Positions 1-64,000 of a stretch of DNA of 64,000 nucleotides are shown piece by piece. Numbering within the stretch: position 1 is the first letter of the stretch; each line of letters opens with the position of its first letter. Under the pieces are notes generated by a model. That model was not told the origin of the DNA, made no database searches, and worked only from the letters and a program-made list of their open reading frames with translations. This DNA is from an uncultured Eubacteriales bacterium (GTDB lineage: Bacteria; Bacillota; Clostridia; Oscillospirales; Acutalibacteraceae), in the NCBI GenBank assembly GCA_934511365.1, contig CAKSWC010000003.1, positions 116,227 to 180,226 on the forward strand, written 5' to 3'. The position numbers and the translations under genes are program-made.

Positions 1-636
1 GGTCGCGTTGTCTGCGGCTTTCTTTGCCCGTTTGGCTTTTTGCAAGAACTGATTTTCAAAATACCGACCAAAAAGCTTTCTGTGAACCAAACGGCCGACA
101 AATATTTCAGATATCTTAAATATGTTATTCTGGTTGTTTTTGTTTTTGGCTTGCCGCTCGTTTTGCGGGATAAATACGGCGAATCTCTCCCGTATTTTTG
201 CAAGTGGATTTGTCCGGCCGGTACACTTGAAGGCGGTTTTACTCTCCTTGCGTTAAATAAGAGTTTGCGTAACGCCATTGGCGGATTATTCACATGGAAA
301 GCAGCGGTTTTGATTGCTTTGCTTATTCTTTGTCTGTTTGTTGAGCGCCCGTTTTGCAAGTATCTTTGTCCTCTTGGTGCTTTTTACGGTTTGTTCAACC
401 GCATTAGCCTTTTCAGAGCCGAAATCGACAGAGATAGCTGCACTTCCTGCGGAAAATGTAGCCGCGCTTGTCCGATGCAGGTTGATGTTTTGAAAGACCC
501 GAACGGTGCCGAATGTATACGTTGTGGGAAATGCGGTTCGATTTGTCCGGAAAGTGCAATAAAACTTGAAACACTGTTTCAGATTAAAAAAATTGTAAAT
601 AAACCGGATGAGTTTCGGATTGATCGAAATACTTAA
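1..636 (+). CDS. 4Fe-4S cluster-binding polyferredoxin (NapH/MauN-like), truncated at the window edge
   Basis: Frame 1 is open from nt 1, and the listed 40..636 ORF begins at an internal TTG. The protein has repeated C-x3-CP motifs (FLCPFGF, CKWICPAG, CKYLCPLG) and two ferredoxin C-x2-C-x2-C-x3-CP motifs (CTSCGKCSRACP, CIRCGKCGSICP). Confidence 0.6.
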   Translation, partial: GRVVCGFLCPFGFLQELIFKIPTKKLSVNQTADKYFRYLKYVILVVFVFGLPLVLRDKYGESLPYFCKWICPAGTLEGGFTLLALNKSLRNAIGGLFTWKAAVLIALLILCLFVERPFCKYLCPLGAFYGLFNRISLFRAEIDRDSCTSCGKCSRACPMQVDVLKDPNGAECIRCGKCGSICPESAIKLETLFQIKKIVNKPDEFRIDRNT

Positions 637-690
637 TTAAAAGAGTTGCGAAAAAAACTTGACGCAGCTCTTTATTTTTTAGTTTATTTG

Positions 691-699
691 TGGTACAAT
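691..699 (+). promoter_or_regulatory. Extended -10 element (TGgTACAAT) of the uvrB promoter
   Basis: tggtacaat at 691-699 sits about 37 nt upstream of the uvrB start. The only well-spaced -35 (tttatt) is weak; TTGACG at 659-664 is too far away. Confidence 0.4.
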
Positions 700-702
700 A
701 AA

Positions 703-716
703 AGAACATTTGTTTC
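703..716 (+). promoter_or_regulatory. Candidate LexA (Cheo/SOS) box, AGAACATTTGTTTC
   Basis: This is a GAAC-N4-GTTt dyad immediately downstream of the -10 and ahead of uvrB. Gram-positive LexA boxes are GAAC-N4-GTTC, and uvrBA is SOS-regulated in Bacillus. Confidence 0.35.
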
Positions 717-735
717 CTTGGAGGTGAAGAACACC

Positions 736-2697
736 GTGGATCAGTTCAAACTTGTTTCAAAATATCAGCCGACCGGCGACCAGCCTCAGGCAATCGAGCG
801 CCTTGTTGAGGGCATAAAAAAGGGCGATATGGAGCAGACGCTTATGGGTGTAACCGGCTCCGGAAAAACATTCACAATGGCAAATATTATTGCAAAGCTT
901 AACCGGCCGACTCTTGTTCTGGCTCACAACAAAACGCTTGCCGCCCAGCTTTGCTCGGAGTTCAAAGAATTCTTCCCGGAGAATGCGGTTGAATACTTCG
1001 TTTCATATTATGATTACTATCAGCCGGAAGCCTATATTCCGACAACGGACACTTATATTGAAAAAGACTCTGCCGTCAACGATGAGATTGACAAGCTGCG
1101 CCATTCCGCAACATCTGCACTTTCCGAGCGGCGAGACGTTATAATTGTTGCGAGCGTGTCGTGCATATACACACTCGGCGACCCGATTGACTACCGCAGC
1201 ATGGTTGTTTCCCTGCGTCCGGGAATGGAAAAAAGTCGCGATGAGCTTATTGCAAAGCTTACAGATATTCAGTATGAAAGAAACGATGTCAATTTTGTTC
1301 GCAACAAGTTCCGTGTGCGCGGAGACGTTGTTGAAATTTATCCCGTATATTCAAATGATACTGCAATACGGGTTGAATTTTTCGGCGATGAGATTGACAG
1401 ACTTTGCGAGATTAATCCGCTGACGGGGGAGATTAAGTCAACCCTTTCCCATGTTGCAATCTATCCGGCCTCACATTACGTTGTCAGCCACGACAAAATG
1501 GAAAGGGCAATTTCAGAAATTCACGCCGAAATGGAGGAATGCGCCGAAAATTTTACCCGCGAAGGCAAGCTTCTTGAGGCCGAACGTATCCGGCAGCGGA
1601 CAAGCTATGACCTTGAAATGCTGCGCGAAACAGGCTTCTGTAAGGGCATTGAAAACTATTCGCGCGTCATGTCCGGCAGGCCGGCCGGTTCAAGCCCTTT
1701 CACATTGCTGCATTACTTTCCGGATGACTTTCTTTTGTTTGTTGATGAATCCCATGTAACGCTGCCGCAGGTCAGAGCAATGTATGCAGGCGACAGAGCA
1801 AGAAAGGAAAGCCTTATTAATTTCGGCTTTCGTCTGCCGTCCGCTTATGACAACAGGCCACTTAGGTTTGATGAATTTTATGACATTGTTGGTCAGAAAA
1901 TATTTGTGAGCGCAACACCCGGCGAATTTGAACGCGAAAAGAGCGCTCAGATCGTTGAGCAGGTTATCAGACCTACCGGACTTCTTGATCCGCTCATCTC
2001 CGTCAGGCCGACAGACGGTCAGATTGACGATTTGGTTTCAGAAATCACTGAACGTACCTCGCGCAAAGAGCGCGTACTCATCACAACGCTTACAAAGAAG
2101 ATGGCGGAATCGCTGACTGATTACCTTTCAAACCTTGACATCAAGGTAAGATATATGCATTATGACATCGACACGATTGAGCGCATGGAGATAATACGCG
2201 ATCTGAGGCTCGGAGAAATTGACGTCCTTGTCGGAATCAACCTGCTGCGCGAAGGACTTGATATTCCGGAGGTTTCCCTTGTTGCGATTCTTGATGCAGA
2301 CAAAGAGGGTTTTTTGCGCTCGGAAACATCGCTTGTTCAAACAATCGGACGAGCAGCGCGCAACGCAAACGGCGAGGTTATCATGTATGCCGATTCGGTG
2401 ACTCCGTCAATGGAAAGAGCTATTACCGAAACGGAGCGCCGAAGAAAAATACAAAGTGAATACAATAAAGAACATGGAATTGTTCCAAAAACAATTATAA
2501 AAGATGTCCGTGATGTTCTTGAGATTTCTTCAAAAAGAACCGATCTTGAAAAGAACTTCAAACGTATGTCTCGTCTTGAGCGTGAGCAGACCATCAAGGC
2601 TCTTACGGCCGAAATGCGTGCTGCGGCAAAAATTCTTGAATTTGAACACGCTGCATATCTGCGTGACAAAATTGAAAAACTTAAATCCATGAAGTGA
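736..2697 (+). CDS. uvrB: Excinuclease ABC subunit B (UvrB)
   Basis: Carries the Walker A GVTGSGKT and helicase motifs. The N-terminus [19 protein letters not shown] matches the canonical UvrB start, with GTG at 736 and GGAGG at 720-724. The 646 ATG in the ORF track looks like an over-extension. Confidence 0.9.
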
Positions 2698-2708
2698 GGT
2701 AACAAAAA

Positions 2709-5537
2709 GTGCCGGAAAAAAATATATACATTAAAGGTGCAAGGGAGCATAATCTTAAAAACATTGACCTTGTTCTTCCGCGCGATAAAATGATCGTCTT
2801 TACCGGGCTTTCCGGTTCCGGAAAGTCATCACTTGCTTTTGACACGATATATGCTGAAGGACAGCGCAGATATGTTGAATCGCTTTCTTCATATGCAAGG
2901 CAGTTCCTCGGTCAGATGGAAAAACCTGACGTCGATTTAATTGACGGGCTTTCGCCGGCAATTTCCATTGATCAGAAAACAACGTCAAAAAACCCACGTT
3001 CAACCGTTGGAACAATCACTGAGGTTTATGATTATCTGAGACTGCTTTATGCAAGAATCGGAATTCCGCACTGCACCGTCTGCGGACGGGAAATCAAGCC
3101 ACAGACGGTTGACATGATTGTTGATAAAATAATGGCCTTTGAGGAAGGAACAAAATTTCAGCTTCTTTCCCCAATAGCACGCGGAAAAAAAGGAACATTT
3201 GTTAAGGAACTTGAGCAGGTCAGAAAAAGCGGATTTGTTCGCGTTCGTATAGATGGAATCACTTATGACCTTTCGGAAAGCATAAAACTTGAAAAAAATA
3301 AAAAACACAACATTGAAGTGGTTGTTGACCGCCTTGTGATGAAAGAATCAATACGTTCAAGACTTGCGGATTCCGTTGAAACGGCAACAAAGCTTTCCGG
3401 CGGACTTCTGCTTGTTGAGCGTGTCGGAACCGATGAACAACTTTTTTCTCTCAACTATGCTTGCCCGGAGCATGGAATCAGCTTTGACGAGCTGACGCCG
3501 AGAATGTTTTCCTTCAACAATCCTTTCGGTGCGTGCAAAAAGTGTTCCGGCCTCGGCGTATTCATGAAAATATCCGAGAAGAACATTATTCCCGATTCTT
3601 CGCTTTCAATCAGGAAAGGGGGAATCCGCGCCCACGGCTGGAACTCAGTGGGTGACGGCTCCATTGCCGCGATGTATTACACTGCGCTCGGAAAAAAATA
3701 TGGTTTCACTCTTGACACTCCCATTAAAGACATGAGCAAAGAGGCCGTAAGCGCAATTCTTTACGGAACAAGCGGCGAAAAAATGAAAATGGAGCGCCCG
3801 ACATCCTTTGGCGGCGGCGTATATTACACCGACTTTGAGGGTATTATCAACAATCTTCAGCGCAGATATAATGAGTCGGGCAGTGAGGCTTCACGGGCAG
3901 AGATTGAACAGCTTATGACAAGCGTGAAATGTCCTGAATGCGGCGGCGCGAGACTTTGCAAGGAAGCACTGAGCGTAACCGTTGGTGGAAAGAATATTGA
4001 CGAGGTTTCCAACCTTTCAATCGAAAATTCGCTCGGTTTTGTTGACTCGCTCAAAGAAATGCTTTCCGAACGCGACCTTATAATCGGAAAAATAATTCTT
4101 AAAGAGATTTGTGACCGCCTGCGTTTTCTTTCAAGCGTTGGCTTGGGCTATCTCACACTTGCTCGTTCCTCCGGCACTCTTTCCGGCGGCGAAAGCCAGC
4201 GTATCCGGCTTGCAACTCAACTTGGAACATCGCTTATGGGTGTTTTATATATTCTTGACGAACCGAGCATCGGTCTGCACCAAAGAGACAACGAAAAGCT
4301 CATCGGAACACTCAAGCATCTGCGCGATCTCGGCAATACGCTTATTGTTGTTGAGCATGACGAGGATACAATCCGTGCGGCCGATCATGTTGTTGATTTC
4401 GGACCTGCTGCCGGTATCAACGGCGGCGAAATTGTTTGCAGCGGCAGCGTTCAGGATATAATAGACTGCAAAAATTCAATCACAGGACAGTATCTTTGCG
4501 GAAAGAAAAAAATTCCCGTGCCGGAAAAGAGGAGAAGCGGAAACGGAAAATTTCTTAAAGTTTTTAATGCCCGCGAGAACAACCTGAAAGGTATAGATGT
4601 ATCTATACCACTCGGTAAATTTGTTTGCGTTACCGGAGTTTCCGGCTCCGGAAAGTCATCGCTTGTCAATGAAATATTGTATAAGCATCTTGCGTCCGAA
4701 CTTAACAATGCGCGAAAATTCCCCGGGAAATTTGACCGGATAGAGGGTACCGAAAACCTTGACAAGATAATCAACATTGATCAATCGCCGATTGGACGTA
4801 CGCCGCGTTCAAACCCTGCAACCTATACGGGGGTGTTCAATGATATCCGCGAGCTTTTTGCAAACACAGTTGACGCCAAAATGAAGGGCTATACGGCAAG
4901 CAGGTTTTCGTTCAATGTTAAAGGCGGCCGCTGCGAAGCGTGCAGCGGAGACGGAATTGTAAAAATTGAAATGCATTTTCTTGCCGATATTTTTGTTCCT
5001 TGCGATGTCTGCAAGGGTAGGAGATATAACAGTGAAACGCTTGCGGTCAAGTATAAAGGCAAGTCGATTTATGATGTTCTTGAAATGACGGTTGTTGAGG
5101 GAATGAACTTTTTTGAAAACATTCCTAAGGTTTATAACAAGCTTAAAACCCTTTATGAAGTCGGCCTCGGATATATTAAAATCGGACAGCCGGCAACAAC
5201 GCTTTCCGGCGGCGAGGCACAGCGCGTTAAGCTTTCAACCGAGCTTTCAAAGCGTGCAACGGGAAAAACCGTCTATGTTCTTGATGAGCCGACAACAGGT
5301 CTCCACACCGCAGACGTTCACCGCCTTGTTGATGTGCTTCACGCGCTTGTTGATTCCGGAAACTCGGTCATTGTTATTGAACACAATCTTGATGTCATTA
5401 AAACGGCGGATTATATCATTGACCTCGGCCCGGAGGGCGGAGACGGCGGCGGAACGATTGTTGCCGAGGGTACACCGGAGGAGATTGCAAAGGTTAAAGA
5501 ATCATACACCGGTCAGTACCTTAAAAATATGCTATAA
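2709..5537 (+). CDS. uvrA: Excinuclease ABC subunit A (UvrA)
   Basis: Two ABC ATPase modules ([12 protein letters not shown] and [11 protein letters not shown] Walker A; LSGGESQR and LSGGEAQR signatures) and zinc-finger Cys clusters. Length is 942 aa, directly downstream of uvrB. Confidence 0.92.
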
Positions 5538-5542
5538 GAAAA

Positions 5543-5583
5543 CAGCGGCTGAAACGAATTCTTTTCGGCCGCTGCACCTTTTC
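5543..5583 (+). terminator. Weak rho-independent terminator after uvrA
   Basis: Hairpin cagcggc...gccgctg followed by cacctttt. Confidence 0.3.
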
Positions 5584-5684
5584 GGATATTTGGTTTGTAT
5601 TTATTTCAATAAGTCTTGAACATTTTAAATTAAACAAAAAAGCCCCGAAGCCTTGTTAACAAACAAGATTCGGAACTTTTAAAG

Positions 5685-5712
5685 TGGTCCGAGTGTTCAT
5701 AACGGACTTATG
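5685..5712. repeat. Left junction of the integrated element (attL-like): 11-bp direct repeat of the tRNA-Pro 3' end plus 22-bp terminal inverted repeat
   Basis: tggtccgagtg (5685-5695) is identical to 22726-22736. gagtgttcataacggacttatg (5691-5712) is the reverse complement of 22700-22721 with 21 of 22 matching. Confidence 0.55.
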
Positions 5713-5762
5713 AAAAACTCAGGTTTTATCGGCAGTTGCACACATTTCTCGCTCGCACATTT

Positions 5763-5791
5763 GTGGTTTATTCAATTTCTTCCTATAATAT
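5763..5791 (+). promoter_or_regulatory. Sigma-A-like promoter for tnpW/tnpV (TTGTGG-17-TATAAT)
   Basis: The element ttgtggtttattcaatttcttcctataat lies about 30 nt upstream of the RBS AAGGAGG. Confidence 0.4.
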
Positions 5792-5824
5792 GGACGTAAA
5801 ATACAAGCCAAGGAGGAAATGACT

Positions 5825-6004
5825 ATGAGAAATCCAAAATACCATCTGTATCTAACATCCGATGAACGGCGCACGGTTATCAACAGCCTGATTGATTTGA
5901 GAAATGAACTCATTTCTCAAGGTAGGTATACTGACATTGTTGACGAGCTGTTAATCAAGCTCACAAAAGCAAGAATCAAGAAAATAGAGATCAAGGAGGT
6001 CTGA
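5825..6004 (+). CDS. Small TnpW-family protein found in Tn4451-like elements
   Basis: MRNPKYHLYLTSDERRTVINSLIDLRNELISQGRYTD resembles the small proteins that pair with TnpV in clostridial serine-recombinase elements. AGGAGG is present, and the second ATG (5825) has the better spacing. Confidence 0.45.
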   Translation: MRNPKYHLYLTSDERRTVINSLIDLRNELISQGRYTDIVDELLIKLTKARIKKIEIKEV

Positions 6005-6007
6005 ATT

Positions 6008-6364
6008 ATGGCAACAAAGATTACATACACACAGCAGGGTGACTGTCTTCTTCCCAATTTAAAATTGCCCGAACAGCCAAAGGTTGAAATAGGTATTTGG
6101 GGCAAGCGGCATTTGAGATACCTTAAAAATCATCATCCAATTATTTACACGAATCTTCTAACAAGTTGTAAGCTCACTGCTTATCTTGCTGATATTGATA
6201 AAGAAGCGAATGAAATGTTCGACAGACTAGTGCGTCAAATTTCCAAGAAGGAAAGCGTTACCGAAAAACTCAAAGCAGAGAATCAAATGCTGTGGGTGCG
6301 GGAAATGAATAATATACGCAATCGAGTAGAAGGAATCATCTATCAAGAAATTATATTTACATAA
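6008..6364 (+). CDS. TnpV-family protein
   Basis: MATKITYTQQGDCLLPNLKLPEQ...IGIWGKRHLRYLKNHH...YTNLLTSCKLTAYLADID...LKAENQMLWVREMNNIRNR matches the TnpV family remembered from Tn4451/Tn4453. AGGAGG sits 8 nt upstream of the ATG. Confidence 0.6.
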   Translation: MATKITYTQQGDCLLPNLKLPEQPKVEIGIWGKRHLRYLKNHHPIIYTNLLTSCKLTAYLADIDKEANEMFDRLVRQISKKESVTEKLKAENQMLWVREMNNIRNRVEGIIYQEIIFT

Positions 6365-6457
6365 AAAGCCAACAGCTGATGTGATTATAAAACCACATCA
6401 GCTGTTTTTCTGCTTTTTGATTTTGATTATTACTTGCTTTTTTTAGTAAGCAAATGA

Positions 6458-7669
6458 CTATGCATAATTCATCTCGATGCCTTGTAGAACAGCATCGAAG
6501 TTGTTTTCAGGGATTCCCTCAAAATAATCAGTAGAAAAACCCGTATCTAAAACATACATAAAGGCATCAAAACTATATAAAGCTGGAGCATCATCAATAT
6601 CTAGAATATTCCTTCTAATGTGATCGGTTTTAGCTATTAGACACGTATACTGAAAAGCTGGTTCAATTCTTCTTGTGTTTCCTCCCGGATGTGCTTCTTG
6701 CATATGTTGAGCAGTTGATAAAGCTATAAGATTTTCAACATACATAGCGATTTCAGGGAATCGGCTTTGAGGGAATATGTGATGTATTGCAGACGCATTT
6801 TGGCCAATAGAATATCTATCTCGAACTTCGGGTTCACCATCAAAGTATGTATTGATAAAGTATCTTAGGTTTCTCATTGCTCGACTTACTTGGTAATCAT
6901 AGGTTTCACTTACGGTGTTTACTCCACGATAGTCCCCACGAGCAACATTTTTATCTTTACCAGTAAGATCATCATACCAGTTAGTTTTATTATATACTAT
7001 ATCGCTAAATGTAATGATATTTGGAGAAATACGACCTCTAATTGTTCCGTGCTTATGATATTTGCAAGCTAATTGGTTAAGGACTTTTATGAAGATTCTA
7101 TCTGCTTCTCGTTTTGTGTTTATAGGAGTATATGTAAAACAAAACTGCTCAAATCTATCTTTTACAATGTCATACCATTCTTCTGTCTGCTCGTCAAAGA
7201 ACGATGCAAATCCATCCCACAAGCCACTATCCTGTAGTGTTTTTTCGATGTACATACACATAAAATCAAAAGCATTTCTTTCACGCAACGCTACGAACTC
7301 TAACACATCAATGTTTTCAATGTAGAATTGAATAGTATTACCTCGACGTCTTTCAGATAATACCCCGGCAGCGGAAAGAAGTTTGAGAGGTTGCCTGAAG
7401 AATTTGTTGTATTCGTCAACCGTACTTCTTGTAGTGGGATCTGGTTTACCAAACAAACGCATTACATTCTCGATTGAATATTCTCTATGCCAAATTTGCG
7501 GCGATTCAAAGGGAATGGTACCACCTGACTGAAGATAATCCACTATGCAATCAGCGACAAAGCACACCGTATCAAATGCACATTTTTGATCTATCCAACG
7601 TCCATTTCCGGTTCTTCGAACATCATAATTATGCTCATCGAAAAACTGTCTCAATAAACCAATAGTCAT
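6458..7669 (-). CDS. Putative restriction endonuclease with an HNH-like motif (the REase half of the RM pair)
   Basis: Its start overlaps the stop of the MTase gene (7666-7669), suggesting translational coupling. The C-terminal motif AIHHIFPQSRFPEIAMYVENLIALSTAQH fits the HNH pattern (HH...N...H). No other family is recognisable. Confidence 0.4.
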   Translation of the reverse strand: MTIGLLRQFFDEHNYDVRRTGNGRWIDQKCAFDTVCFVADCIVDYLQSGGTIPFESPQIWHREYSIENVMRLFGKPDPTTRSTVDEYNKFFRQPLKLLSAAGVLSERRRGNTIQFYIENIDVLEFVALRERNAFDFMCMYIEKTLQDSGLWDGFASFFDEQTEEWYDIVKDRFEQFCFTYTPINTKREADRIFIKVLNQLACKYHKHGTIRGRISPNIITFSDIVYNKTNWYDDLTGKDKNVARGDYRGVNTVSETYDYQVSRAMRNLRYFINTYFDGEPEVRDRYSIGQNASAIHHIFPQSRFPEIAMYVENLIALSTAQHMQEAHPGGNTRRIEPAFQYTCLIAKTDHIRRNILDIDDAPALYSFDAFMYVLDTGFSTDYFEGIPENNFDAVLQGIEMNYA

Positions 7670-10182
7670 TTTTTCACCCCATAAAAGAAAACACTTTTTG
7701 AATCAATATTAATTGATTGAGTTGAAAGGTTTCTAGCTATTTGATAAAACTTGCGATATTTTTCTGTTGCAAAAAAACTGATTTGAATTTGAGTTAGTTT
7801 CATTTGCTGTTTTGGTATTAGCACTGCAACTGATCCATCAGGCACAAGCCCAGTTTTATTGCAAATTACACGTGGATTATATGTCATATTTGGTGTTAAG
7901 TATACATTTAAATCATCAATATACTTTGCAACAGCAAAATCCTGACATATTTCAGGTTCAATAAATGAATCATAACCTTCTATACTTAAAATTGAACCAT
8001 CATCTTGTATGTTACGTGCTTTTATAACTCTTAATGAACCTTTTTTTCTTTCGGATGTTGTGTTCTTTTTAGTAATTTGTCTGTCTCTAAAAACATCAAA
8101 CACATCCAACTTTAATTCTTCAGCAACAGCATCAAAATCGTTATTTCGATATATGATGAAATAAGGGAAACATGTGTCTGTGATATAACTCTGTTTCTGG
8201 GTGATTCTAAAATTATACTTCATATTATATACAAAGGTATCTGCAGGTTTTTTTCTGTTTCTTACAACTAAACACATTGTTTCAATAGATAATCCGCTGA
8301 AACCATACCGTCCAAAATCAATAATACTTTCTATTTTTTTGCTTCTGAGATAATCTCTTGTTTGATCAAACTCTCCGGATGATAAAAGCGTTTTGTTCAA
8401 TACGAGCGCAGTGCAATCTGAAACTCTCATACACTTCTCTAAAAACATTTCTGAAAGATTCTTTGTTACTGTATTTACATTTTGAGATATACTTTGAAGA
8501 ACGTCTGTAGAGGGATTCTTCAATTTTGAATATGGTGGATTTCCTATTGCTAGATCGTATTCTCTATCAGGTTCATATGTTAAAAAGTTTTGATGAAAAA
8601 TCCTAATAGTAAAATTTACAGGTATTTCTATTTTATTAAGAAGTAGTTTAAGAGTAGCTATGCTATCTGCGTCAATTTCTACTAAGTCAATGTTTACTTG
8701 TTTTGTTCCTTCATATCTTTTGATAATAAACGGGATAAAACCTCCTGCTCCTACAGACGGTTCAAGAATGGATATTTCATCTTTTTTGAAATCTGGTAGG
8801 ACATCAACTATTTCGTTTACAATGAATTTATTTGTATAGTAAGCTGAATTTTCCTCACGCTTAGCGTTACACAATTCTACTACACGCTGTAATTCTGGAA
8901 GCTCTAATTGTTCAGGATTATCAATAATAAACTGATTCAACGCTTCTCTTGAATCCAGCGAGTACCGAACAACGAAGCGATTAATATCAGTAGGAGTAAT
9001 TTTTTTCCTTGTGAGTTCTTTCTTGATTTTGGATGCAATCTGCCGCATGATTATAGTAGGAACAGCTTCACCTATGCATTGACGTATATTTACTTCGTTT
9101 TCCTTATATATTTTCCTCTTTTCTCCTTCTGATAATTCGTTAAGCTGATCAAGCGAGTAATCAACCCAACGAAACTCAGCGGGAATATTCATCATTTCCA
9201 TAAGTTCCCTTATAGAGAAAACACGATCTTCAACAGGGTGAACTGTATTCTGTGCAGCTAGCTGATCGTTTCTGGTATGAATACACTGAACAAATCTATC
9301 CCATTTTTGACGAGTATATTTATCTCGATTTTTCTTTACATTCTCTACGATTTCGCCATTTATTATTCTGTGAGGACGGTTTTTAGGGTTAGCATTATCA
9401 AAAGCAGATTCCCCTTCTTTGAGATTATGAATCCAATCCCTCATTTTTGTGTCATAAGTTCTAAATGCATGATAGAAGTCGTTTGCTGATATTTCGCCCC
9501 ATTGAAGCTCTGCATATTTCCCATCCCCAATTACTTCTCTCAAAGTTTTCTCACTTGTAAACTCTGGAAATAAATCATATGGAGTAAAGGTGTTGCGATA
9601 CTCTTTGTCTATTCCGATAACCAATGTCCTTGTACGAGAAGAATTTGCTCCGTAGTTCATAAAATTCAATACTTTGCCGGTAATAATATAATCTTTTCCT
9701 AGCGTATCCCGAATAAAGTCTCCAATACGAACTAAGTCATCATTAGGGGTTATACAAAATGTCTTCTGAAAGGCTTGAACATTTTCAAAAATAAAAATTC
9801 TAGGTTTAATACGATTAATGATTTCAACAGATTCAACTACCAAACTGTTCCTATTAATGTCAGACTTATTCTTTTTGTGATTGATAACCGAAATACCTTG
9901 GCAGGGAGGAGTAGCTATTACTACGTCAACACGATCATTGCCACGATGTTTCCACGCATCAATTTCCGCATATATTTTATTCTTCACCTCATCTTTTGTA
10001 ATATCACCGTCGATATATCCAGTATCATACTCACATTTTTTGTTATACTTCTGAACTTCTAGACGCCGATTAATTAATTCATTTGTAAGGATACATTGAT
10101 AGTCCTCTTGCTTAAACCCATAGCAGCCCACACCAGCTGAACTGAAAAGGCTAATATATGTTAAGCTTTTATCTTTTAGCAT
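7666..10182 (-). CDS. Bifunctional DNA methyltransferase: N-terminal C5-cytosine MTase fused to a C-terminal gamma-class N6-adenine MTase
   Basis: The N-terminal half has m5C motifs I LFSSAGVGCYGF, IV PPCQGISVINHKK, VI ENV (FIFENVQAF) and a Q/R-rich motif VIII. The C-terminal half has m6A motif I ILEPSVGAGGFIPFI and motif IV NPPY (AIGNPPYSKL), followed by a roughly 250-aa probable target-recognition domain. Confidence 0.8.
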   Translation of the reverse strand: MLKDKSLTYISLFSSAGVGCYGFKQEDYQCILTNELINRRLEVQKYNKKCEYDTGYIDGDITKDEVKNKIYAEIDAWKHRGNDRVDVVIATPPCQGISVINHKKNKSDINRNSLVVESVEIINRIKPRIFIFENVQAFQKTFCITPNDDLVRIGDFIRDTLGKDYIITGKVLNFMNYGANSSRTRTLVIGIDKEYRNTFTPYDLFPEFTSEKTLREVIGDGKYAELQWGEISANDFYHAFRTYDTKMRDWIHNLKEGESAFDNANPKNRPHRIINGEIVENVKKNRDKYTRQKWDRFVQCIHTRNDQLAAQNTVHPVEDRVFSIRELMEMMNIPAEFRWVDYSLDQLNELSEGEKRKIYKENEVNIRQCIGEAVPTIIMRQIASKIKKELTRKKITPTDINRFVVRYSLDSREALNQFIIDNPEQLELPELQRVVELCNAKREENSAYYTNKFIVNEIVDVLPDFKKDEISILEPSVGAGGFIPFIIKRYEGTKQVNIDLVEIDADSIATLKLLLNKIEIPVNFTIRIFHQNFLTYEPDREYDLAIGNPPYSKLKNPSTDVLQSISQNVNTVTKNLSEMFLEKCMRVSDCTALVLNKTLLSSGEFDQTRDYLRSKKIESIIDFGRYGFSGLSIETMCLVVRNRKKPADTFVYNMKYNFRITQKQSYITDTCFPYFIIYRNNDFDAVAEELKLDVFDVFRDRQITKKNTTSERKKGSLRVIKARNIQDDGSILSIEGYDSFIEPEICQDFAVAKYIDDLNVYLTPNMTYNPRVICNKTGLVPDGSVAVLIPKQQMKLTQIQISFFATEKYRKFYQIARNLSTQSINIDSKSVFFYGVKK

Positions 10183-10218
10183 AACTATACTCCTAACGGC
10201 TGAAAATAGTACAAGGAT

Positions 10219-10247
10219 ATTATAGCAGAATAATCAATATTTTTCAA
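10219..10247 (-). promoter_or_regulatory. Minus-strand promoter (TTGAAA-17-TATAAT) for the MTase/REase operon
   Basis: On the minus strand the sequence reads ttgaaaaatattgattattctgctataat, about 35 nt upstream of the MTase start. Confidence 0.35.
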
Positions 10248-10303
10248 ATGAATGATTACACATTTTTTATGAACACGTGTTTTAAGTGCTCATAAAATAC
10301 TAT

Positions 10304-13300
10304 TTAGTATCCTCTCAGTATTTCTCTTATTTCTACATCTTTAGCATACAGATTCAAGTTGTCTATCTTATCTTTGATATATTGTTTGTGTTCCAAATAC
10401 TCTATGCCGTGTATTTCTTGGGATAATTTGTTCAAGAATTCAATTTTATTATGAATCAATGGGACCTCGCTACCTGACCAAGAACAAAAACTTGAAAACA
10501 ATGGAAGACCTTTAAAGTTTTCTATGCTTTTATCACACTCCAGATAGAGTTTGATGTACGTGATTCTTTGAGCATCTGTCATTTTTGATATGGAATCAAA
10601 AAGGCTCCTCATATATATGTCGTTCGAATAATACTTTTTTATAAAATTGCAAAGAAAAGCATTAACCTTTTCTTTGTCTTTATAAGCATTTATTACATCA
10701 AAGAATTCTGTTAATTCATAGTGAGGATAATCAATTCTTTCTTTAATGACATCGGCAATATGTTCAAATGAAGCGCAAAACTCATCTGTTTCAAACAACT
10801 TAGTTATATGATCTGAATGATCCCTAAAATCACGATGCTTTTGTTTGATTATTGTAAATAAATAATTATCTAGAAAAGCTTTATTATTTTCAAATAATAT
10901 TTTAAAGTATAGACCGTGATAATCAAAGTATCTTTCATAGGATAACTCAAACAGATAAATTTGCTCTAATAAATCCATTTTAGTTGAAAACAATTCAAGC
11001 ACATCGGAAACAGGGGTTATTCCATCGTGAAAAAGAAAGCTAAAATAAATATGGACAATAAATGGACTTGCTTGTTTTTTGTTTAGAATAATTTTACAAG
11101 TTTTAATAAAGATATCGGGATCTATAGATTTGAACTTTGTAACAAAAACTATTCTTCTAAAGCCAGACGAAGTAATCGCTTTATCTGAATCATCGAGAAG
11201 AAAAGAATAAAAATCTTCAATGGTATTTTTCTGTATCTTATCATTCGGAAAATGATAAAAGTAAAAATAAATCCATTCGTTTTTCTGAGTGTATTCATTC
11301 GCTTTGAGTAATCGTAATACATCTTCAGGCTCCATTAAGCTAAACAAGTACTCAATAATTTTTGTTGGAGAGAGTTTGGCTGGTGTATCGACTTTAAAAT
11401 AATACTCTACTGTCTCTACAAAATAGATTTTGTATTCATATAGAATATCAAATAGAAGACTTAATCCTTCTGATATTTCATATTTATTATTAATGCAAGA
11501 TTCATTACAAACATCAATTATCGAACAAATTGCAGAAAAATCAGCATTTCTAATCATTTCTTTAATTTTGCCCTTACGGACGATGAGTTCATCATCAAAC
11601 TCTTTATATTTTAGCTTATTCTCACCTTTGATTGTTTTATATATTTTAAGGATATACGAAGATAAATAATTCTTAACAAGCGATTGGTCAATAAACTTTT
11701 CTAGATCGCTCTCCCTCAAAAAAGCTATATAATTATCAACAAGAATACAATCTTCGAGATTGTCCGAATTAAATGAAGAGTCAATTAATCTATAAATAAA
11801 TGGGCAATCCGTTTCAATAATCTGATTGCTTTCGTCTGCTCCATCGCCGTATTCTCTTAATATGTCACGAATACATATTTTTGAATCCTGAGTTAGACAT
11901 ATTTCATATAGTAATGTCCATACTTTTTTTCTTAGATTTACAATCAGCTCACCTCCACGTATGGTAATATAATTAATTGTAAATGATCTTTCTCCGTTCG
12001 ATTCTGTCCATTCAAATCGGAATTTTAAAAGGTGTTTAGCAACATCAAAAAACAGATATGTTACAGCTTCGTTTGTCCAGTTTTCAGAATATCCTTTCAG
12101 CTTTTCGAGTAAAAGATTTTCAACACGATACTCAAATCTGTCGGAATACTTATTGAACACTAAACGCTGCTTTATTATTGCATAAAACTGTTCGTATAAA
12201 TCCGGTCTTTTCTTATAATATAATAAAAGCAAATCTAATGCTTCAGAATAATTATCACATTGATAAAAACCACCAAGTATTTCAATTACATCATCAGTGA
12301 TAGATTCCGATTGTTTTTCTTTTGATAAATTTTTGTTAAATGGCCTTTCTTCTGATTCATCAATTATTCCTTTAAGAATCAGAAGAGTAGCAGTTTCATT
12401 AACTGGATAAAATGCCTTTACATAATCAAAGAAAACAGATGGATCGTTTTCGGCTAATTCATCCCATACTTTACTTATTTCTTGATTAACATAAGCTATC
12501 ATTTCATCAGAGGAAAAGGATATGGTTAAAACATTTACAGACGTTATTGTTTTTGATTGATTGACAGGGAAGTAAACTTTAATGGCATCAGAAAGAAGGA
12601 TCAGTTTTTTATCAAAAAATACATATTTCAGAATATAGTTGGATAAGCACTGTTCTGAAATTTTTACTGCCTTTTTAGCATAGATATCAATTAGCTCGTA
12701 TGAATGAAGTTTATAAATACTTTCAATAAAGGTTTCTTTGCTAATATGAGAAACGGATAGTAAAGGTTCAATAAAATCCAAATTATCAATATGAAATGCG
12801 TCAACAAAAGCAACTATTCCAAAAGTAATAATTAAATCTTTTTCATCACACAATTTATACTCTTCAATAACCCGACCATAATAATTTTCATATAACTTGG
12901 ACACATCTGCTAATGAAGCTAAAGCGTTTTCTCTTCGTGCTGTTATTCCGGCAATCATAGCTATGCGGGCGTTTCCGTTTGATATTTCAGATATTCTTTT
13001 AAGATAATGCTGATTTTTAATACCAAGGTTAACTTTGATAATCTCTTCAATCTTTTCTTTATCAAATGGCTTAACTTTTATTATTCCATACCTTGCAAAC
13101 TCCATTATTTTTTTATGGACTTCATTGAGTGCGTAATCTCTTACGGTAATAATTATTTTAACAATAATTCCATTTTCTTTTTTTAATAAGTATTGCAAAA
13201 TATGTGACAATCCAGCAATTTGGTTTGCGTCATCAACAAAAAGTAAATATTTGCCAGGATGATTTATATGCATTTGAAGTTCTTCATATATAGGAAGCGC

Positions 13301-14023
13301 ATTGTCCCTTATACATAGCAGAGTTTCTCCTTGTTCGGAGCTGCGATTTTTAGCGAATTCAACTGCTAATCTTGTTTTTCCTGTTCCTGCGGTACCTGAT
13401 ATTACTGCGACATCATATTCTTCTAATACTTCATCAAGCTTTTTTATTTCATCTTCTCGATACAGAAATTCGTTATCTAATGGTGCCGAAAAAGCTGATG
13501 AATCATTTTGTTTAATAAAATCCTCTATGCTAAATATCTGGTTTGTATCATAAGATATTTGCAAATAATCTTTTGCTAAATCTCTTCTTTCGGAGAAAAG
13601 ATGATTGGCGATTCTATCTATTCCCCACATATTAAACACAATACTCTTCTCTTCACACATTTCACAAAACTCTTTATGAACCGCAGGTTTTAAATTTGAG
13701 GATGTATGAAAGTATATGATTTCTGATATATCTTTACTATCAATGCCGGTTTCACTTGAATTTAAGCATTTTTGGATATCATCAGTAATCTTTTTACGAA
13801 GTCCTGTTTGCTGTGTTGTATATTCAACAAAAACATATTTGTTATCCTCATTGATACAATACGTGTCAGGAGTTCCTAGAGTCGTTTTTTGAGTTCCCGA
13901 TTGGCTGCCTAGTGAAACAAAATTAGAGTATCCTAATGAATATAGTATTTGATCGCAAATGTTTTGAAAAGTCCCTTGATCCAATTCTAATATTTTCTGT
14001 TTGATTGTATTAATTATCGCCAT
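10304..14023 (-). CDS. Large STAND-like P-loop NTPase (N-terminal nuclease-like domain, central NTPase, long helical C-terminus); candidate defence protein
   Basis: Walker A VISGTAGTGKTRLAVEF and Walker B YLLFVDDANQ lie near residues 205-270. The N-terminal roughly 170 aa contain GTPDTYCINEDNKYVFVEYTT, a PD-(D/E)xK-like core. About 900 aa of alpha-helical-looking sequence follow. The probable start is the ATG at 14023 with GAGGTG upstream (the ORF track begins at GTG 14032). Confidence 0.5.
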   Translation of the reverse strand: MAIINTIKQKILELDQGTFQNICDQILYSLGYSNFVSLGSQSGTQKTTLGTPDTYCINEDNKYVFVEYTTQQTGLRKKITDDIQKCLNSSETGIDSKDISEIIYFHTSSNLKPAVHKEFCEMCEEKSIVFNMWGIDRIANHLFSERRDLAKDYLQISYDTNQIFSIEDFIKQNDSSAFSAPLDNEFLYREDEIKKLDEVLEEYDVAVISGTAGTGKTRLAVEFAKNRSSEQGETLLCIRDNALPIYEELQMHINHPGKYLLFVDDANQIAGLSHILQYLLKKENGIIVKIIITVRDYALNEVHKKIMEFARYGIIKVKPFDKEKIEEIIKVNLGIKNQHYLKRISEISNGNARIAMIAGITARRENALASLADVSKLYENYYGRVIEEYKLCDEKDLIITFGIVAFVDAFHIDNLDFIEPLLSVSHISKETFIESIYKLHSYELIDIYAKKAVKISEQCLSNYILKYVFFDKKLILLSDAIKVYFPVNQSKTITSVNVLTISFSSDEMIAYVNQEISKVWDELAENDPSVFFDYVKAFYPVNETATLLILKGIIDESEERPFNKNLSKEKQSESITDDVIEILGGFYQCDNYSEALDLLLLYYKKRPDLYEQFYAIIKQRLVFNKYSDRFEYRVENLLLEKLKGYSENWTNEAVTYLFFDVAKHLLKFRFEWTESNGERSFTINYITIRGGELIVNLRKKVWTLLYEICLTQDSKICIRDILREYGDGADESNQIIETDCPFIYRLIDSSFNSDNLEDCILVDNYIAFLRESDLEKFIDQSLVKNYLSSYILKIYKTIKGENKLKYKEFDDELIVRKGKIKEMIRNADFSAICSIIDVCNESCINNKYEISEGLSLLFDILYEYKIYFVETVEYYFKVDTPAKLSPTKIIEYLFSLMEPEDVLRLLKANEYTQKNEWIYFYFYHFPNDKIQKNTIEDFYSFLLDDSDKAITSSGFRRIVFVTKFKSIDPDIFIKTCKIILNKKQASPFIVHIYFSFLFHDGITPVSDVLELFSTKMDLLEQIYLFELSYERYFDYHGLYFKILFENNKAFLDNYLFTIIKQKHRDFRDHSDHITKLFETDEFCASFEHIADVIKERIDYPHYELTEFFDVINAYKDKEKVNAFLCNFIKKYYSNDIYMRSLFDSISKMTDAQRITYIKLYLECDKSIENFKGLPLFSSFCSWSGSEVPLIHNKIEFLNKLSQEIHGIEYLEHKQYIKDKIDNLNLYAKDVEIREILRGY

Positions 14024-14056
14024 ATATTTCACCTCGTTTGAATCTGTTTTGTTTTA

Positions 14057-14974
14057 TTAAATTATATCATTATCTTTTTGTTCCCGCAACAAGTATAACA
14101 GTTTAAAACCAATCTTTTCTATCGCCTTTTCACAAACTCTCTTAGCCGTACTCGCATTACTAAACCCGTGATTGGTAGCGATGTCGGTATAAGGAAGAGG
14201 TTTGGTTGGCTTTTCTTTCGGCTTGCCATTTTCGTCTAAATCATTCTTGTCAGCGTAGCGAGTGCTGAAACACTCCGGGCAAAAGCCGAGGTGCTGGGCG
14301 AGCATTATTTTTTCTGTGTATTCCAAGCTGTCATAGGCTTCATACAGTTTATCATAAAGCTCCTGCTTGAAATAGATATTTTCATGATTGAGTGAGGAAT
14401 CGGGAAGAAGAAAATTTGTTGTCTGTTCGTCGTCCTCATCGTTACTCTGAACATCTACATAGTTTTCAGTAAGAATACCGGCTTCAATGATAGACTTTGT
14501 TTTATCATAGCTTTCACCGATTTGCGCTGCAACCTGAGAAATGGTTTCCTCCGTAAATTCACCGCCTGAATGATTGAAAATATCCATCACTTTACGAAGT
14601 CGGGCATATTCAAATTCGCTCTGCACGGAATAGCCCGTCCGCATTGTGCGGATATAGGTATGCGCCTCACGCTCCATATACCTCTGAGCATACGGCAGAA
14701 AAGGAGCTATGGAAATATCGTATTTCATCAGAGCCTTACATAAGCCTGTTACAAGGCTTTGCTTTATATCGGCAAAATGTTCTTCCATTGAGTATTTATT
14801 CCTAAAAAACTTCGCCTTTTCATTTAACGACGGCTCGTAATAGTGTAGGAACCAATAGAAATAATTGTCATCGCCGGTCTGGATATACTGCCAAATATAC
14901 TCCTGCAAATCCCATTCAGGCGGTGGCGGAGTAATGCGGTATATTTCAAATTCTTTTTTCTCGATATGGCTCAC
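14057..14974 (-). CDS. Hypothetical protein, possibly a sigma-70-family (ECF-like) regulator
   Basis: YEPSLNEKAKFFRNKYSMEEHFADIKQSLVTGLCKAL looks like sigma region 2, and the C-terminal segment STAKRVCEKAIEKIGFKLL looks like a region-4 HTH. The stop/start overlaps the upstream gene (ATGA at 14971-14974). Family assignment is tentative. Confidence 0.35.
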   Translation of the reverse strand: MSHIEKKEFEIYRITPPPPEWDLQEYIWQYIQTGDDNYFYWFLHYYEPSLNEKAKFFRNKYSMEEHFADIKQSLVTGLCKALMKYDISIAPFLPYAQRYMEREAHTYIRTMRTGYSVQSEFEYARLRKVMDIFNHSGGEFTEETISQVAAQIGESYDKTKSIIEAGILTENYVDVQSNDEDDEQTTNFLLPDSSLNHENIYFKQELYDKLYEAYDSLEYTEKIMLAQHLGFCPECFSTRYADKNDLDENGKPKEKPTKPLPYTDIATNHGFSNASTAKRVCEKAIEKIGFKLLYLLREQKDNDII

Positions 14975-16116
14975 TTTTGCTTGATTCTCCTGTCCGTTTC
15001 TCTATACAAATTCTCACGCTTCATATCCATTTTAAATTGACCGTTAGCGTAGTTGTCATCATACTTTGCTTTTTGCCAATACTCTTTAGCGACTTTCAGC
15101 GCCATTGCAGCAAACTCTGCTGTAATGGTGCTTCTTTTTTGTTCTACACGAATTGCAGAGCAACGGCTCTTGTAAATTGGATTGATAGGGTTACCTTCGG
15201 AAAGCTCCTTTTCCTTCATCCTCGCCGCATATTTTCGGCAGGAAATTGTTTTTCCTTTCAGCGTATAGGGCGCAATACCGTTGCAATACACCTGCCGCCT
15301 TGCAGAAGTCATCAGGAAATAGCGCTTGCAGATCGGACACCTTTTCGGATAATGACCGTAGTACAAGCCCTCAAAAAAATCCGTGAGGACAAAGCTGTAG
15401 TACTTGTCAAAAAACATTCTTCTCGCCGTAATAATCGTTTTGCTTTTATCCGTTTTACGCATAGCAACATACTCGGATGTCATATAGAGCTTTTCGTTGC
15501 CGAATATATCCAATGCAATCGGTAATAGGTGCGGCTCGTCAAAGCATTCCGCTTCATCAAGTCTGTTACAAAACTCAGTTAAGCCCTCAAATGCTTCTCT
15601 CATATCGATGCTGATACGATCATAGAAAGCCAGTGTTGTCATCATATCATTAAGTAGGTTGTCCGCTGTTTTTTGCTGAACTTTATCTATTTCAATCGGG
15701 AGCAAATCCAAAGCAGATTCATTGATTCCCATAGCTAATATTTGAGCCTTTGCATTGAAATACTCTCGGATAAATTCAGCGTTGTTCTCTGTGAAAAGTT
15801 CAGCTATTCTAATACACTCTGCTTCAACATCCAGCTTAGTGAACGGTTGCAGTTTAGGCAAGGTTTTTAAGATTTGGTGGATCTCCCACCCGGATCGTAA
15901 AACATCAGTGTTATCAAGATAACCGGCAGAGATCGTATCGTATAAATGCCAGCTGTATTGTTTGTATATAGCCAACCTAGCCGCCGTATCGTCCTTATAG
16001 TATTGATTCAAAAGGTGCGTAGCGAACGTACCTGCAGGATAAGTTTTATTGCCGATCCGTATTCTTCCGTCACGAAAATCGGCGCTGAAAAAGCTGATTT
16101 TTTCCAAAATCAACAC
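14971..16116 (-). CDS. Hypothetical protein with a C-terminal Cys cluster (CPICKRY...CNG...C)
   Basis: A long ORF and the first gene of the minus-strand cargo operon. The C-terminal third carries a zinc-ribbon-like CxxC...C...C arrangement and a basic tail. I recognise no family. Confidence 0.5.
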   Translation of the reverse strand: MLILEKISFFSADFRDGRIRIGNKTYPAGTFATHLLNQYYKDDTAARLAIYKQYSWHLYDTISAGYLDNTDVLRSGWEIHQILKTLPKLQPFTKLDVEAECIRIAELFTENNAEFIREYFNAKAQILAMGINESALDLLPIEIDKVQQKTADNLLNDMMTTLAFYDRISIDMREAFEGLTEFCNRLDEAECFDEPHLLPIALDIFGNEKLYMTSEYVAMRKTDKSKTIITARRMFFDKYYSFVLTDFFEGLYYGHYPKRCPICKRYFLMTSARRQVYCNGIAPYTLKGKTISCRKYAARMKEKELSEGNPINPIYKSRCSAIRVEQKRSTITAEFAAMALKVAKEYWQKAKYDDNYANGQFKMDMKRENLYRETDRRIKQK

Positions 16117-16328
16117 CTCCTCACTATCAAGTCTACCAAAACAGGTGTCCCATAAAACTCCCTTTGCTCCGTTTTAGAAGAAATTTTTGAAAAATTTTTG
16201 AATTATTATTTTCCGTAATATAAAATTATCAGCTTGAATTCTGATTGTTCAGTATTCAAGCCGTTTTTTAGTGTTTTCTTTTTGATTTTCACTATGTTTT
16301 CTTAAAACCCTAAGTTTTCGGATTTTCG

Positions 16329-16377
16329 TGTATTTAATACAGTAGAGGGACGAAAAGCCCTCCAAAATACACGAAAG
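16329..16377. repeat. Nested palindrome in the divergent promoter region (12-bp inverted repeat enclosing GAGGG...CCCTC)
   Basis: tttcgtgtattt (16329-16340) pairs with aaatacacgaaa (16366-16377) as perfect inverted repeats, flanking gagggacgaaaagccctc. Confidence 0.4.
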
Positions 16378-16389
16378 GAGGAACAAGCT

Positions 16390-16626
16390 ATGGTGCTGAA
16401 AATTACCGAAGAGCTGTCCGACAGAGTAAACCGCATTGTCCGTCATTCGTGCTGCAACTGCATTGACGACAACTGCCTGTTGCTCGACTACGGCGAAGAA
16501 CACAGCTGCGTGCAGCTGATCAGCAAGTACGGCATTTACTGCAACTATCTTTTGAAATGCATATTGCCTGCTCTCCCAAAACTCTACGGCGACATACTCG
16601 CCTACAACGAAAAACTGAAAGGATGA
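16390..16626 (+). CDS. Small Cys-rich protein (cysteine-rich VLP-like) upstream of parM
   Basis: The 78-aa product has eight Cys (HSCCNCIDDNCLLLDYGEEHSCVQ...CNYLLKCILPALPK). GGAGG lies upstream, and the gene ends 4 nt before parM. Confidence 0.4.
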   Translation: MVLKITEELSDRVNRIVRHSCCNCIDDNCLLLDYGEEHSCVQLISKYGIYCNYLLKCILPALPKLYGDILAYNEKLKG

Positions 16627-16630
16627 TTTT

Positions 16631-17566
16631 ATGAAAACACTAAACAATTTTAAGATTATCGGTATCGACCACGGTTACGGCAACATCAAAACCGCTAACC
16701 ATTGTTTTAAGACCGGTATAACCACCCACGACAGTGAACCGCTGTTTACAAAGGATATGCTAACCTACAACGGCAAGTATTATCTGATAGGCGAAGGACA
16801 CAAAGAGTTTCTGCCCGAAAAGCAGAATGATGAGGATTATTATATCCTCACACTCGCCGCTATCTCAACCGAGCTTTCGGACGAAGGGCTGACCGAAGCG
16901 GATGTGATTATCGCCGCAGGTTTGCCTTTAACTTGGACAAGCGGACAGAAAGCGGATTTTGCCGCTTATCTGTCAAAGAGCAAAGAGGTAGCGTTCACTT
17001 TTCGTAATGTAGAGTATCATATCCGAATCTGTGATGTAAAAATCTATCCGCAGGGATATTCTGCGGTCGTGCCTATCAAGTCTACGCTCAAAGGATTGAG
17101 TATGGTAGCCGATATCGGCAACGGTACGATGAACACACTCTACCTTGTCAACGGCAAGCCGCAGAGCGGTAAGATGTTCACTGAGAAGTTTGGCACTTAT
17201 CAATGCACTCTTGCTATTCGTGAGGGCTTTATGCGTAAGACGCGCAGAGAGTTGAACGACTATCTTATCGACGAGGTGTTGCAGACAGGCATGTCGGATA
17301 TTCCAGATTCCGATTTGGAGATCATCACTGCTATTGCGGAGGAATATGTTGCCGAGATTTTCCGCCGCTTGCGTGAACACGGCTATGATGAAAGCACGAT
17401 GAAGCTCTACGTCTGCGGTGGCGGAGGTTGCCTGATCAAGAATTTCTATCACGGCAATCTCGACCGTGTAAAGTTCATTGACGATATCTGCGCTGCCGCT
17501 AAAGGCTATGAATATCTTGCAGACGTTTATCTGAGAGCCGAGGCGAAGAATGAAGGACGTGTATAA
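16631..17566 (+). CDS. parM: ParM/StbA-family actin-like segregation ATPase
   Basis: Actin-fold motifs are present: phosphate-1 IIGIDHGYGNIKT, phosphate-2 VADIGNGTMN and adenosine YVCGGGG. Confidence 0.75.
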   Translation: MKTLNNFKIIGIDHGYGNIKTANHCFKTGITTHDSEPLFTKDMLTYNGKYYLIGEGHKEFLPEKQNDEDYYILTLAAISTELSDEGLTEADVIIAAGLPLTWTSGQKADFAAYLSKSKEVAFTFRNVEYHIRICDVKIYPQGYSAVVPIKSTLKGLSMVADIGNGTMNTLYLVNGKPQSGKMFTEKFGTYQCTLAIREGFMRKTRRELNDYLIDEVLQTGMSDIPDSDLEIITAIAEEYVAEIFRRLREHGYDESTMKLYVCGGGGCLIKNFYHGNLDRVKFIDDICAAAKGYEYLADVYLRAEAKNEGRV

Positions 17567-17567
17567 A

Positions 17568-17876
17568 ATGACAGTACGCTTTGACCTAACCGACGCCCGA
17601 GAGCGTGCTCTAGCAGAATATATGCAGACGCTTGACGTAAAGAAGTATCAATCCCGCAATCAGTTTGTGTTAGATGCGATTGCCGATTATGTAGATTTAC
17701 AATCGATCACCCGTGAACAGCACGAGGAGGATATCCGAAATATCATTCGTGAGGAAATGCGGGCTTGCTTTGCAGAAGCAAACTTCGCTCCGCAGGCTGT
17801 AAATCCTGCTTTAAGTGCAGACCAACAGGCGGAAGCCGAGCAGGATATTTTGGACGACCTCAAACTATTTGATTGA
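17568..17876 (+). CDS. Ribbon-helix-helix protein, putative ParR-like partner of ParM
   Basis: MTVRFDLTDARERALAEYMQ has the beta-strand-then-helix N-terminus typical of RHH proteins. It lies immediately downstream of parM, with its start 2 nt after the parM stop. Confidence 0.4.
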   Translation: MTVRFDLTDARERALAEYMQTLDVKKYQSRNQFVLDAIADYVDLQSITREQHEEDIRNIIREEMRACFAEANFAPQAVNPALSADQQAEAEQDILDDLKLFD

Positions 17877-17879
17877 CGG

Positions 17880-18117
17880 CACAATGACGGCAAATTTCAA
17901 GACCGATATTAAAATTGACGGCAAAATGCCGTCATATCAAGATAGTATTTTAATCAACAGCATAAGGCACAGAAGAACGGTTGAAATTAACACTCCGTGA
18001 CTGTGTCTTATACTGTAGCAAGCAGGGAATTTGTACGGCAAATTCCAAATACAACAGCTCCAAAGCTGTTGTAAATCTTTAGGGACACCCTAACACCCGA
18101 AGAAAGAAGGTAATATT
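17880..18117. promoter_or_regulatory. Candidate oriT/regulatory region upstream of mobC
   Basis: Contains several perfect inverted repeats: TGACGGCAaaaTGCCGTCA (17925-17943), ACAACAGCTccaaAGCTGTTGT (18053-18074) and GGAATTTGtacggcAAATTCC. tgacggcaaa is also a direct repeat. Confidence 0.3.
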
Positions 18118-18476
18118 TTTGAACGATAAAAATGCAAGAATCGAGCTGCGAGTTACGCAGTCCGAGAAAAAGAAGATAGCCCGGCTCGCCGAGAGCTGCG
18201 GCTTATCTCAATCCGAATATATCAGACAAAGGACATTGGGCTATGCGCCGAGGACAGTGCAACCTGATGTCTTTTTTTGATTTCTACCAAACGCTCTGCC
18301 GTTTGTGTGACGAGGTTGCCGATAAGGTATCACCTGAAACTGAACGAAAGCTGCTTGAAGTCGTAGACGAAATCCAACAGCGCCTACTTCTGCCGGAGAA
18401 ATCCTCTGCCAAGCAAATCTGTAAGGAGGTAACGACGTGGCAACAACAGGCTTCTGGCCCGTCAAAGGACGGCTAA
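18118..18476 (+). pseudogene. mobC: MobC-family relaxosome accessory gene, split by a frameshift at a T7 tract
   Basis: The TTG start at 18118 (RBS GAAGGT) gives LNDKNARIELRVTQSEKKKIARLAESCGLSQSEYIRQRTLG..., a MobC RHH N-terminus. The frame ends at 18279 immediately after gtcttttttt. Reading with one T fewer joins it to the 18243..18476 ORF, for a total of about 120 aa. Confidence 0.5.
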
Positions 18477-19837
18477 AAGATGTTATCAATTACGCTGAAA
18501 ATCCTGATAAAACTATCGAGCGCAAATATCTTGATGATGACTTAGCTGCCGCTCTCAATTACGTTGAGAACAGCGACAAAACCGACCAAACAATGTACGT
18601 CAGTGGAATAAACTGTCCGAAGAAAAGAGCTTACGAGCAGATGATGACCACAAAGCGACGTTTCGGCAAGCTCGGCGGAAATGTAGCGTATCACGGTTAT
18701 CAGAGCTTTCAGGCAGGAGAAGTCACGCCCGAAGAAGCGCACCAAATCGGCATTGAAACCGCCAAGCAAATGTGGGGTAATGATTATGAGATAGTTGTTA
18801 CGACACATCTGAATACGGCAAACCTACACAATCATATCGTCGTAAATAGTGTATCGTTCCGCACCGGACGGAAGTTTGAAAATCATATTTCCGACCACTA
18901 CAAGCTGCGTGAGATTTCCGACGAGGTCTGTCGTGAGCACGGAAAATCTGTAATAGAAAACGCTCCGTTCTACGGCGGCGACAAGGCGTATTGGGTACGC
19001 AAGAGCGGACGAATACCGCACAAGGATATGCTGCGGCAAGATGTTGATGAAGCCTTAGCCAATACGATCAAGCCGTTTGATTTTGAATTATATCTTCGCT
19101 CGCTCGGCTATCAGTTTGTGCGGACTTTTAAATATCAGCATCCTTCCGTGATCGCTCCTGACTGGCTGAAACCTGTCAGATTAAGCAGTCTTGGCAAGGA
19201 TTACTCCAGAGAAGCGATACTCAGACGGCAGCAATCTCAGCGTGAGGATAAATACTTCGTGGATTTCTATTCCTATACGCCGAAATCTTATTATCAGCGC
19301 CAACCGCTGATAGTGAGAATCAGGGATTTTGAGAAAAGAACAGAACCCGATGTTATCACGGCGCTGTTTGACCTGATTATCACGATTGCCAAGCTCATCA
19401 CAGGCAACAATGTCCAAAAGAGAGATTACCGTCCGGTATCACCTGAGCTGCGGGCAGAAATCAGAAATCTCGACCGAACGCTGGCGGAATATCATTTTCT
19501 CCGTGACCACAACGTGGAATGTGCAGAGGATTTTGTGTCTTGCCGAAAGGAAATCGCCGAGCAAATCAAGGCTTATGAAACCGAGCGACAGCACATCCGC
19601 AACCGAATCCGCAGAGCTAAATCACCCGAAGAAAATAATTCTCTTAAAGAACAATGTAGAAAAATCACAAAAAAGCTGACACCCTTGCGTAAGCAGTTCA
19701 TTATCTGCGGGCGCATTGAAAACAAAGTGCTTCGACTCCGTGCTTTGATCGAACAGGAAAAGCAGCTGGAGCAAGGCAGATACAAGTACAAATATTATCA
19801 CCAAAATAAAACGAAACAAAGGAGTTATGAACGATGA
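18437..19837 (+). CDS. Relaxase/mobilization nuclease (MobA/VirD2 family)
   Basis: Has the three-His motif HLNTANLHNHIVVNSV and the expected N-terminal relaxase region (INYAENPDKT...). It overlaps the mobC end. Confidence 0.8.
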   Translation: MATTGFWPVKGRLKDVINYAENPDKTIERKYLDDDLAAALNYVENSDKTDQTMYVSGINCPKKRAYEQMMTTKRRFGKLGGNVAYHGYQSFQAGEVTPEEAHQIGIETAKQMWGNDYEIVVTTHLNTANLHNHIVVNSVSFRTGRKFENHISDHYKLREISDEVCREHGKSVIENAPFYGGDKAYWVRKSGRIPHKDMLRQDVDEALANTIKPFDFELYLRSLGYQFVRTFKYQHPSVIAPDWLKPVRLSSLGKDYSREAILRRQQSQREDKYFVDFYSYTPKSYYQRQPLIVRIRDFEKRTEPDVITALFDLIITIAKLITGNNVQKRDYRPVSPELRAEIRNLDRTLAEYHFLRDHNVECAEDFVSCRKEIAEQIKAYETERQHIRNRIRRAKSPEENNSLKEQCRKITKKLTPLRKQFIICGRIENKVLRLRALIEQEKQLEQGRYKYKYYHQNKTKQRSYER

Positions 19838-20681
19838 CCAATATATCAATCAACAAATTACACGAATTCAGAGACCACCCGTATCAGGTGCTCGACAATG
19901 AGGAGATGAACAGCTTAATCGAGAGCGTTCAGCAGCAGGGCATTATGACGCCGCTGATTGTACGTCCGTTAGAGGACACAACAGATGAATATGAAATCAT
20001 ATCGGGACACCGCCGCTTTCGTGCGGCACAGAAGGCAGGGCTCACAGAAGTCCCTGCCTTTATTCGTCCCGTCAGCCGTGACGAAGCAGCGATTATGGTG
20101 GTGGACAGCAATCTCCACAGGGAGCATCTTCTGCCGTCGGAAAAGGCGTTTGCTTACAAGCTGAAAGCCGAAGCGCTCAAGCATCAGGGACAGCGTACTG
20201 ATCTCACTTCGGAGCAACTTGCACCGAAGTTATCGACTGAGCTGATTGCCGAACAGGAGGAAACCAGCAAAGATACAGTAAAACGCTATATCCGTCTGAC
20301 AAAGCTTATCCCCGATATTCTCAAAATGGTCGATGAGCAGCGTATAGCTTTCAGTGTCGGCGTGGAGCTATCTTATCTAACCGAAAATGAGCAGCAGGAT
20401 TTGTTTGAAGCTATCGAGTTGTAGGACAAAACGCCCTCGCTCTCACAGGCGATACAAATGAAAAAGCTCTCTCAGGCAGGCAAACTTGACAGCGAAACCA
20501 TATCAAAAATCATATCCGAGGAAAAACCGAATCAGCGTGAGAAAATTAGTTTTCAAATTGAAAAGCTGACTAAATTCTTTCCGAAAAGTTACACCCCGAG
20601 AGATATCGAACGCAAAATAATCAAGCTGATTGAGGACGACTATCGTAGCCGTCAGCGAAACAAAAACAGGGAGGAAAGATA

Positions 20682-20682
<1 letters not shown>
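19834..20682 (+). pseudogene. ParB/Srx-like nuclease-domain gene interrupted by an in-frame TAG at 20422-20424
   Basis: The ParB motif ISGHRRFRAAQKAG is present. ORF 19834..20424 and ORF 20458..20682 are in the same frame and separated by a single amber codon. Read through, the product would be about 282 aa. Confidence 0.5.
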
Positions 20683-22620
<1,938 letters not shown>

Positions 22621-22687
22621 GACAAAAGGCGAGCAGGCACAAAACCTGCTCACCACATACAAACCGGATGAAATTGAATAAAAGAAT

Positions 22688-22736
22688 GAGTGTCCATAAC
22701 ATAAATCCGTTATGAACACTCATACTGGTCCGAGTG
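22688..22736. repeat. Right junction (attR-like): palindromic site plus the tRNA 3' end
   Basis: gagtgtccataac-ataaatcc-gttatgaacactc is an imperfect palindrome at 22688-22721. The 22-bp terminal inverted repeat occupies 22700-22721, followed by atac and then tggtccgagtg (22726-22736), which is the 3' end of the tRNA. Confidence 0.5.
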
Positions 22737-22802
22737 ACAGGACTTGAACCTGCGGCCTCTTGACCCCCAGTCAAGCGCGCTACCAAGCTGCGCTACACCC
22801 GG
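22726..22802 (-). tRNA. tRNA-Pro (anticodon GGG)
   Basis: I folded it by hand on the minus strand. The 7-bp acceptor stem includes one G-U pair; U8 A9 are present; the D arm is GCGC/AGCTTGGTA/GCGC; the anticodon stem is CTTGA/TCAAG with loop CTGGGGG (U33, anticodon GGG); the T arm is GCAGG-TTCAAGT-CCTGT; a 3' CCA is encoded. Confidence 0.85.
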
Positions 22803-23006
22803 ATGTGTTCAAACCACTCGGATATTATAACGACTGCGAGCTTGAATGTCAAGTGTTTTATAAACTTTTTTCAAAAACTTTGAACCAAAACCACAGTTGG
22901 TTCATCGTCAATAGGCTCCTGTTGCCGTTACTGTTAACCAACTGTGATTTCGTTATTTCAAGTTTATCACAAAGCGACAGCACTGTCAATAAAACTATAT
23001 CTAAAA

Positions 23007-23048
23007 GAAGGCAACGAGTATGAGTGAATCTCAATTCTCGTTGCCTTC
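23007..23048 (-). terminator. Hairpin with a T-run on the minus strand, terminator-like
   Basis: The stem gaaggcaacgag / ctcgttgccttc is 12 bp, followed on the minus strand by TTTT. Confidence 0.3.
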
Positions 23049-23486
23049 TGCTAACAGTATTAACTCAAGCAGTGCTTCCCACCATAGGAGTCCAGTCCTC
23101 CGAGGTGTCAAGACTGCTTGAACTGTCGGACGGAAGTATATCACAGACAGATGACGGCGTCAAGTATTTTTCGGATATTGACAGCGAGGTCAAAAACAGC
23201 CTGCACCACTCGATTGGGATTTCCGACAGCACGGCAGAAGAAGGTCTTGTTGCGCAAAACGAGGAATACCGAAAGCTTATCGGTGAACTTCAAACTCAGC
23301 TTGAAAAAACGGCATGGAAATGTTATCAACTTTGTTAAAAAATTATAAATAATTATTTCTGCATTTTGTATAGAAATTTTTTGAAGTTTGTGTTATATTT
23401 TAGATAATAAGATCAGAGAACGTACTTGACATTTTGAATTCTGCGTTGCATTGGTCTTATAGAAAATGAATGGAGGCGTTTTACCA

Positions 23487-24644
23487 ATGATTATCGGAAT
23501 CCCTAAAGAAATTATGCATGAAGAAGACCGCGTTGCAGCAACTCCCGACACTGTTAAACAATATGTAGCTCTCGGTGCAGAAGTTCTTGTTGAAAAGAAT
23601 GCCGGCGCCGGTGCCCATTTCACCGATGACCAGTATATCGCGGCGGGCGCAAAAATTGTTCCCGATGTTGCAGAGCTATATGACCGCGCTGAGGTTATCC
23701 TCAAGGTTAAAGAACCTCTTTTCAATGAAGCCAAAGGCAAGCACGAAATTGAAATGATGCATAAAGGCCAGTATCTTATCACATTCATTCACCCGGCTTC
23801 TCCCGTTAACCATCAGATGGTTAAAGATATGGCTGCAAAGGGCGTTATCTCAATCACTCTTGACGGTATTCCCAGAATTTCAAGAGCACAGTCAATGGAT
23901 GCGCTCACCTCAATGAGTACTTGCGCAGGATATAAAGGCATGATTATGGCTGCCGACAGGCTCCCGTGGTTTATCCCAATGACTGCCTGTGCAGTTGGCG
24001 TTATCAAACCGGCCAAGATTCTTGTTCTCGGCGCCGGTGTTGCCGGAATGCAGGCTCTTGCAACGGGAAAGCGTCTCGGCGGTGTTATTCATGCTGCGGA
24101 TATCAGACCAATGGGTCAGGAGAATGCACTTTCGCTCGGAGCAAAAATTATTGACCTTGGAATTGATCCGGCTCTTGCAGTCGGTGAGGGCGGCTATGCT
24201 CTTCGTCTTCCGGATGATGTCCTTGAGGGAGAAAGAAACACTCTTGCAAAAATACTTCCGGAAATGGATATCGTTTTCTGTTCGGCTCTTATTCCCGGAA
24301 AACTCGCTCCGATTCTCATCACGGAAGAAATGGTTAAGAAGATGAAGCCCGGTTCGGTTATCGTTGACATTTCAATCGACCAGGGCGGTAACTGTGAAAT
24401 TACGCCCAAGGGTGATATCGAGGTCAAGCACGGCGTTACAATCATTGGAACGAAAAACATTCCCGGAATACTTCCGACAAGCTCAACCTGGATGTTTGCC
24501 AACAATATGCTTGAGCTTGTGAAGTTCATGACTAAGGACGGCAAAATTGTTCTTGATATGGATGATGCAATCATCAAATCTGCACTCACAACGATCGACG
24601 GTAAAATTGTTCACGCCGGTGCGCTTGAGGCTATGGGTCTTTAA
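23487..24644 (+). CDS. pntA: NAD(P) transhydrogenase subunit alpha part 1 (PntAA)
   Basis: Has the alanine dehydrogenase/PNT fold with a Rossmann motif (VLGAGVAGMQA). Start MIIGIPKE at 23487 follows AATGGAGG. Confidence 0.85.
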   Translation: MIIGIPKEIMHEEDRVAATPDTVKQYVALGAEVLVEKNAGAGAHFTDDQYIAAGAKIVPDVAELYDRAEVILKVKEPLFNEAKGKHEIEMMHKGQYLITFIHPASPVNHQMVKDMAAKGVISITLDGIPRISRAQSMDALTSMSTCAGYKGMIMAADRLPWFIPMTACAVGVIKPAKILVLGAGVAGMQALATGKRLGGVIHAADIRPMGQENALSLGAKIIDLGIDPALAVGEGGYALRLPDDVLEGERNTLAKILPEMDIVFCSALIPGKLAPILITEEMVKKMKPGSVIVDISIDQGGNCEITPKGDIEVKHGVTIIGTKNIPGILPTSSTWMFANNMLELVKFMTKDGKIVLDMDDAIIKSALTTIDGKIVHAGALEAMGL

Positions 24645-24667
24645 TCCGGCCTTATTCACGCAAAGCT

Positions 24668-24700
24668 GCGCGGCTTCGTTTTCCTGAAGCCGCGCTTTTT
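24668..24700 (+). terminator. Intra-operon hairpin plus T5 between pntAA and pntAB
   Basis: The stem gcgcggcttc...gaagccgcgc is followed by ttttt. Confidence 0.35.
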
Positions 24701-24727
24701 AATTAAGCATAGGGGAGTTTGATAATT

Positions 24728-25036
24728 ATGACTATGAAAATTATTCTTGTGGTCGTTTTCCTTGTTTCAATGGTGGTCGGCTATAAGCTTATCAACAATG
24801 TTCCAAGCCTTCTTCATACACCGCTGATGTCAGGAATGAATGCGCTTTCCGGCGTTACCGTTCTTGGCGCGGTTTCTTCAACCGTTATAGCCGTCAGAGC
24901 CAATGAACCGATTATCGGATATGTTTTCGGTTCGCTTGCTCTTATTCTTGCAATGATCAATGTTGTCGGCGGATTCGGAGTCACAGGACGAATGCTCAAA
25001 ATGTTCAAATCTAAGGACAAGGGAGGTAAAAAGTAA
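24728..25036 (+). CDS. NAD(P) transhydrogenase subunit alpha part 2 (PntAB, membrane)
   Basis: About 100 aa, hydrophobic with three predicted TM segments, positioned between pntAA and pntB. Confidence 0.8.
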   Translation: MTMKIILVVVFLVSMVVGYKLINNVPSLLHTPLMSGMNALSGVTVLGAVSSTVIAVRANEPIIGYVFGSLALILAMINVVGGFGVTGRMLKMFKSKDKGGKK

Positions 25037-27024
25037 TGCCTGATTTGATTTACTATATTTCAAGCGCAATTCTTGTTTTAGGCGTTCTTGTTGGAATTTA
25101 CCTCATGAGCAAGGTTGAAAAGGCACATATCGGAAACAGTCTTTCAGCAGTTTCAATGGCGCTTGCAATCGCGCTGACAATGGTTAAATATGAGGTGTTC
25201 GGTTCAGACGTCAGAACAGCACTTGTTGTTATTGTTGTTTCAATGCTTATCGGTTCTGGAATTGGAGCATGGATCACCAAAAAGGTGAAAATGATTCAAA
25301 TGCCGCAAATGGTCGCGCTTCTTAACGGCTTCGGCGGAGGTGCCTCGGCGCTTGTTGGCGCTCTGACGCTTTTTAGCGATAAAGAGGCTGATGCTTTCAG
25401 CATTTTTACGGCCATGCTGGCCCTTGTTGTTGGTGTTGTTACTCTCATAGGTTCACTCATTGCTGCGGCGAAACTTGAGGGTATAATGAAGTCCAAACCG
25501 GTTGCTCTTCCCGGTCACAGCATTCTGACCGTTGTTTCACTTGTCGGTTCGCTCGCAGTTTGTGTTGCGGCAATTTTTGTTCACGCACTTCTGCCTCTTG
25601 CGGTTGCGGCTTTTGTTCTTTCTTTTGCATTTGGACTTTTCTTTTCAATTCGTGTCGGCGGAGCCGATATGCCAATTACAATATCATTGCTTAATTCATT
25701 CTCAGGCGTTGCCGGTGCAATAGCCGGTCTTGCAATTAAGGATGTTCTCCTTGTTGCCGTTGGAGGAATTGTTGGTGCCTCCGGTCTTATTCTGACTCAG
25801 ATTATGTGTCGCGCAATGAACCGTAGCTTGTTTGACATTCTCCTTGGAAAAACCTCGTCACACGGCAAAAAAGCCGACAAGGAAAAAACGGAAGAAAAAT
25901 CCGATGTCGAAAAGGAAGCCGTTCCGAAAAAAGCTGAAACGCTCCCCGAAGATAAAAAGCCGGCCGATCCGCTTTCATCGGTACTTAAAAACGCAAAGGA
26001 CGTTATTTTTGTTCCGGGTTACGGAATGGCACTTGCCCAGGCGCAGTCACTCGTCAAACAGCTTGAAGATAAACTTGAAAAGAACGGCGCCAATGTCCGC
26101 TATGCAATTCACCCTGTTGCCGGCCGTATGCCCGGACACATGAATGTTCTGCTTGCGGAGGTTGATGTTCCGTATGAAAAACTCTATGAAATGAAAGACA
26201 TCAACGATGATTTCAAAAACGCAGATGTCGCAATAGTTATCGGCGCAAATGATGTTATGAACCCGGCGGCAAAGGAAACGGAAAATACACCGATTTCCGG
26301 AATGCCGATACTTAATGTTGCCGACGCTAAGAACATTATTATCTGTAACTATGACCTCAAACCCGGTTATGCCGGAGTTGAAAATCCGCTTTATACAAAA
26401 GAGGAGGGCGTAACACTGCTTCTCGGTGACGCAAAAGAGAGCCTTATGAAGCTTCTCAAAGTTATGGATACCGCTGAAGAAGCACCGGATACCGAACACG
26501 AACAGTCTGAAAAAGAAGAAGTTTCCGTCGGCTCAATTCTTCAAAACGCAAAGGACGTTATTTTTGTTCCGGGTTACGGAATGGCACTTGCCCAGGCGCA
26601 GTCACTCGTCAAACAGCTTGAAGATAAACTTGAAAAGAACGGCGCCAATGTCCGCTATGCAATTCACCCTGTTGCCGGCCGTATGCCCGGACACATGAAT
26701 GTTCTGCTTGCGGAGGTTGATGTTCCGTATGAAAAACTCTATGAAATGAAAGACATCAACGATGATTTCAAAAACGCAGATGTCGCAATAGTTATCGGCG
26801 CAAATGATGTTATGAACCCGGCGGCAAAGGAAACGGAAAATACACCGATTTCCGGAATGCCGATACTTAATGTTGCCGACGCTAAGAACATTATTATCTG
26901 TAACTATGACCTCAAACCCGGTTATGCCGGAGTTGAAAATCCGCTTTATACAAAAGAGGAGGGCGTAACACTGCTTCTCGGTGACGCAAAAGAGAGCCTT
27001 ATGAAGCTCCTCAGCGCATTTTAA
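25036..27024 (+). CDS. pntB: NAD(P) transhydrogenase subunit beta (PntB) with a tandemly duplicated dIII NADP(H)-binding domain
   Basis: The N-terminal roughly 280 aa form the membrane domain. The same 154-aa dIII module (AKDVIFVPGYGMALAQAQ...GDAKESLMKL) then appears twice, with K/E-rich linkers between. The product is 662 aa against about 460 aa for typical PntB proteins. Confidence 0.8.
   Translation: MPDLIYYISSAILVLGVLVGIYLMSKVEKAHIGNSLSAVSMALAIALTMVKYEVFGSDVRTALVVIVVSMLIGSGIGAWITKKVKMIQMPQMVALLNGFGGGASALVGALTLFSDKEADAFSIFTAMLALVVGVVTLIGSLIAAAKLEGIMKSKPVALPGHSILTVVSLVGSLAVCVAAIFVHALLPLAVAAFVLSFAFGLFFSIRVGGADMPITISLLNSFSGVAGAIAGLAIKDVLLVAVGGIVGASGLILTQIMCRAMNRSLFDILLGKTSSHGKKADKEKTEEKSDVEKEAVPKKAETLPEDKKPADPLSSVLKNAKDVIFVPGYGMALAQAQSLVKQLEDKLEKNGANVRYAIHPVAGRMPGHMNVLLAEVDVPYEKLYEMKDINDDFKNADVAIVIGANDVMNPAAKETENTPISGMPILNVADAKNIIICNYDLKPGYAGVENPLYTKEEGVTLLLGDAKESLMKLLKVMDTAEEAPDTEHEQSEKEEVSVGSILQNAKDVIFVPGYGMALAQAQSLVKQLEDKLEKNGANVRYAIHPVAGRMPGHMNVLLAEVDVPYEKLYEMKDINDDFKNADVAIVIGANDVMNPAAKETENTPISGMPILNVADAKNIIICNYDLKPGYAGVENPLYTKEEGVTLLLGDAKESLMKLLSAF
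25991..27008 (+). repeat. Perfect 463-bp tandem direct repeat (copies at 25991-26453 and 26546-27008, period 555 bp)
   Basis: Comparing the two stretches base by base shows no differences over 463 bp, and the repeat is in-frame. Confidence 0.9.
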
Positions 27025-27040
27025 AATTAAAACATAAAAA

Positions 27041-27069
27041 ATACCGATCTTATGGGTCGGTATTTTTTT
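27041..27069 (+). terminator. Rho-independent terminator after pntB
   Basis: The stem ataccgatc...gggtcggtat is followed by ttttttt. Confidence 0.6.
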
Positions 27070-27215
27070 GCCTTATAAACCGAATTAACTGAAAAATATT
27101 GCCGCAACGAGTTAATTATCTCCTTTTCATAACTTGATTTTTTCGGCGATTATGATATAATTAATTGGTATTTTAATTTTTGGCGGCCTAAAGCCGCTGT
27201 TTGGGGGAATCACCA

Positions 27216-28610
27216 ATGAAGCGAACCGAAATTGCAGAAATTTATAAGGACGCCTCCGCTTATACAGGAGCGCCCGTTACCGTTTGCGGATGGATAAGAA
27301 CCAACCGTGATTCAAAAAATCTCGGCTTTATGGAGGTCAATGACGGAAGCTGTTTCAAGGGCGTTCAGGTTGTTTTTGAAAGAGAAAAACTTGACAGCTT
27401 TGCCGAAACCGCAAAGCTCAATGTCGGAACTGCGGTTATTGTTACCGGCGATGTAATTCTTACACCGGAAGCCAAGCAGCCGTTTGAAATCAATGCAACA
27501 AAGGTTGAGGTTGAGGGTGCTTCAACACCGGATTATCCGCTGCAAAAAAAGCGTCACTCACTTGAATATCTGCGCACTATTGCTCATCTCCGTCCGAGAA
27601 CAAATATTTATTCCGCGGCTTTCCGCGTCCGTTCTGCTGCCGCGTTTGCAATACACAGCTTTTTCAGAGAGAGAAACTTTGTTTACGCACATACTCCTTT
27701 GATTTCATGCAGTGACTGCGAAGGTGCAGGCGAAATGTTCCGCGTTACAACGCTTGATATAAACAATCCGCCGCGCAAAGAGGACGGAAGCGTTGATTTT
27801 TCTCAGGACTTTTTTGGAAAAAGCGCATATCTCACCGTATCCGGTCAGCTTCAGGGCGAAATCATGGCGCAAGCTTTCGGAAAGATTTATACTTTTGGAC
27901 CAACTTTCCGCGCTGAAAAATCATACACTCAGCGCCATGCAGCTGAGTTTTGGATGATTGAACCGGAAATTGCTTTTGCAGACCTCAATGATGACATGGA
28001 GCTTGCCGAAGCAATGATTAAATATGTTATTAATTATGTTCTTGATTCCTGCAAGCAGGATCTTGAGTTCCTCAACCAGTTTGTTGATAAGGGTCTGATT
28101 GAAAGGCTCAAGGCTGTTGCTTCTTCTGAATTCGGAAGAATAACATACACCGATGCGGTTGAAATCCTCAAGAAAAACAATGACAGATTTGAATATAAGG
28201 TTGAATGGGGCTGCGACCTCCAAACAGAACACGAACGCTTCCTCACCGAAGAAATTTTTAAAAAGCCCGTTTTTGTTACCGACTATCCCAAGGAAATCAA
28301 AGCTTTCTATATGAGACTCAACGATGACGGAAAAACCGTTGCTGCCTGTGACTGCCTTGTTATGGGCATCGGTGAGATTATCGGCGGAAGCCAGAGAGAG
28401 GAACGCTATGACGTTCTTGTTAACCGTATTCATGAGCTCGGTCTTAAAGAAGAAGATTACTGGTGGTATCTTGACCTGAGAAAATACGGCGGAACAAAGC
28501 ATTCCGGCTTCGGCCTCGGTTTTGAACGGCTTGTTATGTATCTCACCGGCATTTCAAACATCAGAGATGTTCTTCCGTTCCCGAGAACAACAGGCTCGGC
28601 AGATTTTTAA
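27216..28610 (+). CDS. asnS: Asparagine--tRNA ligase (AsnRS)
   Basis: Has class II aaRS motifs ([30 protein letters not shown]). The start at MKRTEIAE gives about 464 aa. Confidence 0.88.
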
Positions 28611-28627
28611 TTTTGGAGTTGATTTCA

Positions 28628-29905
28628 TTGAAATATTCAGAGTATACAAAAGAGCAGCTTCTTGAAGAAAAGAAAAAGCTCGAATCGCAGTATAACCGCA
28701 TTAAGGCGAAAGGTCTGAAGCTTGATATGTCTAGAGGTAAGCCCGGCGCCGATCAACTTGCCGTTTCAAACGGTCTGCTTGATGCAATTACTTCAAAAGA
28801 CTGGGAAAACAACGCCGGAAACCACAGCCTTGAATATCTTAATTATGGACTTCTTACCGGCATAATCGAATGCAAGCGCATTTTTGCCGACCTGCTCGGT
28901 GTTCCTACCGATAACGTCATTGTCTGCGGAAATTCAAGCCTTAACCTTATGTTTGACTATATCACTCAGTGCATGATGACCGGCTCGGACGGCATTCCGT
29001 GGAAAGATCAGGGAAAAATCAAGTTCCTTTGTCCGTGTCCGGGATATGACAGACATTTTGCAATCGCTGAGTATTATGGCATGGAGCTTATCCCTGTCAG
29101 ACTTACGGGACACGGTCCGGATATGGATCAGGTTGAGCGCCTCATTAAAGATCCGTCCGTCAAAGGAATGTTCTGCGTTCCGAAATATTCAAACCCAACA
29201 GGGGAGACCTATTCAGACGAAACGGTTGAACGCATTGCTGCAATGACCCCGTCCGCCCCTGATTTCAGAATTATCTGGGATAACGCATACATAATCCATG
29301 ACCTCGCCGAAAAAGGCGACAGACTTGTCAATATTTTTGATGTGCTCAAAAAGTATGGCCATGAGGATATGGTTATCGAGTTTTCTTCAACCTCTAAAAT
29401 TAGCTTTCCCGGCGCGGGCGTTGCGGTTATTGCCGCTTCCGACAGAAACATTGAAATTATTAAAAAGCGCATGAGCGTTCAGACGATCGGTTATGATAAG
29501 ATTAATCAGTATCGCCACGTTAAATTCTATAAAGATGTTGACGGAATCAAGCGTCACATGAAGCTTCACCGCGAAATTCTTGCTCCGAAATTCAAAGCCG
29601 TTATCGATGAGTTTGAAAACGGACTTGGTGAATACGGCGTTGCTGAATGGACAAAGCCAAACGGGGGATATTTTATCAGCCTCAATGTTATGCCCGGAAC
29701 AGCAAAAAGAGTATACTCGCTTTGCAAAGAGGGCGGAGTTACTTTGACAACTGTTGGCGCAACTTTCCCTTACGGTATTGACCCCGAGGATAAGAACATC
29801 CGCATTGCGCCGTCATATCCTCCTGTTGATGAGCTTCTTGCCGCAACAAGGCTGCTGTGCATCTGCGTCAGGCTGGCTGCTGTTGAAAAGCTTCTGAGTG
29901 AATAA
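28628..29905 (+). CDS. PLP-dependent aminotransferase (class I/II fold)
   Basis: KLDMSRGKPGADQL, SSTSKISFPG (the PLP-lysine region) and the overall length fit this family. The start is uncertain; TTG codons in the 28613-28628 region follow GGAG. Confidence 0.65.
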   Translation: MKYSEYTKEQLLEEKKKLESQYNRIKAKGLKLDMSRGKPGADQLAVSNGLLDAITSKDWENNAGNHSLEYLNYGLLTGIIECKRIFADLLGVPTDNVIVCGNSSLNLMFDYITQCMMTGSDGIPWKDQGKIKFLCPCPGYDRHFAIAEYYGMELIPVRLTGHGPDMDQVERLIKDPSVKGMFCVPKYSNPTGETYSDETVERIAAMTPSAPDFRIIWDNAYIIHDLAEKGDRLVNIFDVLKKYGHEDMVIEFSSTSKISFPGAGVAVIAASDRNIEIIKKRMSVQTIGYDKINQYRHVKFYKDVDGIKRHMKLHREILAPKFKAVIDEFENGLGEYGVAEWTKPNGGYFISLNVMPGTAKRVYSLCKEGGVTLTTVGATFPYGIDPEDKNIRIAPSYPPVDELLAATRLLCICVRLAAVEKLLSE

Positions 29906-29956
29906 CACAATATTTTCCGCACCAGGCTGCAAAGCCCGGTACGGTTTTTGAATGCC

Positions 29957-29989
29957 AAAAGGACGGGTCACAGTTGACCCGTCCTTTTG
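29957..29989. terminator. Bidirectional terminator
   Basis: aaaaggacgggtcacagttgacccgtcctttt has a 10-bp stem, flanked by an A-run on one side and a T-run on the other. Confidence 0.6.
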
Positions 29990-30019
29990 GCTTGTGCGTT
30001 TATATTGAGAAGAGGAATG

Positions 30020-32596
30020 TCAGTTTATCTCGGTTTTAAGCGTTTCAACGATTGAGTCATCTTTGAGCTTTCTGACTGAATAGTACATTGAAAAGCCGAC
30101 AATGACAAATACTACGGCTGCACAGCCGAGATATGTCCACGGATTCGGACTGAACGGTATTGTGTCTGAGCCGACCGTGATGTTCATACAGTAGCAAATT
30201 ACAAGGCTTATGGGCATTGAGAAAATGAGTGCTTTTGCGCCGTAGAAAAAGCTTTCAAGGCATATCATTTTGGTAAAGCCTTTTGGCGTTGTTCCAACTG
30301 ATTTGAGCATTGCAAATTCCTTGCGCCGCATCATAATTCCGGTTGAAACAGTGTTGATAATGTTGGCTATTGCAATCATTGTGATGAGAGTGATGAAACC
30401 ATAGACAAAGACCTGAAGAGCAAAGGTCAGTGAATTTATCATCTGGTAATTCTGGGCATAGTAGTTATAGCTGCCGCCGATGCCTTGAGCATCAAGGAAC
30501 GCTGTCAGTTGTTCGTCAACAACGCTGTGGTTCTGGGCTTTGACGCCATAGCTCGTATTGAAAATTTCATAATGCTCAATGTCCTCTTTGTTGCCTTTTG
30601 ACAAGCAGTCTTTATACAGTCTGTCATACACTTTCAAATACTCGCTTATCGGGCAATAGAGGGAGAAAGCACCCTTTCCGTTGAGCAAACAAATGTAATC
30701 ATTGGAGTCAAATTTTGCAAGACCGCCGATTTCATAGGTAAAACGAACGCCTTTGGCGAGCTCATAAAAATCTTCCGTGTAAGTTTTGCCTATTATTGAT
30801 GAGTTAAAAATTCCCGAGTTTCCGTTGGTTCTTCTCAAGTCATCCATAAGGACGCATTTCAGGTTCTTCTGATTGTAATAATCGTCAGGATTCAGTTTGT
30901 TATCCTTGCAAAGGCGATTGAAAGCGTCATCATCAACTGCTGTCAGATAAACATGGATTTTGTTCTTAACTAAGTTTTTATATTGCGCGGTATAATTTTC
31001 GGCGTCAACAAACGGAGATTTTTTATCTTCTGGTGTATATCTCAAATAATTTGAACTGAAATTATAATATTTATCAATTTCATCAATTTCAGCGAGCTCT
31101 TTTTCAAGCTTCTCTCTGTCTTTAACATAGACGCCAACAACAATATCATACGGAACATCCTTTGCGTAATCGTTAGACAGAACAAGCATCTGGCAAAAAT
31201 AGTTGACGCAGAGGAAAAGAACAACCGAAAGAGCGATTGAAGCGGTAATCATGTTTGTTTTGCGGCGATTGCGCTTGAGGCTCTTGTTTGCAAGCTCGCC
31301 CTCATAACCGAAAACTTTGCGGATAAGCTTTGAGGAACGAATTTTCCTTGCTTTGAGCTTGAAGTCATCTTTTTGTCTGATTGCATCAATCGGTGTGATT
31401 TTTGAAGCCCTTCTTGCCGGAATATAAAGCGAAATGAAAATTGTAAGTGCGCTGAAAAGAACAATTAAAACAATTACAAGCGGATTGACCGTTGCCGTGA
31501 ATTTGAGTCCGGCATCCTTTGCGGAATCAGACAAAAGTCCGGAGGAAATAATTTTGTCCCCAACAAGGTAAAGTGTGATTGCAATTCCGACAAAACCGGC
31601 AACTATACCGACCGGAATTCCTATAGCGCCAAGAATCAAACCTTCAAAGTATACCGACGCTCTTTTTTGCTTTTTGGTTGCACCAACGCTTGCAAGCATA
31701 CCGAGATAACGCACTCTTTCGGAAAGTGACATTCCAAAGGCGTTATAAATGAGCATGACGGAAGCGATGATGATTATGACAAGACAAACCGCGCAAAGGG
31801 GCAGGAGAGTGGTCAGAGCAAAGCTGTCCGAAGAAAGCGCAAATTTGGAAGTAAGAAGGTCCTTATTCATTCCCATGCTTGAAGTTTCCGTTGTCAGCTT
31901 ATACTCCTTGTCGAGTGTTTTGATTGTATTGATACTGTTATAATCAAGCTTTTTAAGGGTGAAATATACGGAGGCCCTGTTCCTATTGAGTGCTTTTGCA
32001 ATGCCCGAGTTTGCGGCAAAAGTAATGAAACCGGCCGGCTGATTATTGTTCATTATGCCAACAACAGTGTATGATATGGTCTTGTTACCCTTGAAACTCA
32101 GTTCTTCGTCATCCGAGCCGTTATCCGGAACGGCAAGAGTGATTTTTCCACCGAGACCGGTGCCGGGAAAGTATTTATCAAGATATTTGCGGTTAATCAT
32201 GGCTTCGCTGTCGTTTTCAGGAAGTCTGCCTTCAAATTTGCATTGAACAAACATATTCATAAGCTCTTTGTCGGCGTTTGTAATTATAAAATCCTTTTTT
32301 GCCTGTCCTTTATCGTTTAAAACAAAGCCCCAGCTGTTTTCCGTTGCAATTCCTATCTTGTCAATACGTTCATCTTCTCTGAATTTTTCAAAGGTCTGAA
32401 GCCCCATCTCGGCTGCTGCGTGCCAGTTGCCGTTCTGAATGATGCTCAGGTTTCCGAAAAGATTCATCAGTGAAAATGCCGCAACAAAAACGGCAGTTAT
32501 CATTGCAACGGAGACGCAGATTCCGAGCGTTGTTACAACGGAGCGGCTTTTGTTTTCTTTAAGATGGCGCAGTGTCAGTTTTTTAACGATATTCAT
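30020..32596 (-). CDS. ABC transporter permease of the FtsX/BceB type
   Basis: An 858-aa product with multiple TM segments and two FtsX-like halves. It is coupled to the ATPase gene by an ATGA overlap. Confidence 0.75.
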   Translation of the reverse strand: MNIVKKLTLRHLKENKSRSVVTTLGICVSVAMITAVFVAAFSLMNLFGNLSIIQNGNWHAAAEMGLQTFEKFREDERIDKIGIATENSWGFVLNDKGQAKKDFIITNADKELMNMFVQCKFEGRLPENDSEAMINRKYLDKYFPGTGLGGKITLAVPDNGSDDEELSFKGNKTISYTVVGIMNNNQPAGFITFAANSGIAKALNRNRASVYFTLKKLDYNSINTIKTLDKEYKLTTETSSMGMNKDLLTSKFALSSDSFALTTLLPLCAVCLVIIIIASVMLIYNAFGMSLSERVRYLGMLASVGATKKQKRASVYFEGLILGAIGIPVGIVAGFVGIAITLYLVGDKIISSGLLSDSAKDAGLKFTATVNPLVIVLIVLFSALTIFISLYIPARRASKITPIDAIRQKDDFKLKARKIRSSKLIRKVFGYEGELANKSLKRNRRKTNMITASIALSVVLFLCVNYFCQMLVLSNDYAKDVPYDIVVGVYVKDREKLEKELAEIDEIDKYYNFSSNYLRYTPEDKKSPFVDAENYTAQYKNLVKNKIHVYLTAVDDDAFNRLCKDNKLNPDDYYNQKNLKCVLMDDLRRTNGNSGIFNSSIIGKTYTEDFYELAKGVRFTYEIGGLAKFDSNDYICLLNGKGAFSLYCPISEYLKVYDRLYKDCLSKGNKEDIEHYEIFNTSYGVKAQNHSVVDEQLTAFLDAQGIGGSYNYYAQNYQMINSLTFALQVFVYGFITLITMIAIANIINTVSTGIMMRRKEFAMLKSVGTTPKGFTKMICLESFFYGAKALIFSMPISLVICYCMNITVGSDTIPFSPNPWTYLGCAAVVFVIVGFSMYYSVRKLKDDSIVETLKTEIN

Positions 32597-33279
32597 CAGC
32601 CGTTCACCCCGTCCTTAACAATCTTTCCGTCAACGATTGCTATTGTTCTGTCCGCTGAAAGAGCGATGCTCTCATCATGAGTAATAATAATAACAGTCTG
32701 GCCGTGTTCGCGGTTGAAGCGGCGAAGAAGCGAGATTATTTCGTGGCTGTTTTTGCTGTCAAGGTTACCGGTCGGTTCGTCGGCAAGCATGAGAGCCGGG
32801 CTATTGATGAGTGCGCGGCCGATTGAAACTCTCTGCTGCTGTCCGCCGGAAAGCTGATTGGGCAGGAAGCCGAGCCTTTTTGAAAGGCCGAGTGTTTCCG
32901 TCAGTTCTTTTATAACGGCTTTGTCCGGCTTTTTTCCGTCGAGCAGCAAGGGGAGGGTCATGTTTTCCTCAACGGTGAGAATCGGAATAAGGTTGTAAAA
33001 CTGATAGATAAGTCCAATCTGTCTGCGGCGGAAGATTGCAAGCGCGGTTTCATCAAGCTTTGAAATGTCTGTTCCGTCAATAACAACACTTCCGCTTGTT
33101 GGAACATCAACGCCGCCGAGAATATGGAGAAGCGTGGACTTTCCGGAACCGGACGGTCCGATAATTGCAACAAACTCACCCTTTTCAACGGAAAAGGAGA
33201 CATTGTCAAGAGCTTTAACAGCGGTGTCGCCGTTTCCGTAGGTTTTGCAAAGATTTTTGATTTCAAGAATTTTCATTTT
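32596..33279 (-). CDS. ABC transporter ATP-binding protein (BceA/MacB-like)
   Basis: Carries Walker A GPSGSGKSTLL, signature LSGGQQQRVSIGRAL and Walker B LMLADEPTGNLD. The start at MKILEIKNL has GGAG upstream (the ORF track over-extends to 33402). Confidence 0.85.
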   Translation of the reverse strand, partial: KMKILEIKNLCKTYGNGDTAVKALDNVSFSVEKGEFVAIIGPSGSGKSTLLHILGGVDVPTSGSVVIDGTDISKLDETALAIFRRRQIGLIYQFYNLIPILTVEENMTLPLLLDGKKPDKAVIKELTETLGLSKRLGFLPNQLSGGQQQRVSIGRALINSPALMLADEPTGNLDSKNSHEIISLLRRFNREHGQTVIIITHDESIALSADRTIAIVDGKIVKDGVNG

Positions 33280-33398
33280 GATTGCTCCATTCATATGAAA
33301 ATAAGCAACGAAACACTGCTCGTTCCGTGCTCGTTGCTTATATAATATCTTATCAACCTTACTGCTCGGTGACAATAGGATTACAATTAAGTAATTTT

Positions 33399-34394
33399 TC
33401 AAAGACTGAGCGGAAGGCTGATTTTGAATGTTGTTCCTTTGTCAAGTTCACTTGAAACTTCAATTTTTCCGTTGTGGCGTTCAATTATAGCTTTGGTCAA
33501 AGCAAGACCGATTCCGACGCTTTCGGGTGAGGAATTCTTTCCGCGGTAGAAACGCTCAAAAACATGTTTGCGGTCCTCCTTGTCCATTCCGCAGCCGGTG
33601 TCTGTTATCTCAATCATTCCAAAAAGCGAGGTACTTTTAAAGCGGACAGAAATGCTACCGCCGCAAGGAGTGTGTTCAAGATCGTTTTTGATGATATTCG
33701 CAATCGCTTCGGTTATCCAGCCCTCATCTCCTCTGAAGCTGAAATCATTTCCGGCTTTTGAGAAGTTTATTTCGCGCAAGTCAAAGTTCACCAAAAAAGG
33801 CTTAACACTCTCCTCGAGCACGGCATCCGCAGAGAGAACATCGTTCCTGATTTCAACGGTGCCGGCATCAAGTTTTGAAAGCTTCAAAAGATTTTGAATG
33901 AGCCAACGCATTTTTTCAAGCTGCGTCTGAATTATGTCAACAAAATCTTTGCGCTTTTCCGCCGATTGCTCGTCTTTAAGAATATCGCTCATGACCATCA
34001 TTGAGGTCAGCGGTGTTTTGAGCTGATGAGATATATCGGTCATTGAATCGGCAAGGTAATTTTTATCCTTGATGAGCTTCTCATTTTGAAAACGCAGCAT
34101 AGCGATAATTTTATAAAGATTGTTTTTAAGAATCGAAAGCTCACCCTCGCTGTTATCCGGAAGGTCAAGATCGAGTTTTCCCGAGCAGACAGCTGAAAGA
34201 TATTCGTTGAGTTCCTCAATTTTTTTGAACCGTTTTTTTGTGTATACTATATATGTTGTGGCAACGGCAGCGCCGCATCCAAGACACAAAACGCCGGGAA
34301 TAACACCGTAATAAAAACAGAATGCAGAAAAAAGCAGCGTCAGTGCAGAAACCGCGCCAAGTGTTATTTTAAAACTTTTATCGTTCATTTTCAA
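33399..34394 (-). CDS. Sensor histidine kinase (intramembrane-sensing, BceS-like)
   Basis: Two N-terminal TM segments with no extracytoplasmic domain, the H-box ISHQLKTPLTSM, and an ATP-binding domain (ITDTGCGM...GLGLAL). Confidence 0.8.
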   Translation of the reverse strand: MKMNDKSFKITLGAVSALTLLFSAFCFYYGVIPGVLCLGCGAAVATTYIVYTKKRFKKIEELNEYLSAVCSGKLDLDLPDNSEGELSILKNNLYKIIAMLRFQNEKLIKDKNYLADSMTDISHQLKTPLTSMMVMSDILKDEQSAEKRKDFVDIIQTQLEKMRWLIQNLLKLSKLDAGTVEIRNDVLSADAVLEESVKPFLVNFDLREINFSKAGNDFSFRGDEGWITEAIANIIKNDLEHTPCGGSISVRFKSTSLFGMIEITDTGCGMDKEDRKHVFERFYRGKNSSPESVGIGLALTKAIIERHNGKIEVSSELDKGTTFKISLPLSL

Positions 34395-35067
34395 TCACAT
34401 ATCCCAGCCCGCGAACAGTTTTGATAATGGACGGACAAGCTGGATCCCTTTCAATTTTATCACGCAGACGCTTAATATAGACCGTTAGCGTGTTGTCGTT
34501 AACAAAATCACCGTCAACGTCCCAAATTTCCTCAAGAAGTCTGCTTCTTGAAAGGATTCTTCCGCGGTTATTGAGAAAAGTTAAAAGCAGCCTGTATTCC
34601 ATTGCGGTCAAAATTACGTCCTCGCCGCCCTTGGTCACTCTCGCTTCGTTCAGATTGACGCTGACATTGCCGAGCTTCACAACCGATTCGGTTTTATTTT
34701 TGCCGCAGCGGCGCAGAATACTTTTGATTCTTGCAACAAGCTCACGCACGCGAAACGGCTTTGTAATATAATCATCGGCGCCGATGTCAAGTCCCATAAC
34801 AACATTGACCTCGTCATCATAAGCGGTGAGAAAAATAACGGGAAAATCGCCCTTTTCCTTAACTTTGCGGCAAATGTCATATCCGCTGCCGTCCGGAAGA
34901 TTGATGTCCAGAATATACAGCGAAAAGGTTTCTTTATCAATAATGCTTTCAGCCTGTTTAACAGAGCGTGCAAGGGTGATTGTATACCCCTCGTTTTCAA
35001 GGGAATATTTAAGACCTATACCGATAGCTTCATCATCTTCAAGAAGAAAAATGTTCATTTGTAACAC
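34378..35067 (-). CDS. OmpR-family response regulator
   Basis: The receiver domain (LLEDDEAIG, ILDINLPDGSGYD) is followed by a winged-helix DNA-binding domain. Confidence 0.85.
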   Translation of the reverse strand: MLQMNIFLLEDDEAIGIGLKYSLENEGYTITLARSVKQAESIIDKETFSLYILDINLPDGSGYDICRKVKEKGDFPVIFLTAYDDEVNVVMGLDIGADDYITKPFRVRELVARIKSILRRCGKNKTESVVKLGNVSVNLNEARVTKGGEDVILTAMEYRLLLTFLNNRGRILSRSRLLEEIWDVDGDFVNDNTLTVYIKRLRDKIERDPACPSIIKTVRGLGYVIENER

Positions 35068-35120
35068 CTCGCAGGTATTTTAGCACATATTGCGCAATCT
35101 TTCCATTACAATTCAGTAAT

Positions 35121-35146
35121 AAAAAAACCGGCGGATAACCGCCGGG
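35121..35146 (-). terminator. Rho-independent terminator after the cytidylate-kinase-like gene (minus strand)
   Basis: The stem ccggcggttatccgccgg is followed on the minus strand by ttttttt. Confidence 0.55.
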
Positions 35147-35152
35147 GAGAAC

Positions 35153-35764
35153 TTAGCCGAACCAGGCTTTTGCATACGCCGCAATTCCGGGAACAAGGGC
35201 TTTAATCTCCTTGCCGGTCGTGTTGACGCAAAGATGATAGCTTTCCTTTTTTCCCCAAGGGGAATCGGAAAGCAGGGCGCGGTGTCTCGCACGCGCGGAG
35301 TCAATCTGCTTAATTCTTCTTTCGTACTCACGCCTGGTGAGTTCTTCGCTTTCCGGTGCGCGATCAATGCAGCGGTCGATTTTTGAATACATATCGGCGT
35401 GAACAAAAATATTTAACGGGGAGTAATCGCTGAGAATGATATCGGCGCTGCGGCCGACGATTACAAAATCCTCCCCCTTGCGTGCAAGCTGAATAATAAA
35501 GCTCTGCTGAGCAACAAGCGCTTTTGTGTAATTCTGCTGGGTAACATCCGAAAACGCAAAGGAACGCCCAAAGGAAAAGGGGAATGATCTCGGAATACCC
35601 GTTTCAAGAATTTTTTCAACATAGCCCTCATTAAGCTCACTGTTTTTGGCAACAGCCGCAATAATCTCTCTGTCGTAATAAGCGATGCCGAGTTCATCGG
35701 CAAGTCTTTTTCCGACCTCTCTTCCGCCCGAACCGAATTCACGGCTGATTGTGATGATTTTCAT
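35153..35764 (-). CDS. Cytidylate kinase-like family protein (P-loop)
   Basis: MKIITISREFGSGGREVGKRLADELGIAYYDREII fits the family. The start at 35764 has GGAG upstream. Confidence 0.6.
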   Translation of the reverse strand: MKIITISREFGSGGREVGKRLADELGIAYYDREIIAAVAKNSELNEGYVEKILETGIPRSFPFSFGRSFAFSDVTQQNYTKALVAQQSFIIQLARKGEDFVIVGRSADIILSDYSPLNIFVHADMYSKIDRCIDRAPESEELTRREYERRIKQIDSARARHRALLSDSPWGKKESYHLCVNTTGKEIKALVPGIAAYAKAWFG

Positions 35765-35994
35765 AAGCTGACGCTCCTTTCGTTGTGATAACACCGTCAA
35801 AGAAGTTATATATTAGTCTTTAATCGGTCATACCACATTTTATCATCTTTTTTTAATACTTGCAACAATATCACAGGAAAAAACGGAGAAAAAATCTTTT
35901 AGCATCAATAATAATTGTTGACAAAAACTCTGTAAAATGTTAAACTATTTATGAACAAAGATAAACCCAATATCTCTAAAAAGGAGTTGTACGT

Positions 35995-37437
35995 ATGAAA
36001 AAAATACTTTGCCTGATTTTATCACTCACACTTCTTGTTTCATCTTTGAGCATTGGTGTATTTGCCGATGGCGGCAACGATAAAATGAACTTCAACTTTG
36101 ACCTGTCCAAGCTTGTTACGGACAAAATCAATGAGATTGACTTCAAAAAAGCGCTCGAGAATTTCAATTTCAACGGCGATATTCCCGATGACTGCAAAAC
36201 GCCTGAGGGTCAGTATGACATTGAAAGGCTTGTTACAAGCGGCACCGCCTCAAATGTCTATATGTTTGGCCTTTCGATTGATTTTCTGTATAACAGCGAG
36301 GAAACTCTCCTTTGGACCAAGCTTCCGGCGAGCGGAGACCCTTACTGCACAAACTGCAAAAAGGCTTTCAAGGCTGATGCCGTGCCCAATAAAACTTGCC
36401 CCGACTGCGGAAAAGCTTTGAAGATTGACACAATTTATAACGACATGGCTCTTGCTTGCGGCAATCTCAATTTCTGCCTGAAAAAGATATTCAACAAGTA
36501 TTACGAGGGTAATAAGCTTTATACAGCGGCGAACGCAACAAAAATTTGCAATATCATCGGCCATCTTCTTTTCACCAATTACACCGATCAGAACATCGGC
36601 TTTGACATTCCGCTTGTTGAAGATAATGAAGAAAACGTCAATTTGTTCTATGACACTATTGCCGAAAAGAGCGGACTTAAAGAGCTTATTCAGAAAAACT
36701 GGTGCAATTCTCCGAGACTTAATTATAAGCCCCTGCTTTATACCCTTGGTGTAAACTTTGAGGATTTTCCGGCTCCGGAAAGAGATATTTATGATGCCAA
36801 ATATGTTTCAAGAATTCTTTTGAGCTCGATTATCAGTTCTGTTATGAGTTTCGGCCCCGTGAATTATCTTCTTGACGTTATCTGGGCTTTTTCAAGAACA
36901 TATGCCATCTTTTTGTATGAGCCGATAAAAGCACTCTTCAGCGTTAAAATCTCCAGCGGTCTCATTCAGGAAGATGAACTCAAAACCTTTAAGGGACTTC
37001 TCAACCTGATTTTTAACAACAACAATTCCGCCGATACCTCAAAGCTTCAGTTTATTACTCCGCCGTCACGCAGATTTGCAACCTCGGTTGACACAACGGA
37101 GCTGTTCCTTTATGTTATCATCTATCTCAATCTTGTTGGCAAAAACGGGAACAATCCGGCCGTTATTGAAAACATTAAGAGTAATATCAACTCAAACTCA
37201 ATGTTTGACGATAATGACAAGCAGTATCTTGTTTCAATAGTTGACGGTCTTTTCTGCGGCAATCTCAATGAGCTTGTTCCGATGCTTGCGAATTACTTTT
37301 TTGAAAATATTTCAGACATCAAGGATACATTGTGGCAGAAATTTGTCAAGATGATTAAGAATTTCATTAAGAATTTTGTTGGCGTTTTCGATAAGATTTA
37401 TAAGAATTTTAAAAACATCGGAAACTGGATGAAGTAA
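35995..37437 (+). CDS. Secreted hypothetical protein with a Cys-containing central region
   Basis: Signal peptide MKKILCLILSLTLLVSSLSIGVFA, followed by CTNCKKAFKADAVPNKTCPDCGKALK. Confidence 0.55.
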   Translation: MKKILCLILSLTLLVSSLSIGVFADGGNDKMNFNFDLSKLVTDKINEIDFKKALENFNFNGDIPDDCKTPEGQYDIERLVTSGTASNVYMFGLSIDFLYNSEETLLWTKLPASGDPYCTNCKKAFKADAVPNKTCPDCGKALKIDTIYNDMALACGNLNFCLKKIFNKYYEGNKLYTAANATKICNIIGHLLFTNYTDQNIGFDIPLVEDNEENVNLFYDTIAEKSGLKELIQKNWCNSPRLNYKPLLYTLGVNFEDFPAPERDIYDAKYVSRILLSSIISSVMSFGPVNYLLDVIWAFSRTYAIFLYEPIKALFSVKISSGLIQEDELKTFKGLLNLIFNNNNSADTSKLQFITPPSRRFATSVDTTELFLYVIIYLNLVGKNGNNPAVIENIKSNINSNSMFDDNDKQYLVSIVDGLFCGNLNELVPMLANYFFENISDIKDTLWQKFVKMIKNFIKNFVGVFDKIYKNFKNIGNWMK

Positions 37438-37474
37438 TGAATAAGTTTTGTTCTCGTTGCAAAGAATAAAACAG

Positions 37475-37517
37475 AGCCCGAACAGCGCGTTTTCGGCTGT
37501 TCGGGCTTCATTTTTTA
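37475..37517 (+). terminator. Rho-independent terminator
   Basis: The stem gagcccgaacagc...gctgttcgggcttc is followed by attttttatt. Confidence 0.6.
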
Positions 37518-37536
37518 TTCAAAGGTGGTTAAAACA

Positions 37537-37710
37537 ATGAATTGTAGCGATGCAAACAAGTCCATTGGCTGCACTGTTGAAAAGTGTGCCCATCATTGCC
37601 ATTCCGAAAATTACTGCACCCTTAACCAGGTTTCAATCGGAACTCATGAAACCGACCCGAAGGTCTGCCAGTGCGTTGACTGCGAATCATTCGTTCCGAA
37701 GTCAAACTGA
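37537..37710 (+). CDS. DUF1540-like small Cys/His-rich protein
   Basis: MNCSDANKSIGCTVEKCAHHCHSENYCTLNQVSIGTHETDPKVCQCVDCESFVP is a duplicated C..V..C..H..C.....I.....T..C pattern. AAAGGTGG lies 8 nt upstream. Confidence 0.45.
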   Translation: MNCSDANKSIGCTVEKCAHHCHSENYCTLNQVSIGTHETDPKVCQCVDCESFVPKSN

Positions 37711-38006
37711 CGTCCAAAGGGGCTGTCGCAAAACGTGAAAACGTATAGCGGCAGTCCTCGTTTTTCGAGAAAAACCAATAAAAAGAAAAAACATCGTCAG
37801 AATTTGACGGTGGAATGGACGACAAAGCAGAGGTCGGTGAAAAATCGACCTCTTTTGTTGTATATTCTCTTGAATTTTACGAAGTTAAGCAATCATTTTT
37901 TCAAATAACGACCGTTCTAAACGATTGAAATTGATTCTGTTACAGAATTTTTCAACACTGGATCGTCTTTCGGGATAATTTTTTCAATTTCCAACGGTAA
38001 AACCAC

Positions 38007-38127
38007 TTGATTTCTGTTTCTAAACATAGTACAATTTCACTGCTTTCTATATGGTTTTTCTGCAACTAAATTATACTACGAAAGCAGCAACCGGGCAACC
38101 CTTTTTCGGGTCACCCGGTTGTTTTTC
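38007..38127 (+). ncRNA. Candidate small RNA (promoter TTGATT-17-TAcAAT through to a terminator hairpin)
   Basis: The -35 ttgatt (38007-38012) and -10 region tagtacaat (38027-38035) are followed by an internal hairpin gctttc...gaaagc and a terminator-like stem aaccgggcaaccc/gggtcacccggtt plus T5 (38089-38126). No coding potential. Confidence 0.2.
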
Positions 38128-38651
38128 TCTTATTTGAGATCGTCTTAATGCGACAGCCTCTTATATTAAGTTGGCATTCAGAGTATCACACATTTGCTAC
38201 AAACAATAACCAAAAATATTGTAGCACGAAAATGTCCGACTTTCAATACATAAGGCGATTACAGCCTTTTTCAGTGTTGAGGGTTACAATAGATTCAAGA
38301 CAGAAATCAAAAATAGAATGCTAAAGGAATGACTGCCAATGATATCTCGTCACACATCGAGGATATCTATGGCCTTAGGTATCAGACAGCCTTATGCACT
38401 TTTAAATATGCTTTATCTTGCTCAAGTCGATATCACGAAAAATGGACAGTTAAGCGCAGAGATTGGGGTAAAGTTTCCCTTTCGGCTTGAAGTTTCCTTT
38501 GCCGACAGTCTCCACAAATAGCGGAAATCAGGATGTGTAAGCCGCAATACAGCTCACACATCCCATTACTATCTGATTTTTATACCGTCATGTGGTGTGT
38601 ATATACAAAATTTGAAGGCGAGCCGCTTTCGGTGCGGTGAACCAACTTCGT

Positions 38652-38792
38652 TTATTTTTTACATTTGTCACATGAACAGCTACAGCTTTTGCAACAGCCG
38701 CAGCAACTGTTTTTTCTTTTTTTCATGCTTATGATTGCAGCGATGAGTGCGGCAATTATAAGCACAAGACAGATAATATCATAACAACTCAT
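38652..38792 (-). CDS. FeoB-associated Cys-rich membrane peptide
   Basis: The 46-aa MSCYDIICLVLIIAALIAAIISMKKRKNSCCGCCKSCSCSCDKCKK has one TM segment and a Cys-rich tail. Its ATG overlaps the feoB stop (TAATG at 38790-38794). Confidence 0.6.
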   Translation of the reverse strand: MSCYDIICLVLIIAALIAAIISMKKRKNSCCGCCKSCSCSCDKCKK

Positions 38793-41146
38793 TATACCGC
38801 CCCCAAAAGTGCTCCAACAAGCTTTACAACAAACGCAAGCAGGTATGCAATCGCACACTGGCCGATAACAACACCGCCGGCCCATTTTCCGCCGAGTTCA
38901 CGGCGTATGGAAGCAATAGCGGCAACACATGGCGTATATAAAAGGCAAAAAACAAGAAGTGAGCTTGCAGCAAGAGGTGTAAGAAGGGTGGTGATTGAGG
39001 TTCCGGAAAGAAGGACGGAAAGAGTTGAAGCAACACTTTCTTTAGCCATGAAACCGGCAATGAGAGAGGTGCAAATTCTCCAATCGTTAAAACCGAGAGG
39101 GGAGAACAACGGAGCTATAAAGCCCGCAATGGATGAAAGCATACTTTCCTCCTGGTGCCCCAAAACCGGGTTAAGACGAAAATCAAAACTCTGCAAAAAC
39201 CAGATTACCACTGTTGCAATGAAAATCACGGTAAAGGCGCGCTGAAGAAAATCCTTTGCTTTATCCCAGATAAGCTGAAGAACATTTTTCAGCTTCGGCA
39301 TCCGATAATTCGGAAGCTCCATAACGAACGGAACAGCCTCACCCTTGAATGCGGTGCATTTCATAATTGAGGCAACGCCTATTGCTGTTAGTATTCCGAG
39401 AAAGTATATACCTATCATTATCAGACCGCTGTATTCCGGAAAGAATGCCTGGGTCAGAAGTCCGTAAATCGGAAGTTTTGCCGTGCAACTCATGAACGGA
39501 ATCAGCATAACGGTTAGCCGACGATCTCTTTGAGACGGCATTGTCCGGCTGGCCATGACGCCGGGAACAGTGCAGCCGAAACCGATCAGAAGCGGAACAA
39601 TGCTGCGGCCGGATAGCCCGATTTTTCGCAGCAGTTTATCGGTGACAAAAGCAATGCGTGCCATGTATCCGCTGTCTTCAAGAAGAGAAAGGAAAAGGAA
39701 CAGAATAAGTATTATCGGAATAAAGCTCAGTATACTGCCGATTCCGCCGAAAATGCCGTCAATTATCAATGAGTGAATTAAATCGTTAACGCCGGCTTCG
39801 GTCAAAAGCCGATCAATAAATCCGCTGAAAGAATCAATGCCCATTTGCAGAAGGTTTTGCAGTGCTGCGCCGACAACATTGAAAGTCAGATAAAAAACAA
39901 GAGCCATTATTCCGACGAATGCGGGAAGCGCTGTATATTTTCCGGTCAGTATTTTGTCAATTTTGCGGCTGCGTTTGTGTTCTTTGCTTTCGGCTGGTTT
40001 AACAACGCAGCGATTGCAAAGCCGTGTAATAAACGAAAAGCGCATATCTGCAACGGCCGCGGCGCGGTCAAGTCCGCCTTCTTTTTCCATTTGTAAAACG
40101 ATATGTTCAATCATTTCCTTTTCGTTGGCGGAAAGTTTGAGTGCGCTAAGAATCATTTCATCGCCCTCAATAACTTTCGTAGCTGCAAATCTCAAAGGTA
40201 TTTCTGCATTTTTTGCGTGGTCGCTGATGAGCTCCATGATACCGTGCAGCGCGCGGTGAACAGCTCCGCCGCGGCTGTTTTCATCACAGAAATCCGTTCG
40301 CCCCGGCCGCTCCTGATATTGAGCAACGTGAACAGCATGGCGTATGAGTTCATCAACACCCTCGTTTTTGGCTGCTGAAATCGGGACAACGGGAATCCCG
40401 AGCATAGCTTCCATTTTGTTGATGTCAACTGTTCCGCCGTTTCCTCGGACTTCGTCCATCATGTTTAGTGCAAGAACAATAGGAATTTCAAGCTCCATGA
40501 GCTGGAGCGTCAGATAGAGATTACGTTCGATGTTTGTTGCGTCAACAATATTGATAATGCCGGTTGGCTTTTGCTCAAGAATAAACGCGCGAGAAACGAG
40601 CTCTTCGCTTGTATACGGCGAAAGGGAGTATATTCCGGGAAGGTCAGTTACCTCGGTGTTTGAATATCCTCGGATTGCGCCGTCCTTGCGGTCAACAGTT
40701 ACTCCCGGAAAATTTCCAACATGCTGGTTTGAGCCTGTGAGCTGATTAAAAAGCGTTGTTTTTCCGCAATTCTGGTTTCCGGCAAGAGCAAAGGTCAAAA
40801 GCCTTCCTTTCGGCAATGGGTCGCCGCTGCCTTTAACGTGATATTTGCCATCTTCGCCAAGACCGGGATGCTCACTTTCTTCAAAAAAAGACGGATTCTT
40901 TTTCCTGAGAATATCAGACGGTTTCACAGGTTCAACTTCGATTTGAGCGGCATCGGACAGTCTGAGAGTCAGTTCATAGCCATGAATCAGAAGATCCATA
41001 GGATCACCCATCGGTGCAAACTGAATCAGCGTTGCGCTCGCGCCGGGAATTACACCCATGTCAAGAAAGTGCTGACGCAGCGTGCCTTTTCCGCCGACAG
41101 ATGTTATTCTTACGGTTTGGCCGACTTTCATTTCGCTTAATTTCAT
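38792..41146 (-). CDS. feoB: Ferrous iron transporter, FeoA-FeoB fusion
   Basis: An N-terminal FeoA/SH3-like domain (MKLSEMKVGQTVRITSV...) precedes the FeoB G-domain (GNQNCGKTTLFNQLTG, DLPGIYSL) and the membrane domain. The start at 41146 has GAGGGA upstream. Confidence 0.85.
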   Translation of the reverse strand: MKLSEMKVGQTVRITSVGGKGTLRQHFLDMGVIPGASATLIQFAPMGDPMDLLIHGYELTLRLSDAAQIEVEPVKPSDILRKKNPSFFEESEHPGLGEDGKYHVKGSGDPLPKGRLLTFALAGNQNCGKTTLFNQLTGSNQHVGNFPGVTVDRKDGAIRGYSNTEVTDLPGIYSLSPYTSEELVSRAFILEQKPTGIINIVDATNIERNLYLTLQLMELEIPIVLALNMMDEVRGNGGTVDINKMEAMLGIPVVPISAAKNEGVDELIRHAVHVAQYQERPGRTDFCDENSRGGAVHRALHGIMELISDHAKNAEIPLRFAATKVIEGDEMILSALKLSANEKEMIEHIVLQMEKEGGLDRAAAVADMRFSFITRLCNRCVVKPAESKEHKRSRKIDKILTGKYTALPAFVGIMALVFYLTFNVVGAALQNLLQMGIDSFSGFIDRLLTEAGVNDLIHSLIIDGIFGGIGSILSFIPIILILFLFLSLLEDSGYMARIAFVTDKLLRKIGLSGRSIVPLLIGFGCTVPGVMASRTMPSQRDRRLTVMLIPFMSCTAKLPIYGLLTQAFFPEYSGLIMIGIYFLGILTAIGVASIMKCTAFKGEAVPFVMELPNYRMPKLKNVLQLIWDKAKDFLQRAFTVIFIATVVIWFLQSFDFRLNPVLGHQEESMLSSIAGFIAPLFSPLGFNDWRICTSLIAGFMAKESVASTLSVLLSGTSITTLLTPLAASSLLVFCLLYTPCVAAIASIRRELGGKWAGGVVIGQCAIAYLLAFVVKLVGALLGAV

Positions 41147-41361
41147 TGTTATCCCTCGTTTAAAACATTTGTTGAAAAATTGTCCTGAATATTTCAAATA
41201 TTATATCACAAAAATATGCAGTTTGAATTTCAGCAATTAAAAATTGATATTTTTTCTTAACGATATTGAAAATATTTCCTTTCTGTGGTAGCATATGAAA
41301 GTAACCGCTTATCAATTATATTCAGCGGTTACAGAATAATTATGGGGAGAATCCAAAGAAA

Positions 41362-42789
41362 ATGAATAAGCAAAACAAAACACTGACGTTTGGTAAGATT
41401 GCAATCTATTCCATCGGAATATTTGGAATTCAGCTTCTTATCGGCTACATCAACACCTATCAGTCGCAGTTTTACTCAAAGGTTCTTTTTGCAAACTTTA
41501 ATAAGTGCGCGGTCATTATTCTTGTTGCAAAAATCATTAGTTCCTTAGCAGACCCGATAATAGGCAATATCATTAACTCTGCGCACTTCAAGTCCGGAAA
41601 AATGAAGCCCTTTGTTGCAATGAGTATCATTCCCTTTGCCCTCATTACAACAATCATGTTCATTGCCATCGACTTCAAAAGTGACTTTGCAAAGTATGCT
41701 TACATTACTGTTACAACCGTTCTCTGGAACATTGCAATGAGCTTTGCGGACATTCCGAGCCAGGGTATGCTTGCAACACTCAGTCCGTCAAGTGAGGAAA
41801 AGAACAGTTGCGCCGGAATTGCAAATATGCTCAAATCCCTTGCTCTTGTTGCTCCAAACCTTATTGTTCCGGTTATCTGCACCTTGACCGGCTCGAAGGA
41901 TATTACTGAAAAGGAATACATTATTGCCGCTGTTGCAATGAGCGTCTTTGCTGTAATAACAACCGCCCTTATGCTGCGAGGCTCCAAGGAAGTTGTTACA
42001 AGTGAACCGAATAAGCTGAGCTATAAGGAAATGTTCTCAGAACTTGTTTCCAACAAGCCGCTCATGATAGTTTTTCTTGTCAATATGCTTGGTTTCGGAC
42101 GCAATATGGCCGTCAGCATTGGTGTTCAGGCGGCGGCCGTTCTGCTTGACGAGGTCACGATTCCAGGACTCAACATCACCCTCGCCGGTGAAAATCTTCC
42201 AATCATTCTCGGCGTTGGCGCTGCAATTCCATCAACGCTTTCCGTTGTTTTGACGCCGCTCATCTCCAAAAAATTCGGTGTTAAAAAGACCTTTATGGCT
42301 CTTGGAATTTACGGAACGATTGCCGCTATGGGATACTATCTTCTCTTTGCGTTCGGACCTGCATGGTTCCGTTCACTCGGTGGAATTCTTGTTGGCCAGT
42401 TTGTTATCAACTTCATGTTTGGACCGCATGGATTTGCGCCGCTCGTAATGCTTTCCGATTCCGTTGACTATCGCGAAATGACAACAGGAAAAAGGAACGA
42501 GGGAATTCAGTATTCCGTTCTCAGCCTTTCATTCAAGCTTGCAAATGCATTTTCCGTTGCTGTTGGTCTCTTTATCGTTGGACTTTCCGGTTATGAAGCA
42601 GGAATGGTCTTTGCAGATGCCACTCAGCACATGAAAAATGTTGTTATGGTTGCTTATTGGTTCATTCCCGGACTTTGCACCGGACTTTCAATGATACCGA
42701 TGCTTTTCTATAAACTTGACAGAAAAGACATCAGGCAGCAAATGCGAGAGTTTATTGCCAAGCGTGACGGTACGGCAGTAACAAAGTGA
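41362..42789 (+). CDS. MFS transporter of the GPH (glycoside-pentoside-hexuronide:cation symporter) family
   Basis: About 12 TM segments and a GPH-like N-terminus. Confidence 0.7.
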   Translation: MNKQNKTLTFGKIAIYSIGIFGIQLLIGYINTYQSQFYSKVLFANFNKCAVIILVAKIISSLADPIIGNIINSAHFKSGKMKPFVAMSIIPFALITTIMFIAIDFKSDFAKYAYITVTTVLWNIAMSFADIPSQGMLATLSPSSEEKNSCAGIANMLKSLALVAPNLIVPVICTLTGSKDITEKEYIIAAVAMSVFAVITTALMLRGSKEVVTSEPNKLSYKEMFSELVSNKPLMIVFLVNMLGFGRNMAVSIGVQAAAVLLDEVTIPGLNITLAGENLPIILGVGAAIPSTLSVVLTPLISKKFGVKKTFMALGIYGTIAAMGYYLLFAFGPAWFRSLGGILVGQFVINFMFGPHGFAPLVMLSDSVDYREMTTGKRNEGIQYSVLSLSFKLANAFSVAVGLFIVGLSGYEAGMVFADATQHMKNVVMVAYWFIPGLCTGLSMIPMLFYKLDRKDIRQQMREFIAKRDGTAVTK

Positions 42790-42922
42790 TTCGCCCATTA
42801 ACGAAACATAGCTGACATAAAGCAGCAAAACGGAGATGATTTTCCGCTTTTGCGGCCACTGAATAGCATAACAAAAGCAACGGCGCAAAAGTCGTTGCTT
42901 TTTTGTTGAGTTTATATGTTTG

Positions 42923-43543
42923 TTATCTTTCAATCGCTTTGCAGCGGACAGTGATTCGATATTCCCCACCAAAGGTACAGGTGAAAAGAGTCAAATCCCA
43001 ATTTCCGCTATTCAATTTTTCAACCTGTTCGGGAAGAAGAATTTCCGTTTCAACAACCTCATAATCGAAACGGTTTGAGTCAACATCTGTGAAGCGAACC
43101 TTGTCTCCGGGTTGGAGCGATCTAAGGCGTGCAAAGTGACTGCGGTAGTTATGTGCCGCTATTACCATGTTTCCGAGATATGCCGAACCGGTGTATCTGC
43201 AAGGGGAGACAGTGAGATTGTCATAGCTCCATTCACTCAGCACCGGAAGTTTGAGCCCGAGCGCAGGTACACGCAAAACTCCAATGTAGTCAAGGCCGTC
43301 AATTCTTTTTGTCGGCATTTCAATATCCGGGTTTATGGTGTATTCAGGGCTGTTTCCCGGTTCTCGGTTTGTGGTGCTCGCACTGTTCTGCGGTTCAATC
43401 TGACTTATCAGTTTTTCAGCGGCGCCTATTGAAAGTTTTTCGCCTCTTTGTTCTTCAAGAATGTTTTTGCCGGTTAAAACCAGGGCTGCCGCCAAAAGCA
43501 GCAGCCCAATGATGATAAAAATGTTAGTTTTACTTTTCTTCAT
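42923..43543 (-). CDS. Sortase-family transpeptidase
   Basis: Has the TLxTC catalytic-Cys motif (TLFTCTFGG), the His region VIAAHN and an N-terminal membrane anchor. Confidence 0.7.
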   Translation of the reverse strand: MKKSKTNIFIIIGLLLLAAALVLTGKNILEEQRGEKLSIGAAEKLISQIEPQNSASTTNREPGNSPEYTINPDIEMPTKRIDGLDYIGVLRVPALGLKLPVLSEWSYDNLTVSPCRYTGSAYLGNMVIAAHNYRSHFARLRSLQPGDKVRFTDVDSNRFDYEVVETEILLPEQVEKLNSGNWDLTLFTCTFGGEYRITVRCKAIER

Positions 43544-44768
43544 TTTCCCGTCTCTTTTTCAAAAGTATTCCGATAAGCAAAAACAGCATTCCTCCGGCGG
43601 CGAGTATCATAACCGGCCACCAAAGCAGGCCTGTGCGGGGAATTTTCGGCTTGTTATAGCTGTTTGTCAGAACAAAGGTGTAGCCATTAAGCTCGGTTTT
43701 GGCGGTATAATCTGAAAGGCTCTGCTCTTTAAGCGACCATGTAATGTATTCGCCGTTTTCATCAAGACTGTCAAGTTCGTCCCATGTGTAGCTCCAGTTG
43801 TTGCTTTTTGAAAGCTCTGCGGAATCAAAAACTTTTCCGTTTTTCAAAAGCTCAACTTCAATAGAAGTCGGACGCTTGTTTTCATAGCCATTGTCATCCC
43901 AAATTTTTTGAACGCTGCGCGTTGTTGTTTTTCCGTCCGGAAACTCCGGCTCATATTCGTTCGTCAGCGTTATTATATTCTCGTCATATGAAACGGAAAC
44001 AATATAATCATTAATTTCGCGTTCAACGGCTTCCCAGTCAATTTCAAGTCCGTCATTGTCATATTTTGGAAGATTTTTCCATTCATATTTCCAGTTACTC
44101 TCGGCGTTAAGAGAGACGGTATTATAGACATCACCGTCCTTCAAAAGGTCAACGGTAACGCTTTTTGGTCTTTTGATTCCCTTGTCGTTTTTCCAGAGCT
44201 TAATAACTTTGCGCTCGGTTGTTTCGCCGTTGTTTTTATCTTTACTGTGTTTCATATCGACCGTAACATCAAAAACATATGAACCGCTTTCGCTGTTATA
44301 GCAGGGGAGGGCAACAAGAACGGGTTCGGTTTTATAGGTATAGCCGTCCTTTTCAAAAGATTTTCCGATAACAAGATAAAGACCGTTTTCCAAATTGTTT
44401 TCACCGGTTGGAAAAACAAGAAGACCGTTTTCATTTGTTGTTCCGCTGTCAATAGGCGTCAGTTTGTCGCGCTTAATATAGCCGGCAAGAGTTTGAGCGG
44501 CTGATTTGAGCGCATCGGCATCAGCACCGGAGATATCAACCGGGTAGCCGGAAAATTCATCGGTTAAAGAAAATTTTCTGTTTTCGTCAATGCCTGCAAT
44601 ATAATAAAGTTCAAACTCTGCACCTGAGATCGGCTCGCCGTCATCAATAAATTCAAGAGTAAGGCCCGGTTTATCTTTGGCAAAGACAGTTCCGGCAACG
44701 CTTGAGAAAGCGAGAATGCAGGCAGCGCAAAGAAAAACGGAGATAAAGCGTTCAATTTTATTTTTCAC
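43530..44768 (-). CDS. Cna B-repeat cell-wall-anchored protein (minor/basal pilin candidate)
   Basis: Contains two Cna B-type repeats (VIKLWKNDKGIKRPKSVTVDLLKDGD... and VQKIWDDNGYENKRPTSIEVELLKNGK...). The C-terminus is KIPRTG, then a hydrophobic segment, then KKRRENEEK. GTG start at 44768. Confidence 0.6.
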   Translation of the reverse strand: MKNKIERFISVFLCAACILAFSSVAGTVFAKDKPGLTLEFIDDGEPISGAEFELYYIAGIDENRKFSLTDEFSGYPVDISGADADALKSAAQTLAGYIKRDKLTPIDSGTTNENGLLVFPTGENNLENGLYLVIGKSFEKDGYTYKTEPVLVALPCYNSESGSYVFDVTVDMKHSKDKNNGETTERKVIKLWKNDKGIKRPKSVTVDLLKDGDVYNTVSLNAESNWKYEWKNLPKYDNDGLEIDWEAVEREINDYIVSVSYDENIITLTNEYEPEFPDGKTTTRSVQKIWDDNGYENKRPTSIEVELLKNGKVFDSAELSKSNNWSYTWDELDSLDENGEYITWSLKEQSLSDYTAKTELNGYTFVLTNSYNKPKIPRTGLLWWPVMILAAGGMLFLLIGILLKKRRENEEK

Positions 44769-45603
44769 TTTTTCCACCTCTTCTTGTTTTTTTCTTCTTC
44801 GATCCGAAAGTGAACACGGCAATAATCAGCACCGAAAGAACCGGCAAAGCAACAATGGGAGCCACTACAAGCGGCTCAATGCGAATGGCGTCAGATGTTA
44901 CTCTGGCAGACGTGTTGTCAACAGTTGCAACTCTGTGTCCGCGAACCAGAAGGCGGTGTGAGTTGATTCCGTATGGTGTGCAGGTAACAAGAGTGCAAAG
45001 ATCTTTTCCGTTTTCAATTCCTAGCGATTCAACCTCTTGCGGTTCAACGATCAAAATTTGGTCAACTTCATAAGTAAGAACTTCATTGAGAACGCGGATA
45101 ACAAATGTGTCGCCCTCAGTGAGCTTGTCAAGATTAGTAAAAAGCTTTGCGCTGGGAAGCCCTCTGTGGCCGGAAAGGACGCAATGCGTGCTTTCGCCGC
45201 CAACGGGGAGCGATGACCAATCAAGATGACCTATTGCAATTTGAAGAACGGAATCATCCGTTCCGTGATATATCGGGAGCGAAACTTTAATATTCGGAAT
45301 TTCAATGTATCCCATGATGCCGTTTCCGCCAATGTCAAGGAGCTTTTCATATTGCTCTTTCTGTTCGGGAAGAAGCGTAAATGAAATTCCTCGCTTTGAA
45401 AGTGCGCGGTTGTATTCTGCTGCATTGAATAGCATTTTTTTATATTTATCTTCATCAAGATTGCGGATATTTTCATCGTATTCCGCAACCGCTCTTGAGG
45501 CGTGCAGAGAGTTCCAGTAGTCGCTTACTGTCGGATACAGAAGCAAGGACAGTCCTGCCAAAAAGACAACAGACAATAAAATTGTTGATAGCTTGTTCTT
45601 CAT
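44758..45603 (-). CDS. Class C (pilus-specific) sortase
   Basis: Has TLVTCTPYG with the catalytic Cys and the His in VLSGHRG. The start at MKNKLSTILL has AAGGAGAG upstream. Confidence 0.75.
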   Translation of the reverse strand: MKNKLSTILLSVVFLAGLSLLLYPTVSDYWNSLHASRAVAEYDENIRNLDEDKYKKMLFNAAEYNRALSKRGISFTLLPEQKEQYEKLLDIGGNGIMGYIEIPNIKVSLPIYHGTDDSVLQIAIGHLDWSSLPVGGESTHCVLSGHRGLPSAKLFTNLDKLTEGDTFVIRVLNEVLTYEVDQILIVEPQEVESLGIENGKDLCTLVTCTPYGINSHRLLVRGHRVATVDNTSARVTSDAIRIEPLVVAPIVALPVLSVLIIAVFTFGSKKKKTRRGGKSEK

Positions 45604-45689
45604 TTTTTTGCAAAACTCTCCTTGCTGCTGTTTGAGCAGACGGAGAGAAAGACTCTCCGTCTGCATTAGGTGTTAACTAAAAATTGTAA

Positions 45690-47132
45690 TCAGTCAGCCG
45701 TTTTGCTCATGCGCTTTTTGGTGATGAGGAGAATGCCTGCGGCTGCAACAAGAACTGCACCAACAATGTAGAAAATTGTGGTACCGATGCCGCCGGTTGA
45801 GGGAAGCTCCGGACCCATCTTGTTCAGAACCTTAACTACAGCGGCTTTCTCGTCATCCTGAGTAATGGTTGCGGTGCCTTCGTTTGTTTCATTGTTAATC
45901 TCTTTGGTGATAACAACCTTCACCGGAGCGGCAAGCTTGTTATATCCGGCCGGAGCTTCTGTTTCTTCAAGATAATAGGTACCTTCGTCAAGACCGACGA
46001 TTTCGATCTTTCCGTCAGCAGCGGATACAAAAGTGTAAGCTTCGTTCACATTTTCCGACCAACCGGCGATTTTGTTGTTAGCAACCTGTGCATAGAGCTT
46101 TTTGCCGTCAACTTCTTTGTAAAGCCTGAACTCAGCATCGCCAAGACCTTTTTCTGTTTCACCGTCTGCAGTGTACTTGAAAACATCAAATTTCCAGACA
46201 TAGGTGCGGGTTATTGATCTTCTAGTAACATTATGTTTGTCACCGTATTCAAGCCAGGATTCGTTCGGGTTTCCTGTACCGCTGACAACTGCATTGGCAT
46301 TAATGGTTGCAGAATATTCAACAACGATCACATCGTTCGGCTTGACAAGATTTTCGGCAAAGCTAATTTCAAACGTGCAGCCGTCTTCACAATTGGTTGA
46401 AATTGTGTAATCTGTGCCCGCAGTAAGCGGATCGCCGTTGTTAATTTTAATGCTGTCAACAGCGTTAAAGGTGAGACCGTCACTCATCTTATCGTGGATA
46501 ACATAATTCTTCGGTTCACCGTCAGCGGCTTTAACTGTGATTCTGAAGTTAACAGTGTCACCGATGTTGGCATCATTGGTTTTGCCGTAGGCACCGGTTG
46601 AGTTTTCCTGAACTTCCTTATCGAGGGTCGGTTTGCTGTTTTTTTCCTTGATGGTAACATTCGGAGTTGTTGTGTCAAGTGAGCAAACGGAATCAAGAGA
46701 AGAATGAAGAAGATAGTAACCGAGGTCAAGATTCTCGAATTTAACTTCACTTCCTGTTGCGGTTTTTTCTCCGTCTTTTGCAATGCCTTTGCTTTCGGCA
46801 AAGCTATAAGCGTCTTTTGCAAATGCCGCTACGTCTGCTCCTTCTTTCCATGATACATAGCCGTTAGCACCTTTTTTAACATAATTAAGACCTGCTGCAC
46901 CTGCGGTGAAAAAGTCATTCCATTTTGAGTTGACTGTGTAAAGTATACCGTTATAGTCGCTGGTATGATCAGCAATGTCAAAAATGCGATAGATGGTGTA
47001 AGTTTGATCTTTAACAGCATTGTCAACAGTAATGCTGCCTTTTGTTTCACCGGCCGCAAAAGCGACCACGCCGCTGACAAGCACAAGAGCAAGTGCAAGT
47101 ATTACGGCAAAAATTGATTTTGTACGTTTCAT
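45690..47132 (-). CDS. LPXTG-anchored pilin/surface protein (LPSTG)
   Basis: Signal peptide, then C-terminal ELPSTGG, a hydrophobic segment and KKRMSK. Confidence 0.65.
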   Translation of the reverse strand: MKRTKSIFAVILALALVLVSGVVAFAAGETKGSITVDNAVKDQTYTIYRIFDIADHTSDYNGILYTVNSKWNDFFTAGAAGLNYVKKGANGYVSWKEGADVAAFAKDAYSFAESKGIAKDGEKTATGSEVKFENLDLGYYLLHSSLDSVCSLDTTTPNVTIKEKNSKPTLDKEVQENSTGAYGKTNDANIGDTVNFRITVKAADGEPKNYVIHDKMSDGLTFNAVDSIKINNGDPLTAGTDYTISTNCEDGCTFEISFAENLVKPNDVIVVEYSATINANAVVSGTGNPNESWLEYGDKHNVTRRSITRTYVWKFDVFKYTADGETEKGLGDAEFRLYKEVDGKKLYAQVANNKIAGWSENVNEAYTFVSAADGKIEIVGLDEGTYYLEETEAPAGYNKLAAPVKVVITKEINNETNEGTATITQDDEKAAVVKVLNKMGPELPSTGGIGTTIFYIVGAVLVAAAGILLITKKRMSKTAD

Positions 47133-47222
47133 TTTTTAAATGAACTCCTTTCATTTTAAACATAAATTTATTATTTCAGATCAGCTTTCGGCGTTGCTTA
47201 GTTTCGCCGTCAGAAAAGAGGC

Positions 47223-50200
47223 TTAGCCAAACCTCCTTTCTTTTTTGCGCCTCAAGCCGAGTCCCATCAAAAGACTTCCTGCAATCAAAAGCAGGCCGCC
47301 CATTGTTAACCACAGTGTTCCGGCGGAGCCGGTTTCGGGAAGGGTGTATTCGTAAACCGTGTTTGTTGCGGTCAGCAAAACATCATCTTCCATTGTGAAT
47401 GTTACACTGCCGTCCGCATTGCTTTCAAGGGCTGTTGCGTCCAATGAATAGGAGGCAACAAAGCCGTCTGCATTAACCTCGCGAACGGTGACAACGGCGC
47501 CGCGGGGGATAGAGGTTAAAGCTTCGGTTTCTCCGTTGGAAACATTGAGAGTCTCGGTTTTTGCGTTGCCGCCAATATCATTGAACGAAATTTCAAAGGT
47601 AAACGGACTTTCTGAAGTATACTCAAAAGAACTGCTGACAAGCTTCTTGAGGCTCAAAGTCCGGTGGGAGGTGTTGACGCATTTGAGAACAACGTCCTGC
47701 TTCAATGATTGAATGACGCAGGTTGAACCGCTTGTGATGAGCGTGTTGCCTTCATAATATTCAACCGAAAAACCGGTTGCCGAAGTTTCGGTAACAGTCA
47801 CCTTTGCGCCGTACGGAATATCAGAAACGGTTCCAAAATTGCCGTTGGAAACATTAACAACCTGAGAGCCGGTTTCTCCGTTCGCCGCCCAGTCAACCTT
47901 GAAGCTATACATTGTTCCGCCGGAGATGTCAGCATTATCAAGGCTTCTGACCTCCTTTTGAACGGTCAGCGTCTTTTTTTGATAATTGTTCTTGACGTTG
48001 ACGACCGCGCCGGTTGAATCAAGCGTAGCAAGGTCGCTGCCGGATTCGAGCGTCAGATTGCTGTTTTTGTCAATGCTGACGGTAATGGGCGTAGGAAGCA
48101 GCGCGCAGCCGTCCGGAGCGGCAGTTTCGGTAACGGTATAGGTTCCCGCCTTCAGTCCGCGAACGGTCAGCATTCCGCTTTCGGAAACGGAAAGCTGCGT
48201 TACGCTTTCAACCGGAGTTGAAATGTCGGAGACCGGAATAACATACCACTCCTGAAGCTCTTCAAGGTTCGCCTGCGTTCTGTCGCTGCGAAGGTCAACA
48301 TTTTCTCCCGCTTTTGCGGGATGGCTTCTTTGCTCAAGCGAAAGCAGCATATTGCCTTCGGCGGCACCCATTGGGCGAATGCGGTAGGTTCCGTTGTTAT
48401 TCTTTTCAAAAGCCCATTTCCGGCTTTCCGCAACGGTACTGCCGACAGTTGAAACATTGACCGCCGCGCCAACGGCGAGCGAGTTATCTTTAAGCTCAAG
48501 ATAGCCGCCTTGTCTGCACTGAACGGTGTAATAGCCGTCACTTGTTTTGGTGATTTTAAACTTATGAGAATCAAAGCCGGTGTTGGTCTGCGTCTCGGCG
48601 GTGAAAAGACCGTTTGAGCCGCCGCTTCTTCTTCCGAGGGCAAGGCTTGGCGCACTCACCGGAACGATGTAATAATCCTCACCGGAGATGATTTTCGCTC
48701 CGGCGTTGTTCGCGGCAATGTAGCTTCCGCTGTCCTTTTTAAGGAAGGCGACGGCGCCTGCGTCAGAGTCGGCAACCGAAAAGGCCGCACCGGAGAGAGG
48801 CTCGCCGTTTTGGTCAACTTTTCTCAGTGTGAATCCCGCCGAGCTGCTGCCCGTGTTGGTGAACAAAACAGAGTTGTTGATATTCTTGGAAATTGAGCCG
48901 TTGACCTCTTTGCTCAAAGAGGTGACGCCGTTAACCGTTGATGCAACGGTATAGTTGGCCGGAGTCATCTCGCTTATCTTATACCTGATTCCGAGGGGCA
49001 GGTTCTTGATAATGATATACTGACCGTCCCTGAGGGTAAATGTGTCGCCGTCGCAGACGATAATTTCATCACCGACCGAGGTGGCGTCCGCGTTGAACTT
49101 TGTATAGGCATAGTCATCAAGTATCGTATTCCCGTTCTTATCATAAAAGCGGATTCTGAATTTGAATTCATCGGTACCGTTTCCGTCAATAACGGTCTTT
49201 TTAACCGTGAGGTCATCCGTTGTCTGTTCAATGTTCTTTCCGCTGACGTTCGGAAGAGTAAACTGCATATAGCACGAGGAGCCGGAGGCACCGCGCTCGG
49301 TGTAGTAAATTGTCAGCCTATGCTTTCCTGCAACGCCCTTCGGAAGGTAATCCCAAAGGTCAACAATCTCTCCGACCGAGGAATGAACGCCGCCAACATC
49401 GCAAATCAGCCTGTTGTCAAGGAACACCCAAAGGTCATCGTCTCCATAGAAGAAATATTCAAGCGGGCCGACATAGTCGGCGGTGATGTTGAATTCAATA
49501 ACCGAGTGCATCCCGAAAAACGAGTTGTGCAAATTTCCGTCATCGCTGACGGGGAAGGTTCCGTTAAGTGTTCCGACATTCGGAAAATTCGTTCCGTCAT
49601 TGTCTGCATAACCAAAAAACGGAACCCCGTTGTTATATTTTCCGAATTTCGGGTCGGTGCAATTTGTTGCGCTGTCAAGCGGCCAAAAGTCATTGGTGAA
49701 TATATGGGGATATGTTATTGAGCTTGTCGGCGACGGGTTGAAGAAACCGTTGAGATTATTTACGCTTCCAACGCCGTTGACCGTTGCGGAAGTGAGCGAA
49801 TATGTGTCACCCTTACGATTGAAGGTGAGCTTGCTGTTTTCATAGGTTGTTTTTCCCTTGGCGTTGCCGTCGTTGAAAAGCTTCGGTGCAACTATCCACT
49901 CATTGTATACGATTTTTCCGTCCGAAAGGCTGTGGGCAATACCGAAGTTGCAGCCTTTGTTAATCCTGTTTCCGCTGTGCGCATTAAGCGCAAGGTTGTC
50001 AAACTTCCAATGACCCATTCCGGTTCCGCAGTTGGCGTTGCCGAAGGCGAGGACGTCAACGTGACTTCCCCATGTTCTTTGTCCGTTGCGGCTTGTTCCG
50101 TAGTTTGTGCTTGAATTGATGCCGGCCGTTCCGCTGAGCCAGCGGCCGCGACCCGAATCATAGCCGTCTGTAATGTCATAATCATAAAATGTTGCAGTGT

Positions 50201-52115
50201 TATCGTACTGCTCGGCGGTCATATCATAAATCAGCCTTATTCTTGTGCTGTCCGTGATATAAAGAACATTCTCCTGTGCGGCAGAGCTGCGGTTTGTGAA
50301 GTGAATCGCCGAAGGATTGGTATAAATCGTCCAGTCAGCTTGATTCATGCTTGTTTCAGACATTCCGTCCTTCAAAACCCAGACCTCTTTGAGAGAGTAG
50401 TTCTTGTTTTCCGAAAGCTTGTCCATATACATGGTGTTGGGTGCCTTAATATACTCAAAGCTTTCCGCGGAAAAAATCTCGGTCAAGGTCTCCACTGCTT
50501 TAATATTATAAATTTTTGTTCTGACGCCGTTGTTTAAAGAGGTGTATGAGCCCGAATCCTTGAGATAGAAATTCGTCATCTTGTTTGTTGCGTTGTTTTT
50601 CGGCAATGCTCCGCCGCTTGATTTTCGGGTATCAAAAACGTCAAAGGAGATATCGCCGTTCGTTGCAAAGCGGTCAATATTGGCATAATACTGAACCTTA
50701 TAGGTCGGATTCGCGCTCGGCGCCGCAGCCAGAGCGATTGTTCCGCCACGAACGGGAACGGTGAGCGCCGGAGCTTTTTCGTCAAGGGAAATGACGGCAC
50801 TTTCCGCCGCGCTGATTGCGTTGTTTTCGTCCTCTGAAAACGAGGAAAGAACGATGCCGATTTCAGCCTCTGGCGCGGCATTTTCAAGCGAGCCAAGCTC
50901 TTTTCTGATTGGCTTCAAAACGGCGTCTTTGATAATAACCTTCGCCGTTACGGAAAGAAGTGAGGGGTCGATTTTTCTTCCGTTTTCAGTGAGAGCTATG
51001 TTTTTTGCAATGATTTTGTCGCTGCTACCGCCGCCGTCTTTTTGATTGAATTCGGCAAACTTTTTATAGTTGTCACCGTTTTTATTGAGGGGAGAAACCT
51101 CAAGCTCAACGCCGTTTGAAAGTTCATTCTCGCTGTCCACCGTAACAACCATTGAAAGCTCTTTGTCCTCATAGTTGAAGCTGCGCGAGAATGACGCCTC
51201 GGCAGCCGGGCTGCTTGGTTTTTCCGCCTTGCATTTTTCAGTGTGTTCATGTTCCGGAACATTGCAAACAAGGTTTCCGTCTTTGTCGCGGCAGGCGTCA
51301 CTGTGTTTGTGTTCGGTAAAGCCGCAGATATATTCACTTTTAACTTCTTCGTCAGGGTAGCACTTAACCTCATCGTGCTGATGCTCTTCCTTGGTGCAGA
51401 TGAGCCTTTTTTCAGTTGTACTTTCTGCAAAGCATCTTTCATCATGATTATGGCGCAGGACCTCAATTTTTCCGCAGGACAGCTTTCCGTCCGTATAGCA
51501 TTCAGCGGTGTGGCTGTGAAAAACAACTTCCTTTTCTTTGCAGACAAGTTTACTTTCGGTCTTTTTGCAGTCTTGGGTATGAGTATGACCTTTGCTTTCC
51601 TCAAGAGTGCAGGTCAGCTCTCCGTTTTCGTCATAGCAGTCATTATCATGCTCATGACCTTCGCTTTCCTCAAGGGCACAGATGTATGAAGTTTCTTCTT
51701 CAAAGCAGGAAGAGGAGTGAGCGTGCTCTTTGATTTCCGGAAGAGTGCAGACAAGTTTTCCGCTTTCATCATAGCAGTTTTCGCTATGTTCATGGATAAC
51801 ATAATCGGCATAGCCGCAGACAATGTCGCCGCTTTCATCATAGCAGCTTTCACTGTGGATATGGGGCGTGAATTTGCAGTCAAGCTTGCCGGCAGTGACA
51901 ACCGTCTCGTAGCAGGATTCGTCATGAATATGTTCTTCAAGGCCGCAGGCAGGCTTTTTTGTCATTGTTAACGCAGGAATAATCAGCGCATATGTTGTGC
52001 AAAACACAACAATGCACGAGAGAACAATAATTACACGCTGCCAACGCTTCTTTTGAAGATGCTCTCCAAGATATTCTTTAATTTTTCCAGTCAATCTGTT
52101 TTGCACAACCGCCAC
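47223..52115 (-). CDS. Large LPETG-anchored adhesin (pilus tip candidate)
   Basis: The 1630-aa product has an N-terminal signal/TM segment, about 11 tandem C-x4-7-H-x-H-x3-4-C repeats, a PA14-like segment (FFYGDDDLWVFLDNRLICDVGGVHS), ricin/QxW-like repeats, and a C-terminal LPETG with hydrophobic segment and RRKKERR. Confidence 0.75.
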   Translation of the reverse strand: MAVVQNRLTGKIKEYLGEHLQKKRWQRVIIVLSCIVVFCTTYALIIPALTMTKKPACGLEEHIHDESCYETVVTAGKLDCKFTPHIHSESCYDESGDIVCGYADYVIHEHSENCYDESGKLVCTLPEIKEHAHSSSCFEEETSYICALEESEGHEHDNDCYDENGELTCTLEESKGHTHTQDCKKTESKLVCKEKEVVFHSHTAECYTDGKLSCGKIEVLRHNHDERCFAESTTEKRLICTKEEHQHDEVKCYPDEEVKSEYICGFTEHKHSDACRDKDGNLVCNVPEHEHTEKCKAEKPSSPAAEASFSRSFNYEDKELSMVVTVDSENELSNGVELEVSPLNKNGDNYKKFAEFNQKDGGGSSDKIIAKNIALTENGRKIDPSLLSVTAKVIIKDAVLKPIRKELGSLENAAPEAEIGIVLSSFSEDENNAISAAESAVISLDEKAPALTVPVRGGTIALAAAPSANPTYKVQYYANIDRFATNGDISFDVFDTRKSSGGALPKNNATNKMTNFYLKDSGSYTSLNNGVRTKIYNIKAVETLTEIFSAESFEYIKAPNTMYMDKLSENKNYSLKEVWVLKDGMSETSMNQADWTIYTNPSAIHFTNRSSAAQENVLYITDSTRIRLIYDMTAEQYDNTATFYDYDITDGYDSGRGRWLSGTAGINSSTNYGTSRNGQRTWGSHVDVLAFGNANCGTGMGHWKFDNLALNAHSGNRINKGCNFGIAHSLSDGKIVYNEWIVAPKLFNDGNAKGKTTYENSKLTFNRKGDTYSLTSATVNGVGSVNNLNGFFNPSPTSSITYPHIFTNDFWPLDSATNCTDPKFGKYNNGVPFFGYADNDGTNFPNVGTLNGTFPVSDDGNLHNSFFGMHSVIEFNITADYVGPLEYFFYGDDDLWVFLDNRLICDVGGVHSSVGEIVDLWDYLPKGVAGKHRLTIYYTERGASGSSCYMQFTLPNVSGKNIEQTTDDLTVKKTVIDGNGTDEFKFRIRFYDKNGNTILDDYAYTKFNADATSVGDEIIVCDGDTFTLRDGQYIIIKNLPLGIRYKISEMTPANYTVASTVNGVTSLSKEVNGSISKNINNSVLFTNTGSSSAGFTLRKVDQNGEPLSGAAFSVADSDAGAVAFLKKDSGSYIAANNAGAKIISGEDYYIVPVSAPSLALGRRSGGSNGLFTAETQTNTGFDSHKFKITKTSDGYYTVQCRQGGYLELKDNSLAVGAAVNVSTVGSTVAESRKWAFEKNNNGTYRIRPMGAAEGNMLLSLEQRSHPAKAGENVDLRSDRTQANLEELQEWYVIPVSDISTPVESVTQLSVSESGMLTVRGLKAGTYTVTETAAPDGCALLPTPITVSIDKNSNLTLESGSDLATLDSTGAVVNVKNNYQKKTLTVQKEVRSLDNADISGGTMYSFKVDWAANGETGSQVVNVSNGNFGTVSDIPYGAKVTVTETSATGFSVEYYEGNTLITSGSTCVIQSLKQDVVLKCVNTSHRTLSLKKLVSSSFEYTSESPFTFEISFNDIGGNAKTETLNVSNGETEALTSIPRGAVVTVREVNADGFVASYSLDATALESNADGSVTFTMEDDVLLTATNTVYEYTLPETGSAGTLWLTMGGLLLIAGSLLMGLGLRRKKERRFG

Positions 52116-52168
52116 CTCCTAACCTGCGGAAAATATATAATTAAGTTATATTTCAATATTTAAAAGAG

Positions 52169-52762
52169 TCAATTAACCGCACCAAAATTTTTGAATGGCC
52201 AGATTCTGAAAACAACTTTCCCAACAATCTGATCTTCGTCAATGCAGCCGACTGCCGTGTTGCGTGAATCGATTGAAACACTGCGGTTGTCTCCAATCAT
52301 AAAAAACTTTTTATCCGGAACCTGATAGGGAAGTTTAATATTGGTTTCACCGAATGATTTATCCGCAATATACGGTTCATCAAGAGCTTTATTGTTAATA
52401 AAAAGGTTTCCGTCTTTATCAATATTGAACCAATCGGACGGACCTGCAACATATCTTTTAATAAGCAGTTTGTTGCCGTGATAAAAAGCAACTATATCTC
52501 CGGCCTTAAAGCTGGTGCTTTTCACCGTAACAACAATCTGGCCATCCTCAAGGGTCGGAACCATTGAGGAACCGTAAATTCTTAAAACCGGCATCCAGAG
52601 TGTTGCAACAAGAATTGCAAGTGCCGCAACAACAAGCAAAATTGCTATTGTGCTTTTAAGCGTTCTTTTATATTTCTTATTATATTGAAGTCTCTTGCGC
52701 TCTTTTTCAATTTGTTCAAGAGTCGGAAGTTCGACCGGAGAATGGCTGTTGTTATGCATCAA
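52169..52762 (-). CDS. lepB: Signal peptidase I (S26 family)
   Basis: Has the catalytic Ser region IYGSSMVPTL and the conserved GDNRSVSIDSR box. Confidence 0.8.
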   Translation of the reverse strand: MMHNNSHSPVELPTLEQIEKERKRLQYNKKYKRTLKSTIAILLVVAALAILVATLWMPVLRIYGSSMVPTLEDGQIVVTVKSTSFKAGDIVAFYHGNKLLIKRYVAGPSDWFNIDKDGNLFINNKALDEPYIADKSFGETNIKLPYQVPDKKFFMIGDNRSVSIDSRNTAVGCIDEDQIVGKVVFRIWPFKNFGAVN

Positions 52763-53235
52763 GAATCTATTCCTTTTAACAGTGTTTTAAGTTCATCGTG
52801 AAGGTTTATAAATTCGGTTGCCTTTTTTTCAAAATCTTTCAGTTTTTCCGTTGCCGTTATTTCGGCCTCGCGGATAATTTCCTGAGACTTTTTTTCGGCC
52901 GCAGTGAGCAGCTCTATGGCCTTATTTTTCGCTGCCTCAATAAGATCACTCTTATACTTTTCCGCTGCATCAATTTTCTCTTTGATGTCGGAATTTGTCA
53001 TATAGACCGAATGAAGATATTGGTCGGCCGCAGCTTGAGCGGATTCAAAAACGCCGTTGAGTTTTATTGCAGCCTCTGCAATCGAACCCGATGAGGAAAT
53101 GCGCAGTTCACGGTCTTTAAGCCTGTCCTTTAATGCGGCGGATTCTTTTTCCGATTCAATAAGACGCTTTTGAAGTTCATATATTATATCAATAAGCTCA
53201 AGCCGACTGAGTTTTTTTAGGTCTTTTTCGGTCAT
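52759..53235 (-). CDS. Hypothetical coiled-coil protein
   Basis: A 158-aa K/E-rich helical sequence whose stop overlaps the lepB start. Confidence 0.45.
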   Translation of the reverse strand: MTEKDLKKLSRLELIDIIYELQKRLIESEKESAALKDRLKDRELRISSSGSIAEAAIKLNGVFESAQAAADQYLHSVYMTNSDIKEKIDAAEKYKSDLIEAAKNKAIELLTAAEKKSQEIIREAEITATEKLKDFEKKATEFINLHDELKTLLKGIDS

Positions 53236-53698
53236 CGGGTTTGTTACACCGTCCTTTTGGTTTTGCGGCTGCGTTTAACCTTCCGGTTGCGCCGATCCAA
53301 CAGATAAAATTAGTCATTTCATAGGGTATTATATCATAATTTATCAGATTTGCAATAGAAAACAGTCGATTTTGAAAAAAATGGACAATAAATTGTGAAT
53401 TGTATTACTAAAGTATTAAATATTGCTGAGTTTGTTTGATAATTTTTACAAATAAATCACATTGTGAACACTTTTGCATTGAAAAATGTCAAATTATACG
53501 ATTATGTATGCAAGCAAATTGACAGTTTAATGTTGACCAAAGTTTTACAGTCGGCACATATTGTATGGCTACATTGGAATATAGCCAAAAATATTATTAA
53601 AAATAATGCGGTTTTTGTTGAAATTTTGATATAAGTTGTGGTATTATTATCGGTACAGTGAGTTACGACTCTCCTTATAAATCTTCTGGAGGGATTTA

Positions 53699-56287
53699 AT
53701 GGAATTTAAACGGAAAGTGAAAGATCTGCTTCATGACGTATCGTTATATTGGAATAATCCAATGCCGAAGCGTTATATGACTTTTAAGGAAATTGCCGCC
53801 TATTCCGGAGGCGGCATCGGTGCTTATTGCATCATCACGCTCGGAACGGCGTGTATGTTTGCAACAACTAATACTCTTTTAACAAGTACCCTGGGTGTTG
53901 GGCCTACAGATATGTACATAATGTATGTTATCTGTGTTCTTGCCAACATTCCGCTTACCGGTATCAGAGCAAATATAATTGACAACACAAGAAACAAAGC
54001 CGGAAAGTACAGACCTTATATTTTAACCATGGCGGTTCCAACGGCATTGCTGTGTGTTATTATGGTTTGGTTTCCGTACAACATATATGACAAGATTTTT
54101 CCCGGCGGGGAAATGTTGTTTGGAAAGAGCATTGCATATATTGCACGCTGTGCTACGATTTTGGTTTTCAACCTTCTTTTGTTTTTCTTCTATAATTTCT
54201 TTTATGATGCTTATGAAAACCTCGTTCATGTTCTTTCTCCGGATTCACAGGAAAGGGCTGACGTAACCTCAATTAAGAGCGTTATTTATTCTCTTGCACC
54301 AACCATCATTAACCTCATTACTCCGCTCATTGCAGACAATGTTTTCCATACGCTTCAAAGCGATATACGCGTTTATCGGCTTCTTTATCCGATTTTGTCA
54401 GTTATCGGGATTCTTCTGTGTATTGTTGTCTATAAATATACGGAAGAAAAAATTGTTCAGGCGCGTACTCATGTTGTTCAAATTCGCTTTATTGACGCTC
54501 TCAGGGCGGTTATGCATAACAAATATTTTTGGATAATCTCGCTTGCGTCTTGGGTAGGATTTCTTGAACTTGCGTATTCAAACATCATGTATTGGCTTTA
54601 TAATTACGGCGGAAGCTGCAATGGAACTCAGTACGGTTTGATTACGGCAATTTACGGTAACTCTGCGCTGTGGAGCATGTTGCTTGCTCCGTTCCTTATT
54701 CGCAAGTGGGGCAAGAAAAGGCTTTTGGTTGTTACAAACCTTTTTAATATTCTTTTTATTTTGCTCCTTCTTCCGGCAACGGCTCAACTTGACAAAAAGA
54801 CAATTTGGTATGTCTTGATATTTATGTTCCTGAATTCATTTATGAGTTCATTTGCATTGATTCTTAATCCGGCTATCCAGGCGGATATCAGAGACTATCA
54901 GCATTATAAAACGGGCGAAAGAATTGACGGAATGTTTTCCGCGGTTGGAACGATAGGAATGGTAATTACTCTTATTACTTCTTCCGTTCTTCCGATAATT
55001 TATGAAAAGGAAGGACTCACGGAGGCGATGGCCAAAAAGGTCACAAGCAACCCCGAAGTTCTCAACCGTGTTCTTCCCGGAGGAAAAACCATCGCAACGA
55101 TCCTTGCAGAGCAGATGATGGAAGGTCAAAACAGCTATATCAATCCAAATTCGGCTCTTTACGATACCAATATTCTCATGAACCTTGTTCATATCCTGAT
55201 AATCTTTTCGGCAATAGGCGCGCTTATGAATGTTATACCGTATTTTTGGTATGATTTTTCTGAGAATCAGCAAAAAAGTGTAGTTCGTGTTCTTAAAATC
55301 CGCGCAATGTTTGAAGATTTTACAAACGGTTCTATCAAGGATGCAGACCTTGTTGAATCGATAGATATTATCCGCAAGGCACGGGCGCTTTATTTGCTTG
55401 AGCCGACTGCTGTTTCAAAGAGAGATTACAGATCAATAAAGGACAAAAAGCAACGCAAGGAAGCTAAGAAAAAGTATAGAGATGCTCTTGCTCAGAATAA
55501 TGAAATTGAAATTTCAAAATTTGTCTGCAGTGAAATAGATAAATTTTCAACGGATACATACTCAAAAATTGCCGCTTATTGTGGTGAGATATTGTCTCAA
55601 GGCGAAAATGCCGTTGCAAGCTATGACCGCAACGATATCAAGCAAGAGATTAAAACAGCAAAGGCTCTTCCCAAAAAGAGTAAGGAAGAGAAGGAATATC
55701 GCGAATTTATGCTTGGCATTGCAAGAAACAAAAAAAGTGCATATTCCGCGTATCACAAATTTTTTGACGGAAAGCAGGAACTCATTGCTCCGGATTTTGC
55801 TGTTCTTGAAGGCTACTTCAATGCGGAGGATGCCTGCGATGAAAAGCTGAAAGAGCTTTATTTTGCAAAGCACAACGGAAAAAAGAACCATGATCTTTCA
55901 AAAGAAGAACTCAATAATCTTGACAATCAGATTAAAGAGGAAAAGAAAAAGCGCAAAGAAGCCAGAAAGCTTTCAAAAGCTGAAATGGATAAGCATGCCT
56001 ATTATAATCGTGCCGTAAAGCCTTATCTTGAGGCGAAAAAGCTTATCTCTCAGCGCGAAAACTACGGACGCTTTGATGAGATACTCGAGGGCTATGAAGA
56101 AGCAAAGCTCAGAGCCGAAGAGGACATTAAACTCAAAGAAGAAGAAAATCTTCGCAGGGAGGCGGAAAAGAAGGAATACGAAGAAAAACTTGCAGCCGAA
56201 AAGCTTCTGAAAAAGCAGGAGAAGAAGGCTTCAAAAAAAGAGAACAAAAAAGACTCAAAGAAGGAAACATTGACAAATAAAAAATAA
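53699..56287 (+). CDS. GPH-family transporter fused to a long Lys/Glu-rich C-terminal cytoplasmic extension
   Basis: The first roughly 480 aa have about 12 TM segments in a GPH-like fold. The last roughly 380 aa are highly charged and predicted helical (KKQRKEAKKKYRDALAQNNEIEISK...KLKEEENLRREAEKKEYEEKLAAEKLLKKQEKK). Confidence 0.65.
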   Translation: MEFKRKVKDLLHDVSLYWNNPMPKRYMTFKEIAAYSGGGIGAYCIITLGTACMFATTNTLLTSTLGVGPTDMYIMYVICVLANIPLTGIRANIIDNTRNKAGKYRPYILTMAVPTALLCVIMVWFPYNIYDKIFPGGEMLFGKSIAYIARCATILVFNLLLFFFYNFFYDAYENLVHVLSPDSQERADVTSIKSVIYSLAPTIINLITPLIADNVFHTLQSDIRVYRLLYPILSVIGILLCIVVYKYTEEKIVQARTHVVQIRFIDALRAVMHNKYFWIISLASWVGFLELAYSNIMYWLYNYGGSCNGTQYGLITAIYGNSALWSMLLAPFLIRKWGKKRLLVVTNLFNILFILLLLPATAQLDKKTIWYVLIFMFLNSFMSSFALILNPAIQADIRDYQHYKTGERIDGMFSAVGTIGMVITLITSSVLPIIYEKEGLTEAMAKKVTSNPEVLNRVLPGGKTIATILAEQMMEGQNSYINPNSALYDTNILMNLVHILIIFSAIGALMNVIPYFWYDFSENQQKSVVRVLKIRAMFEDFTNGSIKDADLVESIDIIRKARALYLLEPTAVSKRDYRSIKDKKQRKEAKKKYRDALAQNNEIEISKFVCSEIDKFSTDTYSKIAAYCGEILSQGENAVASYDRNDIKQEIKTAKALPKKSKEEKEYREFMLGIARNKKSAYSAYHKFFDGKQELIAPDFAVLEGYFNAEDACDEKLKELYFAKHNGKKNHDLSKEELNNLDNQIKEEKKKRKEARKLSKAEMDKHAYYNRAVKPYLEAKKLISQRENYGRFDEILEGYEEAKLRAEEDIKLKEEENLRREAEKKEYEEKLAAEKLLKKQEKKASKKENKKDSKKETLTNKK

Positions 56288-56307
56288 ATTGTCATTAGGA
56301 GGATATC

Positions 56308-57807
56308 ATGAACAACAGCAAATTTTTACACAAGCTTTTCGGAACAACTCCCGGAAAGGGCGTTCAACCGAAAGAGGCCGTGGCATATAGTGTTGCCGGC
56401 TTTGGCCAGAACTTTATCTGCACAATTATCGGTTCATATCTTACAATTTTTATGACCGATGCACTCCTTTTCGGCGCGGTGCCGAAGGGCACGCTTTGGA
56501 AAACTGTTGACGGCGCTATGGCCGTTGCGTTCCTTATGCTTTTCACAAGAATTTATGACGCTCTCAACGATCCCATCATGGGCAGTATTGTTGACAAAAC
56601 AAGAACAAAATGGGGTAAGTGCCGTCCTTTCCTCAAATGGATGGCAATTCCGATTGCAATTTCAACAATCGTCTGCTTCTGCCCGTTCTTCAAGTCGGAG
56701 TCTAAGACAACTTTTGTCATTATCTCAATCGTATATGTAATCTGGTCAATGGTTTACACCGTTGCGGACGTTCCATATTGGGGCCTTTCAACCTGCTTGA
56801 CAAATGACACGGAAGTCAGAGGAAAGATTCTTACCGTTGCCCGCCTTGTTTGCACACTCGGCGCCGGTATTGTTACGGTCTTTGTTCCGATTATCACAAA
56901 TGCTGTTACCGCAAAGTACAGAGACGATAACGGCGAAGTCCTTTCACAGTATGTTCAGCAGAATGCCGACACTCTTAAATGGACATATTTCATTTGTGCC
57001 GCCGTTTTGGTTATCATTGCAATCCCGATGTTCTTCTATGGCTTCAAGAACACAAAAGAGCGCTTCACCACAACCGAAGAGCCGCCCTCATTCGTCCACA
57101 ACATCAAGCTCCTTTTCAAGAACAAGCAGCTCCTTCTCATTGTTCTTTCCGGAGTTCTCGGCGGCGCAAGAATGGTTTATGCTTATACCGGCGGTCTTTA
57201 TTTTGCAAAGTATGTTCTTAAAAACGAAGGCCTTTTCAGCTTGATCACAATGCTTGTTGTTCCCGGCGGACTTGTTGCTTCCGTTCTTGTTCCGTGGATG
57301 AGCAAGAAGTTCACAAAAAAGTGGACATATATCTATGTTCATATTCTCGGCGCCGTTGTAATGTTTGCAATGTACTTTGTCGGTTATGACGCACCGTGGA
57401 AGCTTGTTTTCTGCGCGGTCGGCCTTGTTCTTCTTGGCATTCCCCAGGGTGTCAACAACATCATTACATATGCAATGATCGGTGATACCGTTGACTATCT
57501 TGAATGGAAAACCGGTGAAAGGGCCGAGGGCATTTGCTTTGCAATGCAGACTCTCATCAACAAAATCGGCATGGCTATCGGTGCTTTCATCGGCGTATTC
57601 TCATACAGCTGGGCCGGCATCAACCCGAAGGCCACTCCGGCAATCTCCCCGGAGGGTGAATCCCTTCTTTGGAATATCCTTATTCTTGCCGGTGCAATCA
57701 GCATGGTCGGAACAATTATTCCCATGTTCTTCTATAAGATTACCGAAAAGAAGCAGAGAGAAATGGTTGCTGAAATTGAAGAGAGAAAGGCCGCAAAAAC
57801 AAAATAA
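56308..57807 (+). CDS. GPH-family sugar:cation symporter
   Basis: A 12-TM MFS/GPH protein with D-x-x-G-R-like motifs, sitting upstream of the GH13 glucosidase. Confidence 0.75.
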   Translation: MNNSKFLHKLFGTTPGKGVQPKEAVAYSVAGFGQNFICTIIGSYLTIFMTDALLFGAVPKGTLWKTVDGAMAVAFLMLFTRIYDALNDPIMGSIVDKTRTKWGKCRPFLKWMAIPIAISTIVCFCPFFKSESKTTFVIISIVYVIWSMVYTVADVPYWGLSTCLTNDTEVRGKILTVARLVCTLGAGIVTVFVPIITNAVTAKYRDDNGEVLSQYVQQNADTLKWTYFICAAVLVIIAIPMFFYGFKNTKERFTTTEEPPSFVHNIKLLFKNKQLLLIVLSGVLGGARMVYAYTGGLYFAKYVLKNEGLFSLITMLVVPGGLVASVLVPWMSKKFTKKWTYIYVHILGAVVMFAMYFVGYDAPWKLVFCAVGLVLLGIPQGVNNIITYAMIGDTVDYLEWKTGERAEGICFAMQTLINKIGMAIGAFIGVFSYSWAGINPKATPAISPEGESLLWNILILAGAISMVGTIIPMFFYKITEKKQREMVAEIEERKAAKTK

Positions 57808-57843
57808 GCTATCGACTTGCTATTTTTAAAGGAGAAATGCTGT

Positions 57844-59520
57844 ATGGCAAAATCACAGTGGTATAAGGAAATGTCCGTTTATCAAATCTGGCCGCGTTCA
57901 TTCTGCGACTCAGACGGAGACGGAATCGGCGATCTCAAGGGTATCCTTTCAAAGCTTGATTACATCAAGAGCATTGGTGTTGACGCAATCTGGTTTTCAC
58001 CGCTCTATCCGTCACCGCAAAAGGATTACGGCTACGATATCGCCGACTACAAAAACATCAACCCCGAATACGGAACGCTTGAGGACTTCAAAGCCGTTCT
58101 TGATGAGGCTCATAAGCGCGGACTCAAGGTTATAATGGATCTTGTTGTTAACCACACTTCTGACCAAAACAAGTGGTTCCTTGAAAGCCGCAAGAGCCGC
58201 AACAATGAATACAGCGATTATTATATTTGGCGTGACGGCCGCAAAAACGGAAAAAAACCTCCTAACAACTGGCTTTCAACTTTCCAGGGCAAAGCCTGGG
58301 AGTATTGCAAGGAAAGAGGACAGTATTATCTTCATGTTTTTGCAAAGGAACAGCCGGATCTCAACATGGATAACCCGAAAGTCCGTGAGGAAGTTAAGGA
58401 CATCATGCGCTTCTGGCTTGATATGGGCGTTGACGGTTTCCGCGAGGATGTTATTACTTTCATCTCGAAAAAAGAGGGTTTGCCGAACGGATTTCCTCTC
58501 CCTGTTGCAACAGGAATTGAGCATTATATGAACGGTCCGCATCTTCGTGAGTATCTTTCGGAATTCCGCAAGGTCACTGACGAATATGACTGCTTCACTG
58601 TTGGTGAGGCGCCGATGATGACACCGTCCCGCGCTCTCAAGTTTATTAAGGAGGGTGACGGCCAGCTCCTTGACATGATGTTCCACTTCCAGCATATGGG
58701 TGCAGACAACATTGTTACCAACTGGATTCTGACTCCGTTCAGACCCGGTCACCTTAAAAATGTTTTTGCAAAGTGGCAGAAAAAAATGGCAAAAGGCGGC
58801 GGCTGGAACGCGCTCTATCTTGAAAACCACGATCAGCCTCGAGTTGTCAGCCGTTACGGAAGCGAAAAATACCGCGTTGAAAGCGCAAAAATGCTTGCGT
58901 CGATGTGCTTCCTCCAGAGCGGAACACCGTTCATTTACATGGGTCAGGAAATCGGAATGACCAATGCAAAGGAAATTGACAGCCTTGCAACATATAAAGA
59001 TGTTTCAACCATTAACAATTTCGGAATGTTTAAGGCTCTCGGTTTTTCTGAGAAGAATTTCCTCAAGGTGTGCCATAGGGCGGCGCGTGACAACGCAAGA
59101 ACCTCAATGCAGTGGGATGACAGTCCGAATGCCGGCTTCACAACAGGTACGCCGTGGTTCTATACCAATCCGAACTACAAGCAGATTAATGTTAAAGCGG
59201 CTGAAGCGGATGAAAATTCGATACTTAATTACTACCGTAAGCTTCTTAAATTCCGCAAGGAGAACGATATTGTTAAGTTTGGCTCGTTCAGAATGCTTAA
59301 AACCTGTCCGCGCATTTTTGCCTATGTCAGAGAATATCAAGGCGACAAAATGCTTGTTATCAACTCGTTCTCAGATGGCGAAATTACTTTCCGGGCGCCG
59401 GAAGATTTTGATATGAGCAAAGCGGAGCTGGTGCTTTCAAACTATGAAAGCAATCCTGTTATTCATAACGGCTTCATGACCAAGCCTTATGAAACAAGGA
59501 CGTATCTGCTCAAAAAGTAA
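57844..59520 (+). CDS. GH13 alpha-glucosidase / oligo-1,6-glucosidase
   Basis: Has GH13 regions I to IV (DLVVNHTSDQ, GFREDV, EAPMM, ENHDQPR) and the N-terminus YQIWPRSFCDSDGDGIGDLKGI. Confidence 0.85.
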   Translation: MAKSQWYKEMSVYQIWPRSFCDSDGDGIGDLKGILSKLDYIKSIGVDAIWFSPLYPSPQKDYGYDIADYKNINPEYGTLEDFKAVLDEAHKRGLKVIMDLVVNHTSDQNKWFLESRKSRNNEYSDYYIWRDGRKNGKKPPNNWLSTFQGKAWEYCKERGQYYLHVFAKEQPDLNMDNPKVREEVKDIMRFWLDMGVDGFREDVITFISKKEGLPNGFPLPVATGIEHYMNGPHLREYLSEFRKVTDEYDCFTVGEAPMMTPSRALKFIKEGDGQLLDMMFHFQHMGADNIVTNWILTPFRPGHLKNVFAKWQKKMAKGGGWNALYLENHDQPRVVSRYGSEKYRVESAKMLASMCFLQSGTPFIYMGQEIGMTNAKEIDSLATYKDVSTINNFGMFKALGFSEKNFLKVCHRAARDNARTSMQWDDSPNAGFTTGTPWFYTNPNYKQINVKAAEADENSILNYYRKLLKFRKENDIVKFGSFRMLKTCPRIFAYVREYQGDKMLVINSFSDGEITFRAPEDFDMSKAELVLSNYESNPVIHNGFMTKPYETRTYLLKK

Positions 59521-59534
59521 AACATGAAGTTTGA

Positions 59535-59568
59535 AAGGCTGTCCGTATTTTGCGGGCAGCCTCTTTTC
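59535..59568. terminator. Bidirectional terminator between the glucosidase gene and plsY
   Basis: aggctgtccgtattttgcgggcagcct is followed by cttttc, with aaa upstream. Confidence 0.5.
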
Positions 59569-60145
59569 AGCTTCTTATGCTTTTGGGCGACGGTTTTCGC
59601 TTTATATGAAGAACCGCGATGCCAACACTTTGAATCAGCGCGCAGAGTATTACAATCAAGCTATGGTTAAAATCAACGGCGCAAACAAAGAGCATTATTG
59701 CAAAAGTATATGAGCCGTAGGTTGCAGATTTGAGAAGAAAGCCGAACACTCCGGCAACAATTACGGAAACAAGAAAAACACGAAGATCAATCGTCAGCGC
59801 AAAAGCAACGGCAACAGCAACGCCTTTTCCGCCCTTAAAAGAAAGCCAAAACGGAAAGCAATGACCGAGAAATACGCCGAGCGAGCAAAGCGCAACGGCA
59901 TCAATGCTTTCAACGCCGGGAAATATTATTGTGCAGATTATTGACGGTATAATCGTCTTGAGCATATCGCAAAAAAGAACAAGGGCACCTAAAGTCCGGT
60001 TGACATTAAGGAGGGTGTTCATTGTTCCCGGATTTCCTGAGCCAATATCTCTGATGTCCTTGTTTTTGAATAGTCTGACAAAGATATACGAGCTTTGAAA
60101 GTTTCCAAACAGATATCCGATTGAAATACATAAAAACTGTTCCAT
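59567..60145 (-). CDS. plsY: Glycerol-3-phosphate acyltransferase PlsY
   Basis: Has the GSGNPGTMN motif and a membrane protein of about 192 aa. The start at MEQFLCIS (60145) is preferred over the ORF-track start. Confidence 0.75.
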   Translation of the reverse strand: MEQFLCISIGYLFGNFQSSYIFVRLFKNKDIRDIGSGNPGTMNTLLNVNRTLGALVLFCDMLKTIIPSIICTIIFPGVESIDAVALCSLGVFLGHCFPFWLSFKGGKGVAVAVAFALTIDLRVFLVSVIVAGVFGFLLKSATYGSYTFAIMLFVCAVDFNHSLIVILCALIQSVGIAVLHIKRKPSPKSIRS

Positions 60146-60243
60146 TGTATCACCGCATATATTTTTCCGTAGATGTGAAAAAATATACAATGAATAAAAC
60201 TTCTTGTTGGGCAAATGAATAGAATTACAAGGGAGGAAGTTCT

Positions 60244-60951
60244 ATGTCATATGTTCAAGTTATACTGACTTCAATTTTGTCTGTGGTTGTTTTGTTCCTG
60301 ATAACTCGTCTGATCGGATACCGGCAACTTTCTGAACTCAGCTTGTTTGATTATATCAACGGAATAACGATCGGTTCCATTGCGGCGGAGCTTGCAACCT
60401 GCGAAAGAGACGAAATCGGCGAGATACTGGTTGCAATGGTAATTTACGGAGTCTTTGCAATACTTGTTGCTTTGGTTACCGATAAATCAATAACAATGCG
60501 GAAAATCATTGTTGGCAATCCAACCGTTCTCATGAAAAACGGACGGCTCTATTATGATGGTTTCAAAAAATCGCGCCTTGATGTCAATGAATTTCTGATG
60601 AAATGCAGAAATAACGGATATTTTGATATTACACAGATTGATACGGCAATAATGGAGCCAAATGGCAGGGTCAGCTTTCTTCCGGTATCTGAGGACAGGC
60701 CTGCAACGCCAAAAGATATGAAAATTGCCGTTACTCAAGATGAGCTGGTTGCCAATGTCATTATAGACGGCAAGGTGATTGAAAAAAGCCTCTCTATGAT
60801 TGGCAAGGATGGAACATGGCTGCGCAATCAGCTTAAAAATCAGCAGCATACTGACCTGAGTCAAATTCTTCTTGCAAGCTGCGACAATAAAGGAACACTC
60901 ACCGTGTTCTTAAAAAGCGACAAAAAGAGCGACAGCTGTCTTGGCGTTTAA
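60244..60951 (+). CDS. DUF421/YetF-family membrane protein
   Basis: N-terminal TM segment, then LSELSLFDYINGITIGSIAAELA and the YetF-like C-terminal domain. Confidence 0.7.
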   Translation: MSYVQVILTSILSVVVLFLITRLIGYRQLSELSLFDYINGITIGSIAAELATCERDEIGEILVAMVIYGVFAILVALVTDKSITMRKIIVGNPTVLMKNGRLYYDGFKKSRLDVNEFLMKCRNNGYFDITQIDTAIMEPNGRVSFLPVSEDRPATPKDMKIAVTQDELVANVIIDGKVIEKSLSMIGKDGTWLRNQLKNQQHTDLSQILLASCDNKGTLTVFLKSDKKSDSCLGV

Positions 60952-60977
60952 AAAGTGGCATATATCCCAAAATCATC

Positions 60978-61002
60978 AGTCCCTTAAGCGGGACTTTTTT
61001 TA
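60978..61002 (+). terminator. Rho-independent terminator
   Basis: The stem agtccc...gggact is followed by ttttttt. Confidence 0.55.
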
Positions 61003-61104
61003 GTATTAATATTTTTAGTATTAATAAAAGATTACGTTTTTGTTATTCAGTGGACTTTTTTGAAAAAATGTTATATAATAGCCTTATCATAGGAGGTATT
61101 TAAA

Positions 61105-61677
61105 ATGAAAAGTAAAAAATTACCCATAGTAATACTCACTGTTCTTGTGATTATCGGATTCATTATTGGTTTCTTTGCCGGTGGATATAATAGACTTGTT
61201 AAAGCGCAGACCAATGTTGAAACAAAGCAGGCTGATATCCAGACGCAGCTTCAGCGCAGAGCCGATCTTATTCCGAATTTTATTGCAACGGTTAAAGGTT
61301 ACACAAAATATGAGCAGGAAACGCTGACAGCTGTTACTCAAGCAAGAGCGTCGGTTTCAAAAGCAACAGACGGTGAAAGCCTTTCGCAGGCCAGCGACCA
61401 GCTCGACAAAGCAATTTCCGTTTGGGTTAATGCCGTTACGGAGGCTTATCCGGAACTTAAAGCAAATTCAAACTATATTGCCCTTCAGGACGAACTTGCC
61501 GGAACGGAAAACAGAATTGCCGTTGCGCGTAAAGATTATAACGAGGCCGTTCAAAGCTATAACACAATGATTAAAACATTCCCGAAGAATATTCTTGCCG
61601 GTATGTTTAACTTTGAAAAGGCGGCATTCTTTACGGCGAGTGATGGGGCTCAGACTGTACCAAATGTGGAGTTTTAA
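61105..61677 (+). CDS. LemA-family protein
   Basis: N-terminal TM, then GGYNRLVKAQTNVETKQADIQTQLQRRADLIPN, typical of LemA. Confidence 0.8.
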   Translation: MKSKKLPIVILTVLVIIGFIIGFFAGGYNRLVKAQTNVETKQADIQTQLQRRADLIPNFIATVKGYTKYEQETLTAVTQARASVSKATDGESLSQASDQLDKAISVWVNAVTEAYPELKANSNYIALQDELAGTENRIAVARKDYNEAVQSYNTMIKTFPKNILAGMFNFEKAAFFTASDGAQTVPNVEF

Positions 61678-61680
61678 AAA

Positions 61681-62463
61681 ATGAAAAAGTTTGTTTCGTT
61701 AGCGGTAACTGTCTGCGTCCTTTTTCTGATGCTTTTGCCGTTTGCTTCTGCGCTTGATATACCCAAGCCGACCGCGGATTTCTTTGTTAATGACTTTGCA
61801 AATGTTATTTCTGAGTCAGATAGAAGAACAATGCAAAATCAAGGTGAAAACCTTTATAAAGCCTGCAAAGCTCAGGTTGTTGTTGCAACCGTTTCAACTC
61901 TCGGCGGCAGTGACTTGGAAACATATTCATTAAAGATGGCGCGCGAATGGGGTATCGGTGATAAGGAAAGCAACAGCGGCGTTCTTTTGCTGCTTGCCGT
62001 GTCTGAACGCAAAGTCAGAATTGAAGTCGGATACGGACTTGAGGGCGCACTTCCGGACAGCAAGACCGGGCGTATACTTGATACTTATGGCATGGATTAT
62101 TTCAAAGTGAATGAATTTTCCGAAGGTCTTGCCGCCGTTTATAATTCGCTTGTGAATGAAGTGTACATTGAATACGGTATGGAACCGGACGATGATTATG
62201 AGCCTGTAGACGATTATGATTTAATCAGCGAAAAGGCTGAGAATGTGATCACTGTTGTAATTCTCGTCATATTTATTCTTCTTACACTTTTTCGCGTTGT
62301 CTTGTTCAGGTTTTTCCCCGGACTGCGGCGGCGCGGCCGGAAGTATAGAGGCAGATTCTTTGGCGGTGGTTTCGGTGGCGGCTCCTTTGGCGGAGGAAGC
62401 AGCGGCGGCTTTTCCGGGGGAGGCGGCTCCTTTGGCGGAGGCGGTTCATCGCGCGGATTTTAA
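61681..62463 (+). CDS. TPM-domain protein with a Gly-rich C-terminus
   Basis: Signal peptide, TPM-phosphatase-like core (VVATVSTLGGSDLETYSLKMAREWGIG...VLLLLAVSERKVRIEVGYGLEG), a TM segment, and a GGGFGGGSFGGGSSGG tail. Confidence 0.7.
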   Translation: MKKFVSLAVTVCVLFLMLLPFASALDIPKPTADFFVNDFANVISESDRRTMQNQGENLYKACKAQVVVATVSTLGGSDLETYSLKMAREWGIGDKESNSGVLLLLAVSERKVRIEVGYGLEGALPDSKTGRILDTYGMDYFKVNEFSEGLAAVYNSLVNEVYIEYGMEPDDDYEPVDDYDLISEKAENVITVVILVIFILLTLFRVVLFRFFPGLRRRGRKYRGRFFGGGFGGGSFGGGSSGGFSGGGGSFGGGGSSRGF

Positions 62464-62483
62464 CATTCAGGGAAGTGTAAAGA

Positions 62484-63989
62484 ATGAAAAAAAGTTCAAA
62501 GTTTTTCCTGTTTATGCTGTTGCTTTCGGCTATTGCTGTTGGTTTGGTTTTTTCCGTGGCGGCGGAAGGCATAAAACCCGACGCACCTAAAATTACTGCT
62601 GTAAGCAATGTTAAGCAGGGTCTTATGATTAAGTGGAAAACGGTCAGTCAGTCTGACGGATATATAATCTACAGGCAAAGAAGCGGCTCGACCGCTTGGA
62701 AACGTCTTGCAGACATCCGGGGAGCCGGCACCAATTCTTATATCGACAGTTCGGTTAAGCATTCGGTAACATACACTTACTCGATTAAGGCAATTTCCAA
62801 GAACATTAAAAGCGACGGCAGCGCCGTTAAAAGGTCAAATACCTTTGTTGCCGCTCCAAAGATTAAATCTGTTGAAAATGTTCGGGCAGGTGTCAGCCTT
62901 TGTTGGGCCAGATATAACAATACCACTGAAGCAAGAATTTATCGCAAAACGCCCGGCAGTGATAAATGGCACCGTATAGGCACAGTATCAGGTAACAAGA
63001 ATAGCTTTGTTGACAAAAAAGCGCAAAGCGGTGTCAAATATATTTATCAAATACGTCAATCAGTTGGAAATGTCATGTCCGTGCGCGAGGGAAGCATTGT
63101 TGGAAAAACCTTTATAGGCTCACCAAAAAGCATTTCTTTAAAGCTTGCAAAAAGGGGAGTCGGGATTTCCTGGAGTGCTGTTGCGGGCGGCGAGAATTAT
63201 TCTGTATTTCGCAAAATACAGGGCGTAAGCGGATGGAAGCGAATCGCAAAGCGTAAGGCAGGAGTATTGACGTATACCGATAAAAACGCTCCGGCGGGCA
63301 GGTTTGTTCGTTACAAAGTCCGCGCATATACAAACTCAGGCGCGGTTGGAGCTTTTTCAGCGACCAAAAAAATCAGAACGGTTGATCCGAAGCAAAAAAT
63401 GGTTGCGTTGACCTTTGATGACGGTCCGTACAGACCTGTTACAAATCAGATTCTTGATGTTCTTGAAAGATACGGTGCAAAAGCAACATTTTTTGTTGTC
63501 GGCTCAAGAGTTTCAACGTATAGCGACTGCGTCAGGAGAGCTGCAAATCTCGGCTGTGAGATTGGCAATCATACATATAATCACGCAACATTGACCGCGG
63601 CTTCCGCTTCCGTGATTACCTCTGAAATTGAGGATACCAACAGAGCAATAAAAAGGGTGATTGGAAAGGGCGCGTCAATAGTTCGCGCACCGGGCGGTTC
63701 GGTCAACGGCAGAGTCAGAAATGTTGTTGGATATCCGCTCATCGGCTGGTCGGTTGATACCCTTGATTGGCAGCACAGAAACACGGCGCGAGTAATTGCA
63801 AGTGTGAAATCAAGCGTTAAGGATGGCTCAATCGTATTGATGCATGACCTTTATTCATCAACCGGAAACGCGGTTCAGGTTATTGTTCCGTGGCTTGTTA
63901 ACCAAGGCTATCAGCTTGTTACCGTCTCTGAAATGATGCAATATAAAGGAATAAAACTGACGGCCGGAAATGTATATTCTTGTGCTTAA
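62484..63989 (+). CDS. Polysaccharide/peptidoglycan deacetylase (NodB domain) with N-terminal Fn3-like repeats
   Basis: Signal peptide, about four repeats of roughly 90 aa, then the NodB domain with TFDDGP and HTYNHATL. Confidence 0.75.
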   Translation: MKKSSKFFLFMLLLSAIAVGLVFSVAAEGIKPDAPKITAVSNVKQGLMIKWKTVSQSDGYIIYRQRSGSTAWKRLADIRGAGTNSYIDSSVKHSVTYTYSIKAISKNIKSDGSAVKRSNTFVAAPKIKSVENVRAGVSLCWARYNNTTEARIYRKTPGSDKWHRIGTVSGNKNSFVDKKAQSGVKYIYQIRQSVGNVMSVREGSIVGKTFIGSPKSISLKLAKRGVGISWSAVAGGENYSVFRKIQGVSGWKRIAKRKAGVLTYTDKNAPAGRFVRYKVRAYTNSGAVGAFSATKKIRTVDPKQKMVALTFDDGPYRPVTNQILDVLERYGAKATFFVVGSRVSTYSDCVRRAANLGCEIGNHTYNHATLTAASASVITSEIEDTNRAIKRVIGKGASIVRAPGGSVNGRVRNVVGYPLIGWSVDTLDWQHRNTARVIASVKSSVKDGSIVLMHDLYSSTGNAVQVIVPWLVNQGYQLVTVSEMMQYKGIKLTAGNVYSCA

Positions 63990-64000
63990 TTAAGGTAACT

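Follow-up and report, generated by a model that had tools for sequence, protein, structure and literature searches.

Do three closely spaced minus-strand genes in a mobile element form one defence system? The question is raised by a locus in the 64,000-nucleotide stretch of DNA analysed here (the window, to which all positions refer), which a first-pass annotation had read as a three-gene cargo operon and a candidate undescribed defence system. ORFs of 381, 305 and 1242 aa are indeed present in the ORF list at the claimed positions, and encode, from upstream to downstream, a DUF6076 protein, a sigma-70-like protein and a large STAND NTPase (Table 1). The arrangement we consider probable is a pair of element backbone genes followed by an independent Avs-like NTPase cassette and a restriction-modification (RM) cassette, rather than a trio system.

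The spacing of the genes had been given as an ATGA overlap followed by a 33-bp gap. The 4-nt overlap of the first two genes is actually GTGA, and the 33-bp gap is obtained only when the NTPase starts at ATG 14023. This codon, located behind the ribosome binding site (RBS) GAGGTG, is most likely the NTPase start, and the resulting 1239 aa is the length of all close NTPase homologues. For the DUF6076 gene, TTG 16107 is the probable start codon (378 aa), matching its counterpart in the related element L007. A hairpin scan found no terminator-like hairpin between the three genes, so that the close spacing is real and co-transcription of all three is plausible. Note that the G+C content is 41.4% in the DUF6076 gene, 41.0% in the sigma gene and 44-49% in the rest of the backbone, but 30.0% in the NTPase gene. 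The composition step thus falls inside the supposed operon, between sigma gene and NTPase, which argues against a three-component system.

Table 1. Features of the mobile element and its cargo, in window coordinates.
Feature	Position	Strand	Evidence and remarks
Left end of element	5685..5712		Direct-repeat core TGGTCCGAGTG 5685-5695 and inverted-repeat arm 5691-5712; repeats; L007 homology begins at 5685
TnpV	6008..6364	(+)	Pfam PF14198, E 7e-46; distal edge of cargo slot
Type II restriction endonuclease	6458..7669	(-)	PADLOC REase_II PDLC03488, E 2e-120; 4-nt overlap with methyltransferase gene
Fused C5-cytosine and N6-adenine DNA methyltransferase, type II RM	7666..10182	(-)	Pfam DNA_methylase and Eco57I; PADLOC MTase_II PDLC03277, 888 bits, full length
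Promoter-like site TTGAAA-17-TATAAT with TG	10219..10247	(-)	Best of the region, 11/12 consensus matches; in the 121-nt gap 3' of the NTPase stop; serves RM cassette
NTPase gene	10304..14032 as listed (1242 aa from GTG); likely 10304..14023 (1239 aa from ATG); stop codon included	(-)	Single-gene cargo cassette
NTPase, C-terminal all-alpha solenoid with one beta-hairpin, aa 481-1239	10307..12583	(-)	AF2 model, Foldseek
NTPase, STAND NTPase module, aa 189-480	12584..13459	(-)	Walker A 13373-13396, Walker B 13226-13246, sensor-1-like TVR aa 293-295
NTPase, PD-(D/E)xK (Mrr/FokI-like) fold domain, aa 1-160	13544..14023	(-)	Non-canonical motif PD53, E67-x-T69, K78-x3-D82
Conserved NTPase 5' flank (~166 bp)	14024..14189	(-)	Overlaps last 44 codons of sigma gene
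Sigma-70-like gene	14057..14974, 305 aa	(-)	Divergent; element backbone
DUF6076 gene	14971..16116, 381 aa	(-)	C-terminal four-Cys cluster; element backbone
Backbone genes: Cys_rich_VLP, ParM-like ALP, small ORF, relaxase, ParB, TnpX-like recombinase	16390..22620	(+)	Pfam; divergent to trio
TnpX-like large serine recombinase	20860-22620	(+)	Pfam Resolvase, Recombinase, Zn_ribbon_recom, DUF4368
Right end of element	22700..22802		Inverted-repeat arm 22700-22721 and direct-repeat copy 22726-22736; L007 homology ends at 22753
tRNA-Pro(ggg)	22726-22802	(-)	Contains right direct-repeat copy

The carrier, an integrative mobilisable element of ~17 kb, is of the Tn4451/Tn6104-6106 type (window ~5685-22736) and occupies the tRNA-Pro 3' end, beside uvrA. 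Its ends are marked by a terminal inverted repeat of 22 nt and, at tRNA-Pro, a direct repeat of 11 nt, and it encodes a TnpX-like recombinase, TnpV, a relaxase, ParB and a ParM-like protein. The element ends and a type II RM pair confirm the earlier placement of the three genes inside a mobile element, beside RM genes. The backbone block upstream of the trio is ~90% identical over 12.5 kb to that of the elements L007 and L008, each of which lies between different flanking genes. The tnpV gene is common to the window, L007 and a tyrosine-integrase element (L001) at ~81% DNA identity.

The two upstream genes belong to this backbone. The first encodes a DUF6076 protein (Pfam PF19553, E 3.9e-46, 157.3 bits against a cut-off of 23.5) that contains the Cys cluster CPICKRY...C...C, as had been noted; no paper on DUF6076 turned up in the literature searched. 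The sigma-like protein had no Pfam hit and matched NCBIfam TIGR02937 with E 4.6e-8 and 32.9 bits, under the cut-off of 42.9. Its homologues fall into 524 clusters, mostly of 292-297 aa, a few of which carry PF04542, and are named 'sigma-70 family' at JGI. The sigma query returned 19 genomic loci, with DUF6076, sigma and backbone genes at 75-97% identity wherever there was enough sequence. DUF6076 was always accompanied by the sigma gene and the backbone in the loci examined. The NTPase was found beside the pair at a single one of these 19 loci (L017). At other loci, the sigma gene was followed by a type I RM system, ABC transporters, AdhE, an ATPase_2/DUF234 protein or an RnlA-like toxin, and the most abundant sigma variant by HTH, type I RM and SLATT genes. 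DUF6076 and sigma form a translationally coupled (GTGA) backbone pair and are standard regulatory genes of the mobile element, not partners of the NTPase.

Conversely, the NTPase occurs without the pair. Among 80 metagenomic loci returned by the NTPase query (59 with at least 1.5 kb of upstream sequence), sigma and DUF6076 were present in 3 and the pair was missing in 77, as it was in all ten other contexts examined. The trio is therefore not conserved as a unit, and all its occurrences fall within one backbone. In the tyrosine-integrase element, a 93%-identical NTPase is preceded by the only trace of sigma there, a 60-codon 3' remnant in a chimeric 98-aa ORF, and a fragment of a serine recombinase directly precedes NTPase copies of 88% identity. 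These copies are intact with only a sigma 3' remnant upstream, which argues against a functional dependence on the pair. The NTPase gene is an independent single-gene, low-G+C cargo cassette that travels without DUF6076 and sigma.

The cassette occupies a cargo slot with the sigma-DUF6076 pair immediately upstream and tnpV at the other side. Backbone homology of elements lacking the NTPase stops at 14115-14133, and the homology block common to the window and the unrelated tyrosine-integrase element spans 10300-14236. Cassette exchange appears to proceed by recombination inside the sigma gene's 3' end and close to tnpV. The NTPase 5' flank is retained upstream of every copy of the window clade, in three different upstream contexts, and contains a promoter-like site with extended TG (14121..14092). 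Judging from this conservation, the flank probably supplies the cassette with a promoter and RBS of its own. The type II RM genes constitute a third cassette, swapped independently of the others and equipped with a separate promoter-like site. With backbone pair, NTPase cassette and RM cassette separate, the region amounts to a small island of defence cargo within a mobile element and not a three-gene operon system.

The genes could nonetheless share a transcript. Transcription of the sigma operon could plausibly continue into the NTPase gene, as the 33-nt gap lacks a terminator-like hairpin, but such read-through is not required, because NTPase copies without the operon persist intact. A reading of the trio as a transcription unit without common function, in which the element's sigma operon drives downstream cargo and places NTPase expression under element-encoded regulation, is possible though on balance doubtful. 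Besides the gap, it is favoured by the large sigma-strand ORF that follows sigma in 12 of 12 backbone relatives with downstream sequence (preceded in L021, L023 and L032 by a short ORF on the opposite strand). Moreover, the one strong promoter match belongs to the RM cassette further downstream, but the promoter scan of the region found 44 sites against 46 expected from shuffling, which is not above expectation. Against shared control, the NTPase cassette keeps its 166-bp 5' flank, promoter-like site included, in contexts that lack the operon.

We next consider the NTPase itself, which in the preferred reading is an independent cassette. All of the motifs quoted earlier are present (1239-aa numbering): GTPDTY at 50-55, VFVEYTT at 64-70, Walker A GTAGTGKT at 210-217 and Walker B LLFVDDA at 260-266. 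Pfam nSTAND3 (PF20720) matched aa 194-327 with 29.4 bits against a cut-off of 27.2, and homologues are labelled 'nSTAND3 domain-containing NTPase' in UniRef and NCBI. The structure was predicted with AF2 in two pieces. Fold matches of the NTPase are STAND proteins, headed by Avs5 and Avs4, the NTPase module being closest to Avs5. The N-terminal PD-(D/E)xK-like segment proved to be a fold domain with the alpha-beta-beta-beta-alpha-beta core of that superfamily, and the Avs4 nuclease is among its top three fold matches. The long helical C terminus that had been described corresponds to a ~760-aa alpha-solenoid (pLDDT 77), which by analogy is presumed to be the sensor. Its top PDB match in Foldseek is Avs4 (8dgf_A, E 2.4e-8), followed by exportin-type solenoids; note that the TM-score of the Avs4 match is low (0.19) and that generic solenoids score nearly equal. 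The solenoid is the most divergent and fastest-evolving part of the protein, with 29-36% identity to a distant branch versus 46-54% for the N-terminal parts. The earlier description as Avs-like is borne out in the broad sense: an N-terminal effector, a central STAND NTPase and an extended C-terminal sensor are joined in a single polypeptide. Being the layout of Avs2, Avs3 and Avs4, this is not an undescribed kind of system; what is uncharacterised is this NTPase family only.

Among 100 representatives, Walker A GxxGxGKT, Walker B DD and the TVR Arg are kept in 99-100%. The canonical D...(D/E)-x-K motif was not found across the same set: at position 69, the motif Lys gives way to Thr or Ser in 97, and position 67 is Glu in 68, with Ala, Met, Val or Thr taking its place in about a third. 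The only invariant nuclease-site residues are PD53 and K78-x3-D82 (100 of 100), which points to conservation of an active or binding site. K78 and D82 lie on the following helix and may substitute for the canonical motif residues. As the site is non-canonical, catalytic activity is putative.

Searches against known systems returned no assignment. PADLOC gave no named defence system for any of the three proteins, and NCBIfam likewise none. The best PADLOC match of the NTPase was PDC-S68 (E 0.0024, 13.7 bits), which is not significant, and no AVAST model was listed. No related solved structure came up in the PDB at the sequence level, whether the query was the single protein or the family profile, although the database includes Avs3, Avs4, Avs5 and Avs7 chains.

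The NTPase family is large. We found 669 homologues, nearly all full length and of 1239-1250 aa. The family (members include WP_040411443, WP_253021191 and WP_148603364) comprises more than 1000 clusters at 50% identity and is abundant in human-gut Clostridia, with full-length relatives on Bacillus and Leptospira plasmids. Besides the Tn4451-like element, members occur in the tyrosine-integrase element, in defence islands and at the ends of prophage lysis modules. RM systems adjoin the NTPase in the window, L001 and L013; an Enterocloster homologue shares one island with Hachiman, DndB, RhuM and SAVED; and homologues directly follow holin/endolysin modules in L041, L051 and a B. cereus plasmid. 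These apparent associations with RM, Hachiman, SAVED, RhuM and prophage ends are sightings in many loci, and in L040 the homologue lies amid housekeeping genes with no defence neighbour. As to phage-borne copies, 2.9 million viral contigs yielded 2 weak hits and deposited phage genomes yielded none.

Immediate neighbours of the NTPase grouped into 181 clusters from 238 ORFs, none of them universal. Three candidate partners were considered and set aside. Small ORFs 5' of the NTPase in L001, L040 and L041 are mutually unrelated. RhuM (PADLOC candidate PDC-S05) lies 3' of the NTPase gene at 14 of the 80 loci, all of them in a branch of ~40% identity, and is absent from the window clade; it was thus rejected as an obligate partner. 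An RNA uracil-5 methyltransferase gene, found upstream in 32 loci, is also absent from the window clade, and other defence genes can intervene; this site is better interpreted as a hotspot for insertions next to a housekeeping gene.

By analogy with Avs proteins, the NTPase is likely an antiviral STAND protein that would be triggered by phage, oligomerise and act as an abortive-infection nuclease. This defence role and mechanism rest on architecture and neighbourhood. A phage-encoded protein would be bound by the variable C-terminal alpha-solenoid, as in Avs2, Avs3 and Avs4, and binding would release autoinhibition of the nSTAND3-type STAND NTPase. The NTPase would then oligomerise in an ATP-dependent manner and bring the N-terminal PD-(D/E)xK-fold domains together; the clustered domains would cut DNA indiscriminately, aborting the infection. 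A more specific proposal is that the family represents an Avs-type receptor lineage with a rearranged PD-(D/E)xK site (Lys and second acid on the following helix, PD53...K78-x3-D82, the canonical Glu being dispensable) and a new solenoid sensor for a phage component outside the known Avs assignments, and that the DUF6076-sigma pair is possibly a generic driver that switches on the slot's defence cassette at element activation or new transfer. We offer this as speculation that is unlikely to hold.

Alternatively, the NTPase may not be directed against phage but serve the element, by exclusion of or competition with other elements, by addiction, or as a DNA-binding STAND regulator with a dead nuclease fold. 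The absence of the canonical Lys, the loss of Glu67 in about a third of the representatives, the lack of a defence HMM match and the frequent presence of the gene on integrative elements and plasmids, with great rarity in viral contigs, are consistent with such a role. However, the invariance of PD53, K78 and D82, the Avs-like architecture and closest folds, the location in defence islands and in prophage positions just after lysis genes, and the finding by Pfam scan of no HTH or other regulator domain in the NTPase argue against it, and we regard it as quite improbable. That DUF6076, sigma and NTPase form one three-component defence system, for example with sigma and a Zn-ribbon partner controlling or licensing the STAND nuclease, is highly improbable: same strand, tight spacing and the accessory genes of some Avs, such as in the KpAvs2 operon (PMC11564622), speak for it, as does recurrence of the trio in L007, L008, L012, L017, L054, L055, L061 and L134-137, but all these recurrences lie within one element backbone, whose pair also precedes unrelated cargo, and no co-occurrence of the three genes was found outside it among the loci examined.

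Reading the locus as a backbone pair with independent cassettes removes a false lead, as there is no new three-component system here, and leaves a concrete single gene to clone, the NTPase of a large uncharacterised nuclease-STAND family. This family is missed by the PADLOC 2023 models though common in gut Clostridia. It could add one sensor specificity to the growing Avs catalogue, and bears on whether a PD-(D/E)xK domain without the motif Lys can be active. The locus also documents, in a widespread Tn4451-like element, a cargo slot between the sigma gene and tnpV at which RM systems, toxins, transporters and the NTPase are exchanged.

Elements with TnpX, TnpV, Mob and sigma-factor-like genes are known in C. 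difficile (PMC3158075). The window element resembles Tn4451/Tn4453 and Tn6104-Tn6106 of Clostridia in its TnpX-like recombinase with DUF4368, TnpV, Mob relaxase, sigma-factor-like genes and variable accessory region (PMC3158075). It differs in adding ParB, the ParM-like ALP, Cys_rich_VLP and the DUF6076 partner, and in carrying defence cargo rather than catP.

For the NTPase, KpAvs2 offers a close parallel in layout, with an Mrr-family N-terminal endonuclease, a STAND NTPase and a long C-terminal sensor. KpAvs2 mediates abortive infection through DNA degradation by its nuclease and acts in an operon with two accessory genes (PMC11564622), whereas none is conserved beside the window NTPase, and there is no sequence match. 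Avs3 and Avs4 are DNA endonucleases that cut non-specifically once activated by phage (PMC11564622). Compared with Avs4 (EcAvs4-portal complex, PDB 8dgf), the window protein is ~300 aa shorter and shows no relation at the sequence level (PADLOC, PDB profile search); it is an nSTAND3 protein, structurally nearer Avs5, and its nuclease motif lacks the canonical Lys. Avs5, the SIR2-STAND protein of AVAST type 5 (PDB 9jap, 9nc9), carries nSTAND3 (10.1101/2025.07.08.663546), but its effector is SIR2, in contrast to the nuclease-fold domain of the window NTPase; no PADLOC model matched the latter, in a model set that may not include AVAST V. Lee et al. 2026 describe 198 defence-associated STAND clades (PMC13581612), and the NTPase family may be among them.

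The first-pass annotation had read three minus-strand genes, encoding a DUF6076 protein, a sigma-70-like protein and a large NTPase, as a candidate undescribed three-gene defence system. All three ORFs were present as described, and the motifs quoted for the NTPase were confirmed: GTPDTY at residues 50-55, VFVEYTT at 64-70, Walker A GTAGTGKT at 210-217 and Walker B LLFVDDA at 260-266. The reported 33-nt gap between the sigma and NTPase genes stood, but the reported length of 1242 aa probably needs correcting. The gap is obtained only with ATG 14023, the most likely start, which is preceded by a GAGGTG ribosome-binding site and gives 1239 aa, the length shared with all close homologues. Likewise, the first two genes do overlap, but by GTGA rather than ATGA. 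For the DUF6076 gene, TTG 16107 is the probable start. No terminator-like hairpin was found between any of the three genes. The G+C content was 30.0% for the NTPase gene, 41.0% for the sigma gene, 41.4% for the DUF6076 gene and 44-49% for the other genes of the surrounding element, and the composition step falls within the supposed operon.

The three genes lie in an element of ~17 kb that follows uvrB and uvrA, which occupy the window up to 5537. The right copy of the direct repeat at the element ends falls inside tRNA-Pro(ggg), placing the element at the 3' end of this tRNA gene, right after uvrA. A 12.5-kb segment (10300 to 22753) is ~90% identical to two loci of Ruminococcus bromii (L007 and L008) with different flanking genes; thus, the element is mobile or was so until recently. 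Its gene set matches the clostridial mobilisable elements Tn4451/Tn4453 and Tn6104-6106, a class already known to include TnpX-like recombinases, TnpV, Mob proteins and sigma-factor-like genes (PMC3158075). Between the DUF6076-sigma operon and the divergent Cys_rich_VLP-ParM-relaxase-recombinase operon lies an AT-rich intergenic stretch that contains several weak promoter-like sites and is likely the regulatory hub of the element.

Features of the mobile element and its insertion site (positions in the window)
Feature	Position	Strand	Description
Inverted repeat	5691-5712 and 22700-22721		22 nt, 95% complementary; element ends
Direct repeat	5685-5695 and 22726-22736		11 nt, TGGTCCGAGTG; element ends
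TnpV			element gene
Type II restriction endonuclease			element gene; PADLOC REase_II, E 2e-120
Fused C5 + N6 methyltransferase			element gene
NTPase	10304-14023	minus	element gene (cargo)
Sigma-like protein	14057-14974	minus	element gene
DUF6076 protein	14971-16116	minus	element gene
Divergent intergenic region	16117-16389		273 bp
Cys_rich_VLP, ParM-like ALP, MOB relaxase, ParB			element genes; divergent from sigma/DUF6076 side
TnpX-like large serine recombinase with DUF4368			element gene
tRNA-Pro(ggg)	22726-22802		contains right direct-repeat copy

The proposal that the three genes form a conserved unit was not upheld: the sigma and DUF6076 genes track the conserved backbone of the element, while the NTPase mostly occurs without them. 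Scanning one genome per species with the sigma query yielded 19 loci. Where enough sequence was available, DUF6076, sigma, Cys_rich_VLP, ALP, relaxase, ParB and recombinase were present together at 75-97% identity; the NTPase occurred in a single locus (L017). The gene after sigma was elsewhere a type I restriction-modification (RM) methylase or R subunit (L016, L018), an ABC transporter (L021, L031), AdhE (L024), an ATPase_2/DUF234 protein (L026) or an RNase H-RnlA/HEPN toxin (L029). In the commonest sigma variant (368 index blocks), the genes behind sigma encode an HTH protein, a complete type I RM system and SLATT_4. DNA homology of the window to elements lacking the NTPase ends at 14115-14133, within the last 20-25 codons of sigma. 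In keeping with this, most sigma homologues have 292-297 aa, and the 305-aa forms are those adjoining the NTPase.

The view from the NTPase side was similar. A family alignment search returned 202 metagenomic relatives; 80 were retained, 59 of them with at least 1.5 kb of upstream sequence. Among these 80 loci, sigma and DUF6076 accompanied only three 99%-identical NTPase copies (L054, L055, L061). A 93%-identical copy, found on 22 contigs, sits in a tyrosine-integrase element (L001), and the block common to this element and the window is exactly 10300-14236. Sigma is represented in L001 by its last 60 codons only, fused into a chimeric 98-aa ORF (L001 9694-9990) whose final 60 residues share 80% identity with the C-terminal end of the sigma-like protein. 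This chimera is a recombination scar marking where the cassette came from. Immediately upstream of the 88%-identical copies lies a serine-recombinase fragment. At least 166 bp of window upstream sequence (14189 to 14024), including a promoter-like site with extended TG (14121 to 14092), is kept by the 99%-, 93%- and 88%-identical copies, suggesting that the NTPase cassette probably brings its own expression signals. A small ORF lies two genes upstream of the NTPase in the tyrosine-integrase element (L001 9408-9701 and L003 860-1180); it contains the stretch ESPACLNEMGAAWV, which may resemble TIR-like domains.

The RM genes on the other side of the NTPase are a third module, swapped independently of it. 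Homology to L001 and L007 stops 4 nt past the NTPase stop codon, and the best promoter match of the region falls in the gap after this stop. Three RM contents in all were found behind near-identical NTPase copies: the window's own RM pair (6458-10182) in L054; XamI with an Eco57I-type methylase in L001 (14173-16646), L007, L055 and L061; and, in L134 (12988-15206), a shortened methylase with no endonuclease, apparently a degraded content.

The NTPase belongs to a large family. A word-indexed search found 669 homologues, nearly all 1239-1250 aa long and aligning over their full length. A search with just the first 188 aa retrieved 1066 cluster representatives at 50% identity, and almost all of the best 150 of these had the same ~1240-aa architecture. 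Source names were limited to 'ATP-binding protein', 'hypothetical protein' and 'nSTAND3 domain-containing NTPase'. Full-length relatives at 25-27% identity are carried by a Bacillus cereus megaplasmid and several Leptospira interrogans plasmids. These relatives lie outside the Clostridia and include those on the B. cereus plasmid NZ_CP085502 (L143) and on L. interrogans pLiSL23 (L144). The L143 relative comes after genes for a holin and a GH25 lysozyme and has a restriction endonuclease gene nearby.

A holin/endolysin module also directly precedes the NTPase in L041 and L051; the spot right after such a module is the usual site of prophage accessory genes. In Enterocloster asparagiformis the NTPase shares an island, beside an integrase, with HamA/HamB (Hachiman), DndB, RhuM and a SAVED protein, and in L013 a type IIG-like RM pair comes just before it. 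RhuM (PADLOC candidate PDC-S05) is the next gene in 14 loci. In 32 of loci L054-L133 the NTPase is located just 3' of an RNA uracil-5 methyltransferase gene, a spot that looks like an integration or defence-island hotspot. The same methyltransferase lies upstream in L035, L044-L046 and L049-L050. These loci and the 32 belong to the ~40%-identity branch, and other defence genes are sometimes placed between the methyltransferase and the NTPase. Some copies have housekeeping neighbours only. The 238 immediate neighbours formed 181 clusters at 70% identity, none of them universal, and the NTPase is therefore without an obligate partner. Viral contigs contained almost no members of the family, and deposited phage genomes contained none.

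The NTPase module matched Pfam nSTAND3 (29.4 bits; cut-off 27.2). In an AlphaFold model of residues 186-1239 (pLDDT 77), the P-loop alpha/beta core leads into a helical region of poor prediction quality and then into an all-alpha solenoid that contains a single beta-hairpin. Comparing the window clade with a distant branch gave 29-36% identity for the solenoid and 46-54% for the nuclease and NTPase parts; the solenoid is thus the most divergent part, as would be expected of a sensor. The model of residues 1-188 (pLDDT 79, pTM 0.73) showed a PD-(D/E)xK core. In an alignment of 100 full-length representatives, P52, D53, K78 and D82 were invariant, conservation reached 99-100% for the Walker A, Walker B and TVR-Arg residues, and K46, in a Gly-rich loop of the nuclease-fold domain (residues 1-160, window 13544-14023), was 93% conserved. 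However, the position of the motif Lys was Thr or Ser in 97 of the 100, and about a third had Ala, Met, Val or Thr instead of Glu67. The site is thus conserved yet non-canonical; the Lys and second acid may have been relocated to the helix after strand 3.

In conclusion, the earlier interpretation was half right: the large gene stands as an Avs-like defence candidate, whereas its two upstream 'partners' belong to the housekeeping complement of the mobile element, and the 'operon' marks the point where backbone meets cargo. The NTPase has the domain architecture described, with intact NTPase motifs, and sits in a cargo slot or defence island independently of the two upstream genes. By analogy with Avs proteins, the solenoid would bind a phage protein, the STAND module would oligomerise with ATP, and the nuclease-fold domains, brought together, would degrade DNA and abort the infection.

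The suggested Avs-type resemblance was borne out by the order of nuclease fold, STAND module and solenoid, and by Foldseek, which ranked Avs4 first for the 186-1239 model (E 2.4e-8), above exportin-type solenoids. No PADLOC model matched the NTPase (best E 0.0024), the family profile did not match the solved Avs chains, and the protein falls in no named Avs family. It shares its architecture with Avs2 and Avs4 and its NTPase clade with Avs5, a carrier of nSTAND3 (10.1101/2025.07.08.663546). Once activated by phage, Avs3 and Avs4 act as non-specific DNA endonucleases, and KpAvs2 has a Mrr-family nuclease (PMC11564622). A 2026 census counted 589 STAND clades, of which 198 were associated with defence, as well as at least 90 sensor families, about twenty of them tested (PMC13581612); the present family very probably lies inside it. 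The Avs-like kind is thus already known, to which this candidate single-gene defence protein adds a member from a large family with an odd nuclease motif.

Follow-up and report, generated by a model that had tools for sequence, protein, structure and literature searches.

Tandem NADP(H)-binding domains in the PntB subunit of a gut anaerobe's transhydrogenase: a probable old duplication kept alike by recombination

Results

The transhydrogenase operon

The window, a 64,000-nucleotide stretch of contig CAKSWC010000003.1 from an uncultured Eubacteriales bacterium, contains a pntB gene that adjoins the pntA genes in one operon, in the order pntAA-pntAB-pntB and with a terminator after pntB. The features of the operon are as follows:

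23466-24644, + strand: pntAA, encoding the soluble, NAD(H)-binding domain dI; open reading frame (ORF) of 392 aa without fused membrane helices
24668-24695, + strand: pntAA-pntAB intergenic hairpin, G+C-rich, with an 11-bp stem (8 GC pairs) and a U-run after it
24719-25036, + strand: pntAB, encoding the 4-TM part of the membrane domain dII; ORF of 105 aa, homologues called at 102 aa
25036-27024, + strand: pntB; a single ORF of 662 aa comprising dII, a tether, dIII copy 1, a linker and dIII copy 2
27033-27070, + strand: intrinsic terminator directly 3' of pntB, with a U-run after it (-16.6 kcal/mol, z -5.2; equalled in stability by 0 of 200 shuffles)

PntAA has Pfam matches to AlaDh_PNT_N (4.4e-45) and AlaDh_PNT_C (8.3e-57), and gene calls of its homologues give 385 aa, the length expected from the ATG at 23487. 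PntAB matches PNTB_4TM (7.9e-27), and its stop codon overlaps the start of pntB (GTAATG). PntB scores 794.9 bits, in two stretches, against Pfam PF02233 (PNTB), for which the curated cut-off is 31.7 bits; lipoyl, biotinyl or PP-binding Pfam domains were not found in it. In every related locus that we compared, dI is a separate polypeptide. Gene order, soluble dI and a 4-TM alpha2 subunit are shared with the PntAA/PntAB/PntB enzymes of Thermus thermophilus and Rhodospirillum rubrum (4o9u, 4o9p, 1ptj), and the operon is predicted to be a genuine three-gene proton-translocating transhydrogenase of this type.

The promoter/terminator scanner missed the terminator of pntB, probably since the stem runs into A/U runs; folding confirmed it. 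The pntAA-pntAB hairpin may act by attenuation within the operon or by stabilising the mRNA, and locus L002 has one of different sequence at the same place. We examined this hairpin as a possible means of raising the dI:beta ratio in loci with several dIII copies, but by strict criteria 12 of the 57 multi-copy loci have it and so do 3 of the 20 single-copy loci, with no link to dIII copy number.

An exact in-frame repeat in pntB

Within pntB we distinguish these features:

25036-25851, + strand: dII membrane domain, aa 1-272, with nine predicted long helices (H3-24 to H237-260)
25852-25965, + strand: tether L0 from TM14 to dIII copy 1, aa 273-310, Lys/Glu-rich, with pLDDT below 50 and no secondary structure
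25988-26453, + strand: dIII copy 1, the first repeat arm; a complete NADP(H)-binding Rossmann-type domain (repeat search, structure matches)
26347-26355, + strand: codons of dIII copy 1 for N438-Y439-D440, where canonical enzymes have the loop-E KRS (K424-R425-S426 of the E. coli beta subunit)
26454-26542, + strand: inter-domain linker L1, unique 89 bp (…KVMDTAEEAPDTEHEQSEKEEVSVGSILQ), predicted to be disordered
26543-27008, + strand: dIII copy 2, the second repeat arm (exact repeat, predicted structure)
26902-26910, + strand: the same N-Y-D codons in dIII copy 2 (exact repeat)

The two arms form an exact direct repeat of 466 bp, as found by a repeat finder and by base-by-base comparison at offset 555; beyond it, one mismatch (CTT/CTC) is followed by four further matching bases. 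A perfect repeat of this length cannot arise by chance. The initial annotation had called the arms identical base for base, which is correct for the assembled sequence, but had made them 463 bp long; they reach 3 bp further to the left, and the spacer between them, given there as 92 bp, measures 89 bp. With a period of 555 bp, or 185 codons, the two arms share one reading frame, as had been claimed, and a single ORF spans both. Its translation gives the linker peptide exactly as that annotation wrote it. The 89-bp linker has no counterpart 555 bp upstream or 555 bp downstream. The proposed length of 662 aa and the presence of a complete dIII in each copy are borne out by ORF, Pfam, structure-match and AF2 evidence, and the two-copy structure of this pntB is not in doubt.

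The dII domain aligns with that of Thermus (4o9p_D, E 8.8e-37) over residues 17-272, about 256 residues, and with that of E. coli (9l76_C, 4.4e-35). It is of the Thermus type, with Asn97 at the place of E. coli His91, where Thermus also has Asn. The dIII domain matches those of E. coli (2bru_C, E 2e-54) and R. rubrum (1ptj_C, 6e-54); it is 55-60% similar to the Thermus/R. rubrum-type dIII and keeps all fingerprint motifs. Both copies carry GYGMA, HPVAGRMPGH, the Asp of GAND (D392 in E. coli), NPAA and GYAGV. The AF2 model (pLDDT 70, pTM 0.48) was used for domain and linker boundaries only; it places residues 481-495 of linker L1 below a pLDDT of 50, and tether L0 is likewise predicted to be disordered. 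The distance from MNRS to PGYG, which spans the tether, is 66 aa in the window protein compared with 48-55 aa in canonical KRS-type enzymes. We considered whether a longer tether between dII and dIII goes with copy number and rejected the idea: the longer tether tracks the N-x-D class, described below, as a whole.

The window beta subunit thus differs from its Thermus and R. rubrum counterparts in having two dIII domains (the number in relatives rises to at least five), in its longer tether and in having NYD rather than KRS. E. coli PntAB (9l76, 2bru) and mitochondrial NNT (6qti) have the dIII fold, the motifs and the dI/dII/dIII logic in common with it; unlike the window enzyme, they have a dI that is tethered to the membrane portion, a strict ratio of one dIII to each protomer, KRS and a channel His in TM9.

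Multi-dIII PntB proteins in anaerobes

Judged by its sequence, the window PntB belongs to a large clade from anaerobes whose members have from one to at least five dIII domains. Among 80 GTDB loci, one dIII is found in 24, two in 24, three in 29 and four in 7; among the 120 best database matches, 70 have three copies, 47 have four and one has five. PntB proteins with two, three, four and at least five dIII domains are common in Clostridia, Porphyromonas, Dysgonomonadaceae, Desulfovibrio and Riflebacteria. Among the carriers are a closed MAG chromosome and, as isolates, Porphyromonas uenonis DSM 23387 with three copies, P. miyakawae, and Desulfovibrio falkowii with one operon type of three and another of four copies, and there are homologues, some from cultured isolates, in which the dIII copies are well diverged. 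The traits of this group that the window protein displays are tandem complete dIII domains, low-complexity linkers, N-x-D, a free soluble dI and a long tether. The initial annotation was right that textbook PntB has one dIII, and its description of two as unusual stands against the characterised enzymes but fails for anaerobes, where the arrangement is frequent. Our literature search returned no description of the multi-dIII architecture or of the N-x-D class, an absence that is not proof; these transhydrogenases apparently form a widespread class that is undescribed.

The dIII copies of these proteins appear to be maintained by selection. The median dN/dS for pairs of copies within a protein is 0.12 (145 pairs), and all 187 copies that we aligned keep the PGYGMA, H-VAGRMPGH, GAND-Asp, NPAA and PGY motifs. 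No column of this alignment has a consensus specific to first or to distal copies, and on this ground we rejected sub-functionalisation of the distal copies. The linkers between dIII domains have a median length of 22 aa (range 14-30), are rich in A, E, D, K, S, T and P, and are predicted to be disordered.

Throughout the multi-dIII clade, KRS is absent and every copy has N-x-D instead. The alignment of the window with E. coli is ungapped here ('iiicNYDlkpGYAGV' / 'vivfKRSmntGYAGV'). KRS forms part of the NADPH site (PMC9529548), and its loss could mean that the nucleotide chemistry of these enzymes differs from that of the model enzymes. Two KRS-type proteins (P0137 and P0138) also have two dIII matches, so the multi-dIII architecture is not strictly limited to the N-x-D class.

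dIII copies within and between genomes

Two loci, L003 and L084, come from the same species as the window (their flanks are 99.3-99.4% identical) and encode two dIII copies that differ at 5-10 sites per 468 nt, with copy-specific SNPs. The initial annotation had suggested comparing the length of pntB in relatives. In the 90% protein cluster of the window PntB we found nine distinct 662-aa sequences, from separate samples and on contigs of up to 650 kb, while 7 of the 16 members have 477 aa, exactly one unit fewer; these shorter forms may reflect a polymorphic population or collapsed assemblies. Looking up the exact window protein in the contig index returned no record; the cluster lookup did place it, on a contig of 180 kb.

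The linker between the first two dIII copies, 'K[VA]MD...SVGS[IV]L', is also present in L001, whose dII is 8.5% diverged at the DNA level, and in L002 (22%), and is orthologous across the window, L001, L002 and L005 (likewise 22% diverged). L002 and L005 represent sister species and have three dIII copies joined by two different linkers. The dIII copies differ by 0-2% within a genome but by 8-14% from the orthologous copies elsewhere, or by 0-10 as against 39-70 differences per 468 nt, and in a tree they group by genome, not by position. L001 has about 40 substitutions common to both of its own copies, and L084 has a mosaic pattern at the variable sites.

Discussion

We consider it likely that the window contains a genuine transhydrogenase operon whose PntB has two tandem dIII domains with some 20-30 flexible linker residues between them, that these go back to an old duplication and have been kept alike by recombination, and we infer that the domains serve as carriers. 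The presence of an orthologous linker in L001 and L002 reveals that the duplication is older than the splits from those lineages. That the copies are more alike within than between genomes and share substitutions points to gene conversion, for which the evidence is a table of variable sites judged by inspection, together with the tree and the linker comparison. On these comparisons, the identical copies in the window are best taken as the product of concerted evolution of an old duplication, not as a fresh copy. Homologous recombination between the repeats, in the form of intragenic gene conversion or unequal crossing-over, would keep overwriting one copy with the other, and divergence would build up only in the unconstrained linkers. 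The same recombination would gain or lose whole 185-codon units, which would account for the one-, two- and three-copy versions found among close relatives. Concerted evolution is known from rRNA operons, tuf genes and repeat-domain surface proteins. As in these cases, pntB combines likeness within genomes, orthologous flanks that diverge, mosaic tracts and the gain and loss of units; what is repeated here, by contrast, is an entire catalytic domain that binds nucleotide, in a core bioenergetic enzyme.

The architecture could be real and its detail nevertheless distorted in the window, either because near-identical paths were merged or because three or more copies with identical linkers were collapsed into two. 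The contig is of the short-read type, and the absolute identity of the two copies could in part be a product of the assembler, given that close strains of the same species differ at 5-10 sites between copies. The three copies of the sister species and a 95% relative (L051) whose contig ends inside the repeat fit with such a distortion. However, the two linkers of the three-copy relatives are different, the unit would have to have been duplicated very recently for a third copy to share its linker, and conversion of the full length to complete identity is plausible, as copies within L010 and L015 reach 99.2-99.8%. We regard a distortion of this kind as rather improbable.

The initial annotation had offered a very recent duplication or an assembly artefact as the choice left by zero divergence, and we reject both in view of the orthologous linkers, the shared substitutions and the nine 662-aa versions. 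A very recent tandem duplication of the dIII segment in the window strain would explain why the arms are identical over all 466 bp. If this were the case, however, a period of 555 bp would predict 555 identical bp and not a spacer that has no counterpart, the linker would not be found in lineages with 8.5% and 22% divergence, and inter-species substitutions would not appear in both copies of each genome; such an event is most improbable. An artefact in which the assembler walked twice through the repeat of a single true dIII deserves hardly any credence: the contig resembles those assembled from short metagenomic reads and seven cluster members are shorter by exactly one unit, but a unique linker bounded left and right by dIII sequence implies two or more copies, the copy-specific SNPs of L003 and L084 permit unambiguous assembly of both, the distinct 662-aa sequences come from separate samples, homologues with well-diverged copies exist even in cultured isolates, and identical repeats should yield collapse to 477 aa rather than expansion.

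In known transhydrogenases the mobile dIII, with its non-covalently bound NADP(H), moves between a face-down position at the proton channel of dII and a face-up position at the NAD(H) site of dI. Tandem carrier domains are found in other enzymes: E. coli PDH E2p, for example, has three lipoyl domains, and PUFA synthases have tandem ACPs. Our functional reading draws on the mobile dIII cycle of E. coli PntAB and NNT, in which dIII comes loose and changes orientation between dII and dI as the enzyme turns over; isolated dI forms (dI)2(dIII)1 complexes (PMC13635403). By analogy, the tandem dIII domains would be equivalent mobile carriers of NADP(H) that use the one dII site in turn and recruit dimers of soluble dI, which would provide more hydride-transfer modules per membrane channel in the manner of tandem lipoyl domains or ACPs. 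Equivalent carriers sharing one proton channel seem to us the best functional reading. The lipoyl and ACP systems resemble the tandem dIII domains in having two to five or more small mobile domains in tandem, linkers of 15-30 residues rich in Ala, Pro and charged residues, a copy number that varies between relatives, near-identical copies and shuttling between fixed stations, which for dIII is presumed. They differ in that dIII must exchange its non-covalently bound NADP(H), and there is no homology; the analogy is one of mechanism only.

In canonical enzymes the release of NADP(H) that is coupled to dII is thought to be rate-limiting, and extra carriers would therefore bring little gain; the distal dIII domains may even be unable to dock on dII at all. 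An alternative explanation is that proton-coupled turnover involves the membrane-proximal dIII alone, and that the distal domains are anchors for dI, sensors of NADP(H) or uncoupled catalysts. As anchors they would hold the untethered dI dimer at the membrane; uncoupled transhydrogenation would be feasible if N-x-D allows nucleotide exchange without dII. This would fit with dI always being a free subunit in the clade, with the replacement of KRS by N-x-D in all copies and with only the first copy being joined to TM14. However, the absence of any residue column that separates proximal from distal copies, together with conversion that makes the copies interchangeable, renders distinct roles hard to reconcile with the data. 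All copies are under equally strong purifying selection, and from geometry linkers of 14-30 residues should let a distal domain reach dII. We therefore think a division of roles unlikely, although it merits serious attention.

Equivalent carriers could also be part of a larger departure from the model enzymes. As a tentative proposal, the transhydrogenase of these anaerobes might be mechanistically distinct, with two to five equivalent, flexibly tethered dIII heads sharing one channel and each recruiting a free dI dimer, and with N-x-D changing the affinity for NADP(H) or the nucleotide preference in such a way that multiplexing becomes useful. If true, dIII heads that share the channel in time would depart from the 1:1:1 ratio of domains that underlies the alternating-site model. 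In the structural models (E. coli, Thermus and ovine), each protomer has a single dIII, which alternates between the channel and dI. A widespread natural family under selection, with two to five dIII domains per channel, amounts to an unplanned experiment on the transhydrogenase mechanism, and bears on whether docking of dIII is position-specific, on what limits turnover and on how soluble dI is recruited.

The host of the window is a gut anaerobe, and the family is relevant to the redox physiology of gut and oral anaerobes. The replacement of KRS by N-x-D across the clade casts doubt on the NADP(H) specificity that automatic annotation assigns to these enzymes. Near-identical repeats within the gene make pntB prone to collapse and to contig breaks in short-read MAGs, which makes the copy number in databases unreliable; such events may lie behind the 477-aa forms and the truncation of L051. 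For cryo-EM and kinetics, P. uenonis, P. miyakawae and D. falkowii provide ready-made cultured variants.

A tandem dIII duplication in the transhydrogenase beta subunit

The window carries the genes of a proton-translocating transhydrogenase in the following order:

23466-24644, pntAA, encoding the soluble NAD(H)-binding domain dI (AlaDh_PNT_N and AlaDh_PNT_C matches)
24719-25036, pntAB (PNTB_4TM match)
25036-27024, + strand, pntB, 662 aa (PNTB, PF02233)
27033-27070, strong terminator 3' of pntB (-16.6 kcal/mol, z -5.2)

In the sequence, the stop codon of pntAB and the start codon of pntB overlap. Profile matches, domain homology and operon context place the operon in the PntAB family. The gene layout, the best alignment of the PntB membrane part (with 4o9p_D, the beta subunit of T. 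thermophilus; 8.8e-37), and the presence of Asn, as in T. thermophilus, where the E. coli beta subunit has His91, all indicate a three-subunit operon of the Thermus/Rhodospirillum type.

A repeat finder and base-by-base comparison at an offset of 555 reveal a direct repeat with two identical arms of 466 bp (25988-26453 and 26543-27008); both arms lie within the single pntB ORF, have a period of 555 bp or 185 codons, and enclose a unique 89-bp spacer (26454-26542); past one mismatch, four more bases are identical. The initial annotation had correctly recognized a perfect in-frame repeat, but its extent of 463 bp with a 92-bp linker falls three bases short on the left. The claim that the 662-aa PntB contains two NADP(H)-binding (dIII) domains is borne out: the protein matches PF02233 in two stretches (794.9 bits), and each arm aligns end to end with solved dIII structures (E. 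coli 2bru_C, 2e-54; R. rubrum 1ptj_C, 6e-54). An AlphaFold2 model (pLDDT 70) has nine long helices, a tether predicted to be disordered (residues 273-310, pLDDT <50), a Rossmann-type domain (312-478), a further stretch predicted to be disordered (481-495), and another domain (498-661) whose secondary structure is the same as that of the first.

The intergenic region of pntAA and pntAB contains a G+C-rich hairpin with an 11-bp stem and a U-run 3' of it (24668-24695). The hairpin is found in the same place in four related loci (L001, L003, L004, and L002), in L002 with another sequence. By attenuating transcription, it could cause more soluble dI than membrane subunits to be made. The hairpin is not linked to dIII copy number, being present in 12/57 multi-dIII and 3/20 single-dIII loci under strict criteria.

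Age of the duplication

The identity of the two copies had been interpreted as either an assembly artefact or a very recent duplication; both interpretations are rejected. An artefact with a single true dIII is ruled out by the context of the linker, which is unique and has dIII sequence on either side, so that at least two copies are needed, and by the relatives of the window protein. Its 90% cluster (P0273, P0274, P0277, and others) has 16 members; nine of them have 662 aa, differ from one another in sequence, and come from separate metagenomes, with contigs of up to 650 kb, and in several of these the amino-acid differences are limited to one dIII copy. In two loci of the same species (L003 and L084), with flanks 99.3-99.4% identical to the window, there are 5 to about 10 differences per 468 nt between copy 1 and copy 2, and both could therefore be assembled unambiguously. 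The other 7 of the 16 members have 477 aa, exactly one 185-aa unit less, and combine the upstream flank of copy 1 with the tail of copy 2. One contig with this form has a coverage of 4.4. Either a real recombinational deletion, i.e., copy-number polymorphism through unequal recombination, or a collapse of the repeat by short-read assemblers fits the 477-aa forms. In addition, the contig of a 95% relative (L051) ends within the repeat, and dIII counts in MAG-derived databases are therefore unreliable. The exact 100% copy identity in the window could in part be an assembler consensus.

A fresh 555-bp tandem duplication is ruled out because the linker would then be repeated exactly one period away, which it is not. 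Furthermore, the window linker (KVMDTAEEAPDTEHEQSEKEEVSVGSILQ) has orthologs in the relatives L001 (KAMDAAEEAPDTEQKQPEKEEASVGSILQ) and L002 (KAMDADDNKEENPKVESKKTSVGSVLK), whose membrane domains differ from that of the window at 71/840 and 184/840 nt, respectively. Per 468 nt, the copies within a genome differ at 0 (window, core), 5 (L003), 10 (L001), and 1 (L002, copies 1 vs 2) positions, whereas 39-47 differences separate copies of the window from those of L001, and 56-65 from those of L002. In a neighbour-joining tree the dIII copies cluster by genome, not by position. The variable-site table contains about 40 L001-specific substitutions that are found in both L001 copies, copy-specific flanks common to several genomes, and a mosaic pattern in L084. 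The orthologous linkers, the grouping by genome, the substitutions present in both copies, and the L084 mosaic argue for an ancestral duplication under concerted evolution, either by gene conversion or by unequal crossing-over. The window architecture is old, selected, and homogenised, which replaces its interpretation as a recent event or artefact. At the DNA level, RecA-type recombination between the identical 466-bp arms would both homogenise the copies and alter the number of units, and this step is well supported.

Distribution of multi-dIII proteins

The best 120 database matches contain two (2 proteins), three (70), four (47), or five (1) dIII, the sole five-dIII protein being N-terminally truncated. 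In eighty loci of GTDB species representatives, the number of full dIII per locus is one (24), two (24), three (29), or four (7). The taxa comprise Clostridia (Acutalibacteraceae, Christensenellaceae, Mageeibacillus, Fastidiosipila), Bacteroidales (Porphyromonas, Dysgonomonadaceae, Petrimonas, Prevotella), Desulfovibrio, Riflebacteria, and Limnochordia; cultured isolates (P. uenonis DSM 23387 and 60-3, P. miyakawae 13CB11C, D. falkowii 13CB8C) and a closed MAG chromosome (CP091734.1) are part of the set. A single dIII matches 744 proteins in the library of 50% cluster representatives (E<=1e-30); two or more dIII stretches occur in about 21 of the top 150 of these. The multi-dIII forms are a small share of PntB diversity, roughly 3%, yet sequence-rich. 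On the dII (membrane domain) tree the dIII number shifts between close relatives (1/3, 1/2, 2/3). The copies within one protein have DNA identities between 61% and 99.8%, and are homogenised in some lineages and not in others.

Desulfovibrio falkowii 13CB8C has two pnt operons (L062 and L063), with four and three dIII, about 49 kb apart on a 3.3-Mb contig. One dIII copy is 100% identical in DNA between the operons, a sign that conversion may act not just inside genes but also from one locus to the other. Four Limnochordia and Bacillota MAGs (L056, L058, L060, L061) have two dIII with 55-63% amino-acid identity, the second with its own conserved loop variant, N-L-D-R-S; in this lineage of diverged, non-homogenised copies, sub-functionalisation could show. 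A further architectural variant of the same clade occurs in 11 related loci (including L016, L022, L024, L026, L028, L031, L041, and L042), where pntAB is fused in frame to the pntB N-terminus, resulting in a 13-TM beta chain with 1-3 dIII.

The N-x-D class

Characterised transhydrogenases have one dIII per protomer and a KRS motif in loop E, and the window PntB departs from both. PMC9529548 places KRS in the site that binds NADPH and attributes the specificity for NADP(H) to loops D and E. In an ungapped alignment, the two window copies have NYD (26347-26355 and 26902-26910) in place of KRS (E. coli K424-R425-S426), and N-[YFLM]-D occupies this position in 187/187 related dIII copies. The best 150 representatives hold both classes (KRS/KRG in 90 motifs, N-x-D in about 70), with N-x-D in nearly all multi-dIII proteins. 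Two representatives, P0137 and P0138, are apparent exceptions with two dIII matches each and canonical KRS, a hint that tandem dIII may also have arisen, rarely, in the classical KRS class. The dII-dIII tether is both longer and more variable in the N-x-D class (medians 56-66 aa) than in the KRS type (median 52, tight at 48-55).

A full-text literature search turned up no account of either multi-dIII PntB or the N-x-D class, and database records for these proteins read just 'NAD(P)(+) transhydrogenase subunit beta'. The window is an ordinary member of the multi-dIII class; for transhydrogenase specialists, the class as a whole should come as a surprise, and it is directly testable in cultured organisms.

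Possible function of the additional dIII domains

Judged from their sequences, all dIII copies look functional and equivalent. Pairs of copies within a protein have a median dN/dS of 0.12 (range 0.02-0.49; n=145 pairs with measurable dS). Across 187 full dIII copies, there is no or almost no variation in PGYGMA, H-VAGRMPGH, the Asp of GAND, NPAA, and PGY..GV, and at no alignment column does the consensus set first copies apart from distal ones. The linkers between dIII have a median of 22 residues (14-30) and are composed of 20% Ala together with Glu, Asp, Lys, Ser, Thr, and Pro, and dI is a separate soluble polypeptide at every locus.

In solved enzymes dIII is mobile: docked face-down on dII, it exchanges NADP(H) and plugs the channel, and for hydride transfer it leaves dII toward dI; dI in isolation forms (dI)2(dIII)1 complexes (PMC13635403). 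At the protein level, equivalent dIII in tandem on flexible tethers, together with free dI, may act as tandem mobile carriers that would alternate at one channel and recruit dI dimers. Such carriers would be analogous to the tandem lipoyl domains of E2 chains or to tandem ACPs, which have linker composition, variable copy number, and near-identical repeats in common with the multi-dIII proteins. Alternative roles for the dIII copies, namely dI anchoring, regulation, or uncoupled exchange, are weakened by the lack of a proximal/distal distinction among the copies.

A neighbouring putative mobile element

Three related strains or species (L084, L003, L001) lack a segment of ~17 kb (5696-22725), whose insertion site is a tRNA-Pro(GGG) gene (22726-22802, minus strand). 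An 11-bp sequence is present at both junctions (5685-5695 and 22726-22736). The features of the segment include:

7666-10182, fused C5 and Eco57I-type DNA methylase (cargo)
10304-14032, STAND NTPase, 1241 aa (cargo)
18437-19837, MobA/VirD2 relaxase
20860-22620, large serine recombinase

The segment resembles an integrative mobilizable element whose cargo serves restriction-modification or defence; it also encodes a ParB-like protein, an actin-like protein, and, as further cargo, a DUF6076 protein.
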